Source: a bacterium (GTDB lineage: Bacteria; CAIJMQ01; JAADFP01). Taken from it: a DNA stretch of 59,390 nt. Positions 1-59,390 of the stretch are shown in pieces. Where the stretch lies: contig JALUVB010000053.1 of assembly GCA_027021085.1 (NCBI GenBank), forward strand, positions 1 through 59,390, given 5' to 3'. The translations under genes and the position numbers were made by a program. Under the pieces are notes generated by a model. It ran no database searches. It was not told the origin of the DNA and was given only the letters and a program-made list of their open reading frames with translations. The number at the start of each line of letters is the position of its first letter. Within the stretch, counting starts at the first letter, position 1.

Positions 1-166
1 TAGCCTCAAGGCGAATTTTGCCCCTTAAATTGATTAGTTTTTCCAGACGCTTACGCCTTATGAAGTCATATAGAGCCTTGTTAACTGCTTCGGTCTTCGT
101 CCTGGCCTTGGTCAGCTCAATAACTTTCTTTAAAGCCTCCTCGGATATGTTTAAAGTGGTGCGCAT
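1..166 (-). CDS. VapB/DUF2191-like ribbon-helix-helix antitoxin; its 3' end runs off the window
   Basis: Hand translation of the minus strand from ATG (164-166) gives MRTTLNISEEALKKVIELTKARTKTEAVNKALYDFIRRKRLEKLINLRGKIRLEA... It has the same N-terminal pattern as the VapB-like ORF at 8974-9177. A G6 Shine-Dalgarno-like run lies 3 nt upstream. It is absent from the ORF track because it is open at the window edge. Confidence 0.55.
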   Translation of the reverse strand, partial: MRTTLNISEEALKKVIELTKARTKTEAVNKALYDFIRRKRLEKLINLRGKIRLEA

Positions 167-198
167 TTTCCCCCCTTTTTGCATACAATTCCGATGAT

Positions 199-227
199 AT
201 TATATGATTACAGCAGGCATCTGTCAA
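199..227 (-). promoter_or_regulatory. Consensus sigma70 promoter for the antitoxin gene
   Basis: The minus strand reads TTGACA (222-227), a 17-nt spacer, then TATAAT (199-204). This sits about 33 nt upstream of the ATG at 166. Confidence 0.6.
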
Positions 228-283
228 TTCTACAAGCTGCATCAGGGAAAATCTTCTCGAAATAGGGAGATAGAGCTACACTT

Positions 284-440
284 TTCACTTAACGGCTGGC
301 GGGGGATGGGAAGTCCGAGCGAAGCGAGAATTTGGGCGGAGCGATAGCGAAGTCGGATATGCACCTGTTAAGTGAGTGCGATAGTACCGAGCACCACAAA
401 GGTGGTGCGAAGAGTCGGGGGCAAAGGGCCACTTTAATAG
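284..440 (+). repeat. GC-rich structured element, copy A (attC-like or ncRNA-like)
   Basis: It shares ordered blocks with copy B: TTTCACTTAACGGC, TTTGGGYGRAG, GCGATAG, hairpin+GAAGAGT, CCACTTTAATA. ACTTAAC (287-293) and GTTAAGT (367-373) are exact reverse complements. A hairpin forms between 391-397 and 402-408. It is a GC-rich island in AT-rich surroundings and starts about 20 nt after the stop of the 587-aa ORF. Confidence 0.6.
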
Positions 441-459
441 ATCACATACTCGTTTTGTG

Positions 460-2223
460 TCAGTAATCTAATACCCTATAAAGATCCAAACGAGAAAAAT
501 TTAATTTCGATTTTCCACTTCTTTTCAACTCATTGAGGAGAATGTTTACTATATCTTTGATATCAAATATTTCGATATTAAGGTTAGCATAATGATTTTT
601 TATCTTATCGAAAGATTTTCTAATATATTCTATTTTTTCTATGTTTTTAATAAAATTAATACAGTAAAATATCTTATGAATCCTCTTTTTGCTACATAGT
701 TCTATTTCGTTCCAAATTTTCTTCATTTCATCAGATTCTATCTTTGCGTTTTTTAGGAATATAGCACATTTGCTTTTTATGTGAACATCAATATCCGGTT
801 TATCCCTTTCAAGCGTATCGTTGAGCTTAATATCATCTTTTTTCCTTACCAATTTGATGCACTCTAATAACTCTCTAAAATTTGGAGGGGTCTTATCATC
901 AATTAAACCGCATTCAAAAAATTCCTGACATAACTCATGGATGAAATATTCGGAGAAATTACCCGCAAAAGACGAGGTCATAATTTTTAAAGTATAATCC
1001 TTCTCATCCTGCATTTCATATTTAAAAAGGCTTTCCAAGACTCGTAAAATGTCTGTAATTTGTTTAAATATGTCTCTTTCCCACTCTTGGGACAACGAAT
1101 CCCTTCTTTTAGTCGTCTCTATCTCTAATAAACAAATCTTTGCAAAGATATATAACAAAGTCCATTCCTCAGCGTAATATCTTAATAGGGATTCTGAGAG
1201 AGGCACATTTTCTTTGAAAGCCTTCATCACAAGAAAGGTTTTTATTTTATCCATTAATGACCAAGCTTTTAATATATCTTTATTGGAATAAGCTTCTTTA
1301 TAATACTTTGCAGTTAATTTATCTACTTCCTTCAATGTTACCAATAGTTTTATAGAATCTTCGTTTTGTTTCTCCTCTGGCAAGCTTCTAATGAATTTTT
1401 GAGCACTTTTTAACGATTTATCGGAATACTCTACTAATTCTTCTGTAATTTGATCTATTATTTTTTGAGCTTCTTGTTTTTTCTCATTCGATCTCTCAAA
1501 ATAGACAGATCTAACCAAAGAGTGAAGTTGTTTTTTTCTAAGTTTGTAAAGGGATTCATAGCATAAAGAAATCAGATAGGAATTTCTGGCAGGTATATTC
1601 TCTAAAATATTCAAAATTGATTTTATATGATCCTCTAAGGCTTCTATCTCACTTATATTCAGCTTCAAACTGTCTATTTTTTTCTTGTAATGGTTTTTTA
1701 CAAAAAGGGAAACAAGGATGTCAACAACATTAATGGGTTTCTCTGAACTAATCGACACGATTGATAAATATGTTTCTATAAAACTTATAAATTCACTCTC
1801 AGCAACATCGTAATCTATAAGCTCCCCTTTTTCACTAAGCTTTATCAATGCAACTTCGTACGTTCCCAACATCTTTTTAAAACTGTTACTTGGATACGGC
1901 TGAAGTTTATGTCTATCAAACAGTTTTGAGAGTGCCCTAATAATTAAACTCAATGACTTGGTTGGATCGTTAAGTAGATATTGGAACGACTTACTCCATA
2001 AATAATTGTGTTCTACATGCAGTAAGTTTATTTGGTCGTTTAGTTTTTCATATTTTTTTCTAATTTCCTCAAATTCACAATCTAATTGACGGAAAAGATC
2101 ACTCGATGGTATTTGAATCTTCTCTCGTAATATATACCTATTTATCTTCTGTTTAATACGATTGAATTCTTGCTCAATTTCAATGGGACTTTCTCTAATC
2201 CTGATTTTCATATCATTCATCAC
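460..2223 (-). CDS. Hypothetical 587-aa protein, K/E/I/L-rich and probably all-helical; no family recognised
   Basis: A long uninterrupted ORF in a very AT-rich region, where random stops would be frequent. It is co-oriented with and downstream of the R-M gene. There is no Walker motif or other clear motif. Confidence 0.7.
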   Translation of the reverse strand: MMNDMKIRIRESPIEIEQEFNRIKQKINRYILREKIQIPSSDLFRQLDCEFEEIRKKYEKLNDQINLLHVEHNYLWSKSFQYLLNDPTKSLSLIIRALSKLFDRHKLQPYPSNSFKKMLGTYEVALIKLSEKGELIDYDVAESEFISFIETYLSIVSISSEKPINVVDILVSLFVKNHYKKKIDSLKLNISEIEALEDHIKSILNILENIPARNSYLISLCYESLYKLRKKQLHSLVRSVYFERSNEKKQEAQKIIDQITEELVEYSDKSLKSAQKFIRSLPEEKQNEDSIKLLVTLKEVDKLTAKYYKEAYSNKDILKAWSLMDKIKTFLVMKAFKENVPLSESLLRYYAEEWTLLYIFAKICLLEIETTKRRDSLSQEWERDIFKQITDILRVLESLFKYEMQDEKDYTLKIMTSSFAGNFSEYFIHELCQEFFECGLIDDKTPPNFRELLECIKLVRKKDDIKLNDTLERDKPDIDVHIKSKCAIFLKNAKIESDEMKKIWNEIELCSKKRIHKIFYCINFIKNIEKIEYIRKSFDKIKNHYANLNIEIFDIKDIVNILLNELKRSGKSKLNFSRLDLYRVLDY

Positions 2224-2280
2224 TATTTAATTTCTTTTTCACATTTTTAATAATCCTTATATTTTACTTTGCCCCCGATT

Positions 2281-2425
2281 TCACTTAACGGCCAGCGGGT
2301 ATCTGAAATCGCCGAAGGCGTTTTGGGTGAGAGCTGAAAGCCCGAACCAGATACCCGCTTGTTAGCAGACCTGAAGGGCGAGCCTGCGATAGCAGGTGAA
2401 GAGTTCCGCACGCCGCCACTTAATA
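2281..2425 (+). repeat. GC-rich structured element, copy B
   Basis: Same block order as copy A. An 11-bp stem pairs GCGGGTATCTG (2295-2305) with CAGATACCCGC (2348-2358). A hairpin pairs CCTGC (2383-2387) with GCAGG (2392-2396), followed by GAAGAGT (2398-2404). It begins directly after the R-M stop codon at 2428-2430. The 62-aa track ORF at 2247-2435 is judged non-coding. Confidence 0.6.
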
Positions 2426-2427
2426 TA

Positions 2428-4758
2428 CTACTCACTATTATCTCCTCTCCTTAAAGGCAATTTTTTAATAAATTCTCTCATGTATTCCCAGTCCGGTTTT
2501 ACATTTTCATCAACAGGTAATTTTATTTTAGATTTTTCCATTCTTGCTTTAGTCCATTTTAAACCGTAATTGAATCTGTATCTTTCTTTTTCAATTATTG
2601 TTATTAAAAATAATGCTTTATAGACATCAAGATCGAAAGTCGGATACAACACATTTACATCATCTGAAGCCCAGAAAGGTCTAGACTGATAAAATGCTAT
2701 TCCCACAGAGCCATCATAATTAACAGTTATTACATTTTTCTCAAATATTGGATCACGTGCTATTTTTGCAGTTAATCCATTATTATACATGCTGGAGCCA
2801 ATAAATGGAGTATTCCCAGGATTCATGTCAAGTTTTATCAATCTTTTTCCTTTTTTGATTTCAAATAAACCACCGTCACCTCCTAATTTAAAATACTTCC
2901 AATTTTCAGTATTGAGCGGTAGGCATTTTTCATTTGAAAATTCTTTTAAGATATCGAGATTACCCTCTTTAATTTCAAAAGAAATGTAATCTAGAACTTT
3001 ATGCCTAAAATCATTACATGTTATTTTTGAATAATCTGTTTCCATGTATGGTTCAGCGCACCATATATCCTCAGCATTTACTGTTTTTAAAACACTCATC
3101 CCGGGTTTTTCTTCTCTATTTAGATACAGATTCAGAAATGTATCTTTTGTATGATTCCATCTGTTATGGTAATCTATTCTTCCTTTATTCTTTATTTTTA
3201 TAAACCCATCATCTTTAAGATATCCAAACCAAACTTTTTTATTCGGTGGATGGGGCTTATGGGCTGTTAGTACCAGTATCGCAGTAACAACCCCCACTGG
3301 GTAAAACAAATCATCTGGCATGCTTATTACTGCCTCTAAAGTATGCTTTTCTAATATTTTTTCTTTGAAATCTAGATATTCTCTTTTATCTAATACACAC
3401 CTCATTGGTACAATTGCTACACATTTCCCCCCATGTTCAAGCATATCTAAATTATTTAATACAAATTCAAATTCATTAATGTCATCTTTCTCTATTTTAT
3501 ATGGTGGGTTTAATAAACCTATATTTGGTTTAAATTTTTCTTTAATTTCATTAAAGATATTATCGAAACAACTGCCATGATATATGTTCGTTTTCCCATC
3601 CCCATGAACTATCATGTTTGTAATAGCAAGTGCATAAATATGGTCTTGATATTCTATACCTATAATCTGCTTCTCTTTTATGTGTTTTATTTTTTTACTA
3701 CTTTTTCTAGATTTTTCTATCATCTTTTTCATAGCACTGATAAGAAACCCACCTGTACCACAACAATTGTCCAAAACAACACTGTCTTTTGTAATTTCTG
3801 CCAAATCACAAAACAATTCAGTAATATGGGATGGAGTTAGGATTATACCTAATCTTTTATCACTATTTGCATATCTAAGAAACTCTATGTAAAATCTACC
3901 TAGGGCATCGTAATAATGATAGGTTTTTATAAATTTATTTAATTTATCATCAATATCATCTATAAGTTTTATCACAAACTCTTTATCTGTTGTTAGTGTT
4001 GTATGTGTTTTCATGAATGAAAACGCAATCTCCAAATTCTCAATCTTGTTAGAGGGTATATTTGATTTTTTCAATTCTCGAATAATCGTAGCAACGAGAA
4101 CATCTATAATCTCTTTAGCGGTATCATACTTTTTATAGCTTTCATGAAATGCCCTATTCCGTAAAGCAATCAAAATTCCACTAACTACCAGACTTCGTTG
4201 AGCTTCGGGTATTTTTTTAATATGAAGTGTTGTGTTCAGTTCTCCTGCAAAATCTAATAATTTTGATAAATCTTGACGGAATTTCATATCAGAATATAAA
4301 TAGGCATTAGAATAATCTTCAAAAGACAGAAGTTCATCTCCTAAAATCTTACTGGGGGTATTGGTGTCCTTAAGCCATAAATAATGGGTTATTTTAAGAT
4401 TTTCTTTCTTTTCACCGCTAACACCGATAGCCAAAACATCGTATTCTTTTGATAGATATGATGCATATAATAAAGCTCCATCAACTGCATACTCATCGTA
4501 CTTATCTCTAGATTCACTTTCGTGCTTTCTAATATCTGCTTTACACTCAATGACTATTAAAAAATCACTTCTCTTTTTTGATGTAACTATAAAATCTGGG
4601 GAACCCTTCCCTGTGCTTCTTTTAGATGCGTTTTTAAGTAATTTTTTTATTCTTGGATTGTCACTTGTTTGCTCCTCTACTATTATGTCATCATTTTCAT
4701 AGTATCCCAACTTTCTAAATTCATCCCTAACAATTTTTTCAGTTTTTCTTTCATTCAT
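2428..4758 (-). CDS. Single-chain type IIG-like restriction-modification enzyme: PD-(D/E)xK nuclease + N6-adenine methyltransferase + HsdS-like TRD
   Basis: The N-terminus has SPDFIV...LIVIECK (a PD..ExK motif). Methyltransferase motif I is DNCCGTGGF and motif IV is LLNPPYK. The C-terminal WKYFKLGG..LFEIKKGKR...TPFIGSSMYNNG resembles an HsdS target-recognition domain. A GGGAGG Shine-Dalgarno lies at 4766-4771. Confidence 0.85.
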   Translation of the reverse strand: MNERKTEKIVRDEFRKLGYYENDDIIVEEQTSDNPRIKKLLKNASKRSTGKGSPDFIVTSKKRSDFLIVIECKADIRKHESESRDKYDEYAVDGALLYASYLSKEYDVLAIGVSGEKKENLKITHYLWLKDTNTPSKILGDELLSFEDYSNAYLYSDMKFRQDLSKLLDFAGELNTTLHIKKIPEAQRSLVVSGILIALRNRAFHESYKKYDTAKEIIDVLVATIIRELKKSNIPSNKIENLEIAFSFMKTHTTLTTDKEFVIKLIDDIDDKLNKFIKTYHYYDALGRFYIEFLRYANSDKRLGIILTPSHITELFCDLAEITKDSVVLDNCCGTGGFLISAMKKMIEKSRKSSKKIKHIKEKQIIGIEYQDHIYALAITNMIVHGDGKTNIYHGSCFDNIFNEIKEKFKPNIGLLNPPYKIEKDDINEFEFVLNNLDMLEHGGKCVAIVPMRCVLDKREYLDFKEKILEKHTLEAVISMPDDLFYPVGVVTAILVLTAHKPHPPNKKVWFGYLKDDGFIKIKNKGRIDYHNRWNHTKDTFLNLYLNREEKPGMSVLKTVNAEDIWCAEPYMETDYSKITCNDFRHKVLDYISFEIKEGNLDILKEFSNEKCLPLNTENWKYFKLGGDGGLFEIKKGKRLIKLDMNPGNTPFIGSSMYNNGLTAKIARDPIFEKNVITVNYDGSVGIAFYQSRPFWASDDVNVLYPTFDLDVYKALFLITIIEKERYRFNYGLKWTKARMEKSKIKLPVDENVKPDWEYMREFIKKLPLRRGDNSE

Positions 4759-4787
4759 ATTTATTCCTCCCTAAGGCGGCGTGCAAA

Positions 4788-4880
4788 ATTTCACATAACT
4801 CGTTCATATACGCATAATTGCGTATATCCTTCCAAATCTGGGATATATGTGAAGTATTTCGTGTATACCCGCCTTTACAT
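4788..4880 (+). repeat. Shorter, degenerate copy C of the structured element
   Basis: TTTCACATAAC (compare TTTCACTTAAC), an internal 9-4-9 palindrome, GAAGTAT (4851-4857, compare GAAGAGT), a GC-rich arm, and TTTACAT (compare ACTTAAT). Similarity is patchy. Confidence 0.35.
4806..4827. promoter_or_regulatory. Perfect 9-4-9 palindrome ATATACGCA-TAAT-TGCGTATAT upstream of the R-M gene
   Basis: Exact inverted arms read from the sequence, 48-69 nt upstream of the R-M ATG (4758). It may be an operator or the stem of element copy C. Confidence 0.4.
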
Positions 4881-5005
4881 GAACTCATAGGTTTTCCTCT
4901 TTTGAAACCTGCCTGTCCGGACGGGTATTTAGCGGGCAAGTTCTGGGGAATTGTTTCAGGAAAATGTTTCATTCCAGTAGTAATATAGCAAATAAAAGCG
5001 ATAAG

Positions 5006-6115
5006 TCAAAGCGCATTCTTTAAAATCGTTTCTGTCTCATCCACCATTCTTGAAACATCGAAGTTCTCTTCTATCCATCTTTTGCCCTTTTCCCCCATTT
5101 CTCTCGCTTCTTCCGGGTGATTTAGCAGGTAGGTTATGGCTTTTGCTAAAGCCTGTGAATTTTTGGCAGGCACCAGAACTCCTGTCTCTTTATTCCTTAC
5201 TACTTCGGGAATACCGCCTACATTCGTAGCTACCACGGGAATACCCACGCCGGAAGCCTCCATAACCGAACGGGGAAGGCCTTCGGATAAGGAAGGATGG
5301 ACAAAAAGGTCAAGAATTTGCAGGATATTTCCCACCTCGGCTACTTTCCCGGTAAAGATGAAATTTCCCCTCACCCTTAACTCATTTGCCAATTCTTCCA
5401 GTTCCCTCCGCAGATTTCCCTCCCCCACCATTACAAAGCGTGTCTCCGGGAAAGCTTTCAGCACCTCCACGGAGGCCTCGATTAAATACCTATATCCTTT
5501 CAAAGCTATCAAATGCCCTACAGAGCCGATAACTTTTGCCCCTTCCGGGATACCCAGCTCTTTTTTCACTACGTCTCTTTCAGAGGAGACTTTCAGCCTG
5601 CTTAAATCCACACCGTTTAGAATAGTTACTACTCTCTCCGGGTTGATTCTCAACTCTTGCAGGATATGCCCTCGCAAAGCCTCAGAAAGGGTAATTATTT
5701 TATGGGGTATTTTTTTCAATATTCGGTTATATTTCCACAAGGGAAAATTCATTTTCCTGTTTCCCAGCTTATCCTTGTTTATATAGGCATGAATGGTACT
5801 TACAATAAGGGACGTTCCCGCCTTTTTTGCCGCAATAAGCCCGGGGACATCTCCGTCCCTATTATGGGTATGCACCACATCAAAACGCTCCTCCCTGATT
5901 AAATCAACAAGTTCCCTTATAGCTTTTCTTTTTTCTCTCAACTCCAGAGTATAAACCTCAAGCCCATTCTTCTTATAAGCTTCCGCCAGGGAACCGGGCC
6001 TGCATATAACCTTTACTTTATGGCCTCTATTTTGCAAGCCAAGGCTCAGTATCCGGGTATGCTCCTGGGAGCCTCCCCCGGTGTCTTTGGAAGAAATTAT
6101 TTGCAGGATTTTCAT
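5006..6115 (-). CDS. Glycosyltransferase family 4 (GT-B fold)
   Basis: C-terminal Glycos_transf_1 signature ...PSLSEGLPRSVMEASGVGIPVVATNVGGIPEVV... Confidence 0.85.
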   Translation of the reverse strand: MKILQIISSKDTGGGSQEHTRILSLGLQNRGHKVKVICRPGSLAEAYKKNGLEVYTLELREKRKAIRELVDLIREERFDVVHTHNRDGDVPGLIAAKKAGTSLIVSTIHAYINKDKLGNRKMNFPLWKYNRILKKIPHKIITLSEALRGHILQELRINPERVVTILNGVDLSRLKVSSERDVVKKELGIPEGAKVIGSVGHLIALKGYRYLIEASVEVLKAFPETRFVMVGEGNLRRELEELANELRVRGNFIFTGKVAEVGNILQILDLFVHPSLSEGLPRSVMEASGVGIPVVATNVGGIPEVVRNKETGVLVPAKNSQALAKAITYLLNHPEEAREMGEKGKRWIEENFDVSRMVDETETILKNAL

Positions 6116-6116
6116 T

Positions 6117-7400
6117 TCATATATACCTTTCGGGTAAAGCTAAAAGCACAAATTTTATTATCAATTCTTTTATTTCTTCAGGATACGCCTGCATCTTGTC
6201 TAAACTATGCAGTAGTTTTCGGGGGATTCTGCATGTGCGGGGCAAGTATTCCAGGGAAAGGGGATTTTCCTTCTTGAGTTTGCGGGTAGGAAAATTTAAC
6301 TCCAGCAGGTAATTTTCTCCCTCTTCTTTTACCTTGTAGATAGGATTTATATACCACTTGGTACGGGGGAGCAAAAGGTTTTCCCGCAGATGAGTATACT
6401 TCTTATTAAAGTACTTTTCGCTTTTGCTAATCAACATATTGACAACGTTGGAACGGTTGATTTCCTCTGCCCCGTATTCCTTCTCCAGATCTAATACGCC
6501 TTCCTGCAAAAAATTCTTCAGGACATCCTCCTCCGGCAACATCTTTATCTGCCAGACAGGAGAAGGAAACATGTCTCTGTACTCCCGGGGAGATAAGGGC
6601 ATTCCTGCACTGTAGTTGGAGCCCAGGGCGTTATGAAGGTGCAGGAGAAGGATAATGCCCTGCGCACTTACTATCTCCTGGAAGCTGTTTACCACGATAT
6701 TTTTATGTTCTATACAATGCAGACAATCCATGGCAATAACCTTCTCAAAACTTTCTTTCTTAAAAGGGAGGGGAACAATATCGTTGGAACAGACCATCTC
6801 TGAATCCGGAGCAAGATACTTCCTGGCCAGATAAAGGTAGAAAGGCTGTGAATCAACACAAACTATTTTGCCCGGGGAAATAAAGTGAGACAAGACATAA
6901 GCAGAATGTCCCAGTCCCGAGGCAAAATCCAGCACATATCCCCTGGTATCAGTGAGCAGGGGCAGAGCCGCATAAATATTCCAGAAAGTCTGGGTGGAGA
7001 AACGATGCCTGACATTATGCATTGCCCCCAGCCCAAAATGCTGGGAAAGAGAAAAAAAGCTTAATTCTTTTTTCGCCTTTTTCTGGGCGCGGTAGCCCCT
7101 TAACGCAGCCCGCACCCGGCTCATGCGATGAATCTTTGCCGTGGATTTTAAGAATAGCCAGGAACAGAAATCCCTGCTGGCAATACCCTTGAACATTTTT
7201 TTGCAAAAATGAGCATGCAGCAGGAGGGAACGCCAGGGTTCAATAATGAACAAAATCCCGTTTACAATGGGATACTTCCGGCATTGGCACCGCAATACTC
7301 CATCCTGAATATTGTCTTCTCTTCCCCTCACTATGCGAGCAATTTCCATCCCTCCCCTGCAATAGGGACAGGCTAAGAGAGATAAAAATTCTTTCTTCAT
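6117..7400 (-). CDS. Class I SAM-dependent methyltransferase with an N-terminal Trm112-like zinc ribbon
   Basis: N-terminal CPYC...CQC Cys pairs, and SAM motif I VLDFASGLGHSA. Confidence 0.7.
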   Translation of the reverse strand: MKKEFLSLLACPYCRGGMEIARIVRGREDNIQDGVLRCQCRKYPIVNGILFIIEPWRSLLLHAHFCKKMFKGIASRDFCSWLFLKSTAKIHRMSRVRAALRGYRAQKKAKKELSFFSLSQHFGLGAMHNVRHRFSTQTFWNIYAALPLLTDTRGYVLDFASGLGHSAYVLSHFISPGKIVCVDSQPFYLYLARKYLAPDSEMVCSNDIVPLPFKKESFEKVIAMDCLHCIEHKNIVVNSFQEIVSAQGIILLLHLHNALGSNYSAGMPLSPREYRDMFPSPVWQIKMLPEEDVLKNFLQEGVLDLEKEYGAEEINRSNVVNMLISKSEKYFNKKYTHLRENLLLPRTKWYINPIYKVKEEGENYLLELNFPTRKLKKENPLSLEYLPRTCRIPRKLLHSLDKMQAYPEEIKELIIKFVLLALPERYI

Positions 7401-8572
7401 TTTCCTGCTTTTTCCTCTGTAAGAAGTTTTTCATAGATACTGCAGATTTTTTCCCCGTTTTTACGCCAGGTATACTCCTTTTCTACTTTACTTCTGCCTC
7501 TCTGCCCCATTTCTTTCCCCAGGATTTTGCTGCCTGCTAACTTAATTATACATTCCTGCAGCTGATTTTTGTTTCCCTGTTCTATCAGAAAACCTTCTCT
7601 GCCATCGGAAATAATTTCTTCTAACTGGCCTATGCGGGGAGCTATTACAGGCTTTCCCATAGCCATGTACTCGAAAATCTTTATGGGCGAGGAATAGATA
7701 TCAGTGCCGGGAAGAACTGTTATATCCATGGCAGCTATATAGTAAGGGACCTCCTGGTAAGGCACATTCCCGGTGAAAGTAACTACCCCGTTCAGCTTTT
7801 TCTTAACCGCGTATTCTTTTAAAGAGGCAAGGCTTGCTGCTCCGCCCACAATAAGGAAATGCACCCTGGGTTCTTTTCGAACCACCTCCCTGGCCACAGA
7901 GAGCAGCAAGTCCACTCTGTGCCAGTGTCCTATGGTTCCCACAAAGCCTACAACAATCCTGTCCTGCAAATTATATTTTTCTCTTATCTTTTCCCCGGAA
8001 ATACCCGGGTGGAATTTATCCACATCCACACCATCAGGATTCACCCACACTCTTTCTTTATTTCCTCCGTTACCCAGCACATATTCTTCCAGCTCCCTGG
8101 TGGTAAGAATTATCCCGCGGGTGGAAGAAAAAATCCTGTTTTCTATGGATTTTGCCAGCCAGGGAAACTTAATTCTCCTCTTCGGCCCCCAGCGAAGGGG
8201 AGCATTCACCTCCAGGAGATGGGGGAGGCGAAACTTCCTGGCCAGTTTAATCCCGGCAAAACCGAATAGTTCGTATCTTTCATAAATGAAATCGGGCTTT
8301 TCTTTCCTGAAGATTTTCCCTGCTTCCTTATAAAACCTCCGATTGGTAATAATCTTCCTGAAATCCGAGCCCAGGAGTTTTGCGGTCAAAGGCTTTACCT
8401 CATATATGGGAAGGGGGAAATCCACGGGATAATTACCTCTGTTGCTGGTAACAATAAACACCTCATTCCCCAATTCCTGCAAAGCAAGACAAACTTCTCT
8501 TACATGCACCGAGGAGCCCTTGTTACCCAGGACAGGAATGCCGGTATCCGTGGAGAGATAAGCTATTTTCAT
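7397..8572 (-). CDS. Glycosyltransferase family 4
   Basis: N-terminal GT4 pattern KIAYLSTDTGIPVLGNKGSSVHVRE, and a C-terminal E..MAMGKPVIAPRIG block. Confidence 0.8.
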   Translation of the reverse strand: MKIAYLSTDTGIPVLGNKGSSVHVREVCLALQELGNEVFIVTSNRGNYPVDFPLPIYEVKPLTAKLLGSDFRKIITNRRFYKEAGKIFRKEKPDFIYERYELFGFAGIKLARKFRLPHLLEVNAPLRWGPKRRIKFPWLAKSIENRIFSSTRGIILTTRELEEYVLGNGGNKERVWVNPDGVDVDKFHPGISGEKIREKYNLQDRIVVGFVGTIGHWHRVDLLLSVAREVVRKEPRVHFLIVGGAASLASLKEYAVKKKLNGVVTFTGNVPYQEVPYYIAAMDITVLPGTDIYSSPIKIFEYMAMGKPVIAPRIGQLEEIISDGREGFLIEQGNKNQLQECIIKLAGSKILGKEMGQRGRSKVEKEYTWRKNGEKICSIYEKLLTEEKAGK

Positions 8573-8585
8573 AAGAAACCGCTAC

Positions 8586-8981
8586 CTATACCAACCTCAA
8601 TTGAGAATGCTGGGATATTACTTCAAAGTGTGCATCTTTATGTAAGACAGCCCAATCATTTTCTATGGCAATGGTAGCTATCAAAATATCTGTAGATGGT
8701 ATCTTTATCCCTTTTCTATATAAAGAGAATGCGAGACGAGAGGCTTTCAACCAATAAAATTCTTCTGTGGGCAAGTAATGCAGTCCTTCAAATTTTCTGA
8801 GGAGGGATTGGTACTCTTTCTCACTTTTTGTTCCCTGAAGCAATTCAAGCACAATAATACCCGTTATAGCAACCCTGTTTTTATCCAGGTATGTTATCAA
8901 TTTATTTTTGATTTCTTTGCACCCTCGCCTTGAGAAAGCGCATATCCAAGCAGAAGTATCTACAATTACTAACTCATTCAT
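8586..8981 (-). CDS. vapC: PIN-domain toxin VapC
   Basis: 131 aa. The N-terminus is LVIVDTSAWI with the conserved Asp, followed by later acidic residues (ELLQG, STDILIA). It overlaps the upstream antitoxin gene by 8 nt. Confidence 0.85.
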   Translation of the reverse strand: MNELVIVDTSAWICAFSRRGCKEIKNKLITYLDKNRVAITGIIVLELLQGTKSEKEYQSLLRKFEGLHYLPTEEFYWLKASRLAFSLYRKGIKIPSTDILIATIAIENDWAVLHKDAHFEVISQHSQLRLV

Positions 8982-9177
8982 TATTTCTTATTTTCTCAAG
9001 CTCTTTTAAGGTGAGAGGAAAGTCATAGCTCCCAATCATATTTTTTAACTCTTCTCTCCTTTTCATCTTTATATACTCTTCCATTGCTTTTGTAATGGCA
9101 CCCTTCTTTGTCTTCTCTTTACTTATCTTCAATACTTCTTTCATTAAGTTCTCATCTATTTCAATCAAAGTCCGCAT
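8974..9177 (-). CDS. vapB: VapB-type (DUF2191-like) antitoxin
   Basis: 67 aa, beginning MRTLIEIDENLMKEVLK... It lies immediately upstream of, and overlaps, the PIN toxin gene. Confidence 0.8.
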   Translation of the reverse strand: MRTLIEIDENLMKEVLKISKEKTKKGAITKAMEEYIKMKRREELKNMIGSYDFPLTLKELEKIRNNE

Positions 9178-9238
9178 AATACCCCTCCTTCTCTATATAT
9201 AAATACCAGGATTTATATATATGTCAACCCCTCTTTAT

Positions 9239-9257
9239 TTACACCCCGGGGGTGTAA
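9239..9257. repeat. 19-nt palindrome TTACACCCCGGGGGTGTAA, copy 1
   Basis: Identical 19-mer to 17384-17402. It lies in the intergenic gap between the radical SAM stop and the vapB promoter region. Confidence 0.7.
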
Positions 9258-9278
9258 TGTTCGGAGAAAAGACCATTA

Positions 9279-10568
9279 CTATCGCCTTTTCCGCATTTTC
9301 CTGAATTCTCTTTTTATCCTTACCAGGTCTCTTATGCTTAGTACATGCTCAAGTAAAGGCGTGTAAGGAAGGGCCCCCAATTTGAGATAAGCGCGCCTGT
9401 AGAACTTTTTTGTCCAGGAGAACCCGCGGGGCAGCAAATTTTCTCTTTTAGCCCGCTCTTCCAGAAGTGTGCCGGGAAAAATTGTCACTCCATAATTTAT
9501 AGCTGCATGGTGACCCCTTTTTCTCACCTGGGTAACAAAGGAGAGCGTTTCCTGTGCATCTTTTTCTGTTTCACCGTAATTTCCCAGCATCATGTAAACT
9601 TCCATGGGCAGGGAAAATTTCTCTCCCCATTTCAATGCTTCCTCTATCTGCTGGTTGGTAATCTTCTTATTCATCAGCTCCCTTACCCGGGGGACAATGC
9701 TCTCCACCCCGAATTTTACCTCAATACAGCCGGTTTCCTTCAGCTTCCTGGTAAACTCCCTGGTCAATAGGTGCGCGCGGGATTTAGCCACGTAGGAAAT
9801 ATTCCTATCCTTTAATCCAGCCAGAATTTTTTCCGCATACTCCTCTTTCAAGCCAAAAGTATCATCCTCTATAACTACGGCATTATAGCCAAACTTCTCC
9901 CTGAGTAAATCAATCTCTTCCAGGACCATTTCCGGTGGTTTAAATTTCACCCGGGGATACATAGCGCCTGCCGCACAGAAGGTACAGCGAAAGGGGCAGC
10001 CCTTGCTGGTAATTATGTTTATTCCCAACGCTCCGTTTCTCAACTTATATCTATATTTTTTTAAATCAAGCACTTCGTACAGAGGAAGGGGTAATGCAGC
10101 CAGGTCCAGGCGAGGGGGAAAACCCGTATCTACTATCTCTGAGCCATCCCGGAAGCAAACTCCGGGGATTTTTGCCATATCTTCCCCGGCCAGAATCTTT
10201 GAAAACGGCTCTTCTCCCTCCCCTTTGATAACAATGTCAACGAAAGGATTGGATACCAGCACCTCTTCAGCAGCAAAGGTGGGATGCGGCCCTCCCACCA
10301 CTATTTTAACTTCAGGCAGTAACCGCTTTATCTCCCTGCTAACCTTAAAAGCAACAAATCTTAAATCAGTATGCATGCTTATCCCCACCACATCCGGGGC
10401 AAAGGTAAATAGCTCTTTTCTGAAATCCATTTCCTCCACGGACATGTCAAACAACCTCACTTCATGTCCTTCCCTGCGCAGGTAGGAGGCAATGTACAAG
10501 AGCCCGATAGGTATCTCGCTTCTCTGGGGCTTCGTATGCTCGGTAGCTATCAAAAACACCTTTTTCAT
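9279..10568 (-). CDS. B12-binding-domain radical SAM protein
   Basis: The N-terminus is a cobalamin-binding-like Rossmann segment. The CxxxCxxC motif is CPFRCTFC. Confidence 0.8.
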   Translation of the reverse strand: MKKVFLIATEHTKPQRSEIPIGLLYIASYLRREGHEVRLFDMSVEEMDFRKELFTFAPDVVGISMHTDLRFVAFKVSREIKRLLPEVKIVVGGPHPTFAAEEVLVSNPFVDIVIKGEGEEPFSKILAGEDMAKIPGVCFRDGSEIVDTGFPPRLDLAALPLPLYEVLDLKKYRYKLRNGALGINIITSKGCPFRCTFCAAGAMYPRVKFKPPEMVLEEIDLLREKFGYNAVVIEDDTFGLKEEYAEKILAGLKDRNISYVAKSRAHLLTREFTRKLKETGCIEVKFGVESIVPRVRELMNKKITNQQIEEALKWGEKFSLPMEVYMMLGNYGETEKDAQETLSFVTQVRKRGHHAAINYGVTIFPGTLLEERAKRENLLPRGFSWTKKFYRRAYLKLGALPYTPLLEHVLSIRDLVRIKREFRKMRKRR

Positions 10569-11707
10569 AATGAATTCCTCAGTCTATCCTTAACAAAATT
10601 TATAATCTTCTGTGCCCTTTTCTCCCAGGAATATTCTCTCACTTCCCTCGCTGCCTCTCTGGCAATTCTCTGGCCAAGTCGCTCGTCTGCCAAAACCTTT
10701 TCAATTCCCTCTTTCAGTGCCAGGGGGTTATCCGGCCTTACCAGAACCGCATTTCTCCCATCCTGCAATATCTCCCTCAAAGTAGGTATATCACTGGCAA
10801 CAACAGGCAAACCTGAGGCCATATATTCAAACATTTTCAGGGGAGATAAATATTTACGGCAACTATCCTCTGTATAAGGAAGCAGCAGCACATCTGAGAT
10901 ACTGAGATATGCAGGAACGCGGGAGGGAGGAACGAATCCCGTAAATAATACATTCTCCAGATCTTTTGTCTCCTCCTTTTTCTTTTTCACCGCTTCCTCA
11001 CTTCCTCCTACAATAAGAAATAAAATATCTCCTGCCAGACGGGCACAACTTACAATCGTCTCCACCCCCTTCTCCCGGTACAAGTGTCCACAATAACAAG
11101 CAACCTTTTTCTCCGGAGGAATACCTATCTCCTCCCTGGTTTTCTCCTTGCTAATACTTATCCCGAATCTCTCTACATCTACCCCGTCAGGAACCAGCAG
11201 AATTTGCTCCTCTGATATTCCTTCCTTTCTATAAAAATCCGAGAGGGAATTGGAGATGAGCACCATCCCCAGGAAGTTTTTAGAAAAACGCCTTTTTAAA
11301 AAAATAGGAAAAGCCCGGCTACTTTTATACTGATGGAACTTGTGTGCCTCAAATACCACAGGCATCCCGAGTCTCAGGCACCAATTGACCGCCCAGAGCA
11401 AGCGGGTATAGACAAGGTCAGGCTTCAGTATCCTGGCATAAAGAGATGCCCAAAGAGCAAAATACTTTTCTTTAAGCTTTTTCCCGGAAAAAGGATAGGG
11501 GAGATGGCAAATTTCAAATTTACGCCCAATCCCGTAATATTCCCAGATATCATCTACCCTTTCTTCTCCCGGAAGGCGGCGAGGGATAATCAACTCAGTC
11601 GATACCCCGGCATTGGCAAATGCTTCGCACATCTTCATCACCTGGATGCTGTTAGCACTTGCTGAAGGGATTTTAGACGAGGCTATATAGCAGATTCTCA
11701 TTTTCAC
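10565..11707 (-). CDS. Glycosyltransferase family 4
   Basis: C-terminal ...SPLKMFEYMASGLPVVASDIPTLREIL... GT-B signature. Confidence 0.8.
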   Translation of the reverse strand: MKMRICYIASSKIPSASANSIQVMKMCEAFANAGVSTELIIPRRLPGEERVDDIWEYYGIGRKFEICHLPYPFSGKKLKEKYFALWASLYARILKPDLVYTRLLWAVNWCLRLGMPVVFEAHKFHQYKSSRAFPIFLKRRFSKNFLGMVLISNSLSDFYRKEGISEEQILLVPDGVDVERFGISISKEKTREEIGIPPEKKVACYCGHLYREKGVETIVSCARLAGDILFLIVGGSEEAVKKKKEETKDLENVLFTGFVPPSRVPAYLSISDVLLLPYTEDSCRKYLSPLKMFEYMASGLPVVASDIPTLREILQDGRNAVLVRPDNPLALKEGIEKVLADERLGQRIAREAAREVREYSWEKRAQKIINFVKDRLRNSL

Positions 11708-11737
11708 TTCTTCACATTATTCCCTATAAATTCTTCT

Positions 11738-12919
11738 TTAATACCCGGTTTGCTTGCTTTGCACCAGCCCATCATAGAGAGCCTCTATCTTTTCCTTTAC
11801 CTCCTCCATACTAAAATCTCTAACCCTTTCTCTTCCCCTCTTACCCATTCTCCTTCTCAGTTTTGTATCTTTTAATAGGGTGATTATCCTGTCTGCTAAA
11901 GCTTTAGAGTCTTTTGGAGGCACCAGGAATCCATTTTCTCCCTCTATAATAATTTCATTTACTCCCGGTATATCCGTTGCCACTATAGATTTTTCTGCTA
12001 CCATTACTTCCAATAGTGCATTGGGAAACCCTTCTCTTTCAGAAGGAAAGGCAAAAACATCTAAAAGGGGTAAAATCTCTGGTATATCTTCCCGGTAACC
12101 GGCAAAAATGACCTGTTTTTCAATACCCAGTTCTTTGGTTAGTCTCTTTATCTCTTCTTCTAAAGCTCTTTTCCCTCCTCCCACAATTAAAAATTTGGTA
12201 TCGGGAAAAACTTTCAATATCTCAGCGGCTGCCTGGAGAAAATATTTGTGCCCTTTTTGAGGCACGATACGGGAAACCATACCTACAACTTTCTCTTGCG
12301 GGGCTATCCCGAATTCTTTCTTTTTATCTTCTATATCCACTCTAACATCATCGAATTCTCCTAAATCAACCCCATTGTAAACAACTTCTATTTTTTTCTC
12401 TGGTATACCCTCTTCCTCAATTAAGAAATTTTTAACCCCCTGGGAGACGGCTATAATCTTATCCGTGAAATTGGCAAGGAATCTATCCATAATCTTCTGC
12501 CTCTTTCCCTTCCAGTTTTCTATATTATGTTCGTGGGCAAGGATTCCCGGAACTCCGGCCAATTTCGCGGCAACTCTTGCCGGGGTATTGGCATCATACA
12601 TATGAGTATGAACTATATCAAATCTACCTTCTCTCATAAATTTCACCAGTTTAAAGAAATTCCTTAACAAATGCACTCTTTTTATCACGATTAAGTGGAC
12701 TGGGAATCCCTCCTTTACAAAAAGGGGCATAAGCTCCCCTAAATTTCTCACACATAAAATGGAAACATCGTATTTCTGGGAATTCAAGCGTGGCAGAAGT
12801 TTTAAAAGCTGCCTTTGCACCCCACCGATGTTAAGATGGCAGATAACCTGGAGCACTCGAATTCTCTTACACCTCCCTGGAAACTCTATCTTTGCACCGG
12901 GCACCTTTCTTAAGTCCAT
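11738..12919 (-). CDS. Glycosyltransferase family 4
   Basis: HLNIGGVQRQL N-terminal motif and FPSEREGFPNALLEVMVAEKSIVATDIPGVNEII. The start codon may lie further downstream. Confidence 0.8.
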   Translation of the reverse strand: MDLRKVPGAKIEFPGRCKRIRVLQVICHLNIGGVQRQLLKLLPRLNSQKYDVSILCVRNLGELMPLFVKEGFPVHLIVIKRVHLLRNFFKLVKFMREGRFDIVHTHMYDANTPARVAAKLAGVPGILAHEHNIENWKGKRQKIMDRFLANFTDKIIAVSQGVKNFLIEEEGIPEKKIEVVYNGVDLGEFDDVRVDIEDKKKEFGIAPQEKVVGMVSRIVPQKGHKYFLQAAAEILKVFPDTKFLIVGGGKRALEEEIKRLTKELGIEKQVIFAGYREDIPEILPLLDVFAFPSEREGFPNALLEVMVAEKSIVATDIPGVNEIIIEGENGFLVPPKDSKALADRIITLLKDTKLRRRMGKRGRERVRDFSMEEVKEKIEALYDGLVQSKQTGY

Positions 12920-12958
12920 TTATAGAAAGAATATGCAGAAAACCCTCCACCTGTCTCG

Positions 12959-13825
12959 TTATTCTAAGGAAAGTTTCAGTAAGCTACGGGTTTCCTCAGG
13001 CGTGGCGATTCTTCTTCCCAACTCCCGGGCAATTCTCACCACTCTTTCAATAAGCATAGTGTTAGTGGCAACAACCTTTTTATCATAGTCATACCAGAGA
13101 TTATCCTCCAATCCTACTCTTACATGCCCTCCCATCACAATAGCAATTGTGTTAATGGGCAATTGAAAAACTCCGACTCCTGCTCCTGCCCACACGGAAT
13201 TTCCCGGGAGATTACGAACCAGATAAGCCAGATCCTCCACTCTCCCTGGCAATGCACCCAGTGAGCCCAGGACGAAATTAAAATAGCAAGGAGGAGTAAT
13301 CAACCCTTCCTTTATTAACCGATGAGCATAATAGAGCATACCAACCTCAAAAATCTCCAATTCCGGCTTTATCCCATTTTCATTCATCGATGAGAGGAGC
13401 CTTCGAATCATCTCAGGCGAGTTGATGCTGGGAGCGCGGGGGAAATTGAAAGAACCCAAGGTTAAGCTTGCCATATCGGGTTTAGCCTTTCCTGTGAGGT
13501 AAAGCACTTCTGACCTTTGGGCAAAAGAGCGAAAAACTCTTCCACTACAGGAAGCACAAATAATTACTCCAGGACACCTTTCTCTTACCTGAGTAAATAT
13601 TTCTCCGTAGGTCTTCGCGCAATAGGTAGGATTACCCTTTTCATCCCGGGCATGGAAATGGATGATAGAAGCTCCCAGTTTGTAACAGTTCTCAGCACAA
13701 GATACGATTTCTTCTATACTTATCGGGACATATGGATTCATCTCCTTGGTGGGAACCATGCCCGTAATGGCAGCATTTATTATCAATCCAGGATATTTAC
13801 GGAGGGGGTACGGTGGAAATTCCAT
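12959..13825 (-). CDS. BKACE family enzyme (3-keto-5-aminohexanoate cleavage enzyme-like, DUF849)
   Basis: N-terminal LIINAAITGMVPTKEMNPYVPISIEEIV...GASIIHFHARDEKGNPT matches the family's characteristic pattern. Confidence 0.7.
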   Translation of the reverse strand: MEFPPYPLRKYPGLIINAAITGMVPTKEMNPYVPISIEEIVSCAENCYKLGASIIHFHARDEKGNPTYCAKTYGEIFTQVRERCPGVIICASCSGRVFRSFAQRSEVLYLTGKAKPDMASLTLGSFNFPRAPSINSPEMIRRLLSSMNENGIKPELEIFEVGMLYYAHRLIKEGLITPPCYFNFVLGSLGALPGRVEDLAYLVRNLPGNSVWAGAGVGVFQLPINTIAIVMGGHVRVGLEDNLWYDYDKKVVATNTMLIERVVRIARELGRRIATPEETRSLLKLSLE

Positions 13826-13830
13826 CTATT

Positions 13831-14310
13831 CTATTCTTCCTCCCATGTTTGAAGGTCAACTTCCAGGGTTGTCCACTCCATAATATCGGGGACTCCAAAC
13901 TCATGCAGTTTAGGTAGTTTTCCCACCACATTATACCCAAAATGTTTTTGATACCACGAAATGCTCTCCGGTCGGTCACTGTTAGTGGTTAACTTTCTTA
14001 TCCCTCTTTTTTTAAGCATTTTCATTCTTCTACGCTGTAGAGCCGTTCCAATACCTATTCCTCTGTAGGCAGGAAGGACCACCATAAGAGTGGTTTTGGC
14101 CCTTTTGTCATCCAGGATCTTATACCCGGCCATGCCTAATACCTTCCCTTTCTTATCTTCTGCCACGAAGATACAACGGTAATCCAACTCCGGCATTTCC
14201 GGAGAGGGAATGTAGTGCATATTAGCCGTTTTCAGTATCTCCATGATTTCAGGCACATCTTCTTTCTTTGCTTTACGAATTTTGAAAATTATATTCTCTT
14301 TCATTTTCAT
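13831..14310 (-). CDS. GNAT family N-acetyltransferase
   Basis: 159 aa, with the acetyl-CoA motif RGIGIGTALQRRRMKMLKKRG. Confidence 0.8.
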   Translation of the reverse strand: MKMKENIIFKIRKAKKEDVPEIMEILKTANMHYIPSPEMPELDYRCIFVAEDKKGKVLGMAGYKILDDKRAKTTLMVVLPAYRGIGIGTALQRRRMKMLKKRGIRKLTTNSDRPESISWYQKHFGYNVVGKLPKLHEFGVPDIMEWTTLEVDLQTWEEE

Positions 14311-15617
14311 CCCCCCTGTTTTACATGGGAAATTATAAACTTTACTTTCCCTGAAGAAGCAGGCGATATTTCTTCAGGAAATTCAAAATGAATCCGAAAG
14401 GAGGAATCGCAATTACTTTGAATCTCCTCCCTTAATTTATCCACACACTCCTCTATGAAATCCGGCCCTTTAACAATCCTTATAGTGAGGTTTTCGAGAG
14501 ACTCCTGCACAACCTGGAACTTACGGACTCCTGGTGTTTGATAAAGAAGCGTCCCAAAATAACCCCATATCCTCTTTCCACGCGGTGATATGATAACATC
14601 ATTGGCTCTTCCCTGCACGCCTTCTATAACCGGAAAACCTCTGCCACATCTACATTCCTCTGTGGAAGAATTAACTACATCACCAACAACATATCTTATA
14701 AAAGGCATTACGTAATTATTTAAATTGGTGACTACTATACCTCCATCGGACATAATCTCCACAATGTTGTTAAAACCCATAATGTGCAAGCCAGAATGTC
14801 TCTCACACTCATGCCCAATAATACTCACTTCTCTGGAACCATATCGGTCAAAAACCGGTGCTTGAAATGCTCTCTCCAGAACCTTTCTCTGGGAAGGGAA
14901 AAGAACCTCAGCGGTAGCTTGTACAGCCCTGGGTCTTATTCTTACTTCCTCTTCTTCCAGAAGATACTGGGCAAGTGTATAAAGAGAATTCACATAACCT
15001 TCAATAAGCAAGGGTTTCCACTCTATAAGCAACTTACTTATTTCCTCAAGTAATGCATTGTCCAGGGTAAAAGTATTTATGAAGAGCAAATTCCCTTTTT
15101 TCACCACCTTTGTTCCATCAGGGCTATCTCTTAGATTCCCCCAGAGTTTGACTCTTCTTTCTCCTTTTTTCAATCCACAAAGAGCGTATGTCCATTTTCT
15201 TGAAGCCTCAGCATAATTCTCGTAAATCTCATCATGATAAAAGTTTACAGGCTCACCTGTTGAACCTCCACTTCGATTAAGGTACTTCTTCCCCCTCCAA
15301 TCTGGACAACATAAATCTATCCACTCCTTCTGAAGAATTTTACGGGTCAAAAGAGGTAATTTTTTCAGGTCACTAATGGATGAAAAGGAATTCAAGGTTA
15401 AACCATATTCAGCAAAGATTTTTTTATAATAGGGAGTTCTATGATAAGCAAAGTGAAGAAGATTTTTTAGCTTTGTCCACTGTATCTCTTCAATTTCTTG
15501 AGAACTCAACCATTGTCCTTTCATAATAGCATTTACATAAAAATCCCGATGCCGAAGTCTCCTGTCAGTTAACATCTTTTTCAGCTTCAGGTATTTCCAG
15601 GCAGACCAGGAGTTCAA
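14307..15617 (-). CDS. Phenylacetate-CoA ligase / CapK-like adenylate-forming enzyme
   Basis: 436 aa, with RSGGSTGEP (P-loop-like AMP-binding motif). The size and layout are typical of PaaK/CapK (F390 synthetase-related) proteins. Confidence 0.65.
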   Translation of the reverse strand: MNSWSAWKYLKLKKMLTDRRLRHRDFYVNAIMKGQWLSSQEIEEIQWTKLKNLLHFAYHRTPYYKKIFAEYGLTLNSFSSISDLKKLPLLTRKILQKEWIDLCCPDWRGKKYLNRSGGSTGEPVNFYHDEIYENYAEASRKWTYALCGLKKGERRVKLWGNLRDSPDGTKVVKKGNLLFINTFTLDNALLEEISKLLIEWKPLLIEGYVNSLYTLAQYLLEEEEVRIRPRAVQATAEVLFPSQRKVLERAFQAPVFDRYGSREVSIIGHECERHSGLHIMGFNNIVEIMSDGGIVVTNLNNYVMPFIRYVVGDVVNSSTEECRCGRGFPVIEGVQGRANDVIISPRGKRIWGYFGTLLYQTPGVRKFQVVQESLENLTIRIVKGPDFIEECVDKLREEIQSNCDSSFRIHFEFPEEISPASSGKVKFIISHVKQGG

Positions 15618-15697
15618 TCTGACTTCCCTCCTCCCTTATAATCCCTCTTTCTTTCAATCACCCAAGACAAACTCACAATCTTTTCACAAGCTGGATA

Positions 15698-16828
15698 TTA
15701 AAAGCCATTTTCTGTCAACTTATTGTAAAGATTGATTGTCCTCTCCAGCATTTTTTCTATGGTGAAAGACTTGATTCTCTCCCTCCCCCTCTCTCCCAGA
15801 CCCCGGGATAATTTTCTATCCTTCAGTAAGCACATTATTTTCTCTGCAAGCAACCACGAATCCTCAGGAGAAACTAAAAACCCGGTCTCCCTGTCTTTAA
15901 CCAATTCAGGATTGCCCCCTACTTTCGTAGCAACCACGGGGAGACCATAAGCCATTGCCTCTAACACAGTAATGGGAAATCCTTCCCTGGCAGAAGAGAG
16001 AACAAAGATATCTATCAGAGGAAGGATTTCCTCTATATCTTTTCTTTCCCCCAGGAAATGGACATTTTTTTCTATTCCCAGCTCTTTAGTGAAAGCCTCC
16101 AGCTCTTTTCTCAAGCTTCCACCTCCCACAATAAGAAAACGCACGCGGGGGAATTTCTTCAGGATTAAGGAAGAGGCCTTGAGAAAAGTTTTATGATCTT
16201 TCTGAGGCTGTAATCTTCCCACCGTGCCCACCAGTGGAGCATCCCCGGGAAGACCTAATTCCCTCCTCTTCTTTTGCTTATCTACTTTTTTCTCAAATCT
16301 ATTTAAATCCACGCCGTTATAAATAACTTCTACCTTTTTCTCCGGTATACCAACCTCTTCCACATAAAACTCTTTCACCCTCCGGGAAACCACGATTATC
16401 CTGTCTGTAAAGCGGGCCAGCATCCTATCCATTCTTCTCTGCGCAGTACCTTTCCAGGAGTCCACATTATGCTCATTGGCAATTATCACCGGCACCCTGG
16501 CAAGCATGGCGGCAATTCTCCCCGGAGTGTTAGCGCGGTATAAATGAGTATGCACAATATGAAATCTTTCTCTTTTTATAAATCTGGCAAGCCTTATAAT
16601 GCCTTTCAAATACTTTAAATCAACATCCATCCTTGCTCTCATTCCGATGTTTATCACCGGAATACCCGCTCTCTCCATCTCATCGGCTAAAATATCTCTT
16701 CTATAAAGCGTGCAAACCTTTACCGCAATCCCCTTCTCTTTAAGACGGGGTAAGAGGGAAATTAAAGTTTTCTCCACCCCTCCCATTTCCAGGGAAGGAA
16801 GTACCCTGAGAACCTTGATTTTACTCAC
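15698..16828 (-). CDS. Glycosyltransferase family 4
   Basis: Paralogue of 11738-12919 (LEMGGVEKTL..., SSAREGFPITVLEAMAYGLPVVATKVGGNPELV). Confidence 0.85.
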   Translation of the reverse strand: MSKIKVLRVLPSLEMGGVEKTLISLLPRLKEKGIAVKVCTLYRRDILADEMERAGIPVINIGMRARMDVDLKYLKGIIRLARFIKRERFHIVHTHLYRANTPGRIAAMLARVPVIIANEHNVDSWKGTAQRRMDRMLARFTDRIIVVSRRVKEFYVEEVGIPEKKVEVIYNGVDLNRFEKKVDKQKKRRELGLPGDAPLVGTVGRLQPQKDHKTFLKASSLILKKFPRVRFLIVGGGSLRKELEAFTKELGIEKNVHFLGERKDIEEILPLIDIFVLSSAREGFPITVLEAMAYGLPVVATKVGGNPELVKDRETGFLVSPEDSWLLAEKIMCLLKDRKLSRGLGERGRERIKSFTIEKMLERTINLYNKLTENGF

Positions 16829-17370
16829 AATGCTGGCAAAATCTCCCGCAGACTTTTTATCACTTCGATTCTGGCTCCCGGCTCCTTAGCAAGAAGAAGG
16901 TTGTCCAATTTTTCTTTCTCTTCCTCATCGCCCAGCAAAAGAAACCCCTGCTTTATACCCGCTTTCATCCCTGCTTCCACATCCCTTACCCTGTCGCCCA
17001 CACAAAGAGAGGAGGCAAGGTCTATATCCCACTCTTCTGCCGCCTGCAAAAATAAGCCGGGCATTGGTTTCCGACAGGAACAGTCATCCCGGGGAGAATG
17101 GGGACAGAAGTAAAAAGCATCAATCTCTGCCCCTTTTCTGTGTAAGATATCCTTAATACTCTGATTTACTTTTTCCACTTCCTGGCTAGCGAAGTAACCT
17201 CTCCCTACCCCTGATTGGTTACTGACCACAATTACCAGGTAGCCTTTCTCCCTGGCTTTTTTGATCAATTCCACCACCCCCTCTAAAATTCTTATCTTTT
17301 CCACCTCGTGTAAGAAGCCTACCTCTTCGTTTATCGTGCCATCCCTGTCTAAAAAAAGCGCCTTTCTCAT
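16825..17370 (-). CDS. gmhB: D-glycero-D-manno-heptose 1,7-bisphosphate phosphatase-like HAD-IIIA phosphatase
   Basis: MRKALFLDRDGTIN (DxDGT motif) and CSCRKPMPG. I take the start at the internal ATG (17368-17370), because the longer track ORF would overlap the upstream glycosyltransferase by 85 nt. Confidence 0.7.
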   Translation of the reverse strand: MRKALFLDRDGTINEEVGFLHEVEKIRILEGVVELIKKAREKGYLVIVVSNQSGVGRGYFASQEVEKVNQSIKDILHRKGAEIDAFYFCPHSPRDDCSCRKPMPGLFLQAAEEWDIDLASSLCVGDRVRDVEAGMKAGIKQGFLLLGDEEEKEKLDNLLLAKEPGARIEVIKSLREILPAL

Positions 17371-17383
17371 AAACCCAAATTGC

Positions 17384-17402
17384 TTACACCCCGGGGGTGT
17401 AA
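17384..17402. repeat. 19-nt palindrome TTACACCCCGGGGGTGTAA, copy 2
   Basis: Identical to 9239-9257. It lies between the glycosyltransferase stop (17409) and the gmhB start (17370). Confidence 0.7.
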
Positions 17403-17408
17403 AATTGG

Positions 17409-18503
17409 TTAGCCTGCACCCTTGTCCACAAGTTCTCTGTAAACTGCCAGGGTGCCTTCTACCATTCTCTCCGGCAAAAAGTTTTGTACCCATTTCTTGC
17501 CGGCCAGGGAAAAGCCGGCCATTTTTGTTTTATCCTTGAGAAGTTTGATAACCGCGCCACTCAGAGCCTCAGGGTCACGCGGAGGAACCAGTATCCCCGT
17601 CTCACCATCCCTCACCACTTCCGGTATGCCTCCTGCCAGGGTACTCACCACCGGAATTCCCATATACTGCGCCTCCAGCAGAATACTGCCCAGTCCCTCC
17701 ATATGAGAAGGCAGGACAAAAACATCCAGGATGGAAAGTATCTCCGGGATATCCTCCCGGAAACCGGTGAATATGACTTGCTCTGTTATTCCCAGCTTTT
17801 TAGCTTCTTTTTTTAGGTGGTTTCCTAGTTCTCCCTTGCCTACCACAAAAAACGTTGCCTGGGGAAACTCTTTCAAAATAGCAGGGATAGCTCTCAGCAG
17901 ATAAATGTGCCCCTTGTGGTCAGTGAGATAAGCAATGGTGCCTATAACAGGATGCCCGGGAGAAAATTCCCTGTAGAGATAGGAATTATTCCCTCTCTTT
18001 TCCAGTCTGTCCGGGTCAAAGGCGCTGGGGACATAGCGTATTCTTTCCTCCGGTATCCCTATGTCTTTAAGTATTTTCTCTATGGCATGGGATATGGCAA
18101 TAATAATATCTACCAATCTGCGGTATTTCCAGCGCGAAAGCATCCCCCGGGGAGGGAAATCAACCCTGCGCGTTACCACTATCTTTCTACCGGCTATTCT
18201 CCCCGCAAGTCCTGCCAGTGAATGTGCGTGGGAGGTGTGGGCATGCAGAAGGTCTATTTTCTTTTCCCTTATCCACTTCACAATAACATTTATAGCCACC
18301 AGGTCTAATTCACTTTTAAAATTTATCTCTTTTACCTGGATGCCCAATTCTTTGGCTCTTTTTCCCAGGGTGCTTTCGGGGGGAGAAATCAGGAACGATT
18401 TTACTCCTTTCTCCTTCAGCCCCTTCAAAAGCAAATAAACCTGGTTCTCTCCTCCCCGCCAACCGTATTCAGTATGCAGATGAAGAATCCTCAAGTAGTT
18501 CAT
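17409..18503 (-). CDS. Glycosyltransferase family 4
   Basis: PSHMEGLGSILLEAQYMGIPVVSTLAGGIPEVV signature. Confidence 0.85.
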   Translation of the reverse strand: MNYLRILHLHTEYGWRGGENQVYLLLKGLKEKGVKSFLISPPESTLGKRAKELGIQVKEINFKSELDLVAINVIVKWIREKKIDLLHAHTSHAHSLAGLAGRIAGRKIVVTRRVDFPPRGMLSRWKYRRLVDIIIAISHAIEKILKDIGIPEERIRYVPSAFDPDRLEKRGNNSYLYREFSPGHPVIGTIAYLTDHKGHIYLLRAIPAILKEFPQATFFVVGKGELGNHLKKEAKKLGITEQVIFTGFREDIPEILSILDVFVLPSHMEGLGSILLEAQYMGIPVVSTLAGGIPEVVRDGETGILVPPRDPEALSGAVIKLLKDKTKMAGFSLAGKKWVQNFLPERMVEGTLAVYRELVDKGAG

Positions 18504-18712
18504 AGTAAAAATTAGATTTTCAGGTAAGCATAAAATATAAAACTAAGTTGTGAGCCATCCTAATACCTCGCTCTTTTTAAACTTTAAACACAAAAGGTAA
18601 ATCAAGGAAACCAGGATACTTTTTCCCGACTTATATCGGGAGAAGACAGCCGGGTAAGGAATTAAATCTACCCTCACTGCTACCTAATGATTTCGTATCC
18701 TGCCCGTTCAAC
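18504..18712. repeat. Degenerate member of the mosaic intergenic repeat family
   Basis: It contains GTTGTGAGCCATCC and the hairpin CCCGA-N6-TCGGG, both also seen at 23215-23250 and 44225-44250. Similarity is weak. Confidence 0.3.
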
Positions 18713-19558
18713 TCATTCCAGGTCAATAACATCCACCCTATCCAGGGAAAATTCTACTACAAACATTTTGTTATTCTTGCGGTCTATGGTAATACCCCGG
18801 GGAGAGAAAAACGTGCCAGGGAAGGTAGATACCCGGCCATTCTTGTCCAACCGGAATATCCTGCCGGTGGAGAAATCGGTAAAATAGAGGTTGCCGTATT
18901 TATCGTAATCCACATCCTCCAGGTAACGATAATAAGTTCTTTTTTCCAGTAACCGGTGGAACTTTCCCCCTTTTTTGTATTCCCAGATATTACTTCCCCG
19001 GGAAGAGACGATAACAAGCCTGCCGTCAGGCAAAACCGCAAGACCAGTAGGTCCCTTGAGCAGGGGAGAATGCAAGAACTTACTCACTATAATTCCTTTC
19101 CCCAGGGTTACCTGGAAGATTGCATTCGCAGCTGCATCCGAAACCAGAAGCTCTCCCCTCCGGGTAAAAACGAGGTCTACCAGGTACTTAGCTCCATAGG
19201 GGGCCAGGTTTATATTCTGCACATTTATTCTCTTTTTTAGGTCGTATCCTCTGATAGTATCGATATCTGCCACATAAAGGATACCATCCTTTATAGCCAT
19301 CCCTTTGGGAGCATCAAGTTCATAGTCATTAAGGGCACCATCCAGAAAATGCAGGGTTACTACCTTAAAATCCGGGGTTATACGAGAGATAAAACCATTA
19401 TCATCCCTGGCCACAGGCGCACCATTCACATTGGAAACGTAGATATAATCCGTAGCAGGGTCAACAATTACCCGGTTCGGATTTTTGAAATCACGCAGGT
19501 AAAAAGCAAAAAGCAAGGCAGGAATAAGGAGGAAAACCAACAGAGAAATGTTTTTCAT
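18713..19558 (-). CDS. Secreted beta-propeller protein (NHL / SMP-30-like repeats)
   Basis: N-terminal signal peptide MKNISLLVFLLIPALLFAF, and repeated ...G.LYV.D... blades. Confidence 0.55.
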   Translation of the reverse strand: MKNISLLVFLLIPALLFAFYLRDFKNPNRVIVDPATDYIYVSNVNGAPVARDDNGFISRITPDFKVVTLHFLDGALNDYELDAPKGMAIKDGILYVADIDTIRGYDLKKRINVQNINLAPYGAKYLVDLVFTRRGELLVSDAAANAIFQVTLGKGIIVSKFLHSPLLKGPTGLAVLPDGRLVIVSSRGSNIWEYKKGGKFHRLLEKRTYYRYLEDVDYDKYGNLYFTDFSTGRIFRLDKNGRVSTFPGTFFSPRGITIDRKNNKMFVVEFSLDRVDVIDLE

Positions 19559-21339
19559 CTCCTCTCCTTCTCAAAAAATTGCAATATTTTCATCGCCCTT
19601 TTCTTTCCTACACCTGGTATCATGCTTATCTCCTCTACAGAAGCGCGGGAGAGCAAGTCCAGGCTAGAAAACTTCTCTTTAATTCGGGGGAGAAGTTTTT
19701 CTCCTACTCCGGGAATTTCTCCCCAGGCACTTTTGCGGGCAGATTTTTCCCTGAGATGCAAATGGTAACTATGAGCAACCCGATGCGCTTCATCTCTCAC
19801 CCGCATAAGAAGCCTGAGTGCCGGGGAAGAACGAGGAAGCAAGAGAGGGAAACGACGCTGCGAAACATATATTTTCTCTTCCCCCTTTGCCAATCCTACC
19901 ACCGGGATATTAATCCCTCCTCCTCTCAACACCTCCAAAACAGCCCGCATCTGTCCTCTGCCTCCATCCACCAGGATAAGATCGGGCATCGGCTCCTGCC
20001 CCTCATTTACCTTCCCGGTCCTCCTTCTTATTATCTCTTTTATCATACCATAATCGTCCACCCCCTGCACGCTTTTTATCCGGTACTTTCGGTATTCTTC
20101 CTTCAAGGGAACCCCCTTCTCAAAAACCACCCGGCTTCCCACTGCCCATTCCCCCCGCAGTTGCGAAATATCGTAGCCCTCGATTCTGTAAGGCAAACGG
20201 GGAAGATTTAATTCCCTTTGCAGAGAAAGCAGGGGGTCAATCTCCCGGCTACTGCTTTCCCCTTCCTTTAGTAACTTATACTTTGCAGTCGTATTAGCAT
20301 TTTTCAGCAGAGCCTGCATTTCCGCATTGCCCGGGAGAGAGACAGCTATCTTTCTGCCGCTCCTCTCCCGCAGAAATTTTTCTAAAGACTCCTTATCCTC
20401 CACCTCCGATTCGGTAATAATAACCTCCGGGAAGGAAGAACTCCGTGAATAATATTGCAGGATAAAGGAATAAAGTATCTCCCCAAGCGTAGAATGTTTT
20501 ACTCCGGATAATGGGAAACTATCTTCTCCTATCCATCTTCCCTCTCTGATACGCAAAAGGGTAACCATGCCCCTATCCTTCTGGCAGGATACCCCTATGA
20601 TATCCAGGTTTTCCTTGCTTTCCGAGGTGATGGCCTGGGGAGTAAAAAGTTTTTCCAGCGAGTAAATACAGTCCCTTAACCGGGCTGCTTCCTCAAATTC
20701 CAGCTTTTCCGCCTTTCCCCTCATTTCCTTCTGCAGTGCTTTCATAACCCTCGTAGTTTCCCCTTTAAGAAAAGAAATGATAAACCTAATCCCCCTCAGG
20801 TAATCCTCCCGGGAAATATCTCCCTTACAGGGACCGGGGCAACGGCGCAGGGAAAAATTCAGGCAGGGTTTCCCATCAATTTTCTTTTTAGAACAGGTCT
20901 TAAAAGGGAAAATTTTCCTCAAAAACCTTAAGGTGGTACGAGCATCGCCCGCATTTGTATAGGGGCCGAAGTAAAGCGCATTCTGCTCTGTTACCTCCCG
21001 GGTAAGAAAAATGCGGGGAAACTCCTCCTGCCAGGTGACTGTTATGTAAGGATATTTTTTGTCATCTTTCAGCCGGATGTTATAGCGCGGACGATATTCT
21101 TTTATAAAGTTGAATTCCAGTAAAAGTGCTTCATTTTCGTTGGAAGTGAGTATAAACTCCAGGGCAGACGCCTTCTTTAAGAGGATTAATGTTTTGGGAG
21201 AAGAGGAGGATAAGTAGGAACTCACCCTCTTTTTTAAGGAAGAAGCCTTTCCCACATACAGGATTTTTCCTTCTTTATCTCTAAATAGATAAACGCCCGG
21301 ATGGTCTGGTAGCTGTTTTACTTTTTCTTTCCACTCCAC
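19555..21339 (-). CDS. uvrC: Excinuclease ABC subunit C
   Basis: GIY-YIG N-terminus GVYLFRDKEGKILYVGKA, a 594-aa length, and a C-terminal (HhH)2 domain. Confidence 0.95.
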   Translation of the reverse strand: MEWKEKVKQLPDHPGVYLFRDKEGKILYVGKASSLKKRVSSYLSSSSPKTLILLKKASALEFILTSNENEALLLEFNFIKEYRPRYNIRLKDDKKYPYITVTWQEEFPRIFLTREVTEQNALYFGPYTNAGDARTTLRFLRKIFPFKTCSKKKIDGKPCLNFSLRRCPGPCKGDISREDYLRGIRFIISFLKGETTRVMKALQKEMRGKAEKLEFEEAARLRDCIYSLEKLFTPQAITSESKENLDIIGVSCQKDRGMVTLLRIREGRWIGEDSFPLSGVKHSTLGEILYSFILQYYSRSSSFPEVIITESEVEDKESLEKFLRERSGRKIAVSLPGNAEMQALLKNANTTAKYKLLKEGESSSREIDPLLSLQRELNLPRLPYRIEGYDISQLRGEWAVGSRVVFEKGVPLKEEYRKYRIKSVQGVDDYGMIKEIIRRRTGKVNEGQEPMPDLILVDGGRGQMRAVLEVLRGGGINIPVVGLAKGEEKIYVSQRRFPLLLPRSSPALRLLMRVRDEAHRVAHSYHLHLREKSARKSAWGEIPGVGEKLLPRIKEKFSSLDLLSRASVEEISMIPGVGKKRAMKILQFFEKERR

Positions 21340-22820
21340 ACTTCCATCACCTCAAATTTATGTGCTAACCATATGTATAACCCCACTCCCCCGCCTATAA
21401 TAAGTGCCAATTTGCCTATTTCTATTATACCCGATAACTTCCCCATCAAAATGTAAAGGGATAAAGATACCATGATAAGCACAAGGTATATAAGAAAAAA
21501 CTTTATCATCCATTTCTTTTCCATGCTTACTTTGACCTTAACCCGACGTGGCAGGTGGTAGAGAAGCAAAATAAAACCTACCAGGGAAGACAGAGAAGTG
21601 GCCAGAGCCAGCCCTCCCTGCTGTAAGGGTCTTATGAGAATAAGGTCAAACACAATATTGGTTAATATGCTCCATACTCCTATCTTTACCGGAAGCCAGG
21701 GGTGATGAAAGGAGTAGAATACTGTATTTAGAACCCGGGAACCCGCAAAGAAAAACAAGCCAAGAGAATAGAAGAGAAGCGCGGAATATGTCCCCAGTGT
21801 AGAGAGAGAAGTGAATTTCCCATGCTCAAAAAGGATGCTAATTATAGGCTTACCCAGCAGAGAGAGAAAAAGGGTGGCAGGCAGGGTGAGAAAAAGAAGC
21901 CACTTCAAAGCCTGCGTAAGCTGGGAGGAAACTTCCTCTTTCCCTATGCGGGAGAAGAGAGGCAGGGAAACCATGGACATGGCTATCCCGGTAAGAGCAA
22001 GGGGAAACTGCAGCAACCGGTTGCTGTAGTAGAGGGCAGAGATAGCACCGGCAGGAAGAAAAGAAGCCAGTATTCTATCCACCGCGATATTTACATAAAA
22101 TATGCTGGCCCCGAAAGAGGCCGGCAGGAGAAACCTGGCAAAATCAGTTATAACCGGGTGTGAGAACTGAAAATGATAGGTGAATCCTTTTTTTATTAAA
22201 AATGGCAGATGAATAAGAAACTGCAGTACCCCCCCCATCACCACACCCCAGGATAAAGCAAGGAGAGGAGAGGGAAACTTGTTTCTCATCCAGAGAAAGG
22301 CTATGAGGGAAAGATTAAAAAGCAAAAAGGAAAGAGAAGTGCTGATAAAATTCCTGCGGGTAGTAAGGTAAGAAGAAAAAAAAGAGGCCAGGCAGATAAA
22401 AAGAGCAAAGGGAAACATTACCCTGAGAATTCCTACTGCTATCACTTTCTCGGAAGCAGAAAAACCCGGGGCAAAGAAGCTAACTATGTAAGGAGCAAAA
22501 ACTACTCCCAGCACAACCACGAGAAAGAGGGTAATAACAAGGTAATTTAAAAGCACCGAAGCAAACCTGTCTCCCTCTTCCTGCCCTTTTTGTTTGACAA
22601 CACGGGAAAGAATGGGGACAAAGGAAGAACTCAGCGCTCCCTCCCCCAGTATGCGCCTGGAAAGATTGGGGAGTAAAAAGGCAAGAAAGAAAATATCTCT
22701 TCCCCTGTCACTTATCCACATTGCTATGAGAAGGTCGCGGATATATCCCAGGATTCTGGAGAAGAATATGCCGCTGCTAAGGGTAAAAAAACCTCTTTTA
22801 AGTCTTTTATGTATTGACAC
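21318..22820 (-). CDS. murJ: Lipid II flippase MurJ (MviN)
   Basis: N-terminus FSRILGYIRDLLIAMWI...RRILGEGALSSSFVPIL. It is 500 aa and polytopic. Confidence 0.9.
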   Translation of the reverse strand: MSIHKRLKRGFFTLSSGIFFSRILGYIRDLLIAMWISDRGRDIFFLAFLLPNLSRRILGEGALSSSFVPILSRVVKQKGQEEGDRFASVLLNYLVITLFLVVVLGVVFAPYIVSFFAPGFSASEKVIAVGILRVMFPFALFICLASFFSSYLTTRRNFISTSLSFLLFNLSLIAFLWMRNKFPSPLLALSWGVVMGGVLQFLIHLPFLIKKGFTYHFQFSHPVITDFARFLLPASFGASIFYVNIAVDRILASFLPAGAISALYYSNRLLQFPLALTGIAMSMVSLPLFSRIGKEEVSSQLTQALKWLLFLTLPATLFLSLLGKPIISILFEHGKFTSLSTLGTYSALLFYSLGLFFFAGSRVLNTVFYSFHHPWLPVKIGVWSILTNIVFDLILIRPLQQGGLALATSLSSLVGFILLLYHLPRRVKVKVSMEKKWMIKFFLIYLVLIMVSLSLYILMGKLSGIIEIGKLALIIGGGVGLYIWLAHKFEVMEVWSGKKK

Positions 22821-22871
22821 CTTTCTCGGGCTATGGTAACATACCCACTCTCATAGAGTAAAGGAGAAGAT

Positions 22872-23150
22872 ATGGCTAAGAAATCGTCCGTTAAAAAGGT
22901 TAAGCAGGCAGAAAAAAGGAGCCTGCGGAACCGGGCATGGAAATCTCGCATTAAAAATGCCTGGAAAAAGTTCCAGCAGATACTGGAGACAGGAAAAGAT
23001 AAAAAAGAGCTGGAATCTGCCCTGAGAGAAATGCTGTCTCTCATTGACAGAGCTACAAGTAAAGGGATATTCCATCCCAATAAAGCAGCCCGGATAAAAT
23101 CAAAGATTCACAGGGCATTCAATCTTAAGACACTGGCTGAAAGCAAGTAA
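22872..23150 (+). CDS. rpsT: 30S ribosomal protein S20
   Basis: MAKKSSVKKVKQAEKRSLRNRAWKSRIKN...HPNKAARIKSK. An AAGGAG Shine-Dalgarno lies upstream. Confidence 0.95.
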   Translation: MAKKSSVKKVKQAEKRSLRNRAWKSRIKNAWKKFQQILETGKDKKELESALREMLSLIDRATSKGIFHPNKAARIKSKIHRAFNLKTLAESK

Positions 23151-23509
23151 TACAGGTTTGACACCAAATATACAGGAAGAAACGAAAATACAACAGCAAC
23201 AAAAACAGGGTTGTGAGTCATCCCCGATGTCCATCGGGCTCGACGTATGTCGGGGCGCCTATTCCCCCATGTTAGACTATAGACATCAGACTTTAGACAT
23301 TAGACGGGAAAGACACATGATATGGGGAACCAACTCACCATTCACTGCTCACTACCTCCCAGTCTATAGTCCAAGAGTTGTGAGTTGTTAGTTGCGAGTT
23401 GTTAGTTCCACCTGTGCCCCCGCCTGTATTTTGCCTTCTGGATCTCCCCTTTCCCAGTCTACAGTCTATGGTCTAAGGTCTATGGTCTAAAGTCTAAAAT
23501 TCTCCTTTC
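23151..23509. repeat. Mosaic intergenic repeat region R1 (heptamer-tandem modules)
   Basis: Tandem heptamers GAGTTGT and GTCTAWR, including the 146-bp unit at 23355-23500 that is shared with 24288-24412 and 43980-44103. Confidence 0.8.
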
Positions 23510-23989
23510 TCACTGCTTTTTTGTCCACTTCCTTCCCACTTCACGCCACTGCTCACCGAAGCGCTTGAATTCTACCCGGAGCAAATAACCCGGGTAAAGC
23601 CCGAATATGTTAAGGTAAGCCCGTTTAGCCGCAGGATCCACCCTTCTGAAAACTACTATTTTACTCCTTGTATCTCCCGGCTTCAGGTTTCCTATCCAGA
23701 TAAATTTTTCTTTTATTCCCAGCTTGTCACTTATATCCTTTCTGAGCCAGGGGGCAGGGTGAGGACGATACTTCTTGCCCGTATCAGTGGTCAGGGTAAA
23801 AGCTTCTCCCACCTTTACAGGTTTTCTCCCTGCATTGCGGAACCTTACTATGAAAACGCTATAGACCTTATCATTAAAAAGACCCTCTGCTTTGTAATTA
23901 GGATAAAAATCTATTTTTATCTGGAGGTCCGCCCCCAGGAGTTGTGCAAACAGTACCCCCAAAAACAGAATCAACCACCACTTTCTCAT
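23510..23989 (-). CDS. Hypothetical secreted protein
   Basis: Signal peptide MRKWWLILFLGVLFAQLLGA. I recognise no family. Confidence 0.6.
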   Translation of the reverse strand: MRKWWLILFLGVLFAQLLGADLQIKIDFYPNYKAEGLFNDKVYSVFIVRFRNAGRKPVKVGEAFTLTTDTGKKYRPHPAPWLRKDISDKLGIKEKFIWIGNLKPGDTRSKIVVFRRVDPAAKRAYLNIFGLYPGYLLRVEFKRFGEQWREVGRKWTKKQ

Positions 23990-24049
23990 AGTTTAAGTTT
24001 ATCATAAGGAAGCTTCAGAAAGAAGTTCGGGGGGGAAGCTAACCGGGCG

Positions 24050-24450
24050 AGGTGAATCCTGTATCCTGCATTTCCTCTTCCAGTCTAATGTCTATAGTCT
24101 GAAGTCTATGGTCTATGTGCTCTCCTGGATGCCTGCTTTCGCAGGCATGACAGGTAGGGCTGGTTTCTTGTCATTCTTGCAAATCCTAACCTCCTTCAAA
24201 AGCTATCCCAGGATACCAGGATTACCAAGATACCGGGATACTAGGAAACCGATTCACTGTTCACTGTTTACTATTTACTGCTCACCACCTCCCAGTCTAT
24301 AGTCCAAGAGTTGTGAGTTGTTAGTTGCGAGTTGCCAGTTCCACCTGCTTCTCCGCCTTTATCCTGCTTCTCCCGGTCTATAGTCTAAGGTCTATGGTCT
24401 AAAGTCTAAAATATCCCCCTCGCTACTCGCTACCCGCTACCTTCTCAGCA
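24050..24450. repeat. Mosaic intergenic repeat region R2
   Basis: Modules in order: GTCTAWR heptamers; hairpin ATGCCTGC-TTTC-GCAGGCAT (24129-24148); CTTGTCATTCTTGCAAATCCTAACC...; a GGATACC-type 8-9-mer run; RTTYACT heptamers; GAGTTGY heptamers; GTCTAWR heptamers; CYCGCTA heptamers. Confidence 0.85.
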
Positions 24451-24470
24451 GGGCCTCGGTAGCATAATAA

Positions 24471-24499
24471 TTGAAAGAAAAAGAATTTTAGTTTAAAAT
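24471..24499 (+). promoter_or_regulatory. Putative promoter of the NSS transporter gene (predicts a leaderless or near-leaderless mRNA)
   Basis: TTGAAA (24471-24476), a 17-nt spacer, then TAAAAT (24494-24499). The ATG is at 24509 and there is no Shine-Dalgarno in between. Confidence 0.45.
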
Positions 24500-24508
24500 C
24501 TTTTCGTA

Positions 24509-25978
24509 ATGGAAGAAAGAGAAAGGTGGAACAACCGGACAGCCTTTGTCATGGCCTCCATTGGTTCTGCAGTAGGCTTGGGGAATCTCTGGAGATTTCC
24601 TTATATTGCTTACAAAAATGGCGGCGGTGCTTTCTTAATTCCCTACTTTGTGGCATTATTCACTGCCGGTATTCCCCTGATGATTTTAGAGTTTTCTTTC
24701 GGACACCGCTTCCAGGGTTCTGCACCCCATTCATTTGCTTCCATAAAGAAGGGGTGGGAATGGGTAGGATGGTGGGCTCTTCTTATCGGATTTGTAATTA
24801 CCACCTATTACAACGTAGTAATTGCCTGGAGTGTGGACTACCTGTTTTACTCCTTTCCGCTTTCCTGGGAAAATAATGCCAAGGATTTTTTCTTCAATAA
24901 ATTCTTAAACATAACTTCTTCGCCTCTTCACCTGGGTGGGATAAACCTACCGATATTGCTGGCTCTTATCGGTATCTGGGTGGCCATATACCTTATTATT
25001 TACAAGGGAGTAGAGCGGGTAGGAAAAGTGGTAATGTTTACTGTGCCTCTTCCTATAATATTACTCGGAATATTGGTAATCAGGGGAATGACTCTTCCGG
25101 GAGCCATGGAGGGAATAAGGTACTACCTTACTCCCAACTTCTCCAAACTTGCTGATCCACAGGTATGGCTGGCTGCCTATGCACAAATATTCTTCTCGCT
25201 TTCCCTATCATTCGGGATATTAATTGCCTACTCCTCCTACCTGCCTGCAGACCACGATGTGAATAACAGTTCTTTTATTATAAGTCTGGCCAATTGCGGG
25301 ACCTCTTTCCTGGCCGGGTTTGCCGTGTTCCCGGTACTTGGCTACCTCTCCCACACACAAAACATACCTATTGAAGAAGTAATAAAAGCGGGGCCGGGAC
25401 TGGCCTTCGTGATTTACCCTACTGCCATAAAATTACTGCCGGTAGCCGCAGGATTATTCTCTTTCCTATTCTTCCTGCTCCTTCTAAGCCTGGGGGTAGA
25501 TTCAGCCTTTTCTCTGGTAGAAGCATGTGTTACGGGAGTAATCGACAAGTGGAAAATAAAACGCATTCCTGCTACTATTATAGTTTCCCTGCCAGGCTTC
25601 CTGCTGGGTATCCTCTTTACCACACGGGGAGGACTGTATTGGTTGGATATTACTGATGATTTGATGAACAAGTTCGGGCTTACATCTGTTGCTATTCTTA
25701 CCTGTATTGTGGGAGGTTATATTCTGGGGGCTGAGAAATTGAGAAGATACGTGAATGCTGTATCAGATTTTCCCATAGGGAGATGGTGGAATTTTTGCAT
25801 CAAGTTTCTTACCCCGGCAATCCTCGGCGTATCCATAATCTTTGTACTGCGTGAAAGGATTGCCTCTCCCTACGGAGGCTATCCCTTAGCTGCCTTGGCT
25901 ATAGGCTGGCTTCTTTTCTTAGCCTTACCCGCTATCGCCATTATCATTTCTCACCGAGGGAGACCAAGATGCCAGTGA
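24509..25978 (+). CDS. Neurotransmitter:sodium symporter (NSS/SNF) family transporter
   Basis: WNNRTAFVMASIGSAVGLGNLWRFPY hallmark. It is 489 aa and polytopic. Confidence 0.9.
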   Translation: MEERERWNNRTAFVMASIGSAVGLGNLWRFPYIAYKNGGGAFLIPYFVALFTAGIPLMILEFSFGHRFQGSAPHSFASIKKGWEWVGWWALLIGFVITTYYNVVIAWSVDYLFYSFPLSWENNAKDFFFNKFLNITSSPLHLGGINLPILLALIGIWVAIYLIIYKGVERVGKVVMFTVPLPIILLGILVIRGMTLPGAMEGIRYYLTPNFSKLADPQVWLAAYAQIFFSLSLSFGILIAYSSYLPADHDVNNSSFIISLANCGTSFLAGFAVFPVLGYLSHTQNIPIEEVIKAGPGLAFVIYPTAIKLLPVAAGLFSFLFFLLLLSLGVDSAFSLVEACVTGVIDKWKIKRIPATIIVSLPGFLLGILFTTRGGLYWLDITDDLMNKFGLTSVAILTCIVGGYILGAEKLRRYVNAVSDFPIGRWWNFCIKFLTPAILGVSIIFVLRERIASPYGGYPLAALAIGWLLFLALPAIAIIISHRGRPRCQ

Positions 25979-26070
25979 GTGCCTGGATAATGTTAATCAT
26001 GGGAGTGCTTGTATTTTACGGAGGCTTAGGCGTATGTATTCGCATCGCCCTCAGAAAAGGAAGGAGGTGA
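25969..26070 (+). CDS. 33-aa single-TM small subunit (MetS-like) of the NSS transporter
   Basis: Hand translation gives MPVSAWIMLIMGVLVFYGGLGVCIRIALRKGRR*. Its ATG overlaps the NSS stop region by 10 nt. It is too short to appear in the ORF track. Small subunits of this kind accompany MetP-type NSS importers. Confidence 0.55.
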   Translation: MPVSAWIMLIMGVLVFYGGLGVCIRIALRKGRR

Positions 26071-26073
26071 AAT

Positions 26074-26505
26074 ATGAAAAAGCTAATTCTTTTCGTATTG
26101 CCCCTGTTTATTGCCGGGTGTGCTTCTCTTTCATACTATTCCCCTCCGGGAAATGAATCTCCTGTTGAGGAAGAAGGGATAAAGAAAGCCATAAAACAAA
26201 AGTTTGATGATATTCCCGTGCCTGAAAAGATGGTTCTCGATACCCAAAACTCCTTTATCTTTGACAACGGGAAAATACGCCTGGCCAACCTGAAATATTC
26301 CACCCGGCTTGCCCCTGAAGATGTTATCGCCTATTTCAAGAAACAGTTGCCACTACAGGGATGGGAGCTGATAAATATGGTAGAATATGGTATAAGTAGG
26401 CTCTCTTTTGCCAACGAAAATGAATCTCTGGAAATAGCCATTTATCCGGAGAGAAGAGGTTGCAGGGTTATTATTACTCTCACGCCAAAGTCATCCGGCT
26501 TGTGA
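26074..26505 (+). CDS. Hypothetical lipoprotein
   Basis: Lipobox LFIAGC at the end of the signal peptide. Confidence 0.65.
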   Translation: MKKLILFVLPLFIAGCASLSYYSPPGNESPVEEEGIKKAIKQKFDDIPVPEKMVLDTQNSFIFDNGKIRLANLKYSTRLAPEDVIAYFKKQLPLQGWELINMVEYGISRLSFANENESLEIAIYPERRGCRVIITLTPKSSGL

Positions 26506-26574
26506 TATAATTTTGCAAAAGGGAAGGTCCTGATACTCTTGCATTTTTTGGGGTGGGCTGTACCCCACTCTATT

Positions 26575-26647
26575 TGGGGAATAGTGTAATAGGTAACACG
26601 CCTGACTCTGGATCAGGTAATTGGAGGTTCGAGTCCTCCTTCCCCAG
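26575..26647 (+). tRNA. tRNA-Gln (anticodon CTG)
   Basis: Manual cloverleaf. The acceptor stem is TGGGGAA/TTCCCCA (U1:A72, typical of Gln). The anticodon stem is CCTGA/TCAGG with loop CTCTGGA. The T-arm is GGAGG-TTCGAGT-CCTCC. Confidence 0.9.
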
Positions 26648-26648
26648 C

Positions 26649-26723
26649 GGCGCTATCGTCTAGGGGTTAGGATACGAGGCCCTCATCCTCGAGACCGGGG
26701 TTCGAATCCCCGTAGCGCCACCA
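26649..26723 (+). tRNA. tRNA-Glu (anticodon CTC), with encoded CCA
   Basis: Acceptor stem GGCGCTA/TAGCGCC. Anticodon stem CGAGG/CCTCG with loop CCCTCAT. T-loop GGGGTTCGAATCCCC. The 3' end is ACCA. Confidence 0.9.
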
Positions 26724-27359
26724 ATGCGGGTTAATACAATTTTCCTCTCTGCGCTTTTTATTTCCCTGGCCTGGCATTTCATACTGGGCACGGTATTCGA
26801 CGTGTACTTTCCCCAGGAAAAGAAGAAAAGCAGGTTTTTCCCGGTTTATTACCTGAGAAGCGAGCCAACAGGCTCCTTTCCTTCAGGCGGGGTGCTTCCT
26901 TCCCTGGAACTGCCTTCTCTGGAAGCATTAGAACCTTCTTTGCCTGTTTCAGCGCCGGTACTTCTCAAGCCTGTTCTAAAAACTATCGCCTCAACATTCT
27001 CCCCCCCCGCCCGCAAGGAGAAGGTAACACGCCCCTCCTTCCGTTTTCCCTTCCCCCCTCCGCCTCCTGACAAAGATAAGTCCCTCCACATTTCCTGGAA
27101 AGAGGGGAAAAGGAAAGTTGTTGCCTATGCCCCCCCCGTCTATCCAATCCAGGCAGAAAAACAGGGGATGGAAGGCGTGGTGGAGCTTACATTCGTAGTA
27201 GATAAAAGAGGAGAGGTGAAAGAGGTAACCCTCAGAAAATCTTCCGGCTACCCGCTTCTGGATACCATATCCATTGAGCACTTATACCGCTGGAGATTTA
27301 CCCCGGGAGATGAAAAGAGCAAGGGTATGGTAAAATTTATATTTGAGCTGGAAAGATGA
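26724..27359 (+). CDS. TonB-family energy transducer
   Basis: An N-terminal TM anchor, a Pro-rich linker (FPFPPPPPD), and a C-terminal TonB domain (YPIQAEKQGMEGVVELTFVVDKRGEV...GYPLLD). The ATG follows the tRNA CCA directly. Confidence 0.75.
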   Translation: MRVNTIFLSALFISLAWHFILGTVFDVYFPQEKKKSRFFPVYYLRSEPTGSFPSGGVLPSLELPSLEALEPSLPVSAPVLLKPVLKTIASTFSPPARKEKVTRPSFRFPFPPPPPDKDKSLHISWKEGKRKVVAYAPPVYPIQAEKQGMEGVVELTFVVDKRGEVKEVTLRKSSGYPLLDTISIEHLYRWRFTPGDEKSKGMVKFIFELER

Positions 27360-28273
27360 GAAACAAAGAAAACCCTGGAAGCATTGTGTTTGGCTCTGTA
27401 GCCCTGGATACGCTGATTACGCCCGCGGGGAAAAGGGAAGACCTCCTGGGAGGGTCCGCTACGTATGCAGCATTGGGAGCCTCTTTTTTCACCCACCCTG
27501 TAATTCTTTCCTGCGTAGGTGAAGACTTTCCCCCTCGCTACCGGAAAGAGCTGGAAGAAAAAGGGGTTTCCCTGCAAGGGATGGAAATAAGAGAAGGAGA
27601 AACTTTTCGCTGGGTGGCTAAATACGGAGATACTCCCCAGGACCTGGAAGTCATTTCCACCTGCCAGAACGTGCTGGCAGATTACTTCCCCGACGTTCCC
27701 GCTTTCCTGCGCAAGCAAAAGTTTCTTTTGCTGGCAAATAATACCCCTGCTCTTCAGAAAGCAGTCCTTTCCCAGATGGAAGAGCGTCCTTTCGTAGTAT
27801 GGGATACCATGAAGTACTGGATAGATAACTACCGGGAAGACGTGGAAGAAATGTTCAATATAGTGGACCTGGTAATTATAAATGACGAAGAAGTGCGGAT
27901 TCTTTCCGGAGAAAGCAATATCTTTAAAGCCGCAGAATCACTTTTCAAGCGGGGTGTTTCCAGGATAATCATAAAGAAAGGCGAGCATGGCGCAATATAC
28001 TATTCTTCCCACAATTCGCTATTGCTTCTGCCTGCCTACCCGGTTAAGGAATGCCTTGACCCCACCGGAGCAGGAGATACATTTGCCGGAGCACTAACCG
28101 GCTACCTGGAGAAAAACGGTGTCTCCCCTTCTTCTTTGAAACATGCCCTCCTCTATGCTACAATAATTGCGTCCTTCACGGTGGAAGGATGGGGGGTGGA
28201 AAGGTTAATCGGGCTGGATAAAACAGCCGTGGAGAGAAGGTTAAATAATTTTCGCCAATGGACGCGGGTGTAG
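27356..28273 (+). CDS. PfkB-family carbohydrate kinase
   Basis: DPTGAGDTFAGAL motif. Its start overlaps the tonB-like stop (ATGA). Confidence 0.8.
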   Translation: MRNKENPGSIVFGSVALDTLITPAGKREDLLGGSATYAALGASFFTHPVILSCVGEDFPPRYRKELEEKGVSLQGMEIREGETFRWVAKYGDTPQDLEVISTCQNVLADYFPDVPAFLRKQKFLLLANNTPALQKAVLSQMEERPFVVWDTMKYWIDNYREDVEEMFNIVDLVIINDEEVRILSGESNIFKAAESLFKRGVSRIIIKKGEHGAIYYSSHNSLLLLPAYPVKECLDPTGAGDTFAGALTGYLEKNGVSPSSLKHALLYATIIASFTVEGWGVERLIGLDKTAVERRLNNFRQWTRV

Positions 28274-28335
28274 TTCAGTGGTAGAACGCGAGCTTCCCAG
28301 GCTCGATGTCAGGGGTTCAAATCCCCTCACCCGCT
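28264..28335 (+). tRNA. tRNA-Gly (anticodon CCC)
   Basis: Acceptor stem GCGGGTG/CACCCGC with U73. Anticodon stem CGAGC/GCTCG with loop TTCCCAG. T-arm AGGGG-TTCAAAT-CCCCT. Confidence 0.9.
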
Positions 28336-28342
28336 CAGATGC

Positions 28343-28999
28343 ATGAAGAAAGTAAGTATATTATTCATAGTACTCCTCATCCTTTCCGGGTGTGCTACCT
28401 ATAAACCTCCTGTTCCTTCACCTGCACCTTCTCCCGTGGGCGTGTACCACGAAGTAAAAAAAGGCGAGACCCTGTGGAGGATATCCCGTGCCTATGGTGT
28501 TGATTGGAGGACAATTATAAAAGTCAACCGCATCGAGAACCCCAATGAGATTAAGCCGGGAGACAAATTGTTCATACCGGGAGCAAAAGAGCAGAAAACA
28601 GTCCCTCCCCTTCCTGTCCTGGTGCAAGGTGAAGAAGAATTTATCTGGCCGGCGCGCGGTAAAATAATCCGCTACTTCGGAAAAGGAAAAAAGAGAAATG
28701 CCCGGGGTATTGATATTGCCGTCCCTATAGGGACAGAGATAAAAGCTGCCAGTTCTGGTAAAATAGTTTTTGCCGGTCCCAAAAGAGGGTTTGGGGAACT
28801 GGTAATTATAGACCATGGGAATGGATATGCAACAGTATATGCCCATAATTCCCGCCTTCTGGTTAAGGAGGGTGATTACGTGAAGCAGGGAGAAGTCATT
28901 GCCCTGAGCGGTGATTGGGGCAATTGCGATGAACCCATGCTGCATTTTGAAATAAGGGAAGGAAATGAAGCTAAAAATCCTCTTAATTATCTGCCTTAG
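28343..28999 (+). CDS. LysM + M23 peptidase lipoprotein (NlpD-like)
   Basis: Lipobox LSGC, a LysM segment (YHEVKKGETLWRISRAYGVDW...), and M23 motifs (GIDIAVPIGTEIKAASSG, HGNGYATVYAH). Confidence 0.85.
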   Translation: MKKVSILFIVLLILSGCATYKPPVPSPAPSPVGVYHEVKKGETLWRISRAYGVDWRTIIKVNRIENPNEIKPGDKLFIPGAKEQKTVPPLPVLVQGEEEFIWPARGKIIRYFGKGKKRNARGIDIAVPIGTEIKAASSGKIVFAGPKRGFGELVIIDHGNGYATVYAHNSRLLVKEGDYVKQGEVIALSGDWGNCDEPMLHFEIREGNEAKNPLNYLP

Positions 29000-29939
29000 T
29001 TTAATAAGTACTGGATACGCTTTTTCCTACTGGGAATGGACACCGGAGACAGGGAAATGGATTAACCCCAAGTATGCACCCAAACCTACCCCGGAAGAAC
29101 AATGGAAATACGCGCTCTCCCTATACCAGGGGAAAGATTACGAGAAAGCCTTAAAAGAATTCCGGAAGTTAATTAAATATTATTCCCGCTCCTCACAGGC
29201 ACCCCAGGCGCAATTCATGATAGGTCAATGCCTGGAAAAGCTCGGGAAACCCTACGAAGCCGCCCTTGCATACCAGAAAGTAGTGGAAAATTATCCCCGC
29301 TACCCCAAACTGGAAGAAGTGGCCAGACGAGAGAAAGCAATTGCAGATAAACTTTTTGCAAGTAAGACCACGGGGATATTACCCCGCGCCAAGGAATTTC
29401 TTACCCTGACCCGCTGGGAGAAAGCGGCAAAGATTTATGGTTTCCTCCTGAAAAATTTCCCCTACTGGAAGGAAGCAGACCGCATAAAATTCCGTATGGG
29501 GGAATCCTTTATTAAGGCCGGAAAATACGAGAAGGCAATAAATGAATTTACTGAATTGACCCAGGACTACCCCAATTCTCCCCTGGTAGAAGAAGCCTAT
29601 TACCAGATAGCTCTGACTGAGGTAAAAAGAAGCGAAAAGTCTCCCTACGACGCAGAGCTTAAGGAGAAGGCTGAAAGGGCACTGCGAGATTTCATCTACC
29701 AGCACCCCTCTTCTCCTTTCCGCAAAAAGGCAGAAGAGAAGCTTTCTGCCCTGAGAGAAAAGTGGGCCTGGGAAACCTATAAAGTGGCGAAATTCTATGA
29801 GAAAAATGCGGACTATCTCGCTGCCCTGTTGTACTACCAGGAGGTTAAAAATAAATTCCCGGATACAACATGGGGCAAAGCATCAGAAAGTAAGATAAAA
29901 TGGTTAAAAGAGCTTGGCTATTCTTTGCCATCTTCCTGA
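28965..29939 (+). CDS. TPR protein, BamD/YfiO-like outer-membrane assembly factor
   Basis: A signal peptide and repeated TPR-like helices (YALSLYQGKDYEKALKEF...). The genomic context is nlpD-X-lptE-holA. Confidence 0.5.
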   Translation: MKLKILLIICLSLISTGYAFSYWEWTPETGKWINPKYAPKPTPEEQWKYALSLYQGKDYEKALKEFRKLIKYYSRSSQAPQAQFMIGQCLEKLGKPYEAALAYQKVVENYPRYPKLEEVARREKAIADKLFASKTTGILPRAKEFLTLTRWEKAAKIYGFLLKNFPYWKEADRIKFRMGESFIKAGKYEKAINEFTELTQDYPNSPLVEEAYYQIALTEVKRSEKSPYDAELKEKAERALRDFIYQHPSSPFRKKAEEKLSALREKWAWETYKVAKFYEKNADYLAALLYYQEVKNKFPDTTWGKASESKIKWLKELGYSLPSS

Positions 29940-30379
29940 GCGGGTGTGCTACCTACCAATCCCTGCCTGTTTCGGATATCAGGATAAGCATAGGTAGTTT
30001 TGCAAACCTCACTTATGCCAGTGGCATTACCGCGGTTCTGAAGAAAAAGTTAGCCGAAGAAGCGTCTTCCTGGGGGATAAAGGTAGGCCCGGCGGAAAGA
30101 GTTCTAAGCGGGGAAATAACAGAAATTGATTATCAACCTCTTTTTTACGGCGAAGATAAGAAAATTGTAGGGCTGAAGGCAAAAATAAAAGTAAAAGTTA
30201 AAATGCGGGAAAGAGGGAAAACAGTCTGGGACAAGGAGTTCCAGGAAGAGGTGGTCTCTTTTCCCCAGGGCAGCTGGAAGGAGCCGCGGAAAGAGTTACT
30301 GGAGAGGTTATGCAAAAGGGTGGCACAAAAGATAATATTCTATCTCCGTTATGAGCAATCCAATAGACATCTCCGCTAA
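29900..30379 (+). CDS. LptE-like lipoprotein
   Basis: Lipobox FLSGC and a length of about 160 aa. It lies directly upstream of holA, matching the conserved lptE-holA arrangement. Confidence 0.45.
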   Translation: MVKRAWLFFAIFLSGCATYQSLPVSDIRISIGSFANLTYASGITAVLKKKLAEEASSWGIKVGPAERVLSGEITEIDYQPLFYGEDKKIVGLKAKIKVKVKMRERGKTVWDKEFQEEVVSFPQGSWKEPRKELLERLCKRVAQKIIFYLRYEQSNRHLR

Positions 30380-31331
30380 AGTATTACAGAGCAAATCCAA
30401 GTTTATCCTCTTCTGGGGAGAGGAAGATTTCCTGAAAGAAGAAGCTCTCAAAGCCCTCAAGCAGGAAATAAAGTCTCCCCTATTCAACTGGAAAGTGTTT
30501 AAAGGAGAAGAACCCAACCAGCGGGAAATCTTTTCCTACTTAATCTCTTACCCGTTTTTTTCTTCCTGGAAAGTACTGGTGATTAAGAGGGCAGAAAAAG
30601 CCCCGGTTTCTCTATTAAAGGGAATAAAGGAAATACTTCCTCGTATTCCTGCCTCGGTCAAAATAATTGCCGTAGCGGGAAAAAACAAAGATAAATGGGA
30701 AAAAGCCTTCCCGCAAATCAGCCAGATAAAATTTTCCCCGCTTAAAGAACCCCAGATACTAATGTGGATTAAAGAGACATTGAAAAGAGAAGGAAAAGAA
30801 ATAGAGGGGGAAGCCCTGAGGCTGCTCTTTGAGATGAACAGGGGTAATCTTTATGCCCTGCATAATGAAATAGAGAAGCTTGTCAACTTCACCGGCGCAA
30901 GAACCAGAATAACAGGAAAAGACGTGGAAACAGTAACTTCGGAAGGCAAAGCAGTCTCCCTGTACAATCTTATACTTTCTCTCCTGGTAAATGACCTGCA
31001 AGGCACAATAAAAGAATGGCAACGCTTAAGGTTGGAAGGCGTATCTCCCTTCTCGCTTATAGGCCTGCTCACCTGGGAATTAGGGAGGATTGGATGCTTC
31101 AAGGAAGAGGTTGAGGCACGAGTATCACCCTATTCCCTCTTTCAAAAATACAGAATCTGGCGCGTAGAATGGCAAAAAGCTTATCGAGATATAGTAAAGA
31201 TGTGGTCATGGGAGAGAATTAAAGACTCCTATTTCCTTCTTCAGGAACTAGACCTGCGGTTGAAAAGTGGCTATCCTCCCTCCCCTCTTATAGAACTTTT
31301 TTTCTACCGATTTGTCAGGAAACGAGTTTGA
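30351..31331 (+). CDS. holA: DNA polymerase III delta subunit
   Basis: 326 aa, with FILFWGEEDFLKEEA near the N-terminus, typical of HolA. The context also fits. Confidence 0.7.
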   Translation: MSNPIDISAKVLQSKSKFILFWGEEDFLKEEALKALKQEIKSPLFNWKVFKGEEPNQREIFSYLISYPFFSSWKVLVIKRAEKAPVSLLKGIKEILPRIPASVKIIAVAGKNKDKWEKAFPQISQIKFSPLKEPQILMWIKETLKREGKEIEGEALRLLFEMNRGNLYALHNEIEKLVNFTGARTRITGKDVETVTSEGKAVSLYNLILSLLVNDLQGTIKEWQRLRLEGVSPFSLIGLLTWELGRIGCFKEEVEARVSPYSLFQKYRIWRVEWQKAYRDIVKMWSWERIKDSYFLLQELDLRLKSGYPPSPLIELFFYRFVRKRV

Positions 31332-31418
31332 AAAAAGTTCCACACTCTGTTAATATATGCACTTGTTTTGGGGTAACCAATGAGTATGTATTTTATGAGA
31401 AAAAGGAGGAGGTAGATA

Positions 31419-31658
31419 ATGGCTGAAGAACTGCTTACCAAAAGTCTGAAATGTGGGAAAAGGATCTATCATTTTAACCTTAAAAAGACTACCGGAGGTA
31501 ACAAATACCTGGATATTGTGGAAATAAGGCCTCAGGGAGATACGAGAGAAAAAGACAGGATAGTGATATTTGAGGACCATATTGAGGAATTCATGAGCAC
31601 TCTTAGTGACATGGCCTCAAATCTCCTGGAAGAGGAAAATACCGAAAGTTCCCAATAA
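31419..31658 (+). CDS. PUR-alpha-like (DUF3276) nucleic-acid-binding protein
   Basis: SLKCGKRIYHFNLKKTTGGNKYLDIVEIR...RIVIFEDHIEEF matches the bacterial PUR-repeat pattern. Confidence 0.6.
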   Translation: MAEELLTKSLKCGKRIYHFNLKKTTGGNKYLDIVEIRPQGDTREKDRIVIFEDHIEEFMSTLSDMASNLLEEENTESSQ

Positions 31659-31661
31659 GGG

Positions 31662-32777
31662 GTGAAAAGAATAAAAATCCTTCATCTTGTCTCCACTCTT
31701 GCCATAGGAGGGGTACAGAAACAGATTGCAGAGGTGGCAAAAAGGCTGGAGGGGGATGAGTTTGACAATTACGTGGGGACTTTTTCCTCCGGGCGGGTCA
31801 GGGAATTCTTAAAAACAGCGGATATCCCCGTGGCGGTTTTTCGCAGGGATTTTCGTTTTGACCCTTTTCTTCCTTTCCGGGTTGCTGCCTACCTGAGGGA
31901 AAAAAAGATAGATATCCTGCATACCTATCTTTTCACTGCCAACACCTGGGGAAGACTGGGGGGTATTATTGCCCGCACACCAGTGATTGTAGCCTCGGAG
32001 AGAAATGCCATCCCCTGGAAAAATTGTCTTCATATCTTCCTGGATTCCGTATTGAGTTTTCCCACTTCCCGTATTGTTGCCTGTTCATACGCGGTTAAGG
32101 AATTAAACCGGAAGAAAGGATTTATCAGAGGAGAAAAGATAAAAGTAATCTACAATGGCGTAGATACGGAGAAGTTCAGCCCCGGCGATAAAAAAAAGAG
32201 CCGGGAAAAACTCAACCTGCCGCAGCATGCTTTTATCGTGGGGAGCTTAGGAAGACTGCACCGGTGCAAAGGATACCGGTACCTCCTGCAGGCAGTAAGC
32301 CTGCTCAAGAAGAAATATCCGGATATCTACCTGGTAATAGTAGGCGAAGGTGAGGAACGCAGCAACTTAGAAAAATTAACCGCGCAGCTTGACCTGGGGA
32401 AAAGGGCAATTTTCAGCGGGGAAGTGGCAGAACCTTTGCCTTTTATCCGGAGCTGGGATATAGGGGTATTTCCTTCTCTTTATGAGGGATTCGGCATCAG
32501 CATTGCAGAAACCATGGCCTGCGGTATTCCGGTAATTGCCTCCCGCACCGGCGGAATACCTGAGGTAGTGGGAGCAGCAGGAATAATAGTGGAAAGGAAG
32601 CATCCGCGCCAGCTGGCAAAAGCCATAGAGCAGATGATAACTTCGCCTTCTCTGCGGGAAACACTGGGAAAAGAAGGCAGGGAAAGAATAAAAAGTTACT
32701 TCTCCCTCTCCAAAACAGTAAACGAGTGGGCTAACCTTTATCTCTCACTCTACCGGGAGAAAATCAGCCGGGGATAG
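31662..32777 (+). CDS. Glycosyltransferase family 4 (GTG start)
   Basis: STLAIGGVQKQ N-terminus and PSLYEGFGISIAETMACGIPVIASRTGGIPEVV. Confidence 0.8.
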   Translation: MKRIKILHLVSTLAIGGVQKQIAEVAKRLEGDEFDNYVGTFSSGRVREFLKTADIPVAVFRRDFRFDPFLPFRVAAYLREKKIDILHTYLFTANTWGRLGGIIARTPVIVASERNAIPWKNCLHIFLDSVLSFPTSRIVACSYAVKELNRKKGFIRGEKIKVIYNGVDTEKFSPGDKKKSREKLNLPQHAFIVGSLGRLHRCKGYRYLLQAVSLLKKKYPDIYLVIVGEGEERSNLEKLTAQLDLGKRAIFSGEVAEPLPFIRSWDIGVFPSLYEGFGISIAETMACGIPVIASRTGGIPEVVGAAGIIVERKHPRQLAKAIEQMITSPSLRETLGKEGRERIKSYFSLSKTVNEWANLYLSLYREKISRG

Positions 32778-32789
32778 GCGGCCATTGCT

Positions 32790-33512
32790 TTACCCCTCAT
32801 CCGGAAACGGTTTAAATTCGCCCACTTCCTCCCGGGTAAGAAAGCGATATTCTCCCGGCCTGAGGTCCCCCAGCTTGAAAGGGCCGATTTTTATCCTCTT
32901 TAACCTGGTAACTGTATAACCGAGCGCAGCAAACATTCGCTTGATTTCCCTGTTTCTTCCCTCCCGCAGAGTAAGTTTAACCCAGGCTCTGTTAATATCT
33001 TTTTTTACTACAGTTGCCCGGGCTGGCAGCGTCATGCCGTCTTCCAGTCGGATACCTTTTCTTACCTGTTCCAAATCTCTGCGGGAAGGGATTCCTGAGA
33101 GCTCGACAAGATAGGTCTTGGAGATTCCGTAGCGGGGATGCAGCAGGATATTTGCAAACTCGCCGTCATTGGTAAAAATGAGCAGCCCCTCGGCATCGAA
33201 GTCAAGCCGTCCTACGGGAAAGAGGCGAGTAGGAATATCTTTAAGCAGGTCTGCTACGGTTTTTCTTCCCTGGGGGTCGGAAAGAGAAGTGATATAGTAG
33301 CGAGGCTTGTAAAGCAAAAGGTAGAGTTTTTCCGGTAAGGTAATTACTTTGCCTTTCACCTCTATTTTATGTATGCGCGGGTCTACTTTTGTTCCCAGCC
33401 TGGTAATAACTTCTCCGTCCACTTTTACTTTTCCCTCTTTAATCAGTTGTTCTGCGCTTCTGCGGGAAGCTATTCCTGCCCGGGAAATAATTTTTTGTAA
33501 ACGTTCTTCCAT
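32790..33512 (-). CDS. rluB: Pseudouridine synthase (RsuA/RluB family) with an S4 domain
   Basis: RLQKIISRAGIASRRSAEQLIKEGKVKVDG (S4 domain) and the catalytic GRLDFDAEGLL. Confidence 0.8.
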   Translation of the reverse strand: MEERLQKIISRAGIASRRSAEQLIKEGKVKVDGEVITRLGTKVDPRIHKIEVKGKVITLPEKLYLLLYKPRYYITSLSDPQGRKTVADLLKDIPTRLFPVGRLDFDAEGLLIFTNDGEFANILLHPRYGISKTYLVELSGIPSRRDLEQVRKGIRLEDGMTLPARATVVKKDINRAWVKLTLREGRNREIKRMFAALGYTVTRLKRIKIGPFKLGDLRPGEYRFLTREEVGEFKPFPDEG

Positions 33513-33811
33513 CTACCCATCCATCTAAAGTCTATGCTCTAAGGTCCACCCCTCGCTACCCGCTACTAACTACTCACTACCGTCTACTCGCTACTGTTTA
33601 CTATTCACTGTTTACTATTTCCCCAGTCTATAGTCTAAAGTCTAAGGTCTATAGTCTATGTGCTCTCCTGGATGCCTGCTTTCGCAGGCATGACAGGTGG
33701 GCAGGATACCAACTCCCTGCTTACTGTCCCTTGTTCTGTATCTTTTATCCTGCATCCCCCTCTCCCAGTCTAAGGTCTACAGTCTATAGTCTAAAGTCTA
33801 TGGTCTAACAT
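33513..33811. repeat. Mosaic intergenic repeat region R3
   Basis: A tract of about 70 nt with uninterrupted 7-nt periodicity (CTCGCTA CCCGCTA CTAACTA CTCACTA CCGTCTA CTCGCTA CTGTTTA CTATTCA ...), GTCTAWR heptamers, and the hairpin at 33672-33691. Confidence 0.85.
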
Positions 33812-35032
33812 CTAACTTCCCAGCAGCCCTTTTATCTTCTCGGCCAGCGCCCTGTCCAATCTTACTCTAATCTGTACCCCCTTCTCCTGTGGTAACTCAT
33901 TTAACACTTCTCCATGCTGATAAACCTCGGGTAACAAGAAAAGCTTATCCTGGGGCAGAAAAACATCTAATTCCTCCCTGGAATCCTTGAGTGTATCCAC
34001 TATTCTTGCTTTCAACTCCTCCAGGCCTTCGCCAGTAAGAGAGCTTACCAGAACAGATTCCGGGTATTCCCGCTGTAGTCTCCTCTTTTCCCAGGGATTG
34101 AGAAGGTCAACCTTATTAAAAATTTCTACCAGAGGCTTATCCAGAACACCCAGTTCCCCCAGTAATTTTTTAACGGTTTTTATCATCTCCTCTTTCTCCG
34201 CGCTGGAGGCATCAACTACATGCAGCAGAAAAGTGGCATTGACTGTCTCTTCCAGGGTGGCTTTGAAAGAAGCCAGGAGTTCTGTGGGAAGACGACGGAT
34301 AAAACCGACTGTATCGGTAAGTATGACCATCTGGTGGTTGGAAAGATACAATTTTCTCATGCGTGTATCCAGAGTCATGAACAGCTTATTGCCAGCCGGG
34401 AGGTGGGAGCGGGTAAGTGCATTGATAAGGCTGGTCTTCCCGGCATTGGTATATCCCACAATTGCTCCCAGGGGTAAACCGAATTTTCTCCTTCTTCTGC
34501 CGATATTCTCCCGGTGGCGGAGCAGCTTAGCCAGTTTTTTCTCCAGCCTTTTAATCTTTACCTGGATTTTCCTGCGGTCATACTCTAACTGTCTTTCCCC
34601 CGGTCCACGCGTGCCAATGCCGCCTCCCAGGCGGGATAGTTCTTTGCCCTTGCCGGTAAGCCGGGGGAGAAGGTACTTGAGTTGCGCCAGCTCCACTTCT
34701 ATTTTGCCTTCTTCCGTATGGGCATGCTGGGCAAATATATCCATGATAAGCTGAGTACGGTCAATAACCCTTTCCCCGATTATTTTTTCCAGGTTCCGCT
34801 GTTGTACAGGATGGAGTTCCATGTCAAATACCACAAGGTTCGCTCCCTTTTCCACTACGCAGCGGTGAATTTCTTCCGCCTGCCCTTCCCCTACGAAAAG
34901 CGAGGGGGTAATTCTTTCCATCCTTAGAGGAATCACCTCCAGTACTTCCCCCCCTGCTGTAGCTGCAAGGCCTCTCAGCTCTTCCAGGGAGGTTTTTTCT
35001 CTTTTATCCCCTACTAATACTACCTTTTCCAT
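33812..35032 (-). CDS. hflX: GTPase HflX
   Basis: GGGIGTRGPGE, plus the G1 motif GYTNAGKTSL and the G3 motif DTVGF. Confidence 0.9.
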   Translation of the reverse strand: MEKVVLVGDKREKTSLEELRGLAATAGGEVLEVIPLRMERITPSLFVGEGQAEEIHRCVVEKGANLVVFDMELHPVQQRNLEKIIGERVIDRTQLIMDIFAQHAHTEEGKIEVELAQLKYLLPRLTGKGKELSRLGGGIGTRGPGERQLEYDRRKIQVKIKRLEKKLAKLLRHRENIGRRRRKFGLPLGAIVGYTNAGKTSLINALTRSHLPAGNKLFMTLDTRMRKLYLSNHQMVILTDTVGFIRRLPTELLASFKATLEETVNATFLLHVVDASSAEKEEMIKTVKKLLGELGVLDKPLVEIFNKVDLLNPWEKRRLQREYPESVLVSSLTGEGLEELKARIVDTLKDSREELDVFLPQDKLFLLPEVYQHGEVLNELPQEKGVQIRVRLDRALAEKIKGLLGS

Positions 35033-35101
35033 TTATCTCCCTCTCTGCGATGTGGTCCAGACTAAATCACCGGATAAATTCAAAAGCTTCCCTCCTAAGC
35101 T

Positions 35102-36034
35102 CTATCGTCTAAAACCTTCTATCTTTCCTAAGAAATTCCTAATTTCTTCCTGCATTTTACCCCTTTCCTCTTCCAGGGTTATCCATACCGGGTTTTCTTT
35201 CCTCAGCCAGACAATCTGTCTTTTGGCATAATTCCTGGTGCGCTTTTTTATTATTTCTTTCGCCTCTTCCTTTCCTATCTTACCCTGAATGAATTGTACT
35301 ACTTCTTTGTAACCAATGCTTTGTAACCCGGGGGAATCGGGGGCAAATCCCATCTTAATTATTTCATTTACCTCCTCCACCCATCCCATCTCCCACATTT
35401 TCTCTACCCTGTTGTTTATTCTACTATAGAGTTCTTCCCGGGGGCGAATTAAGGAGAGAAAAAGATAATTAAAAATTTCTTCCTTTTTCTCCCGCTTGAA
35501 ATGCCAGGAAAGCGGTTTACCGGTAAGCTGGAAAACTTCCAGCGCCCGGATTATTCGCACGATATCATGCGGATGAATACGAGCAGCCGAGGCCTCGTCA
35601 ACTTCTTTTAATCGGGCATAAAGAACATCCCCTCCCTTTTCCTGGGCTTCCTTATATAATTTTTCCCTGAGCTTCTCGTCCCTGCCGGGACCAGGGAAAA
35701 TACCTCTCAGCAGGGTTCTTATGTAAAACCCACATCCTCCCACCAAGATAGGGAGCCTGCCCTTCTTCCAGATTTTTTCGATAATTTCCCTGGCCATAGA
35801 AGCAAATCTTGCCGTATCGTATACTTCTTCCGGGTCAAGAATATCCATAAGATGATGGGGGATTTCTTTTCTTTCCGCGGGGGTAGGCTTGCCACTTCCT
35901 ATATCCAGGTAACGGTAAATCTGGACAGAATCTGAAACGACTATTTCCCCCTGCCATTTTCGGGCTATATGGAGAGATTCTTCTGTCTTGCCTACACCGG
36001 TGGGCCCGGCAATCACTAAAAGGGGAATTTTCAT
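35102..36034 (-). CDS. miaA: tRNA dimethylallyltransferase
   Basis: P-loop GPTGVGKT, and QIYRYLDIGSGKPT. Confidence 0.9.
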   Translation of the reverse strand: MKIPLLVIAGPTGVGKTEESLHIARKWQGEIVVSDSVQIYRYLDIGSGKPTPAERKEIPHHLMDILDPEEVYDTARFASMAREIIEKIWKKGRLPILVGGCGFYIRTLLRGIFPGPGRDEKLREKLYKEAQEKGGDVLYARLKEVDEASAARIHPHDIVRIIRALEVFQLTGKPLSWHFKREKKEEIFNYLFLSLIRPREELYSRINNRVEKMWEMGWVEEVNEIIKMGFAPDSPGLQSIGYKEVVQFIQGKIGKEEAKEIIKKRTRNYAKRQIVWLRKENPVWITLEEERGKMQEEIRNFLGKIEGFRR

Positions 36035-36085
36035 ACGCTCATTTGTTCCTGTCGGAAAACTGTATCCTCTGCGGATATACCATTT

Positions 36086-36886
36086 CTATACATTATTCCT
36101 CTCTGCTTCACTCAGCAGGGTTTTTAACTTTAGCGAGGTCTCATATTCTGCAAATTCTCTTACCCCTTTAATTTCTTTGCAGGGGATTACCCCCATAAGA
36201 GCCGAGGTAAAGAAGGCCTCATCTGCTTCCTGCAAGTCTTTAGGCAACAACACTCGCTCTTCCACCTCTATGCCTGTCTCTCTGGCTATTTCCATTACCT
36301 TCCTCCTGGTTATACCGGGTAGAAGACCAGAGGAGAGAGAAGGAGTGAGAAGCCTGCCTTTTTTTACCATAAAAAGATTACTGTAAGCTCCCTCGCTTAT
36401 CTCTCCCCGGAGATTAAGCAGGATGGCTTCATCGTATCCCTGCTGGTTGGCCTCTCTTCTGGCCAGAATGTTTTCGTAGTAGTTCAATGTTTTATGAAAG
36501 GCAAGCGGCGAGGAAGCATTGCGTCTAAAAGAGGAGATAATGCTGCGGAAAAACGGCTTGGTTTCATAGGGAAGACCGGCATCCGTTTTTATGAGGATGA
36601 GTAAAGGGGTAAGGTATATGCGCAAAATTCCTTTTTCCACTGCGTTTGCCTGTATGGTATTCCGGCATCCTTCTGCAATCTCTTCCCGGGAAAAAGGAGA
36701 GGGAATCTCTAACTCCCGGGAGGAATTTAGGAGTCTATCTAAATGCTCCAGCAGGAAAACATGCCTGCCCTCTCTTATTTTCACTGTTTCAAAGAGCCCC
36801 TCCCCATACAGGAACCCGGTATTAGCGAGCAGAAATTTCCAGTCTCTTTCCGGGAAAATCTGCCCATTCTTCCATATTTTTCCCAT
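36086..36886 (-). CDS. pabC: Aminodeoxychorismate lyase / class IV aminotransferase
   Basis: GFLYGEGLFETV near the N-terminus. It lies downstream of, and overlaps, pabB. Confidence 0.7.
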   Translation of the reverse strand: MGKIWKNGQIFPERDWKFLLANTGFLYGEGLFETVKIREGRHVFLLEHLDRLLNSSRELEIPSPFSREEIAEGCRNTIQANAVEKGILRIYLTPLLILIKTDAGLPYETKPFFRSIISSFRRNASSPLAFHKTLNYYENILARREANQQGYDEAILLNLRGEISEGAYSNLFMVKKGRLLTPSLSSGLLPGITRRKVMEIARETGIEVEERVLLPKDLQEADEAFFTSALMGVIPCKEIKGVREFAEYETSLKLKTLLSEAERNNV

Positions 36887-38237
36887 GGCTCATTCTCCTT
36901 AATGTAGTAATCAATGCTTTGCCCTTATCCAGTGTTTCCTGGTACTCCTTCTCAGGGTCAGAGTCCGCCACGATACCTCCTCCCACCTGGAAATATGCCT
37001 GTCCGTCTTTTACCAGCACGGTCCGTATTACTATACTGAAATCCGCTCTTCCGTTAAATCCTATATACCCTATGGAACCAGTATAGAGGTTTCTCCGGGT
37101 AGGTTCCAGCTCTTCAATAATTTCCATAGCTCTTACCTTGGGTGCCCCTGTAATTGAACCTCCGGGAAAACATGCTTTCAGGCAATCAATGGGAGTAAGC
37201 CCCTCTTTGACTCTTCCTTCCACCGTGGCCACGGTATGGAATACGGTGGGATGGGTTTCTATTTCCCTCAGCCTTTTTACCTTCACGCTGCCACTCTGGC
37301 AGATTTTGCCCAAATCGTTCCTCTCTAAGTCCACAATCATTACCAGCTCTGCCCTATCTTTCTCGCTTTCTGCCAGCTCCTTTTTCAGGCAAGAGTCCTC
37401 TTCCCTGGTTGCTCCCCGCGGACGCGTTCCCTTGATGGGGCGAGTCTGGATATAGCCGTTCTCTATACAAAGGAACCTTTCCGGAGAAGAAGAGACTACC
37501 CTGACTTCCGGAAAATTGAGATAAGCAGAGTAAAACGAAGGGTTCATCCGGGTAAGCTGGCTGTAGTAGGAGAAAGCATTTAGAGAGAAAGGACAGGAAA
37601 AACGCTGGGAAAGGTTTACCTGGTAAATATCTCCCCTGCGGATATAATCTTTTGCCTTCTCTATTGCCTGGATATATGCTTCATAGGTAAAGTTGGAAGA
37701 TAGCTTTAAGGGGAGGGAGGGGGTAATAATCTTTCCTTCCTGCGGTTTTCCCTCCTTTACCACTGGCAGGGTCCCATAGGCAAATTTTTCCCTGTGGTCC
37801 CAGAGGATAAAATTCTTGTAAAACCCCAGGTTCATCTCGGGAATCCTCAGGTCATCGTCCGATTTCTCCTCTATCCTTTCCAGGAGAAAGCCGAGGTCGT
37901 AGGAGAAGTACCCGATAATACCTCCGGTGAAAGGCAGTGATTCATCCGGTTTATAGAATTTGCTCCACAGTTCTTTCAGGGTTTCAAAGGGGTCGGCGGA
38001 AAAAATCCTGCCGTTGACAGACACCTTTCTCCCCCTGCTTCTAAAAACAAGAAACGGTTCCCATCCCAAAATTGTGTATCTGCCCCACTCAGGATGGTAC
38101 ATACTGCTATGCAGAAAAACAGTGTAAGGCTGGCAGGATACTCCTGCTAACAAACCCAGGGGGTTAAGGGAATAGGGGTACTCAAAAAACTCTTTTTTCA
38201 TGGACAAAATTTCCCTGCTAAGGAGATATTTTATCAA
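36822..38237 (-). CDS. pabB: Aminodeoxychorismate synthase component I (TrpE/PabB family)
   Basis: Chorismate-binding C-terminus PGGSITGAPKVRAMEIIEELEP...RNLYTGSIGY. The start may be the internal MKKEFF at 38201. Confidence 0.75.
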   Translation of the reverse strand: MIKYLLSREILSMKKEFFEYPYSLNPLGLLAGVSCQPYTVFLHSSMYHPEWGRYTILGWEPFLVFRSRGRKVSVNGRIFSADPFETLKELWSKFYKPDESLPFTGGIIGYFSYDLGFLLERIEEKSDDDLRIPEMNLGFYKNFILWDHREKFAYGTLPVVKEGKPQEGKIITPSLPLKLSSNFTYEAYIQAIEKAKDYIRRGDIYQVNLSQRFSCPFSLNAFSYYSQLTRMNPSFYSAYLNFPEVRVVSSSPERFLCIENGYIQTRPIKGTRPRGATREEDSCLKKELAESEKDRAELVMIVDLERNDLGKICQSGSVKVKRLREIETHPTVFHTVATVEGRVKEGLTPIDCLKACFPGGSITGAPKVRAMEIIEELEPTRRNLYTGSIGYIGFNGRADFSIVIRTVLVKDGQAYFQVGGGIVADSDPEKEYQETLDKGKALITTLRRMSHGKNMEEWADFPGKRLEISAR

Positions 38238-38254
38238 ATATGATAAATTAAAGA

Positions 38255-39118
38255 ATGTTCTGGGAAAAGTACTATCAGGGAAAAGAGAAGTTTTCTTTGC
38301 TAAAGAGGGATAAAGAGGGGGAAAAAGAAAAGATAATCCTTAAAGGCAGCAAGGAAATTCTGGAGCTTGACCTCTTTTCTCCTGCTTCACCCCGCTATCC
38401 CCTTCTCATTCTCATCCATGGACTGGGAATCACGGAAAGAAAGAAAGATTGGCTGCTTCGTTCTTTCCTGCCTCTGGTGAAAGATGGGCATCCCCTGCTC
38501 TTTTATACTCTTCCCGGGCATCTTTTCCGAAAGCAAGAAAATAAAAAAGATAACTGGAGAATGGATGATGCGGAATTTCTCCGGTTTTTCGTGCAATCAG
38601 TGAAGGAAATAAGGGGGCTGATGGATTGGCTGGGGGAGGAGAAATTCGATGTCCTGGGTATCAGCATGGGAGGGATGATAGGGACAGTGGCTATGGCTAT
38701 AGACGAAAGAGTGCAAAGAGGGGTATTCCTTTTAAGCGGAGGTAACCTGGAAAAGATTCTCTGGAGAGGAATAATGCGCTTTGTCCTGCCCAAGGACTGT
38801 GACAGAGAGACCTGCCGCATGCTTCACCTGCGTTACCAGGAAATCCTGGAGAATGGCAGGTTAGAAGAGTTGGCAGAGTTGCCGCGTTTCTGCTTCTTTT
38901 ATGACCCTCTCACTTTTGCCCACCTGTTGAGGGGTAGGGATGTGCTCATGATAAACGGCCTGTTGGACGGGGTGATTAACCTATCTTCAGCTTACGAATT
39001 AAGGCGCAGGATGGGTAATCCACCCTGGCTGCTGTACCCGGGCACGCATATCTCTCTTCCCCTGTTTTTACCCCTGCTGAGGAAAAGGATAGAAAAGTTT
39101 CTGAAAGTTTCCAGATAA
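38255..39118 (+). CDS. Alpha/beta hydrolase
   Basis: Nucleophile elbow GISMGG. Confidence 0.65.
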   Translation: MFWEKYYQGKEKFSLLKRDKEGEKEKIILKGSKEILELDLFSPASPRYPLLILIHGLGITERKKDWLLRSFLPLVKDGHPLLFYTLPGHLFRKQENKKDNWRMDDAEFLRFFVQSVKEIRGLMDWLGEEKFDVLGISMGGMIGTVAMAIDERVQRGVFLLSGGNLEKILWRGIMRFVLPKDCDRETCRMLHLRYQEILENGRLEELAELPRFCFFYDPLTFAHLLRGRDVLMINGLLDGVINLSSAYELRRRMGNPPWLLYPGTHISLPLFLPLLRKRIEKFLKVSR

Positions 39119-39133
39119 GAAGGAGGTGCTTAA

Positions 39134-39547
39134 ATGAAATCTTATACTCAATATCTCTGGTTTAATACAGAAAAGAGACAGGCATTTATCAACATAACTC
39201 ACCAGGTAGAAGGGGCAGTGAGAAAAAGCGGTGTGCAGGAAGGATTATGCCTGGTAAACGCCATGCATATAACTGCCAGTGTATTTATAAATGACGATGA
39301 ATCGGGGCTGCATCAGGATTTCATGGAATGGGTGGAGAGTCTGGCACCGTATGGAAAAGATTATGCCCATAATCTCACCGGAGAAGACAATGCAGACAGC
39401 CATTTAAAAAGAACGATAATGGGAAGAGAAGTGGTAGTGGCCATTACCCGGGGAAAACTTGATCTGGGACCCTGGGAGCAGATTTTCTACGGCGAGTTTG
39501 ATGGAAAGAGGAGAAAAAGGGTGCTGGTCAAGGTGATAGGGGAATGA
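39134..39547 (+). CDS. yjbQ: YjbQ/UPF0047 family (secondary thiamine-phosphate synthase)
   Basis: [15 protein letters not shown]...[14 protein letters not shown]...[14 protein letters not shown]. Confidence 0.8.
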
Positions 39548-39590
39548 GATTTGACTTTTGGAAAAACAGTTATGGTAGAATGTAGGTGCT

Positions 39591-40175
39591 ATGAGGGAAG
39601 CAGAAGTTAAAAGAGAGACAAAGGAAACCCAGGTAAGGGTGGAAATTAACCTGGATGGGGAGGGGAAATCGGAAATTAACAGCGGGATTCCCTTTTTTGA
39701 TCATATGCTCACGCTTTTTTCCCGTCATGGATTCTTCGACCTGGGAATTTCAGCCACAGGGGATATAGAGGTAGATTTTCATCACACCGTGGAGGATGTG
39801 GGAATATGCCTGGGTGAGGCCCTGAAAAAAGCCCTGGGAGATAAATCCGGGATAAAGAGATACGGATGGGCAATTCTTCCTATGGATGAATCGCTTGCCC
39901 TGGTTTCCATAGATATCTCCGGACGGCCGCAGTTCGTCTACCGGGTGGATTTACCCAAGGAAAAAGTGGGTGGGTTTGATACTGAACTTATCCCGGTATT
40001 TTTCCAGGCATTTGCCGTACATTCCGGCATTACCCTGCATATCAATCTTCTCTACGGGGAGAATTTGCACCATTCTGCGGAAGCCATCTTCAAAGCTTTT
40101 GGCAAAGCCCTGAGCATGGCAGTTAGTAAGGAAGAGAGGGAAAAAAGCATTCCTTCCACAAAAGGGATTCTGTAA
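39591..40175 (+). CDS. hisB: Imidazoleglycerol-phosphate dehydratase
   Basis: [16 protein letters not shown]...FFDHML...[11 protein letters not shown]...HH..EA.FKA. Confidence 0.95.
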
Positions 40176-40240
40176 ACTTTACCCAATGAGTTGATAGAGA
40201 TAGGTTTAGTGGTGATATTTGCCTGTTGGGAAAGCAAATT

Positions 40241-40951
40241 ATGTTTATAATTCCGGCAATTGATATCTGGCAAGGGAAACTGGTGAGACTGTTTCAGGGT
40301 TCTTACCAGAAGCCCAGCTTCTATCCGCTCACTCCTCTCCAGGCAGCGCGGAAGTGGCGTGAAAAAGGATTCAAAAGACTTCATATCGTGGACCTGGAAG
40401 GGGCACGGGCTGGCAGACCCGTGGAAAAAGAGCTTATTATAGAAGCGGCTCGCCAGTTTCAGGGGGAAGTGGAAGTGGGAGGTGGAATCAGGAAAGAAGA
40501 AGAGGCAAAATTTTACCTGGAGAATGGTATTTCCTACGTGATTCTGGGCACAAAAGGGCTGGAGAAGGCATTTCTCGTCTCGCTGGTAGAAAAATTCCCC
40601 CACAGAATTATCGTCTCCCTTGATATCTCCGGAAAAAAGATAAAGGTGGAAGGCTGGGAAAAGGAAGCAGAAGAAACTCTTGCGGAAACACTCTCTTTCC
40701 TGTCTTCTTTACCCCTGCAGGCTCTCATTGTCACGGATATCAAAAGAGACGGCACAATGGAAGGCATCTCCGGGCAGACTTTCCTGCAGGTAGCTAAACA
40801 TACTTCCCTTCCCCTTATAGTAGGAGGAGGGGTCTCCTCACTGCAGGATATCAACTGGATAAAAGAGCATCTCCCCGAAGTTAAGGGAGTAATTGTGGGA
40901 AAGGCTATGTACGAGGGAGATTTACTTAAGGAAATAAAGGAAAATGGCTGA
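40241..40951 (+). CDS. hisA: ProFAR isomerase HisA
   Basis: MFIIPAIDIWQGKLVRL...VGGGIR. I take the ATG at 40241 in preference to the upstream TTG at 40226. Confidence 0.85.
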   Translation: MFIIPAIDIWQGKLVRLFQGSYQKPSFYPLTPLQAARKWREKGFKRLHIVDLEGARAGRPVEKELIIEAARQFQGEVEVGGGIRKEEEAKFYLENGISYVILGTKGLEKAFLVSLVEKFPHRIIVSLDISGKKIKVEGWEKEAEETLAETLSFLSSLPLQALIVTDIKRDGTMEGISGQTFLQVAKHTSLPLIVGGGVSSLQDINWIKEHLPEVKGVIVGKAMYEGDLLKEIKENG

Positions 40952-42908
40952 GAATATTGTTATTGTGGAATCTCCTTCCAAGGCAAAGACAATAAGCAGG
41001 TTCCTGGGCAAAGATTTCACTGTCTGCTCCTCCCTGGGACATGTCAAAGACCTTCCCAAGGCAAAATTAGGAGTGGATATAGAGAACGGGTTCCAGCCTA
41101 CCTACAAGATAATCAGGGGAAAAAGGAAGATAATTAATTCCCTGAAAAAGCTGGCCAAGGATGCCAATGCTGTTTACCTGGCTTCTGACCCGGACCGGGA
41201 AGGGGAAGCAATTGCCTGGCATATCGCAGAGGAATTAAAGGAAGTCAATCCTACTATTAAGCGGTTAGAGTTTCACGAAATTACCCCTCCGGCCATAAAA
41301 AAATCGCTGGAAAATCCCCGGGATATTGATGCCCACCTGGTAGCTTCCCAGCAGGCAAGAAGGGTGCTTGACCGCCTGGTTGGATACCTGGTAAGCCCCC
41401 TGCTCTGGAAAAAGGTGAAGAGCGGTCTCTCTGCCGGCAGGGTGCAGACAGTAGCATTGAGATTAATCTGTGAAAGAGAGAAGGCAATTGAGGAGTTTAT
41501 CCCGGAGGAATACTGGGTAATAGAAGCAATTCTTTCTGCCAGGGAAGGGGTTTTTTCTGCTTTCCTGGTGAAAAAAGGCAGGAAGAAGATAGAAGTCAAG
41601 GAACGCGCCCAGGCGGAAAAAATAGAAAAGGAAGCAAAGGGGAGTATTTTCAAAGTAGAAAAGGCGGAAGTAAAGGAAGTAAAGCGATATCCTCCCCCTC
41701 CCCTTATCACCAGCTCCCTCCAGCAGGTAGCATTCACCCAGTACCGCTACACTCCTTCCCGCAGCATGAAGATAGCCCAGCAGTTATATGAAGGCGTGCA
41801 AATCCAGGAAGGAAGAGTGGGATTAATAACCTACATGCGCACAGACTCCTACCGTATTTCTCCCTTAGCCAGGAAAGAAGCCTATTCCTGGATTGAGAGT
41901 AATCTGGGCAGTGAGTACATCCCGGAAAAACCCATGTCCTATAAATCCCGCAGGAGTGCCCAGGAAGCACATGAAGCTATTCGGCCTACAAAGGTAAGCA
42001 GGTCTCCCGAAGAGGTAAAAGACTTCCTTACCCCGGAACAGCTGAATCTTTACACCCTTATCTGGGAACGATTCCTGGCTTCCCAGTGTGCCCCTTCTGT
42101 ATGGGAAGAAACTAAGGTGGCAATAAGCTCGGGCGAATATATATGGGAGGCAAAGGGAGAACGACTGATATTTGAGGGATTCCGCAAGATATTGCCGGTA
42201 AAGCAGGAGCTAAAGACGGTTCCGCCCTTGAAAAAAGGCGAAGAATTAACCCTGGAAGAGATAAAAATGCACCAGAAATTTACCCAGCCTCCTCCCAGGT
42301 TCACGGAAGGCTCACTGGTAAAAGAGCTGGAAAGAAAAGATATAGGGAGACCATCCACCTATGCCACAATCATCCGTATTTTAAAAAACAGGGATTACGT
42401 GAGAAACGAAAAGGGGCGCCTGCGTCCCACCCCCCTGGGAAGAGAAGTAGCCAAAATCCTGATAGATAATTTCCCCCATATATTTGAAGTTGACTTTACC
42501 GCAAGAATGGAGGACGGGCTGGACAGCATAGAAGAAGGGAAGGAGGAATACCTGAACCTGCTTACCTCCTTCTATGAAGAATTTGCCCAGCGATTGGAGG
42601 AAGCCAAAGAAAAGATGGAGAATATAAAGGATAAAATCAACGCCTTCTATTCCCGTCCCTGCCCCAATTGCGGTGCTGCCATGGTAATCAAAAAGGGCCG
42701 GTATGGCGAGTTTCTTGCCTGCCCAAACTTCCCGGAGTGCAAAACCGCGCTACCCCTGGCAAAAAAAATCGGGGTAAAGTGCCCTGAATGTGGCGGGGAA
42801 CTGGTGGAACGACGCAGTAAAAATAAAAAGAGAAAATTCTATGCCTGTATAAATTACCCGAAATGTAAATTCATAAGCTGGAAATTCCCTGATGGAAAAG
42901 GAAATTGA
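40944..42908 (+). CDS. topA: DNA topoisomerase I
   Basis: TOPRIM domain IVESPSKAKTI...DPDREGEAIAWH, active-site region ITYMRTDS, and C-terminal Cys4 zinc fingers. Confidence 0.95.
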   Translation: MAENIVIVESPSKAKTISRFLGKDFTVCSSLGHVKDLPKAKLGVDIENGFQPTYKIIRGKRKIINSLKKLAKDANAVYLASDPDREGEAIAWHIAEELKEVNPTIKRLEFHEITPPAIKKSLENPRDIDAHLVASQQARRVLDRLVGYLVSPLLWKKVKSGLSAGRVQTVALRLICEREKAIEEFIPEEYWVIEAILSAREGVFSAFLVKKGRKKIEVKERAQAEKIEKEAKGSIFKVEKAEVKEVKRYPPPPLITSSLQQVAFTQYRYTPSRSMKIAQQLYEGVQIQEGRVGLITYMRTDSYRISPLARKEAYSWIESNLGSEYIPEKPMSYKSRRSAQEAHEAIRPTKVSRSPEEVKDFLTPEQLNLYTLIWERFLASQCAPSVWEETKVAISSGEYIWEAKGERLIFEGFRKILPVKQELKTVPPLKKGEELTLEEIKMHQKFTQPPPRFTEGSLVKELERKDIGRPSTYATIIRILKNRDYVRNEKGRLRPTPLGREVAKILIDNFPHIFEVDFTARMEDGLDSIEEGKEEYLNLLTSFYEEFAQRLEEAKEKMENIKDKINAFYSRPCPNCGAAMVIKKGRYGEFLACPNFPECKTALPLAKKIGVKCPECGGELVERRSKNKKRKFYACINYPKCKFISWKFPDGKGN

Positions 42909-43788
42909 GAAATTTGTAAAATTTCTCGCTGAACAGAGAAATTACTCTCCCCACACCCTGGTTGCTTACAGGACAGACCTTTTGCAGTTTGTAAAATTCC
43001 TGCAGGAGCAGGATAAAAACCTGTCCCAGGTAGACATAAACCTGGCGCGTGAATATCTGTTTCACTTAAAGGAAAGAGGGCTTTCCCGCAACTCGCTCAT
43101 CAGGAAAGTAGCCTCCCTCAAATCTTTTTATAAATTCCTTGCTTCACGCAGTATCATTTCCCATAATCCCCTCTTACTTCTTTCCTCTCCCAAAAAGGAG
43201 AGGGAACTCCCCTATTTCCTGGGCATTGAAGAAATGGAGCACCTGCTCTCCTTGAAATTTAAGGGCACCCTGGGAAAAAGGGATAAAGCAATTCTCGAAC
43301 TACTTTACTCCACCGGGATACGGGTAAGCGAGCTGGTAGGGCTTGACCTGGACGATGTGGAATGGGGAGAAGGGTTTATCCGGGTAAAAGGAAAAGGAAG
43401 AAAGGAACGCATCATTCCTGTGGGGGAGAAGGCAATGGAGGCTCTGGATGAATACCTGCCACTGCGCGGTAAACTACTCAGCCATTTTCGCAAGGATATA
43501 TATGTAGAACCCGAGGCGCTCTTCCTGAATGCCTGGGGAGGACGGATAACCCCCCGGAGCATAGAAAGAATGGTAAACAAGTATGTACGGGAGGCAGCCA
43601 TTCGCAAGAAAGTATCACCGCACCAATTCCGTCATTCTTTTGCCACCCACCTACTGGAACGAGGAGCAGACCTGCGGGCCGTGCAGGAGCTCCTGGGACA
43701 CGCTTCCCTTTCCACCACGCAGATTTACACTCACCTGACCCCGGAAAGGCTCAAAAAAGTTTACACCCAGGCCCACCCCCGGGGGTAA
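42892..43788 (+). CDS. xerC: Tyrosine recombinase XerC/XerD
   Basis: LLYSTGIRVSEL (Arg I), HQFRHSFATHLL (H-x-x-R), LLGHASLSTTQIYTH (catalytic Tyr). The topA-xerC neighbourhood is typical of the housekeeping Xer recombinase. Confidence 0.85.
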   Translation: MEKEIEKFVKFLAEQRNYSPHTLVAYRTDLLQFVKFLQEQDKNLSQVDINLAREYLFHLKERGLSRNSLIRKVASLKSFYKFLASRSIISHNPLLLLSSPKKERELPYFLGIEEMEHLLSLKFKGTLGKRDKAILELLYSTGIRVSELVGLDLDDVEWGEGFIRVKGKGRKERIIPVGEKAMEALDEYLPLRGKLLSHFRKDIYVEPEALFLNAWGGRITPRSIERMVNKYVREAAIRKKVSPHQFRHSFATHLLERGADLRAVQELLGHASLSTTQIYTHLTPERLKKVYTQAHPRG

Positions 43789-44298
43789 ATAATAGACTTT
43801 AGACCATAGACTATAGACTGTAGACTGGGAGATAGTGAACAGTAAATAGTAAACAGTAAGCAGTGAACAGTGAATCGGTTTCCTGGTATCCCGGTATCTT
43901 AGTATCCTGGTATCCTGCCCACCTGTCATGCCCGCCTGCTCCCGGAGGGCGGGCAGGCCTGCGAAAGCAGGCATCCAGGATTTTAGACTTTAGACCATAG
44001 ACCTTAGACTATAGACTGGGAGAAGCAGGATAAAGGCGGAGGAGCAGGTGGAACTGGCAACTCGCAACTAACAACTCACAACTCTTGGACTATAGACTGG
44101 GAGATAGTGAGCTGTAAATAGTAAGCAGTGAACGGTAGTGAGTAGCGAGTAGATAGTAGCGGGTAGTTAGGGGAAATATGAGAGAGGTGTGGGGTGATAG
44201 GCAGAACTGGCCACTCCGGACTCCCGAGATATATCGGGACTCACAACTCTGAAATCAGTAAGCAAGAATTGGAAGTTGAGAGGAGAGTTTTGCAAGGA
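43789..44298. repeat. Mosaic intergenic repeat region R4
   Basis: Reverse-orientation copies of the GTCTAWR, RTTYACT, GGATACC, GAGTTGY and CGCTAC modules. It contains IR arm 43909-43988 and the 124-bp unit at 43980-44103. Confidence 0.85.
43909..43988 (-). repeat. Left arm of a perfect 80-bp inverted repeat
   Basis: A base-by-base comparison shows it is the exact reverse complement of 45742-45821. The track ORFs 43651-43974(-) and 45756-45989(+) share the same first 22 aa (MPAFAGLPALREQAGMTGGQDT), which confirms this. Confidence 0.9.
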
Positions 44299-53309: not shown

Positions 53310-54611
53310 TTATAGCCTTCCTGTCCTGCTCACTTCTTCCGGGTGGGCAATGTGCCCCTTTATGGCGGAAGCAGCTGCTACTGCCGGAGAAGCAAGATAT
53401 ACTTCACTTTCCGGATGCCCCATTCTCCCGATAAAGTTCCGGTTTGTGGTGGCTACGCATCTTTCTCCCTTGGCCAGGATGCCCATATGCCCTCCTAAGC
53501 AGGGTCCGCAGGTAGGAGGGGAGACTACCCCTCCGGCTTCTACAAACACCTGGAGCCAGCCTTTGGTCAGAGCTTCCAGGTAAATTTTCTGTGTGGCAGG
53601 AATTACTATGAGCCGTACTCCGGGATGGACCTTTTTCCCCCGCAAAATTTCTGCAGATATTTTTAGATCTTCACTTCTTCCGTTTGTACAGGAGCCTATA
53701 ACTACCTGGTCAATTTTGACATGCGTGGAATCTTTTACTTTTCTCACATTTGAAGGAAGGTGGGGAAAGGCAACTAAAGGCTCAATTTTTCCCGCGTCAA
53801 ATTCAAGTATCCTTTCGTATTCGGCCTCTTTATCGCTGTAATACGGGGTAAAAGGCCTATTACGCGTGTTTACCTCTTCTATGAACTGCCTGGTTTTCTT
53901 ATCGGGAGCAATGATGCCGTTTTTTGCTCCCGCCTCGATAGCCATATTGCAAATGGTAAGCCTGCCTTCTATGGATATGTTTCCTATCGCTTCCCCGCTA
54001 ATTTCCAGGGATTTATAATTTGCTCCGTTTACGCCCAGCTTCCCGATAAGAAAAAGAATAATATCCTTGGCACTTACCCATGGTTTGAGGCTTCCGTAAA
54101 AAATTACCTTTATGCTCTCAGGAACCCTCAGCCAGATTTTACCCGTAAGCATGGCAAAGGCCAGGTCTGTGCTGCCTACGCCGGTGGAAAAGGCTCCCAG
54201 TGCTCCGTAAGTACAGGTATGGGAATCAGCACCTATTATGAGTTCTCCGGGAAGGACCAATCCTTCCTCGGGAAGAAGAGCATGCTCTACTCCCACTTTA
54301 CCCACTTCGTAGTAATGTTCTATCTTAAAGCTGCGGGCAAATTCGCGTAGTGTTTTGCATTGTTCTGCAGAAGCTATGTCTTTATTCGGCGTGAAGTGGT
54401 CGGGTACAAGGGCGATTTTCCCCCGGTCAAAGACTCTTTGCTCTCTCAATTCCTTTATCTTTTTAATGGACAAGGGAGCCGTGATATCGTTCCCCAGGGC
54501 AAGATCGATATCTGCCAGGATAAATTCTCCCGGGGAAACTTCCTTTCTCCCGCTGTGAGCGGCCAGTATCTTTTCCGTAATGGTTTGCGGTTTACTCTTC
54601 ATACTGTTCAA
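53310..54611 (-). CDS. leuC: Aconitase-family dehydratase large subunit (3-isopropylmalate dehydratase or homoaconitase, LeuC/HacA type)
   Basis: [12 protein letters not shown]..., [15 protein letters not shown], and Cys ligand motifs ([15 protein letters not shown]). Confidence 0.8.
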
Positions 54612-55110
54612 AAGAAATTATCTCCTCCATCTTTTTCCGGGGAGTTTTCCATCTTTTATCTTTCAGGGGATAACCTACGGGAATCACTGCTACTACCTGG
54701 ACCTCTTCAGGGATGTGGAGCAATCTTTTCAGGCGCCGATTATCAAATGCTCCTATCCAGCATGTTCCCAACCCCTCATTCTCTGCGGCCAGAACCAGGT
54801 GTTCTACGGCAATTGCTACATCTACCAGTGTGCTGGAAGTGTAACCCCCTATGCGGGAAGGCGTGGGCGAGCCACAGGCTACAATGACCACTGGCGCTTC
54901 TCCTACGAAACTTTGTCCCATGCAAAGCTCGGCAATCCTCCTTTTCCTTTCCTCTTCCCTTACCACGATAAATTTCCAGGGCTGGAAATTATTTGCCGAG
55001 GGAGCAAGCCGCGCTGCTTCCAGGATGCGGGAAAGCACCTCGTCAGGGAGCGGGTCAAGGCGGAAACGCCTGGTACTGCCCCTATTTTTTACAACTTCGT
55101 TGAATTCCAT
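54592..55110 (-). CDS. Nitroreductase family protein
   Basis: RGSTRRF...[21 protein letters not shown]. Confidence 0.8.
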
Positions 55111-55284
55111 AACCAGGGTAATTTTACCTTACTTGCTGTATAATTCCAAGCTGTCTCTTCCCCCGGAAGATTATTACGAAGGTGGAATTTTGACACCGGG
55201 ACTGTCCTTCAACCCCGACATAGGGCGCGGCAAGGCTTCCTCTCAAATTTGGCTACCAGCTTTGCTGCAAGAGACAATGCGAAA

Positions 55285-56793
55285 TCAGTGCCGGAAGTGT
55301 CTTTTCCCGGTAAATACCATGGCAATATCGTTCTGGTCGGCAGCTCGTATACACTCTTCGTCTCTTTTTGCCCCCCCTGGCTCCACGATAGCCGTTATGC
55401 CTGCCTTGGCAGCCGCCTCAATAGAATCCGGGAAAGGGAAAAAAGCATCGGAGGCCAGAACCCCGCCCCGTACCTTATCCCCTCCCTTTGCTATGGCTAT
55501 CTTCACTGCATCCACACGCGACATCTGCCCTGCTCCGATTCCTACTGTGCACTTATCTTTTACAATGACTATGGCATTGGATTTAACGTGTTTTGCTACT
55601 TTCCAGGCAAATTCCAGGTCATCCCATTCCTTTTCCTCCGGTAGCCTGTTGCTGACTACTTTGCCTTTCCTTACCGATTCCTGCGATAAATCCTTTGCCT
55701 GGTAAAGGAATCCGCTGGCAGCACTTCTTACTTCCCACTTATCACTTCCTCCTTCCCACTCTATGGCTCTGAGGCTGGGCCTGGTAGCAAACTCTTTGAG
55801 TGCGTTTGCAGAAAAAGAGGGAGCTATGATTACCTCTACAAAAGTAGAAACAATCTCTTTAGCCAGCTTCTGGTCCACGGGTCGATTTACTCCCACCACA
55901 CTGCCAAAAGCACTTACCGAGTCAGCTTCCCGCGCCTTTACATAGGCATTATATATGTCTGTATCGGAAGCCAATCCGCAGGGATTGGTATGCTTTATCA
56001 CCACTGCCGTCGGATCGGAAAAGTCTCTCAAAATCCTCATCACTGCATCCATATCCAGAAGATTGTTATAAGAAATTTCTTTCCCCTGTTTTTTCTTCCA
56101 GGGTACTTTAGAGGAATAAAAGGTGGATTTCTGGTGAGGGTTTTCCCCGTAGCGGAGATCCTGGAAGCGGGGTGCTTCTATTAATAGGTAAGGAGGTATT
56201 TCTTCTCCTCGCAGTGAGGTAAAGTAGCGGGCGATGGCTATATCGTACGAAGCGGTATGGGCAAAAGCCTTTTCTGCCAGTTCCCTCCTCTTATCAAAGG
56301 AAAGGTCTCCTTTTTTGCCCAGCTCTTTCAGTACCCAGAGATAGTCTTCTGCATCGACCAATACGATTACACCGGGAAAGTTCTTCGCGGCAGCCCTTAT
56401 CATCGTAGGGCCACCTATATCTATGTTTCCCAGGGCTTCTTCAACCTCCACCCCTGGCTTACTAACCACCTCTCTGAAAGGATAGAGATTCACCACTACC
56501 ATATCTATCCGGGGGATGGCAAACTTTTTCACTTCTTCTTGGTGAACCGCATCTTTTCTTTTAAATAAAATCCCCCCGTGGATCAAAGGATGGAGTGTTT
56601 TTACCCTTCCACTGAGAATTTCGGGGAACCCTGTAACTTCTGAAACTTCTTTTACATTAATTTCTTTGCTTTTCAGTAATTTTGCTGTCCCGCCTGTGGA
56701 GAGTATCTCTACCCCTAAATCTGCTAACCCCCGGGCAAGGTCCACTATCCCTTTCTTATCATAAACACTTATAAGAGCTCTTCTAATTTCCAT
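55285..56793 (-). CDS. purH: Bifunctional AICAR transformylase / IMP cyclohydrolase
   Basis: RALISVYDKKGIVDLA...STGGTAK...VKTLHP.IHGGIL. The C-terminus is ...TGKRHFRH. Confidence 0.95.
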   Translation of the reverse strand: MEIRRALISVYDKKGIVDLARGLADLGVEILSTGGTAKLLKSKEINVKEVSEVTGFPEILSGRVKTLHPLIHGGILFKRKDAVHQEEVKKFAIPRIDMVVVNLYPFREVVSKPGVEVEEALGNIDIGGPTMIRAAAKNFPGVIVLVDAEDYLWVLKELGKKGDLSFDKRRELAEKAFAHTASYDIAIARYFTSLRGEEIPPYLLIEAPRFQDLRYGENPHQKSTFYSSKVPWKKKQGKEISYNNLLDMDAVMRILRDFSDPTAVVIKHTNPCGLASDTDIYNAYVKAREADSVSAFGSVVGVNRPVDQKLAKEIVSTFVEVIIAPSFSANALKEFATRPSLRAIEWEGGSDKWEVRSAASGFLYQAKDLSQESVRKGKVVSNRLPEEKEWDDLEFAWKVAKHVKSNAIVIVKDKCTVGIGAGQMSRVDAVKIAIAKGGDKVRGGVLASDAFFPFPDSIEAAAKAGITAIVEPGGAKRDEECIRAADQNDIAMVFTGKRHFRH

Positions 56794-56820
56794 TACTCAC
56801 TCCTTTTTTATTTTACTAAG

Positions 56821-56894
56821 CGCGCCAGGGAGGATTCGAACCCCCGGCCTGCGGCTTAGGAGGCCGCCGCTCTGTCCTCCTGAGCTACTGGCGC
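56821..56894 (-). tRNA. tRNA-Arg (anticodon CCT)
   Basis: The reverse complement is GCGCCAGTAGCTCAGGAGGACAGAGCGGCGGCCTCCTAAGCCGCAGGCCGGGGGTTCGAATCCTCCCTGGCGCG. The anticodon loop is CTCCTAA. Confidence 0.9.
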
Positions 56895-56905
56895 TTTTTA
56901 GTACT

Positions 56906-57421
56906 TTAGTATTTTATCAAAGAATGGAGGGAATATCCTTTGAGTTTTTCCCTTCCCTTAAGCTCCCTTAGCTCAATAAGAAAAGTAATTCCCACGATAT
57001 TGGCTTTTTCCTGCTCCACTAATTCAATGGTGGCAGCGATTGTACCTCCCGTGGCTAATAAATCGTCCACTATTAAAACTTTCTCTCCTTCTTGCAGTGC
57101 CCCCTGGTGTATTTCCAGTGTATCCTTACCATATTCCAGGTCATACTCTGCTGATATAGTGCGATAGGGGAGTTTCCCCTTTTTCCTGACCGGGATAAAT
57201 CCTGCTTTCAACAGGTAGGCAATAATTCCTCCCAGGATAAATCCGCGGGATTCTACAGCTACCACCTTGCTTATGCCCTTATCCTGAAAAGGAGCAATCA
57301 TAAGCTCTACTGACCTTCTCAATGCAGAGGCATTATTGAGAAGAGGAGTTATATCTCTGAACAATATACCCTGCTTGGGAAAATCGGGTATATTTCTGAT
57401 GTATTTCTTTAATTCTTCCAT
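56906..57421 (-). CDS. apt: Adenine phosphoribosyltransferase
   Basis: FPKQGILFRDITPLL..., and the PRPP motif VLIVDDLLATGGT. Confidence 0.95.
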   Translation of the reverse strand: MEELKKYIRNIPDFPKQGILFRDITPLLNNASALRRSVELMIAPFQDKGISKVVAVESRGFILGGIIAYLLKAGFIPVRKKGKLPYRTISAEYDLEYGKDTLEIHQGALQEGEKVLIVDDLLATGGTIAATIELVEQEKANIVGITFLIELRELKGREKLKGYSLHSLIKY

Positions 57422-57525
57422 AACTTCTCCTCCTTTGCTCTTTATCTTATAAATCGTAAGATTAAACCATAAAAATAGTTTATTTACAAATAAGGAAAGG
57501 GATAAAGGTGTTATAATTGCATAAT

Positions 57526-58299
57526 ATGAGCATGCTTAAAGAAGGGGATTACGTGTTTCTGCTTGATCCGAAAGGGAAGAAGTATTTTGTCACTCTCCGT
57601 AAAGGAGGGGTATTCCATTCTCACCGGGGAGCTCTCAAGCATGAAGATATTATAGGGAAAGAAGAAGGCACAGTTATCAGCCCTGCCCAGGGAGCACACT
57701 TTATGGTTTTCAAGCCCACGTTGTGGGAGTATCTCTTACATATGAAAAGGATATCCGGTATTATTTACCCGAAGGATATAGGCTTTGTCTGGATGTGGGG
57801 AGACATTTTCCCGGGTGCGCGGGTGATAGAGGGGGGAGTTGGTTCAGGCTCGATGCTTATTGCCCTTTCCCGCATGGTAGGAGAGAAGGGAGAAATTATC
57901 TCCTACGAGCTCAGGGAAGATATGATAAAGAGGGCAGAGGAAAATTTAAAGAACCTGTACGGAGAAATTCCTTCCCGGATAAAGATAAAAAGGGAAAACA
58001 TATACGAGGGGATTCAGGAAAGGGAGATAGATAGGATTGTCCTGGATGTTCCTGAACCCTGGCAGGTGGTCCCCCATGCATATGTTGCGTTGAAAGGAGG
58101 AGGAATTATCATAGCCTACATCCCCTCCGTTACCCAGGCTTCCCGTTTGCACGCAGAGCTGGTGAATAACAAGTTTTCCTGCGTGGAAACCCTGGAGGTG
58201 CTCATTCGCTCCTGGCACATAAAAGGCGAGAGCGTCCGTCCTGAACATAGAATGATAGGGCACACGGGATTTCTGGTAAAGGGCAGGAAGTCATTATGA
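57526..58299 (+). CDS. trmI: tRNA (adenine-N1)-methyltransferase TrmI (GCD14 family)
   Basis: LKEGDYVFLLDPKGKKYFV...IIYPKD..., and SAM motif VIEGGVGSGSM. I prefer the ATG at 57526 to the TTG at 57517. Confidence 0.8.
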   Translation: MSMLKEGDYVFLLDPKGKKYFVTLRKGGVFHSHRGALKHEDIIGKEEGTVISPAQGAHFMVFKPTLWEYLLHMKRISGIIYPKDIGFVWMWGDIFPGARVIEGGVGSGSMLIALSRMVGEKGEIISYELREDMIKRAEENLKNLYGEIPSRIKIKRENIYEGIQEREIDRIVLDVPEPWQVVPHAYVALKGGGIIIAYIPSVTQASRLHAELVNNKFSCVETLEVLIRSWHIKGESVRPEHRMIGHTGFLVKGRKSL

Positions 58300-59390
58300 A
58301 GGTGTATATAGAGACCTACGGCTGTCAGATGAACCAGTACGACAGCGGGGTACTTTCTTTTCTGGTCAAGGAAAGGGGATGGGAATTGGCGGAGGAATGG
58401 AATGAGGCGGAGGCGATACTGGTAAATACCTGCAGTGTGAGAGCGCATGCAGAAAACAGGGTCTTGTCCCGCCTTGGTGTCTGGGGAAAACATAAAAGAG
58501 AGAAAAACCCCTCCCTTCTCCTGGGAGTTATTGGCTGTATGGCCCAGAAGGAAGGTAAAACTCTCCTTGATAGGTTCCCTTTCCTTGACCTGGTGGTGGG
58601 GACACACAGGTTGTGGGATATCCCTGCACTTTTAGAAAAGGCAAGGAAGGAGAGAATACTGGCTATAGAGCCTACATACCAAAATTTCCCCCTGCCCAAA
58701 GTTGCTGCAGGAGGCGTGAGTGCATTTGTTTCCATAATGCGGGGATGTAACAACTTCTGCTCCTACTGCATCGTTCCCTACGTAAGGGGAAGGGAAAGAA
58801 GCCGTCCCCCGGAAGAGATACTGGAGGAGGTAAAAATTCTGCTGGAAAGGGGGGTGAAGGAAGTTACTCTCCTGGGACAGAATGTTAACTCGTATCGCGG
58901 GGTATCGCTGAAAAAGGGAACTGTATATGACCTCCCGGATCTTCTGAAAGAATTAAATGGAGTAGAAGGTTTATACAGGATAAAATTTGCCACCTCGCAC
59001 CCGAAGGACCTTTCGGATAAATTGATACGTACAGTGAAAGATTGTCAAAAGGTGTGTGAATATCTGCATGTGCCTGTGCAATCAGGTTCAAACAGAATAC
59101 TTGCTTTGATGAAGAGAGGTTACACGCGCGAAAATTATCTTAACCTGGTGAAGAATATCCGAAAAGAAATCCCTGAGGCAAGTATTACTACGGATATAAT
59201 TGTTGGTTTTCCCACCGAAGAAGAAGAGGATTTCCTGGGTACAAAGGAGCTCATGGAAGAAGTCAGGTTTGATACTGCCTATATTTTTAAATATTCGCCC
59301 CGACCTCATACCGCGGCCGCAAAACTTCCCGATGATGTGCCGCGGGAAGAGAAAGAGAAAAGGTTGGGAGAATTACTGGCTCTGCAGAAA
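58296..59390 (+). CDS. miaB: tRNA-i6A37 methylthiotransferase MiaB; its 3' end runs off the window
   Basis: Hand translation gives MKVYIETYGCQMNQYDSG...LVNTCSVR...GCMAQ..., the radical SAM motif CNNFCSYC, and ...YIFKYSPRPHT. The ATGA overlaps the trmI stop. It is open to the window end (365 codons). Confidence 0.9.
   Translation, partial: MKVYIETYGCQMNQYDSGVLSFLVKERGWELAEEWNEAEAILVNTCSVRAHAENRVLSRLGVWGKHKREKNPSLLLGVIGCMAQKEGKTLLDRFPFLDLVVGTHRLWDIPALLEKARKERILAIEPTYQNFPLPKVAAGGVSAFVSIMRGCNNFCSYCIVPYVRGRERSRPPEEILEEVKILLERGVKEVTLLGQNVNSYRGVSLKKGTVYDLPDLLKELNGVEGLYRIKFATSHPKDLSDKLIRTVKDCQKVCEYLHVPVQSGSNRILALMKRGYTRENYLNLVKNIRKEIPEASITTDIIVGFPTEEEEDFLGTKELMEEVRFDTAYIFKYSPRPHTAAAKLPDDVPREEKEKRLGELLALQK

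What the first reader, a model, noticed from the sequence alone, without database searches (positions are those of the whole stretch)
284..4935. Conserved GC-rich structured element alternating with AT-rich ORFs: an attC-like gene-cassette architecture with no integrase in view
Two full copies lie in one orientation: A (284-440) and B (2281-2425). There is also a shorter degenerate copy C (about 4788-4880) and possibly a remnant at about 4915-4935. Copies A and B each lie directly 3' of a minus-strand ORF (stop codons at 460-462 and 2428-2430); copy C instead lies upstream of the R-M gene, in the gap below the glycosyltransferase at 5006.

A and B share the same ordered sequence blocks: TTTCACTTAACGGC at the 5' end, TTTGGG(C/T)G(G/A)AG, GCGATAG, a hairpin followed by GAAGAGT, and CCACTT(T)AATA at the 3' end. 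The helices between the blocks differ in sequence but remain self-complementary:
- A: GCACCAC 391-397 / GTGGTGC 402-408.
- B: CCTGC 2383-2387 / GCAGG 2392-2396.
- B: GCGGGTATCTG 2295-2305 / CAGATACCCGC 2348-2358.
- C: the 9-4-9 palindrome at 4806-4827.
This points to selection on structure rather than coding. The elements are GC-rich islands inside the most AT-rich DNA of the window.

In A, ACTTAAC (287-293) and GTTAAGT (367-373) are exact reverse complements about 80 nt apart. They fit the integron attC core consensus RYYYAAC...GTTRRRY. B has ACTTAAC (2283-2289) and GTTAGCA (2361-2367).

Tandem units of unrelated AT-rich cargo, each followed by a 3' structured site, with a promoter-bearing antitoxin gene as the next unit, is how integron cassette arrays and CALINs look. 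However, the unpaired-spacer geometry in B (5 vs 2 nt) and the conserved extension of about 65 nt beyond the heptamer pair are not canonical. This may therefore be a different recombination system or an RNA system.
Basis: partly seen in the sequence, partly recalled or inferred. Interest (0 to 1): 0.85.

Follow-up and report, generated by a model that had tools for sequence, protein, structure and literature searches.

The report
Integron-like cassette array, non-canonical sites
The repeated GC-rich elements are folded-DNA recombination sites separating mobile gene cassettes (a restriction enzyme, an unknown gene, a toxin-antitoxin pair) in an integron-like gene-capture system that uses a different recombinase and a different site from classical integrons, occurs in many archaea and some bacteria, and was not found described in the searchable literature.

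Summary
A (282-426) and B (2278-2417) are homologous structured elements. "C" is not a degenerate copy: it is a cassette end (4775-4798) joined to a conserved attI-like site (4799-4869).

A covariance model of the 93-nt core found about 157 copies in 80 loci, mostly archaeal MAGs plus a few bacteria. Copies in a locus always share one strand, at a median spacing of 1258 bp. Of the ORFs inside arrays, 115 of 124 lie on the opposite strand.

Covariation is strong (93.7% of cells paired; 17 of 24 pairs with double changes). Fixed G·T pairs show that the strand opposite the genes is the one that folds.

Four independent tests place a crossover at TTTCACTTAA|CGG, which is G|TT on the gene strand:
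- an outer helix split between neighbouring copies;
- R-box bases that pair with the neighbour's box (82%) rather than their own (49%);
- a natural cassette presence/absence polymorphism;
- shared cassettes whose homology ends at ...TAAC.

In related loci a tyrosine recombinase sits just upstream of the attI-like site. It resembles XerA and IntI, lacks the IntI-specific insertion, and carries an extra N-terminal domain. The window has the site but no such gene.

A proxy model of canonical attC sites and Rfam both miss the element. Verdict: an integron-like platform that is a new variant of a known kind. The strand-exchange mechanism is inferred, not shown.

The parts
1..292 (-). Partial cassette 0. 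It holds vapB (1-166, cut by the contig end) with its own sigma-70 promoter (227-199, 12 of 12 matches). It ends at the crossover in element A.
   Evidence: ORF translation. PF09957 VapB_antitoxin, followed by an unannotated 92-aa ORF (cut at the contig end), on the overlapping contig L045. Promoter scan. The window is a whole contig.
282..376 (+). Element A core. It comprises the R-box pair CACTTAAC (286-293) / GTTAAGTG (367-374), the long L helix and a junction with two hairpins. The inferred crossover is between 292 and 293 (AA|C).
   Evidence: R1 hit of 49.9 bits. Folds. Crossover by homology.
377..426 (+). Extension of element A. It holds the hairpin GCACCAC/GTGGTGC (391-408), GAAGAGT (409-415) and the 3' strand of outer helix P1 (415-426, TCGGGGGCAAAG).
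   Evidence: Direct reading. Complement of 2267-2278. The reconstituted site folds at -32.8 versus -24.7 kcal/mol.
293..2288 (-). Cassette 1 (1996 bp). It comprises the A core and extension, a 586/587-aa ORF of unknown function (460-2223), the P1 5' strand (2267-2278) and TTTCACTTAA (2279-2288).
   Evidence: No Pfam hit on record, and only a weak PADLOC hit.
2278..2370 (+). Element B core. The inferred crossover is between 2288 and 2289. The L helix is GCGGGTATCTG (2295-2305) / CAGATACCCGC (2348-2358).
   Evidence: R1 hit of 94.7 bits. Folds.
2371..2417 (+). Extension of element B. It holds the hairpins CCTGAAGG and CCTGC-GATA-GCAGG, GAAGAGT, and the P1 3' strand (2408-2417, GCACGCCGCC).
   Evidence: Direct reading. 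Complement of 4775-4784. About 90% identical to the extension of the L021 element.
2289..4798 (-). Cassette 2 (2510 bp). It comprises the B core and extension, a type IIG restriction-methyltransferase gene (2428-4758), the P1 5' strand (4775-4784) and AAAATTTCACATAA (4785-4798). Only 40 nt lie between the crossover and the ATG, so the cassette has no room for its own promoter.
   Evidence: PADLOC REase_MTase_IIG, 536 bits. Pfam N6_Mtase plus Methylase_S. Fold of -40.8 versus -29.2 kcal/mol.
4799..4869 (-). attI-like array-start site. On the gene strand it reads GGTATACACGAAATACTTCACATATATCC - CAGATTTGGAA - GGATATACGCAATTATGCGTATATG - AACGAG|TTATGTGAAAT. Palindrome 2 is at about 4806-4829 and palindrome 1 at 4841-4869.
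   Evidence: The same architecture lies directly 3' of the integrase stop codon in L016, L062, L172, L174, L177, L178 and L180. CGTATATGAACGAG|TTATGYGAAAT is nearly identical in L172.
4870..5005 (.). The place where related loci carry the integrase gene. Here there are only about 135 nt before the glycosyltransferase stop codon, with a promoter-like site (5009-4982, minus strand) facing the array.
   Evidence: tblastn with the integrases finds no remnant here. Promoter scan, which is weak evidence.

Best explanation
Window 1-4869 is the proximal end of an integron-like gene-capture array.

**Anatomy.** Each cassette carries one ORF or operon on the minus strand. At its 3' end lies a structured recombination site of about 135-145 nt, counted from the AA|C crossover to the end of the outer helix. 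The strand that folds is the one opposite the genes (window + strand). The fold has these parts:
- an R-box helix, (T)CACTTAAC / GTTARNNG;
- an asymmetric internal loop;
- an L helix of about 11 bp;
- a junction with conserved single-stranded GAAGT / ATTTGGGYGAG / CGAAC and two small hairpins capped by C(GNA)G-type loops;
- one or two further hairpins;
- GAAGAGT;
- an outer helix, P1.

**Proposed mechanism.** A dedicated tyrosine recombinase cuts and exchanges the folded strand at TTTCACTTAA|CGG, which is G|TT on the gene strand. It recombines site with site to excise a cassette as a circle. It recombines the site with a double-stranded attI-like site (two imperfect palindromes followed by AACGAG|TTATGYGAAAT) to insert a cassette at the head of the array. 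The recombinase is related to XerA and IntI, has no IntI-specific insertion, and has an extra N-terminal domain of about 70 aa.

**Consequence of the crossover position.** Everything 5' of the crossover on the folded strand belongs to the neighbouring cassette. This includes the variable R-box bases and the P1 5' strand. P1 therefore forms over about 140 nt only in the excised circle.

**State of this window.** The array is integrase-less: the attI-like site is intact but the recombinase gene next to it is missing. The cassettes are therefore either frozen or moved in trans. The cargo is AT-rich, horizontally acquired defence and addiction genes (a type IIG restriction-modification enzyme, vapB with the unannotated ORF that follows it, and one unknown gene) in an uncultured bacterium.

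**Shown:** the structure and its strand; the array organisation; the position of the crossover; cassette mobility in nature; the linkage to the recombinase and the attI-like site.

**Inferred by analogy with integrons:** single-strand (bottom-strand) exchange; circular intermediates; which protein catalyses the reaction; the role of the N-terminal domain.
For: 1. Family and structure. R1 finds 157 matches in 80 sources. On 140 distinct sequences, 93.7% of cells are paired, against 27-45% when partners are slid. Double changes occur in 17 of 24 pairs. The covariation score is 0.414 against 0.146, with 0 of 500 shuffles reaching it.
2. Strand. Two pairs are G·T in 128 and 131 of 140 sequences, which would be C·A on the other strand.
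3. Arrays. There are 154 elements in 77 loci, no locus with mixed strands, and a median spacing of 1258 bp. Inside arrays 115 ORFs lie on the opposite strand and 9 on the same strand.
4. Crossover inside the element.
   - (a) For P1, 23 of 74 adjacent pairs have at least 9 nt of exact complement, against 6 of 550 random pairs and 4 of 145 own pairs. In 20 of these 23 pairs the 5' strand directly abuts ATTTCAC.
   - (b) The variable R-box bases of element i+1 pair with the 3' box of element i in 82% of cells, against 49% with their own box and 52% at random. Fisher tests give 1.5e-12 and 1.4e-19.
   - (c) L174 and L175 carry a 145-aa cassette that L176 lacks. The junctions are AACTTG|TTATGAT (empty), AACTTG|TTGTATG and GCGAACG|TTATGAT.
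   - (d) In L063/L150, L081/L166 and L066/L078 the same cassette sits once next to an element core and once next to an attI-like palindrome. Homology ends right after ...TAAC.
5. Recombinase.
   - It lies upstream of the attI-like site in L016 and L062.
   - Starting from three homologues chosen only for contig length, arrays of R1 elements were found downstream, co-oriented genes and all, in L172, L174/L175 and L177.
   - Three further homologues sit at contig ends 90-730 nt after the stop codon. An attI-like site is readable after the stop in two of them, L178 and L180; the L179 tail shows none.
6. The reconstituted circular sites of the window fold 8-12 kcal/mol better than the linear arrangement.
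7. The closest solved structures are VchIntIA and XerA.
Against: - No experiment has been done, and no circular junction reads were examined.
- Single-strand exchange is inferred only. G·T asymmetry and covariation would equally fit an RNA.
- P1 is detectable as an exact run in only about a third of adjacent pairs.
- The window itself has no integrase of this family. Its only tyrosine recombinase (42892-43788) is an ordinary XerC/D-type gene next to topA.
- The integrase is co-oriented with the cassettes, unlike most integrons.
- Part of the apparent invariance of TTCACTTAACGG comes from the search pattern used to collect loci.
- The alignment used for the covariation counts was fitted to the model.
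Confidence: 0.8

Rival explanations
1. A canonical integron remnant (CALIN). The elements would be ordinary attC sites used by a classical IntI encoded elsewhere.
For: The R-box bases fit RYYYAAC / GTTRRRY. The crossover is G|TT. The cassette logic, the bottom-strand fold and the defence and toxin-antitoxin cargo all fit. The closest solved structure of the linked recombinase is VchIntIA.
Against: - A covariance model built from nine published archaeal attCs plus attCaadA7 gives no significant hit. Element A scores 7.2 bits, E about 10.
- There are no extrahelical bases in the L helix. The internal loop is 5 versus 2 nt. The junction sequence is conserved across phyla, and there is an extra extension of about 50 nt plus P1.
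- The linked recombinase scores below the TIGR02249 cutoff (230 versus 265). It has about 20 aa where VchIntIA has about 60 aa, at the position of the IntI-specific insertion.
- None of the supplementary attC sequences of PMC9668308 contains the motifs.
Confidence: 0.07
2. A structured non-coding RNA transcribed from the + strand, antisense to the cassette genes. It would have a regulatory, defence or guide function, and the array organisation would be secondary.
For: Covariation is strong and the G·U pairs are strand-specific. The loops are purine-rich and the junction nucleotides are conserved, as in ribozymes or riboswitches.
Against: - No Rfam family matches, even at E up to 10.
- Cassette boundaries fall inside the element.
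- P1 makes sense only on a circular DNA.
- No promoter is evident upstream on the folded strand.
- The loops are mostly C(GNA)G and GCGNAGC, which are known as very stable DNA mini-hairpins (own knowledge; loop counts).
- The element is tied to a recombinase and an attI-like site.
Confidence: 0.06
3. Modules moved by the host's housekeeping Xer recombinase, like the pdif modules of Acinetobacter plasmids or IMEX elements.
For: The linked recombinase passes NCBIfam's XerA model (237.6 bits against a cutoff of 220). The window encodes a XerC/D-type protein.
Against: - The sites are structured elements of about 135-145 nt, not 28-bp dif-like duplex sites.
- All copies are direct, not alternately inverted.
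- The dedicated recombinase has an extra N-terminal domain and a fixed position next to the array.
Confidence: 0.04
4. A selfish dispersed repeat (REP/BIME, MITE or IS200/IS605-type palindromic element) that happened to accumulate between genes.
For: It is a hairpin-rich, GC-rich intergenic repeat, and assemblies break at it.
Against: - The window contig holds only the two array copies, and copies within a locus are spaced like an array (median 1258 bp).
- All copies in a locus share one strand, and gene polarity is 115 to 9.
- There are no terminal inverted repeats or target duplications of the element itself.
- No Y1 transposase was seen among the neighbouring families that were listed, although the Pfam summary shows only 25 of 128 families.
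Confidence: 0.03

Closest known systems
Integrons (IntI, attI, attC cassette arrays), including sedentary chromosomal integrons and CALINs
   Same: - A tyrosine recombinase sits next to an attI-type site at the head of an array.
- The cassettes are mostly promoterless and in one orientation, each ending in a site that folds on the strand opposite the genes.
- The crossover is G|TT (AA|C on the folded strand).
- The bases 3' of the crossover belong to the next cassette.
- Toxin-antitoxin cassettes carry their own promoter.
- The cargo is defence and restriction-modification genes.
- Integrase-less arrays exist.
   Different: - The site is about 135-145 nt, with a junction of two hairpins, junction motifs conserved across phyla, extra hairpins and an outer helix.
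- There are no extrahelical bases.
- The site is not detected by a canonical-attC model.
- The recombinase lacks the IntI-specific insertion, has an N-terminal domain of about 70 aa, and is co-oriented with the cassettes.
- The attI-like site is made of two imperfect palindromes.
- The cassettes are larger (median spacing 1258 bp, often whole restriction-modification operons).
Archaeal integrons of Ghaly et al. 2022 (PMC9668308)
   Same: Cassette arrays in archaeal MAGs (Thermoplasmatota, Methanobacteriota, Aenigmatarchaeota and others), carrying restriction-modification and toxin-antitoxin cargo, with cross-domain distribution.
   Different: Their attCs are canonical (for example GCCTAAC-AAATC-...-GTTAGGC), and their six IntIs carry the IntI-specific domain. 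None of their listed sequences contains CACTTAACGG or ATTTGGGYG.
XerA / XerC-XerD dif recombination, and pdif or IMEX modules
   Same: The recombinase is a simple tyrosine recombinase. It is closest in sequence to XerA and IntI and passes NCBIfam NF040815.
   Different: There is no 28-bp dif-type duplex site. The recombinase has an extra N-terminal domain. It has a dedicated position next to a variable array. The sites are structured, strand-asymmetric and in direct orientation.

Membership tests
Integron (sensu IntegronFinder / Mazel) | An integron integrase carrying the IntI-specific additional domain around patch III | tested here: not met
   In the window there is no integrase next to the array. 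The linked recombinases in related loci score 230 and 196 bits on TIGR02249 against a cutoff of 265, split into two stretches. VchIntIA residues 171-230 correspond to only about 20 residues.
Integron (sensu IntegronFinder / Mazel) | attC sites recognised by an attC covariance model (R''-L''...L'-R' with extrahelical bases) | tested here: not met
   The proxy model R2 (nine archaeal attCs from PMC9668308 Data S9 plus attCaadA7) gives no hit with default filters. With filters off, the best hit on element A is 7.2 bits, E about 10. IntegronFinder's own model was not available.
Integron (sensu IntegronFinder / Mazel) | Crossover at G|TT of GTTRRRY, with the last six bases belonging to the next cassette | tested here: met
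   Presence/absence polymorphism in L174 versus L176. Breakpoints after ...TAAC in three cassette pairs. R-box bases pair with the neighbour in 82% of cells against 49% with their own box.
Integron (sensu IntegronFinder / Mazel) | Tandem cassettes in one orientation, each ORF followed by its site, spaced less than 4 kb apart | tested here: met
   77 loci, none with mixed strands, median spacing 1258 bp; 115 versus 9 ORFs by strand. In the window the copies are about 2.0 and 2.5 kb apart.
Integron (sensu IntegronFinder / Mazel) | An attI site adjacent to the integrase gene, where cassettes insert | tested here: inconclusive
   A conserved attI-like site lies 3' of the recombinase gene in seven related loci, and it is the insertion point in L174 versus L176. 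The window has the site (4799-4869) but no integrase. The site's sequence architecture differs from attI1.
Integron (sensu IntegronFinder / Mazel) | Recombination of the folded bottom strand as single-stranded DNA | not testable with these tools
   Indirect evidence only: fixed G·T pairs on the strand opposite the genes, and DNA-type GNA loops.
Rfam structured RNA families | A match to a curated covariance model | tested here: not met
   Only tRNAs reach the gathering thresholds. Nothing falls on the elements at E up to 10.
Xer/dif-type modules (pdif, IMEX) | 28-bp dif-like duplex sites (11-6-11), alternately inverted, acted on by the housekeeping Xer recombinase | tested here: not met
   The sites are structured elements of about 135-145 nt in direct orientation. 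The recombinase passes the XerA model but has an extra N-terminal domain and a dedicated position.

The most novel reading that the evidence does not exclude
A second lineage of integron-type gene-capture platforms, not found described in the searchable literature. It would have its own clade of XerA/IntI-like recombinases (with an N-terminal extra domain and no IntI insertion). It would have its own folded-DNA site of about 135-145 nt (R/L helices, a junction with two hairpins, and an outer helix that closes only in the excised circle). It is spread across many archaeal phyla and some bacteria, and its cargo is mainly restriction-modification and other defence cassettes.
Probability: 0.5. Interest if true: 0.85.

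Novelty: new variant of a known kind. Interest (0 to 1): 0.8.

Why it matters
**If confirmed**
- Integron-style cassette capture is not restricted to IntI and canonical attC. A sister recombinase clade would use a much more elaborate folded site, and it operates in both Archaea and Bacteria.
- The hypervariable restriction-modification and defence islands next to genes annotated 'XerA / integron integrase' in archaeal MAGs would be explained. So would the assembly breaks seen there.
- There would be a route for cross-domain exchange of defence genes.
- Integron-finding software would gain a new class of site to look for.

**Open questions this makes testable**
- How a tyrosine recombinase reads a branched single-stranded DNA.
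- What the outer helix and the N-terminal domain do.

**Practical use**
- A new structure-specific recombinase and site pair may be useful for DNA engineering.

Tried and rejected
- **Rfam.** No family matches the elements at gathering thresholds or at E up to 10.
- **Canonical attC.** The proxy covariance model gave no significant hit, with default filters or with filters off.
- **Viral contigs.** Four pattern hits, none confirmed by R1, so there is no evidence of a viral carrier.
- **Integrase near the window array.** tblastn with four recombinase queries finds only a XerC/D-type gene 38 kb away, plus weak similarity that is really the attI-like DNA.
- **Pfam summary of 73 neighbouring ORFs.** Uninformative for rare families, because only 25 of 128 families are listed. 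The recombinase was found instead by all-against-all clustering.
- **Extending the contig to the left.** The window is the whole contig. L045 adds only about 330 nt of the ORF downstream of vapB.
- **Small ORF at 4751-4972 as a host gene whose 3' end was the target.** Rejected. The similarity to L037 and L021 is at the DNA level, and the indels are not multiples of three.
- **tRNA/tmRNA-type island insertion, retron, IS200/IS605 or TnpB RNA, CRISPR.** None fits the anatomy.
- **Literature.** Searches by motif strings and by concept found no description.
- **N-terminal domain of the recombinase.** The fold search of the full recombinase model returns only IntI, Xer and other integrase folds, so this domain could not be assigned.
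Full report
**1. What is in the window**

- Positions 1-4.9 kb are about 30% GC, against about 45% for the rest of the contig.
- Three minus-strand units lie there:
  - vapB (1-166, cut by the contig end), with a perfect sigma-70 promoter at 227-199;
  - a 586/587-aa ORF of unknown function (460-2223);
  - a type IIG restriction-methyltransferase gene (2428-4758; PADLOC 536 bits).
- Between them lie two GC-rich elements on the + strand, A (282-426) and B (2278-2417). They align with each other.
- No Rfam family matches them at gathering thresholds or at E up to 10.
- The window is a complete 59,390-bp contig.
- The host is an uncultured bacterium. Its TopA is only about 50% identical to the nearest named proteins, from Acidobacteriota and Thermodesulfobacteriota.

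**2. The element is a widespread, structured family**

- A gapped pattern scan of one genome per species returned 44 loci. Sixteen were true homologues:
  - archaeal MAGs of Thermoplasmata, Methanocellales, Alkanophaga, Baldrarchaeota, Aenigmatarchaeota, Methanobacteriota and Methanoxibalbensis, plus one labelled only 'uncultured archaeon';
  - a Parcubacteria MAG and a saline-lake bacterial MAG.
- Fifteen cores gave a consensus fold with 24 pairs, 13 of them with compensatory changes.
- The covariance model R1 and a metagenome scan raised the set to 157 matches in 80 sources.
- On 140 distinct sequences:
  - 93.7% of cells are paired, against 27-45% when partners are slid;
  - 17 of 24 pairs show double changes;
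  - the covariation score is 0.414 against 0.146, and 0 of 500 shuffles reach it.
- Caveat: that alignment was fitted to the model.
- Two pairs are G·T in 128 and 131 of 140 sequences. The folding strand is therefore the window + strand, opposite the genes.
- The terminal loops are mostly C(GAA)G, C(GTA)G, GCGNAGC and GCGATAGC. From my own knowledge these are the classic very stable DNA mini-hairpin motifs. This is suggestive of DNA folding, not proof.

**3. The elements form cassette arrays**

- No locus has copies on both strands (154 elements in 77 loci).
- The median spacing is 1258 bp, range 335-9276.
- Inside arrays 115 ORFs (36,119 aa) lie on the strand opposite the element, and 9 ORFs (1,080 aa) on the same strand.
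- The cargo includes GmrSD, HSDR_N/RAMA, methyltransferase/restriction-enzyme pairs, type IIG enzymes, HEPN/MNT and RHH toxin-antitoxin genes, a GNAT acetyltransferase, a ClpP-like SDH-type protease, an ABC-ATPase-like protein and others.
- None of the four viral-contig hits was a real element.

**4. The cassette boundary lies inside the element, at AA|C**

Four independent lines agree.

- **(a) A split outer helix.**
  - In the window, 415-426 (TCGGGGGCAAAG, the 3' end of A) is the exact complement of 2267-2278, just 5' of B.
  - 2408-2417 (the 3' end of B) is the exact complement of 4775-4784, just 5' of 'C'.
  - Across loci, 23 of 74 adjacent pairs have at least 9 nt of exact complement, against 6 of 550 random pairs and 4 of 145 own pairs.
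  - In 20 of these 23 pairs the 5' strand directly abuts ATTTCAC.
  - Joining each cassette's two ends in silico closes this helix. The DNA fold improves from -24.7 to -32.8 kcal/mol (cassette 1) and from -29.2 to -40.8 kcal/mol (cassette 2).
- **(b) The classical integron test.**
  - The variable R-box bases 5' of element i+1 pair with the 3' box of element i in 82% of cells.
  - They pair with their own 3' box in 49%, and with random partners in 52%. Fisher tests give 1.5e-12 and 1.4e-19.
- **(c) A natural polymorphism.**
  - L174 and L175 carry a 145-aa cassette plus element directly after the recombinase gene. L176 is the same locus in another sample and lacks it.
  - The junctions are AACTTG|TTATGAT (empty), AACTTG|TTGTATG and GCGAACG|TTATGAT.
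- **(d) Shared cassettes in different contexts.**
  - In L063/L150, L081/L166 and L066/L078 the same cassette is joined once to an element core and once to an attI-like palindrome.
  - Homology stops right after ...TAAC. L057/L118 behave alike, there between two different element cores.

In the window the crossovers are therefore at 292|293, 2288|2289 and 4798|4799. Cassette 1 is 293-2288 and cassette 2 is 2289-4798.

**5. 'Copy C' is the head of the array**

- Only 4775-4799 resembles the element.
- From 4799 onwards the gene strand reads: palindrome 1 - CAGATTTGGAA - palindrome 2 - AACGAG|TTATGTGAAAT.
- The same architecture follows the stop codon of a tyrosine-recombinase gene in L016, L062, L172, L174, L177, L178 and L180. 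The last 25 nt are almost identical in L172.
- In the window only about 135 nt separate this site from a glycosyltransferase gene, and tblastn finds no recombinase remnant.
- So the window holds an integrase-less array with an intact attI-like site.
- A promoter-like site at 5009-4982 faces the promoterless restriction-modification cassette, which has only 40 nt between the crossover and the ATG. This is weak evidence.

**6. The recombinase**

- Clustering of the neighbouring ORFs revealed a family of 349-364 aa at the attI end of the arrays in L016 and L062. The two are 58% identical to each other.
- NCBIfam results:
  - recomb_XerA_Arch, 237.6 bits against a cutoff of 220;
  - integron integrase TIGR02249, 230 bits against a cutoff of 265, split into two stretches.
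- The closest solved structures are VchIntIA (2a3v) and XerA.
- VchIntIA residues 171-230 have only about 20 counterparts in this family. From my own knowledge, that region holds the IntI-specific insertion.
- All catalytic residues are conserved (R, K, HxxR, H, Y). So is an N-terminal domain of about 70 aa, predicted as beta-beta-alpha-beta-beta-alpha-beta, with pLDDT about 88.
- The best 120 database clusters are mostly near full length (80-100% of the query covered). NCBI labels several of them 'site-specific tyrosine recombinase/integron integrase' in Thermoplasmatota, Euryarchaeota, Methanotrichaceae and an unclassified 'bacterium' MAG.
- A reciprocal test started from homologues chosen only for contig length:
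  - three of three loci with downstream sequence show co-oriented defence genes separated by R1 elements on the opposite strand;
  - three more contigs end 90-730 nt after the recombinase stop codon, and two of them (L178, L180) show an attI-like site after the stop.

**7. Mechanism**

- What is shown is listed under the best explanation.
- The catalytic scheme is inferred by analogy with integrons:
  - exchange on the folded bottom strand;
  - circular intermediates;
  - site x site excision and site x attI insertion;
  - resolution by replication.
- The P1 helix, and pairing between ATTT and GAGT of the conserved GAAGAGT, would form a duplex arm on the other side of the crossover. That arm would exist only in the excised circle. 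It might mark excised cassettes as substrates for insertion. This is speculation.

**8. Comparison and novelty**

- The system works like an integron, but it fails two defining membership tests: the IntI-specific domain and the canonical attC model.
- The published archaeal integrons have canonical attCs, and none of their listed sequences contains these motifs.
- A 2021 review of archaeal tyrosine recombinases and a tyrosine-recombinase classification paper do not describe such arrays.
- Motif and concept searches found nothing.
- The searchable library is incomplete, so prior description elsewhere cannot be excluded.
- I rate it a new variant of a known kind.

Noticed in passing
window 23270-24450, 33520-33840, 43790-44140, 45580-45950, 53020-53320: Intergenic modules of tandem 7/14/21-nt repeats (GTCTAWR..., ACTGTTT..., CGCTACY...). 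They are repeated at five or more places, next to a conserved hairpin CTGGATGCCTGCTTTCGCAGGCATGACAGG. They are unrelated to the cassette elements and their function is unknown.
   Followed up: partly
L021 437-640 (+): In a Parcubacteria MAG, the first 67 codons of a serine recombinase gene (AVYTRVSTENQ motif) run straight into an element. The far end of that array therefore truncates a recombinase gene. The same locus has an internally deleted copy of the tyrosine recombinase fused to the attI-like region (3615-4019).
   Followed up: partly
L172 9877-9962: A truncated element lies directly upstream of the recombinase gene. The part of it nearest the integrase gene (its 5' part on the folded strand, including the crossover box) is replaced by AT-rich promoter-like DNA, and cassette-like restriction-modification genes lie further upstream. 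Arrays may therefore flank the recombinase on both sides, or the recombinase module may itself have moved.
   Followed up: partly
L175 14030-17032 versus L174: The same array in a sister sample carries an extra block of three ORFs plus a DDE_Tnp_1 insertion sequence.
   Followed up: no
L046, L047, L178, L179, L180: Short-read assemblies break at or just after the elements. The two window cassettes are separate contigs of 2.0 and 2.45 kb in SRR8439019. Three recombinase-bearing contigs end 90-730 nt after the stop codon.
   Followed up: partly
window 427-436 and 2418-2426: ACTT(T)AATA follows the 3' strand of the outer helix in both A and B. TTAA-containing motifs occur at the same place in several other loci. 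Unexplained.
   Followed up: no
window 463-2220 (-): The 586-aa cassette protein has no Pfam family on record and only a 16-bit PADLOC hit to LeoA. It is a candidate new defence gene by context.
   Followed up: partly
window 40944-43788: topA followed by an ordinary 298-aa XerC/D-type recombinase, 35% identical to the array-linked recombinases and without their N-terminal domain.
   Followed up: yes

What the first reader, a model, noticed from the sequence alone, without database searches (positions are those of the whole stretch)
415..4784. Each island ORF is bracketed by its own 10-12 bp inverted repeat, positioned next to the conserved CACTTAA motif
TCGGGGGCAAAG (415-426) lies just before CCACTTTAAT of copy A. 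It is the exact reverse complement of CTTTGCCCCCGA (2267-2278), which lies just before TTTCACTTAAC of copy B. This pair brackets the 587-aa ORF.

GCACGCCGCC (2408-2417) lies just before ACTTAATA of copy B. It is the exact reverse complement of GGCGGCGTGC (4775-4784), which lies just before TTTCACATAAC of copy C. This pair brackets the R-M gene.

The arm sequence differs between the two units, but its position relative to the conserved motifs is the same. That is covariation at the level of whole cassettes. I see two readings:
(a) DNA. In a circularised unit, the two arms would flank one element and close it into a long stem. This is expected if units were inserted by site-specific recombination within TTCAC(T/A)TAAC.
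(b) RNA. On the minus-strand mRNAs the arms sit in the 5' and 3' UTRs. For the R-M gene, the 5' arm ends 3 nt before the GGGAGG Shine-Dalgarno (4766-4771). Pairing of the 3' UTR with the 5' UTR, or with a small RNA made from the element, could then gate translation.
Basis: seen in the sequence. Interest (0 to 1): 0.8.

Follow-up and report, generated by a model that had tools for sequence, protein, structure and literature searches.

The report
Cassette-specific stems closing integron-like sites
The short inverted repeats around each island gene are real: they are the two halves of an extra stem that would close the gene cassette's recombination hairpin once the cassette is cut out as a circle, a feature shared by a family of integron-like cassettes found in hot-vent archaea and bacteria.

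Summary
Both arm pairs are exact and sit in a fixed register. The 150-nt "copies" are integron-type attC sites on the minus (coding) strand: R''(TTC-NNN-TAAC), AA, L''(GCGGGTATCTGG), two covarying hairpins, L', R'(G|TTA-NNN-GAAAT).

The same family occurs in 39 loci from MAGs labelled as many archaeal and bacterial phyla. Of 26 cassettes bounded by two such sites, 9 carry exact 10-16 nt arms in the same register as the window. Non-cognate controls rarely reach 10 and never 12. An orthologous cassette has covaried arms.

Each cassette's 5' end also complements its own R'', which places the crossover at G|TT. The arms therefore travel with the cassette and pair only in the excised circle. There they clamp the attC hairpin, with a modelled gain of 8-22 kcal/mol in 11 of 12 cassettes. 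The mRNA reading (b) is not supported.

Class 1 cassettes show only 7-12 bp of such pairing. IntI-like recombinases lacking the IntI-specific domain lie beside related arrays. None is in this window.

Verdict: new variant of a known kind.

The parts
1..166 (-). 5' part of vapB antitoxin gene, cut by the window start. It is the first gene of the next cassette, which runs from 292 leftward. Its own promoter lies at 227->199.
   Evidence: Pfam VapB_antitoxin, E 6.6e-13. L001 shows vapB continuing beyond the window start and followed by a further, unannotated gene. A 12/12 sigma-70 consensus lies at 227->199.
280..377 (-). Element A core: an attC-like site. On the minus strand, R'' TCACTTAAC is at 375-367 and R' GTTAAGTGAAA is at 293-283. 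The predicted crossover is G(293)|TT. The L boxes pair poorly, so the site looks chimeric.
   Evidence: Covariance model R1 hit, 59.1 bits, E 2e-13. Alignment A2. L001 is identical only down to 357, then diverges.
378..414 (-). Inserted module between arm' and R'' of element A: CTCTTCG, then hairpin GCACCAC-CTTT-GTGGTGC, then CTCGG, then a small second hairpin.
   Evidence: The same module (CTCTYCG plus two small hairpins) lies 25-55 nt upstream of 19 of 90 family members. It folds as two hairpins.
415..426 (.). 3' arm (arm') of the ORF1 cassette. It pairs with 2267-2278.
   Evidence: Exact 12-nt reverse complement. Register is 38 nt before the next site, as in other cassettes.
460..2220 (-). 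ORF1, 586 aa, no known family. Its homologues elsewhere sit beside GmrSD, Piwi-domain and OLD/TOPRIM-family genes.
   Evidence: No Pfam hit. 57 homologues. Gene contexts. PADLOC gives only a marginal LeoA hit.
2267..2278 (.). 5' arm of the ORF1 cassette, directly after GTTAAGTGAAA of element B.
2276..2371 (-). Element B core: an attC-like site. R'' is CTGCTAAC. The L stem GCGGGTATCTG / CAGATACCCGC is perfect. There are two inner hairpins. R' is GTTAAGTGAAAT. The predicted crossover is G(2289)|TT.
   Evidence: R1 hit, 85.6 bits, E 6e-21. Fold.
2372..2407 (-). Module of element B: CTCTTC, then hairpin CCTGC-TATC-GCAGG, then CTCG and following bases.
   Evidence: Alignment with A and relatives.
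2408..2417 (.). 3' arm (arm') of the ORF2 cassette. It pairs with 4775-4784. The pairing extends to 2404-2417 against 4775-4788 at 12 of 14 positions.
2428..4758 (-). ORF2, 776 aa: a type IIG restriction-modification enzyme (nuclease, N6 methyltransferase and specificity domains fused).
   Evidence: Pfam N6_Mtase plus Methylase_S. PADLOC REase_MTase_IIG, E 2.6e-161.
4775..4784 (.). 5' arm of the ORF2 cassette, 3 nt upstream of the Shine-Dalgarno on the minus strand.
4789..4887 (+). Site C. It is a degenerate family member in the opposite orientation. Its R'' TTTCACATAAC, read on the minus strand, supplies the R' core G(4799)|TTATGTGAAAT that opens the array. It lacks the L-box consensus.
   Evidence: Weak R1 hit on the + strand, 12.4 bits, E 0.005 in a 501-nt search. 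Hairpin TTCACATA/TATGTGAA.

Best explanation
The low-GC island is an array of integron-type gene cassettes read on the minus strand. The order is: site C, type IIG R-M cassette (4798->2289), attC B, ORF1 cassette (2288->293), attC A, then a vapB-containing cassette.

Each 150-nt element is an attC-like recombination site. A tyrosine recombinase would cut it at G|TT of the R' core. Each cassette therefore starts with TTA-NNN-GAAA(T)-arm. It ends with arm', an optional two-hairpin module, R'', L'', the variable hairpins, L' and G.

In the array the two arms lie about 2 kb apart, on either side of the ORF. When the cassette is excised as a circle they are brought together around its single attC. 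There they pair and add a GC-rich 10-16 bp outer stem below the 9-10 bp R-box stem. The arm is thus a cassette-specific clamp. It makes the folded (bottom-strand) attC much more stable in the free circle than in the array.

I infer two consequences. First, the clamp favours folding and capture of the excised cassette. Second, it compensates for high temperature in the thermophilic hosts where this family is found.

Shown: the anatomy, its register, its generality, covariation, ownership of the half-sites, the in-silico energy gain, and linkage of related arrays to an IntI-like recombinase.

Inferred: excision as a circle, pairing in vivo, the strand used, and the thermostability and directionality role.
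For: 1. Exact arms in a fixed register.

2. The family.
- The pattern AACAAGCGGGTAT..ATACCCGC..GTTA hit 39 loci in MAGs labelled as many archaeal and bacterial lineages.
- Alignment A2 and model R1 found 68 coding-strand copies, many as arrays of 2-4 between co-oriented ORFs.

3. Arms elsewhere.
- 9 of 26 two-site-bounded cassettes carry exact 10-16 nt arms. The 5' arm starts 3-4 nt before the end of the site model. Arm' ends 37-41 nt (or 17 or 28 nt) before the next site.
- Short-form cassettes carry 5-7 nt arms that abut R''.
- Non-cognate controls reach at most 11 nt, and 10 or more in 1.4% of pairs.
- By my reading, all but one of the module-bearing sites that have an upstream partner site show arms.

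4. Half-site ownership. The variable R' bases pair with the next site's R'' in 20, 17, 21 and 24 of 29 cassettes. They pair with the same site's R'' in 9, 10, 15 and 16 of 29. The crossover is therefore 5' of these bases, at G|TT.

5. Covariation. The ORF1 orthologue in L017 (75% amino-acid identity) has arms TCAGGAGGAAAAGGG / CCCTTTGCCTCTCTGA. The window has TCGGGGGCAAAG / CTTTGCCCCCGA. Changes occur on both sides and pairing is kept.

6. Folding with DNA parameters.
- Modelled circle junctions close on the arms.
- Bottom-strand energy improves by 8-22 kcal/mol over the array context in 11 of 12 cassettes.
- The bottom strand is more stable than the top in all 12.

7. Composition. Arms average 61% GC, inside ORFs of 30-31% GC.

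8. Recombinase linkage.
- IntI1-like genes lie upstream and co-oriented in L019, L021, L037 and L052.
- Among 80 metagenome loci carrying this recombinase, 16 hold family sites. All 29 hits are on the recombinase strand.

9. Arms around the element itself (the 'closed' arrangement) are rare: one 9-nt case in 90 elements.
Against: - No integrase lies beside this array within the 59 kb window. The only tyrosine recombinase here is a housekeeping XerC-type gene at 42892-43788.
- The linked recombinases lack the IntI-specific domain and score below the integron-integrase cut-off.
- The L stem has no extrahelical bases, so canonical single-strand attC recognition is not assured.
- The R-M cassette's own R' (TTATGTG) does not match its R'' (TGCTAAC), although its arms do pair.
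- The variant contig L001 switches from 100% identity to divergence in the middle of element A (window 357/356), not at G|TT. At least some exchanges are therefore homologous or internal to the site.
- Similar arm sequences recur next to different ORFs, for example CCTTTTGCTCACGA in L022 and L041. Arms are partly inherited with the site.
- No circle junction was observed.
- Arms of 10 nt or more were absent from the 14 cassettes in the recombinase-linked metagenome loci, which are mostly short-form.
Confidence: 0.7

Rival explanations
1. RNA reading. On the minus-strand mRNA the arms sit in the 5' and 3' UTRs. They pair with each other, or with an element-derived sRNA, to gate translation or stabilise the transcript, as in S. 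aureus icaR.
For: - Perfect arms can pair in RNA as well as in DNA.
- The R-M cassette's 5' arm ends 3 nt from its Shine-Dalgarno.
- A promoter-like site at 5009->4982 could place that arm in a transcript.
- ORFs read across many of the sites. The AAC-to-GTT distance is biased by reading frame, 52:22:11. Translation through the sites may therefore matter.
Against: - The arm position is fixed relative to the recombination site and variable relative to start and stop codons. In the window the 5' arm lies 16 and 46 nt from the starts, and arm' lies 10 and 33 nt from the stops.
- In short-form cassettes the arm continues the R-box helix directly.
- Internal mismatches are A.C on the coding strand 11 times and G.U-compatible 3 times.
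- The bottom strand folds better in all 12 modelled junctions.
- Rfam finds nothing.
- The same arm families occur beside unrelated genes.
- The overall promoter-like count equals the shuffled expectation.
Confidence: 0.1
2. Historical relic. Each arm pair is the split stem of an ancestral closed element, or of a terminator hairpin, into whose loop an ORF was placed. The complementarity is inherited and has no present function.
For: - Arm sequences fall into related families that end in CGA, CAA or GAA. These are shared by cassettes with different ORFs.
- One 'closed' copy exists, in L029, with 9 nt around a single element.
Against: - Arms are perfect over 10-16 nt in nine cassettes although their sequences differ widely.
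- Orthologous cassettes at 75% protein identity changed both arms together.
- Arms are GC-rich within AT-rich cassettes.
- An unselected relic should accumulate one-sided changes.
Confidence: 0.12
3. Invertible or transposable units. The arms are terminal inverted repeats at which each ORF is inverted or transposed on its own.
For: Inverted repeats flanking a gene are the hallmark of invertons and of IS or MITE ends.
Against: - Every cassette has a different arm sequence, so no single enzyme could recognise them.
- The ORFs are an R-M enzyme and an unknown protein, not transposases or invertases.
- No target-site duplications are seen.
- All cassettes in all arrays are in one orientation relative to the sites.
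Confidence: 0.03
4. Chance complementarity in GC-rich patches.
For: The arms are short, and the elements are 55% GC.
Against: Non-cognate and same-element controls rarely reach 10 nt and never 12. The identical register recurs in seven independent cassettes elsewhere.
Confidence: 0.01

Closest known systems
Integron gene cassettes and attC (59-be) sites, including chromosomal arrays, CALINs and archaeal integrons (Ghaly et al. 2022, PMC9668308)
   Same: - Co-oriented ORFs are each followed by an imperfect palindrome with R''(RYYYAAC), L'', a variable part, L' and R'(GTTRRRY).
- The first bases of each cassette complement its own R'', as expected for a crossover at G|TT.
- The bottom strand is the better folder.
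- Toxin-antitoxin and defence genes are carried as cargo.
- Arrays often lack a neighbouring integrase.
- Near-identical sites are shared between MAGs labelled as Archaea and Bacteria (PMC9668308 reports cross-domain attC identity).
   Different: - Pairing between cassette ends is much longer. It is 15-18 bp contiguous, or 9-10 bp plus a separate 10-16 bp arm. Six class 1 cassettes tested here showed 7-12 bp.
- In about a fifth of sites, a conserved 27-41 nt two-hairpin module is inserted between the outer arm and R''.
- The L stem is a perfect 11-12 bp helix without extrahelical bases.
- The central spacer is asymmetric (2 nt against 5 nt).
- The site sequence, not only its structure, is conserved across phyla.
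- The linked recombinase is co-oriented with the cassettes and lacks the IntI additional domain.
Xer/dif recombination, including archaeal XerA and pdif modules of Acinetobacter plasmids
   Same: The linked recombinases score above cut-off for NCBIfam NF040815 ('XerA / integron integrase') and lack the IntI insertion, like Xer proteins. In the folded site, two recombinase-arm-like helices (R and L) flank a short spacer.
   Different: dif and pdif sites are 28-bp double-stranded sites without hairpin structure or variable inner hairpins. pdif modules are flanked by sites in inverted orientation, whereas here all sites are direct. Neither has cassette-specific arms.
5'-3' UTR pairing that represses translation (S. 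aureus icaR mRNA; from my own knowledge, not tested here)
   Same: Complementary segments lie at the two ends of a transcription unit, one of them next to the Shine-Dalgarno.
   Different: In icaR the 3' UTR pairs with the Shine-Dalgarno itself. Here the arm lies beside the Shine-Dalgarno, not on it. Its position follows the recombination site, and the strand test favours the non-coding DNA strand.

Membership tests
Integron cassette array (attC sites) | Imperfect palindromic site with inverse core RYYYAAC (R'') and core GTTRRRY (R') at its ends | tested here: met
   A has ACTTAAC and GTTAAGT. B has (T)GCTAAC and GTTAAGT. Across the family, TAAC and GTTA are 90% or more conserved in A2, and GTT is invariant.
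Integron cassette array (attC sites) | Inner L''/L' boxes, a variable terminal structure and an unpaired central spacer | tested here: met
   The L stem is GCGGGTATCTGG / (T)TCAGATACCCGC, with covariation CT/AG to GC/GC. There are two variable hairpins. The spacer is AA against NNNNC.
Integron cassette array (attC sites) | Extrahelical bases in the L stem of the folded bottom strand, which govern strand choice and IntI I2 binding | tested here: not met
   The L stem is a continuous 11-12 bp helix in the alignment and in all folds. The only asymmetries are the 2/5-nt spacer and a recurrent A.C (G.T on the bottom strand) at position 11.
Integron cassette array (attC sites) | The cassette's first bases (TTRRRY) are complementary to its own R'', which indicates a crossover at G|TT | tested here: met
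   The variable R' positions pair with the next site's R'' in 17-24 of 29 cassettes. They pair with the same site's R'' in 9-16 of 29. The ORF1 cassette meets this. The R-M cassette does not.
Integron cassette array (attC sites) | Co-oriented ORFs, each followed by a site, with sites less than 4 kb apart | tested here: met
   The window has three sites 2-2.5 kb apart with ORFs on one strand. Related loci carry 2-5 sites.
Complete integron | Adjacent intI gene encoding a tyrosine recombinase with the IntI-specific additional domain (I2 helix) | tested here: not met
   No such gene lies next to the window's array. In related loci the adjacent recombinase aligns to IntI1 at 34% identity. The alignment carries 46 gap positions, nearly all within IntI1 residues 191-255. 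TIGR02249 scores 212-230 bits, below the cut-off of 265. NF040815 scores 238-239 bits, above its cut-off of 220.
Complete integron | attI site and Pc promoter next to a divergently transcribed intI | tested here: not met
   The array starts at degenerate site C, downstream of a glycosyltransferase gene. In related loci the recombinase is co-oriented with the cassettes, and in four loci it is itself preceded by a family site.
Complete integron | Demonstrated excision and insertion of cassettes by the integrase | not testable with these tools
   Evidence is indirect only: half-site ownership and a mosaic between the window and L001.
Structured regulatory RNA (any Rfam family) | Match to a curated covariance model | tested here: not met
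   No hit in 1-5200 even at E up to 5. Only tRNAs were found in the window at gathering thresholds.

The most novel reading that the evidence does not exclude
This may be a distinct, cross-domain, thermophile-associated relative of integrons. A Xer/IntI-like recombinase without the I2 domain would act on sequence-conserved attC-like sites that lack extrahelical bases. Each cassette would carry a private GC-rich outer stem, sometimes separated from the R box by a conserved two-hairpin module. That stem forms only in the excised circle. The clamp would then act as a topological switch, marking the free circle rather than the array copy as the preferred folded substrate. Because arm families are shared by cassettes with unrelated ORFs, new cassettes could arise by placing a gene between the arms of an existing ORF-less unit. 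That would be a concrete route to the unsolved origin of gene cassettes.
Probability: 0.3. Interest if true: 0.75.

Novelty: new variant of a known kind. Interest (0 to 1): 0.6.

Why it matters
Integron cassettes are a major route of gene exchange, yet two questions remain open. How is the folded attC made available in a free cassette? How do new cassettes arise?

This family adds a cassette-owned, covarying outer stem that can only form after circularisation. The result is a directly testable structural difference between the excised and integrated states.

The family is spread across MAGs labelled as many archaeal and bacterial phyla from hot, anoxic habitats. It carries defence genes, including a type IIG R-M enzyme here, and toxin-antitoxin modules. 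It is linked to recombinases that lack the domain thought necessary for single-strand attC recognition.

If confirmed, it would broaden what counts as an integron-like system. It would also help annotate cassette boundaries that standard tools may miss.

Tried and rejected
- **Rfam.** Nothing at gathering thresholds (whole window) or at E up to 5 (1-5200), apart from tRNAs.
- **First genome-collection pattern.** AGTGG..CTCTTC..GCCGTTAAGTGAAA was built on motifs shared by A and B. It found nothing, because AGTGG and GCCGTTAAGTGAAA are local features.
- **Contexts of more distant ORF1 homologues** (L004-L010). These are archaeal or other islands without this site family. The only exception is a weak, degenerate hit upstream of the homologue in L007. 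ORF1 is therefore not tied to the element.
- **'Closed' arrangement.** Arms complementary around a single element would suggest a MITE inserted into a hairpin. Only one 9-nt case was found in 90 elements.
- **Small-protein hypothesis.**
  - A 62-aa ORF (2247-2435) spans element B, and similar ORFs span relatives.
  - Read-through ORFs are about as common at short-form as at long-form sites (39 of 57 against 17 of 21), because the sites are stop-poor in all frames.
  - The peptides are conserved only where the DNA is conserved.
  - I did not adopt this hypothesis. The frame bias is recorded as a lead.
- **Promoter and terminator scan.** Counts equal the shuffled expectation. Only the vapB promoter is convincing.
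- **Host identification.** TopA has no close named relative. It is 50% identical or less to any named protein, the top hits being unnamed. An exact-sequence cluster look-up gave no names.
- **Logan contigs L002 and L003.** They break inside element B and exactly at the arm (4784). I read this as assembly-graph branching at repeated sites, not as evidence for circles.

Full report
**1. The observation**

- TCGGGGGCAAAG (415-426) and CTTTGCCCCCGA (2267-2278) are exact reverse complements.
- GCACGCCGCC (2408-2417) and GGCGGCGTGC (4775-4784) are exact reverse complements.
- Neither pair extends as an exact match. The second extends to 12 of 14 positions.

The arms bracket two minus-strand genes.
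- ORF1 (460-2220) is 586 aa and has no known family.
- ORF2 (2428-4758) is 776 aa and is a type IIG restriction-modification enzyme.

These genes are 30-31% GC. The rest of the window is about 46% GC, and the elements between the genes are 55% GC.

**2. What the "copies" are**

Read on the minus strand, which is the coding strand, elements B and A have the anatomy of integron attC sites.
- An inverse core that ends in TAAC.
- Two A residues.
- A strong left box, GCGGGTATCTGG in B.
- Two small variable hairpins around CCCAAA(T/A).
- The right box, CAGATACCCGC.
- A 5-nt spacer.
- The core GTTAAGTGAAAT.

Rfam has nothing for them.

A first pattern built on A/B-specific motifs found nothing in the genome collection. 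A pattern built on the L boxes found 39 loci. These come from MAGs with the following labels:
- Archaea: Thermoplasmata, DHVE2, Archaeoglobus/Geoglobus, ANME-1, Methanoperedens, Thermococci, Heimdallarchaeota and others.
- Bacteria: WOR-3, Deferribacteres, Nitrospirae, Acidobacteria, Bacteroidetes and Desulfurellales.

The alignment of 47 copies is highly conserved in the boxes and covaries in the L stem. A covariance model built from it found 68 coding-strand copies in the loci held. Many form arrays of two to four sites between co-oriented ORFs.

MAG labels on short contigs that carry mobile DNA should be read with caution.

**3. The arms are a family rule**

For 26 cassettes bounded by two sites, I compared the 43 nt after the upstream site with the 110 nt before the downstream site.
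- Nine cassettes, including the two in the window, have exact inverted repeats of 10-16 nt.
- In all nine the 5' arm begins 3-4 nt before the end of the site model, right after GAAA(T).
- Arm' ends 37-41 nt before the next site in seven cases, and 17 and 28 nt before it in the other two.
- The gap holds a conserved module, CTCTYCG plus two small hairpins. This module lies upstream of 19 of 90 sites.
- In one case a different small hairpin fills the gap.
- Cassettes without the module have shorter arms (5-7 nt) that abut R'' and continue the R-box helix to 15-18 bp.

Two controls bound the chance expectation.
- 626 non-cognate flank pairs gave mostly 5-7 nt. Nine pairs reached 10 or more, and none reached 12.
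- The two flanks of the same element, across 90 elements, gave at most 9 nt.

The arms therefore bracket ORFs, not elements.

The ORF1 orthologue in L017 (75% amino-acid identity) has arms TCAGGAGGAAAAGGG / CCCTTTGCCTCTCTGA. The window has TCGGGGGCAAAG / CTTTGCCCCCGA. Changes on both sides keep most of the pairing.

**4. Where the cassette boundary lies**

In most cassettes the bases after G of the upstream R' (TTA-NNN-GAA) are complementary to the R'' of the downstream site. That is the cassette's own site.
- At the variable positions the own-site count is 20, 17, 21 and 24 of 29.
- The same-site count is 9, 10, 15 and 16 of 29.

This is the classical signature of a crossover at G|TT. In window coordinates the predicted units are:
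- 4798->2289, the R-M cassette.
- 2288->293, the ORF1 cassette.
- 292 leftward, a cassette beginning with vapB. vapB carries its own perfect sigma-70 promoter.

Any crossover inside the site keeps both arms with the ORF. This explains why they remain a matched pair whatever the neighbouring cassette is.

**5. What the arms would do**

I joined each cassette's 3' end to its own 5' end, which models the excised circle, and folded it with DNA parameters. The structure was the same in nearly every case.
- An outer stem made of the arms.
- One unpaired base.
- The 9-10 bp R stem.
- The asymmetric spacer.
- The L stem and two inner hairpins.
- The module's two small hairpins on one side only.

Compared with the same site in its array context:
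- The bottom strand gains 8-22 kcal/mol in 11 of 12 cassettes. The window values are 8.1 for ORF1 and 11.5 for the R-M cassette.
- The bottom strand is more stable than the top in all 12.
- Inside cognate helices, mismatches are A.C on the coding strand (G.T on the bottom strand) 11 times and G.T on the coding strand 3 times. Much of this comes from one recurrent position, so the evidence is modest.

Arms average 61% GC.

I conclude that the arms are a cassette-owned clamp that forms only in the circle. Its role in stabilising folding at high temperature, and in favouring capture over re-excision, is inference.

**6. The enzyme**

The window has no integrase next to the array. Its only tyrosine recombinase is a XerC-type gene 38 kb away.

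In four of the 39 genome loci an IntI1-like gene lies upstream of the sites on the same strand. My recalled IntI1 query proved 100% identical to annotated IntI1. These proteins have the following properties:
- They score above cut-off for NCBIfam 'XerA / integron integrase'.
- They score below cut-off for TIGR02249.
- They lack about 45 residues where IntI1 has its additional domain.
- They carry an extra N-terminal domain.

A metagenome scan with their alignment returned 80 loci. Sixteen of them hold family sites, and all 29 hits are on the recombinase strand. In three of those loci, as in genome locus L037, a site also sits just upstream of the recombinase gene.

The system is therefore integron-like but fails two strict membership criteria: the IntI-specific domain and the extrahelical bases.

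**7. Comparison with classical cassettes**

Six class 1 cassettes were taken from four plasmids: arr-3, dfrA27, dfrA1, an unnamed ORF, aac(6')-Ib and aadA22. Analysed the same way, they show 7-12 bp of end complementarity and no split arm. Some extension beyond the 7-bp core is thus not unprecedented. The length, the split by a conserved module and the regular register are new to me. I found no description of them in the papers I searched.

**8. Points that do not fit neatly**

- The R-M cassette's R' (TTATGTG) matches site C's own inverse core rather than the cassette's R''.
- Site C is a degenerate family member in inverted orientation.
- Contig L001 is identical to the window from 4946 down to 357. 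It then diverges inside element A. The window's A has poorly pairing L boxes, as if chimeric. Exchanges inside the sites therefore also occur, probably by homologous recombination between these repeats.
- Arm sequences form families shared by cassettes with different ORFs.

**9. The RNA reading**

Nothing supports it beyond the fact that perfect arms could also pair in RNA.
- The register follows the site, not the codons.
- The strand tests favour the non-coding strand.
- No RNA family matches.

I did see two things that might bear on translation.
- ORFs read through many sites, including a 62-aa ORF at 2247-2435.
- The AAC-to-GTT distance avoids the one frame class that has no read-through frame (52:22:11).

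Such ORFs are equally common at short-form sites, and the sequences are stop-poor in all frames. I record this as a lead on translation through attC sites, not as support for arm pairing in mRNA.

**10. Verdict**

Interpretation (a) is supported and (b) is not. This is a new variant of a known kind: integron-type cassettes with cassette-specific outer stems, belonging to a cross-domain family linked to an atypical recombinase.

Noticed in passing
window 280-377 compared with L001 4570-4666: Contig L001 (ENA ERZ27262676) is 100% identical to the window from 4946 down to 357. From 356 leftward it diverges by roughly 10-20%, through the rest of element A and into vapB. L001's version of A has better-matching L boxes (CAGGT..AT / ATACCTG). 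The window's A looks chimeric. This is a recombination breakpoint inside the site, not at G|TT.
   Followed up: partly
window 4789-4887 (+) and 4880-4960: Site C scores weakly as a family member on the opposite strand: TTTCACATAAC, then TTCCAAATC, then GTATACCCGCC. Further right, AAATACCCG (minus strand) pairs with that L-box-like segment (GGCGGGTATAC on the minus strand) in everted order. These look like relics of decayed or inverted sites at the array's chromosomal edge, downstream of the glycosyltransferase gene.
   Followed up: partly
window 2247-2435 (-), and family members in L020, L031, L040, L049, L055: A 62-aa GTG-start ORF with a Shine-Dalgarno overlaps the end of the R-M gene. It reads through all of element B and the 5' arm, and stops 27 nt before ORF1. 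Similar read-through ORFs cover many sites. The AAC-to-GTT distance is 2, 0 or 1 mod 3 in 52, 22 and 11 of 85 sites. The rare class is the only one with no frame free of stops at both R boxes. This may reflect translation through attC hairpins, but the sites are not phylogenetically independent.
   Followed up: partly
L061 6061-6160, L067 3719-3818, L069 1361-1459, L037 2382-2472: The atypical recombinase gene is itself preceded, within about 50-400 nt, by a family site with an AT-rich R' (GTTAAATAAAT, GTTATTGAATT, GTTTAATAAAA). It is also followed by further sites, as if it sat in a cassette-like position. In L061 the same promoter-like sequence follows two different sites.
   Followed up: no
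L011-L016 (contexts of ORF1 homologue P0007): An identical two-gene module (284 aa plus 588 aa) sits after what looks like a hisF gene end (my reading, not tested). In different samples it is followed by different genes: GmrSD, a Piwi-domain protein, or an OLD/TOPRIM ATPase. hsdS-like fragments lie at the junctions. This appears to be a variable defence hot spot, and ORF1 is probably a defence gene of unknown type. Family attC-like sites flank the GmrSD gene (L012 4345-4437 and 6203-6290).
   Followed up: partly
window 431-440 and 2417-2425: CCACTTTAAT and CACTTAATA lie between each stop codon and arm'. On the minus strand they read ATTAAAGTGG and TATTAAGTG. They resemble the R' core GTTAAGTG but are absent at this position in related cassettes. 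They may be vestiges of an older cassette boundary.
   Followed up: no
window 199-227 (-): A perfect sigma-70 consensus (TTGACA, 17 nt, TATAAT) lies upstream of vapB, so the toxin-antitoxin cassette has its own promoter. A second PIN-domain gene, with a small upstream ORF, sits at 8586-9177 inside the glycosyltransferase cluster.
   Followed up: no
L002 and L003 (Logan, SRR8439019): Short contigs carrying single cassettes end inside element B, in k-mers shared with other family members. One starts exactly at the arm (window 4784). This is consistent with assembly-graph branching at repeated sites and possibly with alternative cassette contexts in that sample.
   Followed up: no

What the first reader, a model, noticed from the sequence alone, without database searches (positions are those of the whole stretch)
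460..4758. AT-rich two-gene module: a single-chain R-M-S enzyme followed by a 587-aa orphan protein (candidate defence pair)
The ORF at 2428-4758 encodes one 776-aa polypeptide with three parts:
- a PD-(D/E)xK motif (SPDFIV...IVIECK);
- gamma-class N6-adenine methyltransferase motifs (DNCCGTGGF and LLNPPYK);
- an HsdS-like target-recognition domain.

Co-oriented and separated from it only by structured element B is a 587-aa Lys/Glu/Ile/Leu-rich protein in which I recognise no family. It carries only weak features: one Rx4H (LRKKQLH), and a C-terminal stretch SEYFIHELCQEFFE...KPDIDVH...IFLKNAK that could be a degenerate nuclease-like core.

By eye, both genes are about 30% GC, against roughly 45-50% in the adjacent glycan operon. 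This was not computed. It suggests they were acquired horizontally. R-M genes anchor defence islands, so a large orphan partner could be a new effector, sensor or modulator.
Basis: partly seen in the sequence, partly recalled or inferred. Interest (0 to 1): 0.7.

Follow-up and report, generated by a model that had tools for sequence, protein, structure and literature searches.

The report
Two independent integron gene cassettes
The two AT-rich genes are not a working pair: each is a separate mobile integron cassette ending in its own attC recombination site, one encoding an ordinary single-chain restriction-modification enzyme and the other a rare, uncharacterised protein that may be a nuclease.

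Summary
Two co-oriented minus-strand ORFs (776 aa and 587 aa) have about 30% GC in a host of about 45% GC. The 776-aa protein is a typical type IIG restriction-modification enzyme. The 587-aa protein matches no curated family.

The "defence pair" reading is not supported. "Element B" (2283-2367) and a sister element after the orphan (287-373) are integron attC sites. Both have the R''-L''-loop-L'-R' layout. Stem covariation beats all controls, and a covariance model finds further copies between other ORFs elsewhere. DNA similarity to other loci stops at the G|TT core sites. The R-M cassette (4798-2289), with its attC, recurs alone in the archaeon Aciduliprofundum boonei. The orphan cassette (2288-293) recurs without the R-M gene in about 27 other loci. 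A VapB cassette follows. No integron integrase was found, so this is a CALIN. The contig looks bacterial (Caldisericota-like).

The orphan family is small (82 clusters) and mostly archaeal. Its neighbours are often defence genes such as GmrSD, SIR2, OLD and HerA. Confident models show a helical N-terminal part and an alpha/beta C-terminal domain with a PD-(D/E)xK-like topology and motif. No fold or profile match is significant, so its function remains a hypothesis.

The parts
4793..4799 (-). Core site GTTATGT, the 5' boundary of the R-M cassette (recombination point between G4799 and T4798).
   Evidence: DNA similarity to the A. boonei locus L037 starts at window 4800. A. boonei has GTTAGCA at the same place.
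2289..4798 (-). R-M gene cassette (2510 bp): short leader, ORF and attC-B.
   Evidence: Window 4800->2286 is 74.9% identical in DNA to A. boonei L037:5956-8480, and the similarity ends at both core sites.
2428..4758 (-). Type IIG restriction-modification enzyme, 776 aa. It has an N-terminal PD...ExK nuclease motif (P54-D55...E71-C72-K73), a gamma-class N6-adenine methyltransferase domain (283-555) and one HsdS-like target-recognition domain (618-769).
   Evidence: more than 6500 homologues of about 770-790 aa.
   Evidence: Model R1 hit at 2279-2372, 69.4 bits, E=5.6e-12. DNA-parameter fold. Also found by the architecture-only scan. A homologous site follows the A. boonei gene, with compensatory stem changes.
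293..2288 (-). Orphan gene cassette (1996 bp): leader beginning TTAAGT, ORF and attC-A.
   Evidence: DNA similarity to L015 spans window 2293->320, similarity to L017/L018 starts at 2291, and similarity to L027 runs to 310. The cassette's first bases plus the preceding G (GTTAAGT) are the exact reverse complement of its own R'' (ACTTAAC).
460..2223 (-). Orphan protein, 587 aa (583-586 aa from the likely starts at 2211 or 2220). The N-terminal ~400 residues are all helical. The C-terminal domain has an alpha-beta-beta-beta-alpha-beta topology.
   Evidence: pLDDT 85.2, pTM 0.77; 82 clusters.
463..1011 (-). C-terminal domain of the orphan (residues 405-587), carrying the invariant residues E425, P476-D477-x-D479, K491 and E506. 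It is a putative PD-(D/E)xK-like nuclease core.
   Evidence: pLDDT 86, pTM 0.82. The fold search gave only weak hits.
287..373 (-). attC-A: R'' ACTTAAC (373->367) and R' GTTAAGT (293->287). The L stem is weak in this copy.
   Evidence: Model R1 hit at 283-378, 72.2 bits, E=1.4e-12. The site is conserved together with the ORF in L012, L015 and L027.
1..292 (-). Start of a third cassette: a promoter-like site (227->199) and the VapB antitoxin gene (ATG at 166), cut off by the contig end.
   Evidence: L012 shows VapB_antitoxin PF09957 followed by a 92-aa ORF cut by the end of the contig. The promoter-like site matches the consensus at 12 of 12 positions.

Best explanation
The region is the start of an integron-type cassette array that lacks a nearby integrase (a CALIN). 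It sits next to a glycosyltransferase operon on a contig that looks bacterial (Caldisericota-like).

Each gene is a separate cassette made of a short leader, one ORF and a 3' attC site. The cassettes are joined at G|TT core sites:
- R-M cassette, 4798->2289.
- Orphan cassette, 2288->293.
- A VapB(C) toxin-antitoxin cassette from 292 onward.

Shown here: the attC architecture, covariation in its stems, cassette boundaries that coincide with the ends of similarity to other genomes, and independent occurrence of each cassette elsewhere.

Inferred: an integron integrase, acting in trans or in an ancestor, inserted the cassettes by recombination of the folded attC strand. The two ORFs may be read through from an upstream promoter, but each works on its own.

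The R-M cassette encodes a self-contained type IIG enzyme that both methylates and cuts at a site read by its single target-recognition domain (inferred from family membership).

The orphan is most likely a stand-alone effector. In that reading, a helical-repeat N-terminal domain recognises a ligand or target and controls a C-terminal restriction-endonuclease-like domain. Its catalytic residues would be D477 and K491, helped by E425 and E506, and it would act against invading DNA. This part is hypothesis: I give about 55% to the nuclease fold and about 40-45% to a defence role.
For: attC identity:
- Nine sites aligned. With the R''/R' plus L''/L' structure, 72.9% of cells are paired against 28-38% when partners are slid. 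7 of 12 L pairs change on both sides. 0 of 500 shuffles reach the covariation score.
- With 14 distinct sites, 5 of them not used to build the model, 12 of 18 pairs change on both sides, and the score is 0.359 against 0.05-0.14 for slid partners.
- Model R1 finds exactly two strong sites in the window, 1996 bp apart and co-oriented with the ORFs. It also finds new sites between other ORFs in L014, L020, L027 and L037.
- An architecture-only scan recovers the same sites.

Cassette boundaries:
- Similarity between window and L015, L017, L018 and L027 covers only the orphan cassette.
- Similarity between window and A. boonei covers only the R-M cassette, window 4800->2286.
- Circle-junction test: the upstream core equals the reverse complement of the cassette's own R'' at 7 of 7 positions in 4 of 6 cassettes.

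Independence of the two genes:
- No R-M relative lies beside any other orphan (contexts).
- No orphan lies beside R-M relatives.

Literature:
- A CALIN is defined as at least 2 attC sites less than 4 kb apart. TA and R-M genes are among the commonest annotated cassette functions (PMC9668308).
- Cassettes of unknown function often encode phage defence (bioRxiv 10.1101/2024.07.02.601719).
- Small CALINs and single-attC insertions can arise by cassette insertion into genomes (bioRxiv 10.1101/2022.09.11.507474).

Orphan:
- Confident structure models.
- Invariant E425, D477, D479, K491 and E506 at the positions expected for an alpha-beta-beta-beta-alpha nuclease core.
- Weak structural hits fall on Rpb5-N, Can2, NucS, Mus81 and an arenavirus endonuclease, which I recall as restriction-endonuclease-like folds.
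- Neighbours include GmrSD, SIR2_2, OLD-family, DUF87/HerA, AbiEii, a PLD nuclease, SLFN/AlbA_2 and PIN.
Against: - No integron integrase was found. Ten candidate ORFs in the window are other things, and the only recombinase seen in a related locus is XerA-like.
- The sites were recognised with my own model, not with the standard attC models (IntegronFinder, HattCI), which were not available.
- The spacers are asymmetric (1-2 nt after R'', 4-6 nt before R'), and clear extrahelical bases are not evident in attC-B.
- attC-A in the window has a weak L stem.
- The 5' core of the R-M cassette (GTTATGT) matches its own R'' at only 4 of 7 positions.
- Single-sequence folding z-scores of the whole spacers are unremarkable (-1.3 and -0.6).
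- For the orphan, no fold, profile or sequence match is significant: best Foldseek E is 0.085 for the domain, hhalign probabilities are below 2%, and there are no family hits.
- The residue two before K491 is an invariant Phe, not Asp or Glu.
- The defence-rich neighbourhood was not tested against a background rate.
- In several archaeal loci the orphan sits among housekeeping genes.
Confidence: 0.85

Rival explanations
1. One reading: the type IIG enzyme and the orphan form one functional two-gene defence system, with the orphan acting as effector, sensor or modulator of the R-M enzyme.
For: The two genes are adjacent, co-oriented and similar in GC content. No intrinsic terminator is predicted between them. 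Both are identical in a second assembly, L012.
Against: They co-occur in 0 of about 27 other orphan loci and in 0 of 3 R-M contexts. Similarity to other genomes breaks at the core site between the genes. The spacer is a recombination site. The R-M enzyme's family stands alone in thousands of genomes.
Confidence: 0.05
2. The GC-rich elements are not attC sites but some other repeat (a REP- or MITE-like element, or a transcription terminator), and the genes sit in an ordinary genomic island.
For: No integrase is nearby. The standard attC model was not run. The spacer geometry is atypical. An extra conserved hairpin lies 5' of R''.
Against: The AAC and GTT cores are invariant. Stem covariation is strong. 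Every site lies 3' of an ORF and in the same orientation. Boundaries fall exactly at G|TT in two different cassettes. The circle-junction complementarity is 7 of 7 in 4 of 6 cassettes, which a terminator or a MITE would not produce.
Confidence: 0.07
3. The orphan is not a nuclease or a defence protein. It is a cassette of unknown function with a non-catalytic role, such as a scaffold, a regulator or a mobile-element maintenance protein, and the D/K/E pattern is structural.
For: There is no significant match to any nuclease family or fold. The canonical acidic residue before the Lys is missing. Several homologues lie among housekeeping genes. The whole-protein fold hits are generic helical repeats.
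Against: Five charged residues are invariant at the positions expected of a PD-(D/E)xK variant across proteins down to 21% identity. The beta-meander topology is modelled confidently. Nuclease and defence genes recur as neighbours.
Confidence: 0.4
4. The cassette array belongs to another organism, for example an archaeon, and was joined to the Caldisericota-like contig by misassembly at the contig end.
For: The array lies at the very end of the contig. The independent assembly L012 stops at window 4946, before the glycosyltransferase gene. The closest named relatives of both cassette proteins are archaeal. There is a 15-point GC step at about position 5000.
Against: Arrays commonly end contigs because of their repeats, and low-GC cassettes in higher-GC hosts are usual. 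The leader of the R-M gene carries a Shine-Dalgarno-like GGGAGG, and the VapB cassette has a perfect bacterial sigma-70 consensus.
Confidence: 0.1

Closest known systems
Integron cassette arrays without integrase (CALINs), including those reported in Archaea (Ghaly et al. 2022, PMC9668308)
   Same: Co-oriented single-ORF cassettes, each followed by an attC of about 85 nt with R''(..AAC)-L''-loop-L'-R'(GTT..). There are two attC sites less than 4 kb apart. The cargo of R-M and TA genes is typical. The attC sites within the array resemble each other. Relatives of both cassettes occur across the two domains.
   Different: No IntI or attI was identified. The cassettes are large (2.0 and 2.5 kb). 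The R-to-L spacers are asymmetric. Each attC is preceded by an extra conserved GC-rich hairpin. Detection was by a custom model, not by the standard attC tools.
Bacteriophage resistance integron cassettes (BRiCs; Kieffer et al., bioRxiv 10.1101/2024.07.02.601719)
   Same: A cassette of unknown function, carried in an array next to known defence cassettes. The family is also found outside integrons.
   Different: BRiCs were shown experimentally to protect, and they come from mobile integrons of Proteobacteria. Here no phenotype is known, the host lineage is Caldisericota-like or archaeal, and there is no sequence similarity to any PADLOC model.
Single attC sites lacking integrase (SALINs), formed by cassette insertion at genomic attG sites (Loot et al., bioRxiv 10.1101/2022.09.11.507474)
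   Same: In A. boonei the R-M cassette sits alone between housekeeping genes, flanked by GTT cores. The window's array abuts a housekeeping operon with no integrase.
   Different: SALINs were described in bacterial genomes, whereas this one is in a cultured archaeon. The insertion mechanism was not tested here.
Type IIG (R-M-S fused) restriction-modification enzymes with an HsdS-like target-recognition domain (PADLOC REase_MTase_IIG PDLC03608)
   Same: Full-length profile match (E=2.6e-161), a PD...ExK motif, gamma-class N6A methyltransferase motifs, and one Methylase_S domain.
   Different: Nothing notable. It is one of more than 6500 similar proteins. Its recognition sequence is unknown.
Single-polypeptide sensor-plus-PD-(D/E)xK nucleases of defence islands, for example Shedu SduA, Can2/Card1 effector domains and type IV enzymes such as GmrSD (comparison from general knowledge)
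   Same: Proposed logic: an N-terminal recognition or regulatory domain fused to a C-terminal nuclease, encoded by one gene and found among defence genes.
   Different: No detectable homology to any of them. The N-terminal domain is a ~400-residue helical repeat with no NTPase or CARF domain. The catalytic motif is non-canonical (F-L-K, with a candidate acid at E506).

Membership tests
Integron cassette array / CALIN | At least two attC sites less than 4 kb apart | tested here: met
   Two R1 hits at 283-378 and 2279-2372, 1996 bp apart, with E about 1e-12. The criterion is taken from PMC9668308.
Integron cassette array / CALIN | attC architecture: imperfect inverted repeats R''(RYYYAAC)/R'(GTTRRRY) and L''/L' around a variable loop, total length 57-141 nt | tested here: met
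   The sites are 85 and 87 nt long. AAC and GTT are invariant. 73-75% of cells are paired, against 27-41% when partners are slid. 12 of 18 pairs covary.
Integron cassette array / CALIN | Cassettes are discrete mobile units bounded at G|TT | tested here: met
   Similarity to other genomes ends at the cores for both cassettes. The circle-junction complementarity is 7 of 7 in 4 of 6 cassettes.
Integron cassette array / CALIN | attC lies 3' of the ORF and in the same orientation | tested here: met
   All 14 significant hits are on the ORF strand and lie between ORFs.
Integron cassette array / CALIN | Extrahelical bases and an unpaired central spacer on the folded bottom strand | tested here: inconclusive
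   A spacer asymmetry is present (1-2 nt against 4-6 nt). Bulges or mismatches occur in some sites (L012A, L027). attC-B has a perfect 12-bp stem.
Integron cassette array / CALIN | Recognition by the standard attC model (IntegronFinder, HattCI) | not testable with these tools
   Those models were not available. Rfam has no attC family and gave no hit.
Complete integron | An integron integrase (IntI) and attI adjacent to the first cassette | tested here: not met
   The gene upstream of the array is a glycosyltransferase. Ten other window ORFs are not recombinases. Not every ORF in the window was scanned.
Type IIG restriction-modification enzyme | One polypeptide with a PD-(D/E)xK nuclease motif, gamma-class N6A methyltransferase motifs (motif I before motif IV) and a target-recognition domain | tested here: met
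   P54-D55...E71-C72-K73, DNCCGTGGF and NPPYK are present. N6_Mtase E=7.9e-33 and Methylase_S E=2.3e-20. PDLC03608 E=2.6e-161 over the full length.
Type IIG restriction-modification enzyme | Cleavage and methylation activity at a defined site | not testable with these tools
   This needs methylome data or enzyme assays.
PD-(D/E)xK nuclease superfamily (orphan C-terminal domain) | alpha-beta-beta-beta-alpha-beta core topology | tested here: met
   AF2 domain model with pLDDT 86. Elements are H2-34, E61-65, E74-78, E82-87, H93-108 and E113-118.
PD-(D/E)xK nuclease superfamily (orphan C-terminal domain) | Catalytic D...(D/E)-x-K motif on strands 2 and 3 | tested here: inconclusive
   P476-D477 sits at the start of strand 2 and K491 at the end of strand 3, and both are invariant. 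The residue two before the Lys is an invariant Phe. E506 on the next helix could substitute for the missing acid.
PD-(D/E)xK nuclease superfamily (orphan C-terminal domain) | Significant sequence, profile or structure match to a known member | tested here: not met
   No nuclease family among the Pfam matches of the domain, all weak (best E 0.0038). No hit in NCBIfam, PADLOC or PHROGs, searched with the whole protein. The PDB profile search is negative. Best Foldseek E is 0.085 with TM 0.3-0.42. hhalign probabilities are below 2%.
Known anti-phage defence systems (PADLOC-DB v2) | Match of the orphan to any model | tested here: not met
   Only a LeoA hit at E=9e-4, in 1 of 27 family members. I judge it spurious.

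The most novel reading that the evidence does not exclude
The 587-aa family is a new single-gene anti-phage or anti-plasmid system. A helical-repeat sensor is fused to a non-canonical PD-(D/E)xK nuclease whose second acidic residue comes from the following helix. The system moves between Archaea and Bacteria as an integron cassette.
Probability: 0.3. Interest if true: 0.65.

Novelty: new member of a known kind. Interest (0 to 1): 0.4.

Why it matters
The result corrects a tempting guilt-by-association call. Adjacency inside an integron array does not imply a shared function, and the "structured element" between the genes is the recombination site that makes them independent.

Two leads remain:
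- The orphan is a compact, rare and well-modelled protein family with no annotation. It recurs beside GmrSD, SIR2, OLD, HerA/AbiE and R-M genes, and it travels as a cassette. That makes it a concrete candidate for defence-gene screens of the kind now being run on integron cassettes.
- An entire R-M cassette, attC included, is shared at about 75% DNA identity between a Caldisericota-like bacterial contig and the cultured archaeon Aciduliprofundum boonei. This gives a tractable example of cross-domain cassette exchange in an organism that can be grown.

Tried and rejected
- Folding the whole spacers as RNA gave unremarkable z-scores of -1.3 and -0.6. The signal appeared only once the sites were delimited and compared across loci.
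- Rfam gave nothing in 1-5300, at either gathering or permissive thresholds.
- A viral-contig scan for the orphan found no relatives.
- PDB sequence and profile searches with the whole orphan and with its C-terminal domain gave only chance hits, to GCN4 chimeras and PUF4.
- The whole-protein Foldseek search returned generic helical-repeat proteins with E of 0.007 or worse. I read this only as "alpha-solenoid".
- The C-terminal-domain Foldseek search gave no significant hit.
- hhalign of the domain profile against single Hjc, NucS-like and VRR_NUC sequences from fetched loci gave probabilities below 2%.
- The PADLOC LeoA hit (E=9e-4) was rejected because only 1 of 27 family members shows it.
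- I first assumed an archaeal host, from the orphan's relatives. I dropped that after finding BamD, HolA and MiaA in the window.
- I considered a TOPRIM reading of the E...DxD pattern. I rejected it because the three strands form a consecutive antiparallel meander and the Glu lies in a helix.
- I tested whether the tyrosine recombinase in L044 is an integron integrase. It is not: 51 bits against a cut-off of 265.
- The weak plus-strand R1 hit at window 4788-4884 (E=7) was treated as noise.
- Promoter-like sites are not enriched over shuffles (22 against 24.6), so I draw no expression conclusions beyond the single perfect match upstream of VapB.

Full report
OBSERVATION

The two ORFs are real. 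They lie on the minus strand at 4758->2428 (776 aa) and 2223->460 (587 aa). GC content is 0.30-0.365 across 1-5000 and 0.40-0.50 elsewhere in the window.

It matches Pfam N6_Mtase (E=7.9e-33) and Methylase_S (E=2.3e-20). It also matches the PADLOC type IIG model PDLC03608 over its full length (E=2.6e-161). In the PDB it resembles type I HsdM subunits. It is one of more than 6500 proteins of about 770-790 aa with the same architecture, found in both Bacteria and Archaea. It is an ordinary type IIG enzyme.

The 587-aa protein has no significant match in Pfam, NCBIfam, PADLOC, PHROGs or PDB sequences.

THE SPACERS ARE attC SITES

On the coding strand, the 204-nt spacer between the genes and the stretch after the orphan's stop codon are both GC-rich (0.53-0.55). 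Both end in ...GCCGTTAAGTGAAA.

Each spacer contains an RYYYAAC-like box: TGCTAAC at 2367->2361, and ACTTAAC at 373->367. About 85 nt downstream lies GTTAAGT, which fits GTTRRRY. This is the R''...R' layout of an integron attC.

The closest orphan loci carry homologous elements. Folded with DNA parameters, several give an R-box helix, a short asymmetric spacer, a 10-12 bp L-box helix and a variable loop.

An alignment of nine such sites shows invariant TAAC and GTT cores. For the proposed structure:
- 72.9% of cells are paired, against 28-38% when the partners are slid.
- 7 of 12 L-box pairs change on both sides.
- 0 of 500 shuffles reach the covariation score.

A covariance model built from these sites (R1) finds exactly two strong sites in the window, 283-378 and 2279-2372, both on the minus strand (72 and 69 bits). 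It also finds sites that were not used to build it: L014:4344-4432, L014:6202-6287, L027:1607-1699, L020:3137-3221 and L037:8400-8487. All lie on the ORF strand and between ORFs.

On the 14 distinct significant sites, 12 of 18 pairs change on both sides. The covariation score is 0.359, against 0.05-0.14 for slid partners. That alignment was fitted to the model, which favours the structure. An architecture-only scan (AAC, stem, GTT) independently recovers the same sites.

CASSETTE BOUNDARIES

- DNA similarity between the window and L015 spans window 2293->320. Similarity to L017 and L018 starts at 2291. Similarity to L027 runs to 310.
- The shared unit therefore begins at the GTTAAGT core of element B (G at 2289), includes the orphan ORF and ends within attC-A. 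It excludes the R-M gene.
- Similarity to the R-M locus of Aciduliprofundum boonei T469 (L037; 75% protein identity) spans window 4800->2286. That runs from an upstream core, GTTATGT (G at 4799), to the same core of element B.
- In A. boonei the attC has R'' TGCTAAC and R' GTTAGCA, which are perfect complements. The cassette is flanked by GTTAGCA on both sides. Its L stem differs from the window's by compensatory changes (GGGTATCTG/CAGATACCC against GGGTATGCG/CGCATACCC).

A test specific to integrons follows from how cassettes circularise. The G plus the first six bases of a cassette should be the reverse complement of that cassette's own R''. This holds at 7 of 7 positions for four cassettes: the window's orphan cassette, the A. 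boonei R-M cassette, the L014 GmrSD cassette and a small L027 cassette. It holds at 4 of 7 for the other two.

The map on the minus strand is therefore:
- R-M cassette, 4798->2289.
- Orphan cassette, 2288->293.
- A third cassette from 292, encoding VapB.

These features meet the published working definition of a CALIN, which is at least two attC sites less than 4 kb apart. TA and R-M genes are among the commonest annotated cassette functions (PMC9668308).

NO PAIRING BETWEEN THE TWO GENES

The orphan has 52 homologues in the word-indexed search. An exhaustive profile search finds 82 clusters at 50% identity among 1.84 billion proteins.

About 27 other distinct loci were examined. None contains this R-M gene or any detectable relative of it (tblastn; annotated contexts). 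After duplicate loci are removed, the only neighbour shared between distinct loci is a small protein of about 165 aa upstream in one sub-clade.

R-M relatives in three contexts stand alone between mostly housekeeping genes, with no orphan nearby.

HOST AND DISTRIBUTION

The window encodes BamD/YfiO, DNA polymerase III delta and MiaA. MiaA is 86% identical to a Caldiserica bacterium protein. The contig is therefore bacterial.

The orphan's genome-assigned relatives are archaeal: Bathyarchaeia, Heimdallarchaeota, Thermoproteota and Archaeoglobus. Several metagenomic loci carry archaeal marker genes such as LSM, proteasome and Orc1/Cdc6. The closest named R-M relative is also archaeal.

This fits the cross-domain cassette traffic described by Ghaly et al. 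The direction of transfer is unknown. Misassembly at the contig end is not excluded, because the independent assembly L012 stops at window 4946.

No integron integrase was found. The upstream neighbour of the array is a glycosyltransferase, and ten other window ORFs are unrelated. A recombinase in L044 is XerA-like. Small integrase-less arrays, and single-cassette insertions like the one in A. boonei, have been attributed to cassette insertion at genomic sites (bioRxiv 10.1101/2022.09.11.507474).

THE ORPHAN

Structure prediction with 27 homologues gives pLDDT 85.2 and pTM 0.77. Residues 13-400 are all helical. They are followed by an alpha/beta domain.

Modelled alone, the C-terminal domain reaches pLDDT 86 and pTM 0.82. 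Its order of elements is helix, helix, three consecutive strands, helix, strand, helix, strand, helix.

The invariant residues of the family map as follows:
- E425 lies on the first helix.
- P476-D477 lies at the start of strand 2.
- D479 lies on strand 2.
- K491 lies at the end of strand 3.
- E506 lies on the following helix.

This is the topology and residue placement of a PD-(D/E)xK nuclease. The usual acidic residue two positions before the Lys is replaced by an invariant Phe. An acid on the next helix might substitute for it, an arrangement I recall from Cfr10I and NgoMIV (from memory, not tested here).

The evidence stops there:
- The whole-protein Foldseek search returns only generic helical repeats (E of 0.007 or worse).
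- The domain search has no significant hit (best E=0.085). The weak hits do recur on folds I recall as restriction-endonuclease-like: Rpb5-N, Can2, NucS, Mus81 and an arenavirus endonuclease, with TM 0.3-0.42.
- Profile comparisons with single nuclease sequences are negative.

Neighbours of the homologues are often defence genes:
- GmrSD in L014 (itself an attC-bounded cassette) and in L017.
- SIR2_2 and PIN in L020.
- DUF87/HerA and AbiEii in L016/L043.
- A 975-aa PLD-family protein in L030.
- An OLD-family ATPase-TOPRIM in L033.
- SLFN/AlbA_2 in L003.
- A cluster of nucleases in L001.

Other homologues sit among housekeeping genes. No background rate was computed. Cassettes of unknown function have been shown to encode phage defence in mobile integrons (bioRxiv 10.1101/2024.07.02.601719).

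My working model is a stand-alone sensor-nuclease effector. I give about 55% to the fold and about 40-45% to a defence role.

VERDICT

The sequence observation is correct, and so is the inference of horizontal origin. The "two-gene module" is not. These are neighbouring, independently mobile integron cassettes. The R-M enzyme is ordinary. "Element B" is an attC site.

What remains of interest is the orphan family as a candidate cassette-borne defence gene, and the R-M cassette shared with a cultured archaeon. As a whole, the finding is a new member of a known kind.

Noticed in passing
L037:5956-8487 (Aciduliprofundum boonei T469, DS990529.1): A cultured archaeon carries the same R-M cassette, with a homologous attC (R1 54 bits), as a lone insertion between a pyridine-nucleotide oxidoreductase gene and an ArsR gene. 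It is flanked on both sides by GTTAGCA, so it is a single-attC insertion without an integrase. Archaeal integrons were previously reported only from MAGs (PMC9668308).
   Followed up: partly
window 122-355 compared with L012: The independent assembly L012 is identical to the window over 4.6 kb (window 4946->356). It then differs at 29 positions, all within 355->122, which covers attC-A from its L'' box onward and the VapB cassette. This is a sharp mosaic breakpoint inside the attC. It could reflect strain-level recombination or an assembly path switch at the repeat.
   Followed up: partly
window 199-227 (-): A perfect 12 of 12 sigma-70 consensus (TTGACA, 17 nt, TATAAT) lies just upstream of the VapB start (ATG at 166). 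The toxin-antitoxin cassette appears to bring its own promoter.
   Followed up: no
window 2383-2396 (-) and 391-408 (-): Each attC is preceded, about 15-25 nt 5' of R'', by a GC-rich hairpin: CCTGC-TATC-GCAGG in one and GCACCAC-CTTT-GTGGTGC in the other. L015 and L027 have GCCAAC-TTC-GTTGGC at the same place, which is a compensatory change. A. boonei conserves the first hairpin. The function is unknown and there is no U-tract.
   Followed up: partly
window 4806-4827 (-): The palindrome ATATACGCAATTATGCGTATAT lies 6 nt upstream of the R-M cassette's 5' core. A. boonei has a different palindrome (GATTATGCG-AATTA-CGCATAATC) at the equivalent position. No R'' box is evident. It could be a minimal or remnant recombination site.
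   Followed up: partly
L014:4433-6287 and L027:1339-1699: Other attC-bounded cassettes lie next to orphan homologues: a 575-aa GmrSD type IV restriction enzyme in L014, and a cassette of about 360 nt followed by a PIN-domain gene in L027. In both, the R'' box is complementary to the cassette's 5' end.
   Followed up: partly
L044:10571-10656 and L044:10681-11862: An attC-like site of a different sequence family (13-bp stem, ATATAAC...GTTTAAT) lies 25 nt upstream of a XerA-like tyrosine recombinase. They sit in an archaeal Orc1/Cdc6-bearing element that also carries an orphan homologue, a DUF87/HerA gene and AbiEii. The recombinase is not an integron integrase by NCBIfam (51 bits against a cut-off of 265).
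   Followed up: partly
L022:1158-2917 and L033:2942-4695: The orphan homologues in these loci align in two or three separate reading frames. This suggests frameshifted pseudogenes or sequencing errors.
   Followed up: no
window 8586-9177 (-): A second small gene pair sits inside the glycan operon region: a 131-aa protein that looks like a PIN/VapC toxin by eye, overlapping a 67-aa antitoxin-like ORF. It was not scanned against family libraries.
   Followed up: no
L041:1-16330: An orphan homologue sits within a run of 16 co-oriented ORFs, including a NucS_C-like protein. Only one site of the R1 family is detected there (9854-9942). If this is an array, its other attC sites belong to sequence families that my model cannot see.
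   Followed up: partly

What the first reader, a model, noticed from the sequence alone, without database searches (positions are those of the whole stretch)
23151..24470. Dispersed mosaic intergenic repeats built from tandem heptanucleotides (STRR-like)
At least six intergenic gaps are filled with the same set of modules in varying order and orientation: 23151-23509, 24050-24450, 33513-33811, 43789-44298, 45590-45995 and 52897-53309. A weaker seventh lies at 18504-18712.

Most modules are short tandem arrays with a strict 7-nt period:
- GTCTATA GTCTAAG GTCTATG GTCTAAA GTCTAAA (24377-24411);
- ATTCACT GTTCACT GTTTACT ATTTACT GCTCACC (24252-24286);
- GAGTTGT GAGTTGT TAGTTGC GAGTTGC CAGTTCC (24308-24342);
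- CTCGCTA CTCGCTA CCCGCTA (24419-24439).

In 33571-33640 the 7-nt register runs uninterrupted for about 10 units while the unit sequence drifts. Another module repeats GGATACC-like 8-9-mers. Heptanucleotide tandem repeats of this kind are known as STRR sequences in heterocystous cyanobacteria; one of those, CAACAGT, resembles the RAACAGT unit seen here in reverse orientation. A concatenation of several different heptamer arrays into mobile mosaic blocks is something I cannot place. The tracts are candidates for slipped-strand variation, protein-binding arrays or recombination hot spots.
Basis: partly seen in the sequence, partly recalled or inferred. Interest (0 to 1): 0.65.

Follow-up and report, generated by a model that had tools for sequence, protein, structure and literature searches.

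The report
Mosaic intergenic repeats of heptamer arrays
Six gaps between housekeeping genes of an uncultured bacterium are filled by copies of one family of non-coding mosaic repeats, built from 7-base tandem arrays and small hairpins; this is a real, lineage-specific example of a known class of bacterial repeats, and no function has been shown.

Summary
Period-7 arrays fill six intergenic gaps; lag-7 identity is 0.37-0.53 and no shuffle out of 2000 reaches it. Their density is about 20 times that of 1.2 Mb of control DNA, and only at period 7. The seventh gap is marginal.

The arrays are not independent microsatellites. They are sectors of one composite element family of 150-380 bp with a nearly fixed module order, conserved linkers, an octamer array and nested REP-like palindromes. 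Whole blocks recur in both orientations at 87-96% identity.

Adjacent arrays share one 7-nt phase, up to 15 units across three unit types. Indels between copies are exact unit multiples. This points to dispersal as blocks plus unit-wise slippage.

The family is lineage-restricted. It occurs in five metagenome contigs and at the orthologous leuC end of one relative. It is absent from several other relatives, where the matching gaps are short or missing.

Controls removed two tempting ideas. GTCTAWR arrays are not special across phyla, and the 'TAGAC after the stop codon' pattern is not general. No mobilising enzyme, Rfam family or annotated counterpart was found.

Verdict: a new variant within the known heptamer-repeat (LSSR/STRR) and mosaic-element (BIME-like) classes. 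Interest is moderate.

The parts
23210..23500 (.). Gap 1 element (between the S20 3' end and the ORF159 3' end). H3 palindromes 23223-23254; inverted A array (TAGAC orientation) 23271-23305; short B/D 23334-23354; 'a' 23362-23375; C [GAGTTGY]n 23375-23409; linker L1 23406-23456; A [GTCTAWR]n 23457-23498. The inverted left arm pairs with the right block.
   Evidence: Module map; TRF; long hairpin fold, z = -4.1; block 23344-23414 matches 24277-24347 at 96%.
24055..24441 (+). Gap 2 element (between the divergent ORF159 and SNF transporter starts), order A-H1-J-H4-E-B-a-C-L1-A-D. A 24083-24117; H1 hairpin 24127-24146; J 24146-24158; H4 block 24159-24208; E octamer array 24203-24250; B [TTYACTR]n 24253-24287; a 24295-24308; C 24308-24342; L1 24339-24375; A 24376-24410; D [CYCRCTA]n 24419-24439.
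   Evidence: 24259-24412 matches the reverse of 43980-44133 (154 bp, 96%) and 24125-24214 matches 53124-53212 (93%). Another assembly lacks 24069-24305.
33513..33811 (+). Gap 3 element (between the RluB-like start and the HflX stop), order a'-D-B-A-H1-J-(e,b,l1 relics)-A. D 33552-33593; B 33590-33617; A 33626-33660; H1 33670-33689; J 33689-33701; A 33768-33809. The last A array ends 2 nt before the HflX stop codon.
   Evidence: 15 units in one 7-nt phase from 33552; stop-codon context.
43789..44250 (-). Gap 4 element, the fullest copy (between the Xer-like recombinase stop and the EndoQ stop). Read on the minus strand: K/H3 (44172-44249), D 44136-44170, B 44105-44132, a 44084-44097, C 44050-44084, L1 44017-44053, A 43982-44016, H1 43957-43976, H2 palindrome 43930-43954, J 43918-43930, E 43877-43915, B 43833-43874, A 43791-43825.
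   Evidence: Differs from metagenome contig L462 only by three 7-nt indels and 7 mismatches. Reproduced exactly in ENA contig k141_243415.
45594..45950 (.). Gap 5 element (between the divergent EndoQ and GT2 starts). Inverted A 45598-45618; then on the plus strand A 45721-45748, H1 45754-45773, H2 45776-45800, J 45800-45812, E 45815-45837, B 45840-45881, short D 45888-45901, B 45905-45946.
   Evidence: 45720-45884 matches the reverse of 43830-44010 (87%). Indels against gap 4 are 7 nt in A and 8 nt twice in E. This gap is absent in relatives, where EndoQ abuts pyrC.
52960..53311 (+). Gap 6 element (between the DUF58 start and the LeuC stop). H2-like palindrome 52966-53002; D 53022-53042; H4' hairpin 53050-53075; B 53095-53115; H1 53126-53145; H4 block 53146-53212; E relic 53218-53232; B 53242-53276; A 53284-53311. 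The last A unit overlaps the LeuC stop.
   Evidence: A TAGAC array sits at the same place after leuC in the 84% relative (L527, L528).
18606..18640 (+). Relic only: one E-like unit pair (18606-18620) and an H3-type palindrome CCCGACTTATATCGGG (18625-18640). It is not a heptamer tract.
   Evidence: lag-7 identity is marginal (40 of 2000 shuffles).

Best explanation
These are copies of one lineage-specific family of non-coding, non-autonomous composite intergenic repeats, 150-380 bp long.

Each copy is a 7-nt-phased tract that has differentiated into sub-arrays: D = CYCRCTA, B = TTYACTR, A = GTCTAWR, C = GAGTTGY. It is joined to an octamer array (E) and interrupted by small nested REP-like palindromes (H1, H2, H3, H4) and fixed linkers.

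Shown:
- Blocks are duplicated to unrelated intergenic sites in both orientations.
- The sub-modules H2, H4 and a-C-L1 are present or absent as discrete insertions or deletions.
- Arrays gain and lose whole units.
- The family is shared with a few related uncultured genomes and is missing from others.

Inferred:
- Unit gain and loss come from replication slippage or unequal exchange.
- Blocks spread by recombination or by a trans-acting enzyme encoded elsewhere in the genome.
- The elements are largely selfish or neutral filler that survives where it does least harm, at gene 3' ends and between divergent or convergent genes.
- Side effects are possible: hairpin formation at convergent gene ends, changed promoter spacing, and homology for rearrangements.
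For: - Periodicity and restriction to intergenic gaps.
- Blocks with non-repetitive linkers shared between gaps (154 bp at 96%, 181 bp at 87%, 90 bp at 93%, 71 bp at 96%), in both orientations.
- Fixed grammar, with the fullest copy reading D-B-a-C-L1-A-H1-H2-J-E-B-A.
- One 7-nt phase running across different unit types.
- Indels match the local unit size. Gap 4 against L462 has three 7-nt indels, all inside arrays. Gap 4 against gap 5 has a 7-nt indel in A and two 8-nt indels in the octamer array. L496 shows 7 and 21 nt..
- Discrete presence or absence of H2 (27 nt inside the H1 stem), H4 (about 50 nt) and a-C-L1 (86 nt).
- The same family at 80-92% identity in JGI contigs L451, L462, L485, L496 and L503.
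- Orthologous retention after leuC in the 84% relative.
- Absence from relatives L521-L526, L529 and L531, with short or missing gaps where the window has gaps 1, 5 and 6.
- Another assembly of the same organism lacks 237 bp of modules and diverges inside a D array.
- No Rfam family, even at E <= 1.
- In other phyla, heptamer arrays show no strand preference relative to neighbouring genes, are intergenic 117 to 3, and lie near 3' ends twice as often as near 5' ends, which suggests tolerated rather than strand-specific functional sequence.
Against: - No mobilising enzyme is encoded in the window; there is no transposase, RAYT or stand-alone GIY-YIG. The rest of the genome could not be examined.
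- No terminal inverted repeats with target-site duplications were found for the blocks.
- The high similarity of copies between genomes (80-92%) could also reflect selection.
- In the window, four of four terminal A arrays follow a stop codon in the same sense orientation. That is unexpected for neutral filler, although n = 4 and the pattern does not generalise.
- The strain-level indel could be an assembly error.
- No expression or binding data exist.
Confidence: 0.7

Rival explanations
1. The heptamer arrays are functional multi-site binding platforms for a protein with a footprint of about 7 nt, either on single-stranded RNA or DNA (cold-shock or S1-type OB-fold proteins) or on duplex DNA. 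They would tune transcription, translation or mRNA stability of the flanking genes.
For: - Such roles were proposed for TAACTGA repeats, and CspB binds heptamer repeats one protein per unit.
- Deleting heptamer repeats altered recO and recF promoter behaviour in Nostoc.
- Copies are conserved at 80-92% between genomes.
- The arrays are strongly strand-asymmetric, with 12.8% G on the element strand.
- Four of four terminal A arrays follow stop codons in one orientation.
Against: - Module orientation relative to flanking genes is inconsistent: sense upstream in gaps 2 and 5, antisense in gaps 3 and 6.
- The arrays lie 57-70 nt or more from the SNF and GT2 start codons, not at the ribosome-binding site as in Beggiatoaceae.
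- There is no orientation bias in 115 loci of other phyla.
- Unit sequence drifts freely within a tract.
- Close relatives do without the elements at the same genes.
Confidence: 0.14
2. The blocks are true MITEs or REPIN-like elements, moved by a dedicated enzyme encoded elsewhere in the genome: a RAYT or IS200/IS605-type Y1 transposase acting on the GTAG-rich D strand next to hairpins, or an IS transposase that uses inverted A arrays as ends.
For: - The reverse strand of D is a run of GTAG motifs lying beside REP-like hairpins, in the window at 53022-53075 and in L451, L485 and L496.
- Gaps 1 and 5 have inverted A arrays flanking 150-230 bp.
- H2 is a discrete 27-nt palindromic insertion.
- REPs form mosaic BIMEs, and REPINs are moved by RAYTs.
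Against: - No such gene lies in 59 kb.
- Modules are co-oriented rather than in the inverted REP doublets that define REPINs.
- No target-site duplications were recognised.
- The H1 palindrome occurs mostly alone in other metagenome contigs and shows no consistent partner gene; a GIY-YIG gene is nearby in only 2 of 118 loci.
Confidence: 0.1
3. The arrays arose independently in each gap by local slippage, as ordinary microsatellites. Their similarity would be convergent, driven by a mutational bias toward particular heptamers.
For: Heptamer arrays of arbitrary units are widespread. A shuffled-unit control is as common as GTCTAWR in genomes and more common in viral contigs. Heptamer-rich loci carry 113 different units.
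Against: The shared non-repetitive linkers, nested palindromes and fixed module order over 150-380 bp, at 87-96% identity between gaps and 80-92% between genomes, cannot be convergent.
Confidence: 0.03
4. The repeats are assembly artefacts, from collapsed or chimeric reads.
For: Short-read contigs of the same organism end or deviate inside the repeats.
Against: Gaps 4-6 are identical in an independent MEGAHIT contig, and Logan contigs agree up to their ends. Related but diverged copies occur in several unrelated metagenomes and assemblers.
Confidence: 0.02

Closest known systems
Long simple sequence repeats of heptamer unit (LSSR; Mrazek et al. 2007, as summarised in PMC4679880 and PMC4692102)
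   Same: Tandem 7-nt units, intergenic, over-represented only at period 7, patchy among genomes, and length-variable by whole units. All of these features were seen here.
   Different: Here several unit types share one phase and are welded, together with palindromes and linkers, into blocks that are copied as units. LSSR surveys treat the arrays as separate loci.
Cyanobacterial STRR sequences (Mazel et al. 1990, from memory; mentioned in PMC4692102)
   Same: Dispersed tandem heptanucleotides in intergenic DNA, with several unit families per genome.
   Different: The units differ: STRR1-3 are CCCCAGT, TTGGTCA and CAACAGT (from memory). The host is not a cyanobacterium on present evidence; the nearest named homologues, at 55-60%, are from Ratteibacteria, Omnitrophota and WOR-3. 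Similarity of 6 of 7 bases to STRR3 is not meaningful.
Bacterial interspersed mosaic elements (BIMEs) built from REP/PU palindromes (PMC3116915, ref. 14 therein)
   Same: Intergenic mosaic of a small set of motifs with a grammar, imperfect palindromes, optional motifs, and occurrence at gene 3' ends and between convergent genes.
   Different: BIMEs are built from alternating inverted palindromic units. Here the palindromes are co-oriented minor parts and most of the element is heptamer array. No RAYT was found nearby.
Geobacter metallireducens multicopy elements with four or five tandem heptanucleotides (PMC2700814)
   Same: A dispersed multicopy element whose core is a short heptamer array (49 and 16 copies), outside cyanobacteria, of unknown function.
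   Different: The Geobacter elements have a single unit type, a fixed copy number of 4-5, are GC-rich and also occur inside genes. Here there are several unit types, variable copy number, and the elements are strictly intergenic.
TAACTGA direct repeats of Beggiatoaceae, cyanobacteria and Bacteroidetes (PMC4679880)
   Same: Intergenic heptamer arrays. In some Bacteroidetes the same intergenic region holds several different heptamer arrays, and relatives lack them at the same site.
   Different: A different unit. The Beggiatoaceae repeats sit within a few nucleotides upstream of start codons in sense orientation, which is not the case here.
Small dispersed repeats (SDR) nested in other repeats in Nostoc (Elhai et al. 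2008; cited in PMC3116915; paper not held, details from memory)
   Same: Very small palindromic elements of about 21-27 nt inserted into other repeats. H2 here is a 27-nt palindrome inserted into the H1 stem.
   Different: No sequence relationship was tested, and the host lineage is different.

Membership tests
Heptameric LSSR class | Tandem repeats with a 7-nt unit, longer than chance allows | tested here: met
   TRF arrays of 3-13 units; 0 of 2000 shuffles reach the observed lag-7 identity in six gaps.
Heptameric LSSR class | Over-representation specific to period 7 and mainly intergenic | tested here: met
   21.9 against 1.08 arrays per 100 kb, with other periods at background. All strong arrays lie in gaps.
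Heptameric LSSR class | Length variation by whole units between copies or strains | tested here: met
   Indels of 7, 14 and 21 nt in heptamer arrays and 8 nt in the octamer array.
Cyanobacterial STRR | Unit sequences STRR1-3 (CCCCAGT, TTGGTCA, CAACAGT; recalled from memory) | tested here: not met
   The units here are GTCTAWR, TTYACTR, GAGTTGY and CYCRCTA. Single non-tandem CCCAGT motifs head each A array, and RAACAGT matches 6 of 7 bases only.
Cyanobacterial STRR | Host is a (heterocystous) cyanobacterium | tested here: not met
   Best TopA and SNF matches in 185,579 species genomes are 50-57% identical and non-cyanobacterial. Named EndoQ homologues are from Ratteibacteria, Omnitrophota and WOR-3. 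The exact taxon is unresolved.
BIME / REP | Imperfect palindromic units of 20-40 nt | tested here: met
   H1, H2, H3 and H4'. A compensatory G-C to A-T change in the H1 stem is seen in L462.
BIME / REP | Palindromic units in alternating orientation separated by defined linkers | tested here: not met
   All modules of a block are co-oriented, and palindromes are a minor part of it.
BIME / REP | Associated RAYT (Y1 transposase) gene in the genome | not testable with these tools
   None in the 59-kb window. The rest of the genome is not available.
MITE | Terminal inverted repeats and target-site duplication | tested here: inconclusive
   Inverted A arrays flank parts of gaps 1 and 5 only. The fullest copies have no inverted ends and no duplication was recognised. 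GTCTATAGTC on both sides of C-L1 could equally be array sequence.
TAACTGA-type translational repeats | Array within a few nt upstream of a start codon, in sense orientation | tested here: not met
   The arrays before the SNF and GT2 start codons end 57-70 nt upstream of them, and several arrays instead abut stop codons.
Known structured RNA (Rfam) | Match to a curated covariance model | tested here: not met
   Only tRNAs at gathering threshold. Nothing at E <= 1 in the gaps.

The most novel reading that the evidence does not exclude
Richness in heptamer arrays is a discrete, trans-determined trait. A dedicated activity, present only in certain lineages across phyla, would create and maintain 7-nt-phased tracts. 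It could be a polymerase or primase with a 7-nt slippage step, or an oligomerising nucleic-acid-binding protein with a 7-nt footprint. On this reading, the composite blocks here are that system's mobile cassettes: the phase coherence across different units and the position of the arrays at stop codons would be functional, and the nested palindromes would be its recognition sites.
Probability: 0.1. Interest if true: 0.75.

Novelty: new variant of a known kind. Interest (0 to 1): 0.38.

Why it matters
Why bacteria accumulate repeats of exactly seven bases, and only in some lineages, has been an open question since the 2007 surveys.

This locus offers a compact natural system. A single phased tract can be seen differentiating into several unit types, being interrupted by nested palindromes, being copied as blocks, and gaining or losing single units between copies. 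Close relatives lack it.

There are practical consequences too. Such elements break short-read assemblies, mark synteny breakpoints, and give rise to spurious ORF calls.

If a binding protein or a mobilising enzyme were found, it would link the heptamer-SSR and REP/BIME fields.

Tried and rejected
1. 'GTCTAWR arrays are a special, horizontally shared signal.' The 4-unit pattern hit at least 115 loci in many phyla. However, a shuffled unit (TGCTAWR) hit at least 120. In viral contigs two shuffled units gave 18 and 38 hits against 5 for GTCTAWR. Rejected.

2. 'TAGAC arrays are a post-stop signal.' The pattern is 4 of 4 in the window but 21 against 23 in other phyla. Rejected as a general rule.

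3. 'A GIY-YIG nuclease mobilises the H1 palindrome.' The idea came from L504, but only 2 of 118 H1 loci have such a gene. Dropped.

4. The H1 22-mer as a family marker. It is widespread on its own: 99 of 118 loci have no heptamer module nearby. It is not specific to this family.

5. The exact 30-mer linker in JGI metagenomes: no hit.

6. Annotated counterparts in plasmid and phage records: none.

7. Known RNA families: none.

8. Global RNA structure of the fullest element: not significant, z = -2.2 and -1.3. Only gap 1 forms a long hairpin.

9. Sigma-70-like promoter inside the B-a junction (TTTACT, 18 nt, TATAGT). It is only a 9 of 12 consensus match, and it points in inconsistent directions relative to the genes. 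Not pursued.

10. Taxonomic placement by TopA and SNF: no close genome. The taxon is left unresolved.

11. The Elhai 2008 paper could not be read.
Full report
**Observation**

Tandem Repeats Finder places period-7 arrays, with 14- and 21-nt super-periods, in six intergenic gaps: 23151-23509, 23990-24508, 33513-33811, 43789-44298, 45529-46002 and 52897-53309. Outside these gaps it reports only two very short, low-scoring period-7 runs (3183-3201, 19501-19516) and one weak tract inside a gene (55722-55760). The identity of each base with the base 7, 14 or 21 positions away is 0.37-0.53, against about 0.25 at other lags. In 2000 shuffles of each gap, none reaches the observed lag-7 value.

The quoted units and coordinates are correct to within one base. 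The 8-mer GGATACC-type array is real. The uninterrupted register with a drifting unit is real, running 15 units in one phase from 33552.

Period-7 arrays occur at 21.9 per 100 kb in the window. In 1.2 Mb of DNA fetched through TopA and SNF homology, which is unbiased with respect to repeats, the figure is 1.08 per 100 kb. Periods 4-6 and 8-12 are at background. The six gaps make up 4.3% of the window.

The arrays are not assembly artefacts. An ENA MEGAHIT contig reproduces gaps 4, 5 and 6 with one mismatch in 7 kb, Logan contigs agree up to their ends, and diverged copies exist in other metagenomes.

**Anatomy**

A self-comparison shows that the arrays are parts of larger shared blocks that include non-repetitive sequence:
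- 24259-24412 equals the reverse complement of 43980-44133 (154 bp, 96%).
- 43830-44010 equals the reverse of 45720-45884 (181 bp, 87%).
- 24125-24214 equals 53124-53212 (90 bp, 93%).
- 23344-23414 equals 24277-24347 (96%).

Mapping the modules gives a nearly fixed grammar, written here on the G-poor strand (12.8% G in the arrays):
- D = [CYCRCTA]n
- B = [TTYACTR]n
- a = 1.5 units of A
- C = [GAGTTGY]n
- L1 = a 36-nt linker
- A = [GTCTAWR]n, always led by YCCCAG
- H1 = the hairpin GGATGCCTGC-TTTC-GCAGGC
- H2 = a 27-nt palindrome
- J = CATGACAGGTGGG
- H4 = a block of about 50 nt
- E = an octamer array, [GGATACCR]n
- H3 = CCCGA-N6-TCGGG

The fullest copy (gap 4, minus strand) reads D-B-a-C-L1-A-H1-H2-J-E-B-A. 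The other gaps are sub-strings or cyclic continuations of this order, and whole blocks are inverted. A multiple alignment of nine copies shows a colinear core, H1-J-E-B-A. H2 is present or absent inside the H1 stem, H4 is present or absent after J, and a-C-L1 (86 nt) is present or absent inside an A array.

Adjacent arrays share one 7-nt phase. D to B to A in gap 3, B to A in gaps 4 and 6, and B to a to C in gap 2 are bridged by whole 7-nt units. The 'different arrays' are therefore best read as sectors of one periodic tract that diversified by mutation and local amplification.

**Dynamics**

Indels between the best-matching copies equal the local unit size:
- Gap 4 and metagenome contig L462 differ by 7 mismatches and three indels of exactly 7 nt, each inside an A or B array.
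- Gap 4 and gap 5 differ by a 7-nt indel in A and two 8-nt indels in the octamer array.
- L496 differs by 7 and 21 nt.
- Gap 1 against gap 2 shows a 14-nt indel.

This is the signature of slippage or unequal exchange by whole units.

One ENA contig of the same organism (99.9% identical over 4.7 kb) lacks window 24069-24305, which is 237 bp covering A-H1-J-H4-E-B-a. At its other end it leaves the window inside a D array and continues into unrelated sequence. This is either real polymorphism and rearrangement at the repeats, or a chimeric assembly.

**Distribution**

The window is an ordinary chromosomal stretch. It encodes S20, UvrC, MurJ, HflX, MiaA, TopA, a Xer-like recombinase, endonuclease Q, LeuC, PurH, five tRNAs and a glycosyltransferase cluster. 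It encodes no transposase, RAYT or stand-alone GIY-YIG gene.

No close genome was found among 185,579 species representatives; the best matches were TopA at 50% and SNF at 57%. Named EndoQ homologues at 55-60% identity come from Ratteibacteria, Omnitrophota, WOR-3 and Bipolaricaulota. The taxon remains unresolved, but it is not cyanobacterial.

The composite family, with its linkers, was found only in five JGI metagenome contigs (L451, L462, L485, L496, L503), at 80-92% identity and with the same grammar. L462 reads H1-J-H4-E-B-A-D, which is gap 2 without a-C-L1.

Among relatives found through LeuC and EndoQ:
- The 84% LeuC relative (two independent assemblies) has a 5-unit TAGAC array plus a degenerate B tract directly after the leuC stop, as in the window.
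- A 72% EndoQ relative has one 5-unit TAGAC array after a transketolase stop.
- Relatives at 74-79% LeuC identity (L521-L526), the 85% EndoQ relative (L529, 7.1 kb) and the 68% relative (L531, 20 kb) have no period-7 arrays.
- In L529, the ORF159 homologue is followed by a plain 88-bp gap and EndoQ abuts pyrC. In the 78-79% relatives, leuC overlaps a convergent gene.

The window's gaps 1, 5 and 6 are therefore lineage-specific expansions that coincide with synteny breaks.

**Controls that changed the picture**

- The A-type pattern (GTCTAWR x4) hit at least 115 loci in many phyla. A shuffled unit hit at least 120, and in viral contigs two shuffled units outnumbered it, 18 and 38 against 5. The wide occurrence of this unit is therefore not special.
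- What is general is the period. Around any anchored heptamer array, arrays of other units run at 10-15 per 100 kb, while periods 6 and 8 stay at background. At least 113 different units are in use.
- The H1 22-mer occurs in at least 118 metagenome contigs, but 99 of these have no heptamer module nearby. H1 belongs to a widespread class of small palindromes that this family has incorporated.
- In the window, four terminal A arrays lie 0-13 nt after a stop codon and read TAGAC in the gene's sense. In 115 loci from other phyla the two orientations are equal, 21 against 23. There the arrays are intergenic 117 to 3 and lie near 3' ends twice as often as near 5' ends. This fits tolerated sequence rather than a strand-specific signal.

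**Structure and known families**

Only gap 1 folds significantly better than shuffled sequence (z = -4.1). An inverted A/C arm pairs with the forward C-L1-A block between two convergent genes. The fullest element is not significantly structured beyond H1 and H2. Rfam gives nothing, even at E <= 1. Plasmid and phage collections hold no counterpart.

**Interpretation**

The best-supported reading (about 0.7) is a lineage-restricted family of non-autonomous composite intergenic repeats. A 7-nt-phased tract has differentiated into several unit types, picked up nested palindromes, and been copied as blocks to unrelated gaps. It keeps changing by whole-unit slippage.

Block dispersal, nesting and unit indels are shown. 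The copying mechanism (recombination or a trans-acting enzyme) and the neutrality of the elements are inferred.

A role as multi-site protein-binding platforms remains possible, at about 0.14. Others have proposed this for TAACTGA repeats and for Nostoc heptamers. It is not favoured here because of the inconsistent orientation, the drifting units and the absence of the elements from close relatives. A RAYT- or transposase-driven mechanism (about 0.1) cannot be tested without the genome.

**Comparison with what is known**

Over-representation of heptameric SSRs is established, as are their patchy distribution, whole-unit length variation and inverted pairs. Geobacter metallireducens has dispersed elements built on four or five heptamers. 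Some Bacteroidetes intergenic regions hold several different heptamer arrays that relatives lack. BIMEs set the precedent for mosaic intergenic elements with a grammar.

The locus meets every feature of the heptamer-LSSR class. It fails the defining features of STRR (units, host), BIME (alternating palindromic units) and the TAACTGA system (position at start codons).

What is new is the combination. Several unit types sit in one phase, welded with an octamer array, linkers and nested palindromes into blocks that are copied as units and conserved across a few related genomes, in a poorly known non-cyanobacterial lineage. I rate it a new variant of a known kind, of moderate interest.

Noticed in passing
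It belongs to a wider class of CTGGATTCCCGC-TTTC-GCGGGAATGAC-type palindromes whose translations (WIPAFAGMT, LDSRFRGND, VMPAKAGIQ) look like common spurious ORF products.
   Followed up: partly
L504:1-1156: A 1.2-kb contig carries about ten H1-type palindromes packed around a small GIY-YIG nuclease-like ORF (L504:290-580). Only 2 of 118 H1 loci have such a gene nearby, so no general association was found.
   Followed up: yes
window 1-4758: GC content is 32.7% here against about 46% in the rest of the window. The stretch holds an unknown 587-aa ORF (460-2223) and an N6-methylase fused to a type I specificity domain (2428-4758). It is probably a horizontally acquired restriction-modification island.
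   Followed up: partly
window 2224-2427: This intergenic gap has an 11-bp perfect stem (GCGGGTATCTG ... CAGATACCCGC, about 2299-2361) and an H1-like small hairpin (GCCTGCGATAGCAGG, 2383-2397). There is no Rfam match, and the fold is not significant overall (z = -1.7).
   Followed up: partly
window 5006-18503: This polysaccharide-type cluster is rich in GT4 glycosyltransferases and also holds a radical-SAM/B12 enzyme and a PIN-domain protein (8586-8981, with a 297-bp gap upstream). It carries none of the repeat elements, although it contains gaps of 247 and 297 bp.
   Followed up: no
L001:1-360 and L218:1-260 (ENA contig k141_585512): The same short-read contig departs from the window at both of its ends, each time inside a repeat module. 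It lacks 24069-24305, and after 33580 it runs into unrelated sequence. This is either a rearranged strain or a chimeric assembly.
   Followed up: partly
window 44299-45528 versus L529 and L531: The endonuclease Q gene sits in a pyrB-PMT_2-pyrC-endoQ operon in relatives. In the window it is cut off from that operon and flanked on both sides by repeat-filled gaps, and the ORF159 homologue also has different neighbours. The repeats therefore mark synteny breakpoints.
   Followed up: partly
window 55722-55760: A weak CT-rich period-7 tract (CACTTCC-like, 65% matches) lies inside the purH coding region. It is probably chance or a coding-sequence feature.
   Followed up: no
L527:1-375: The first 375 bases of this relative's contig are G/T-rich and almost free of C. 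This looks like a sequencing or assembly artefact.
   Followed up: no
L222-L282 (IMG/VR contigs): Heptamer arrays of arbitrary units also occur in viral contigs, including several giant-virus MAG contigs. Other period-7 arrays lie nearby, at 22.8 per 100 kb.
   Followed up: no
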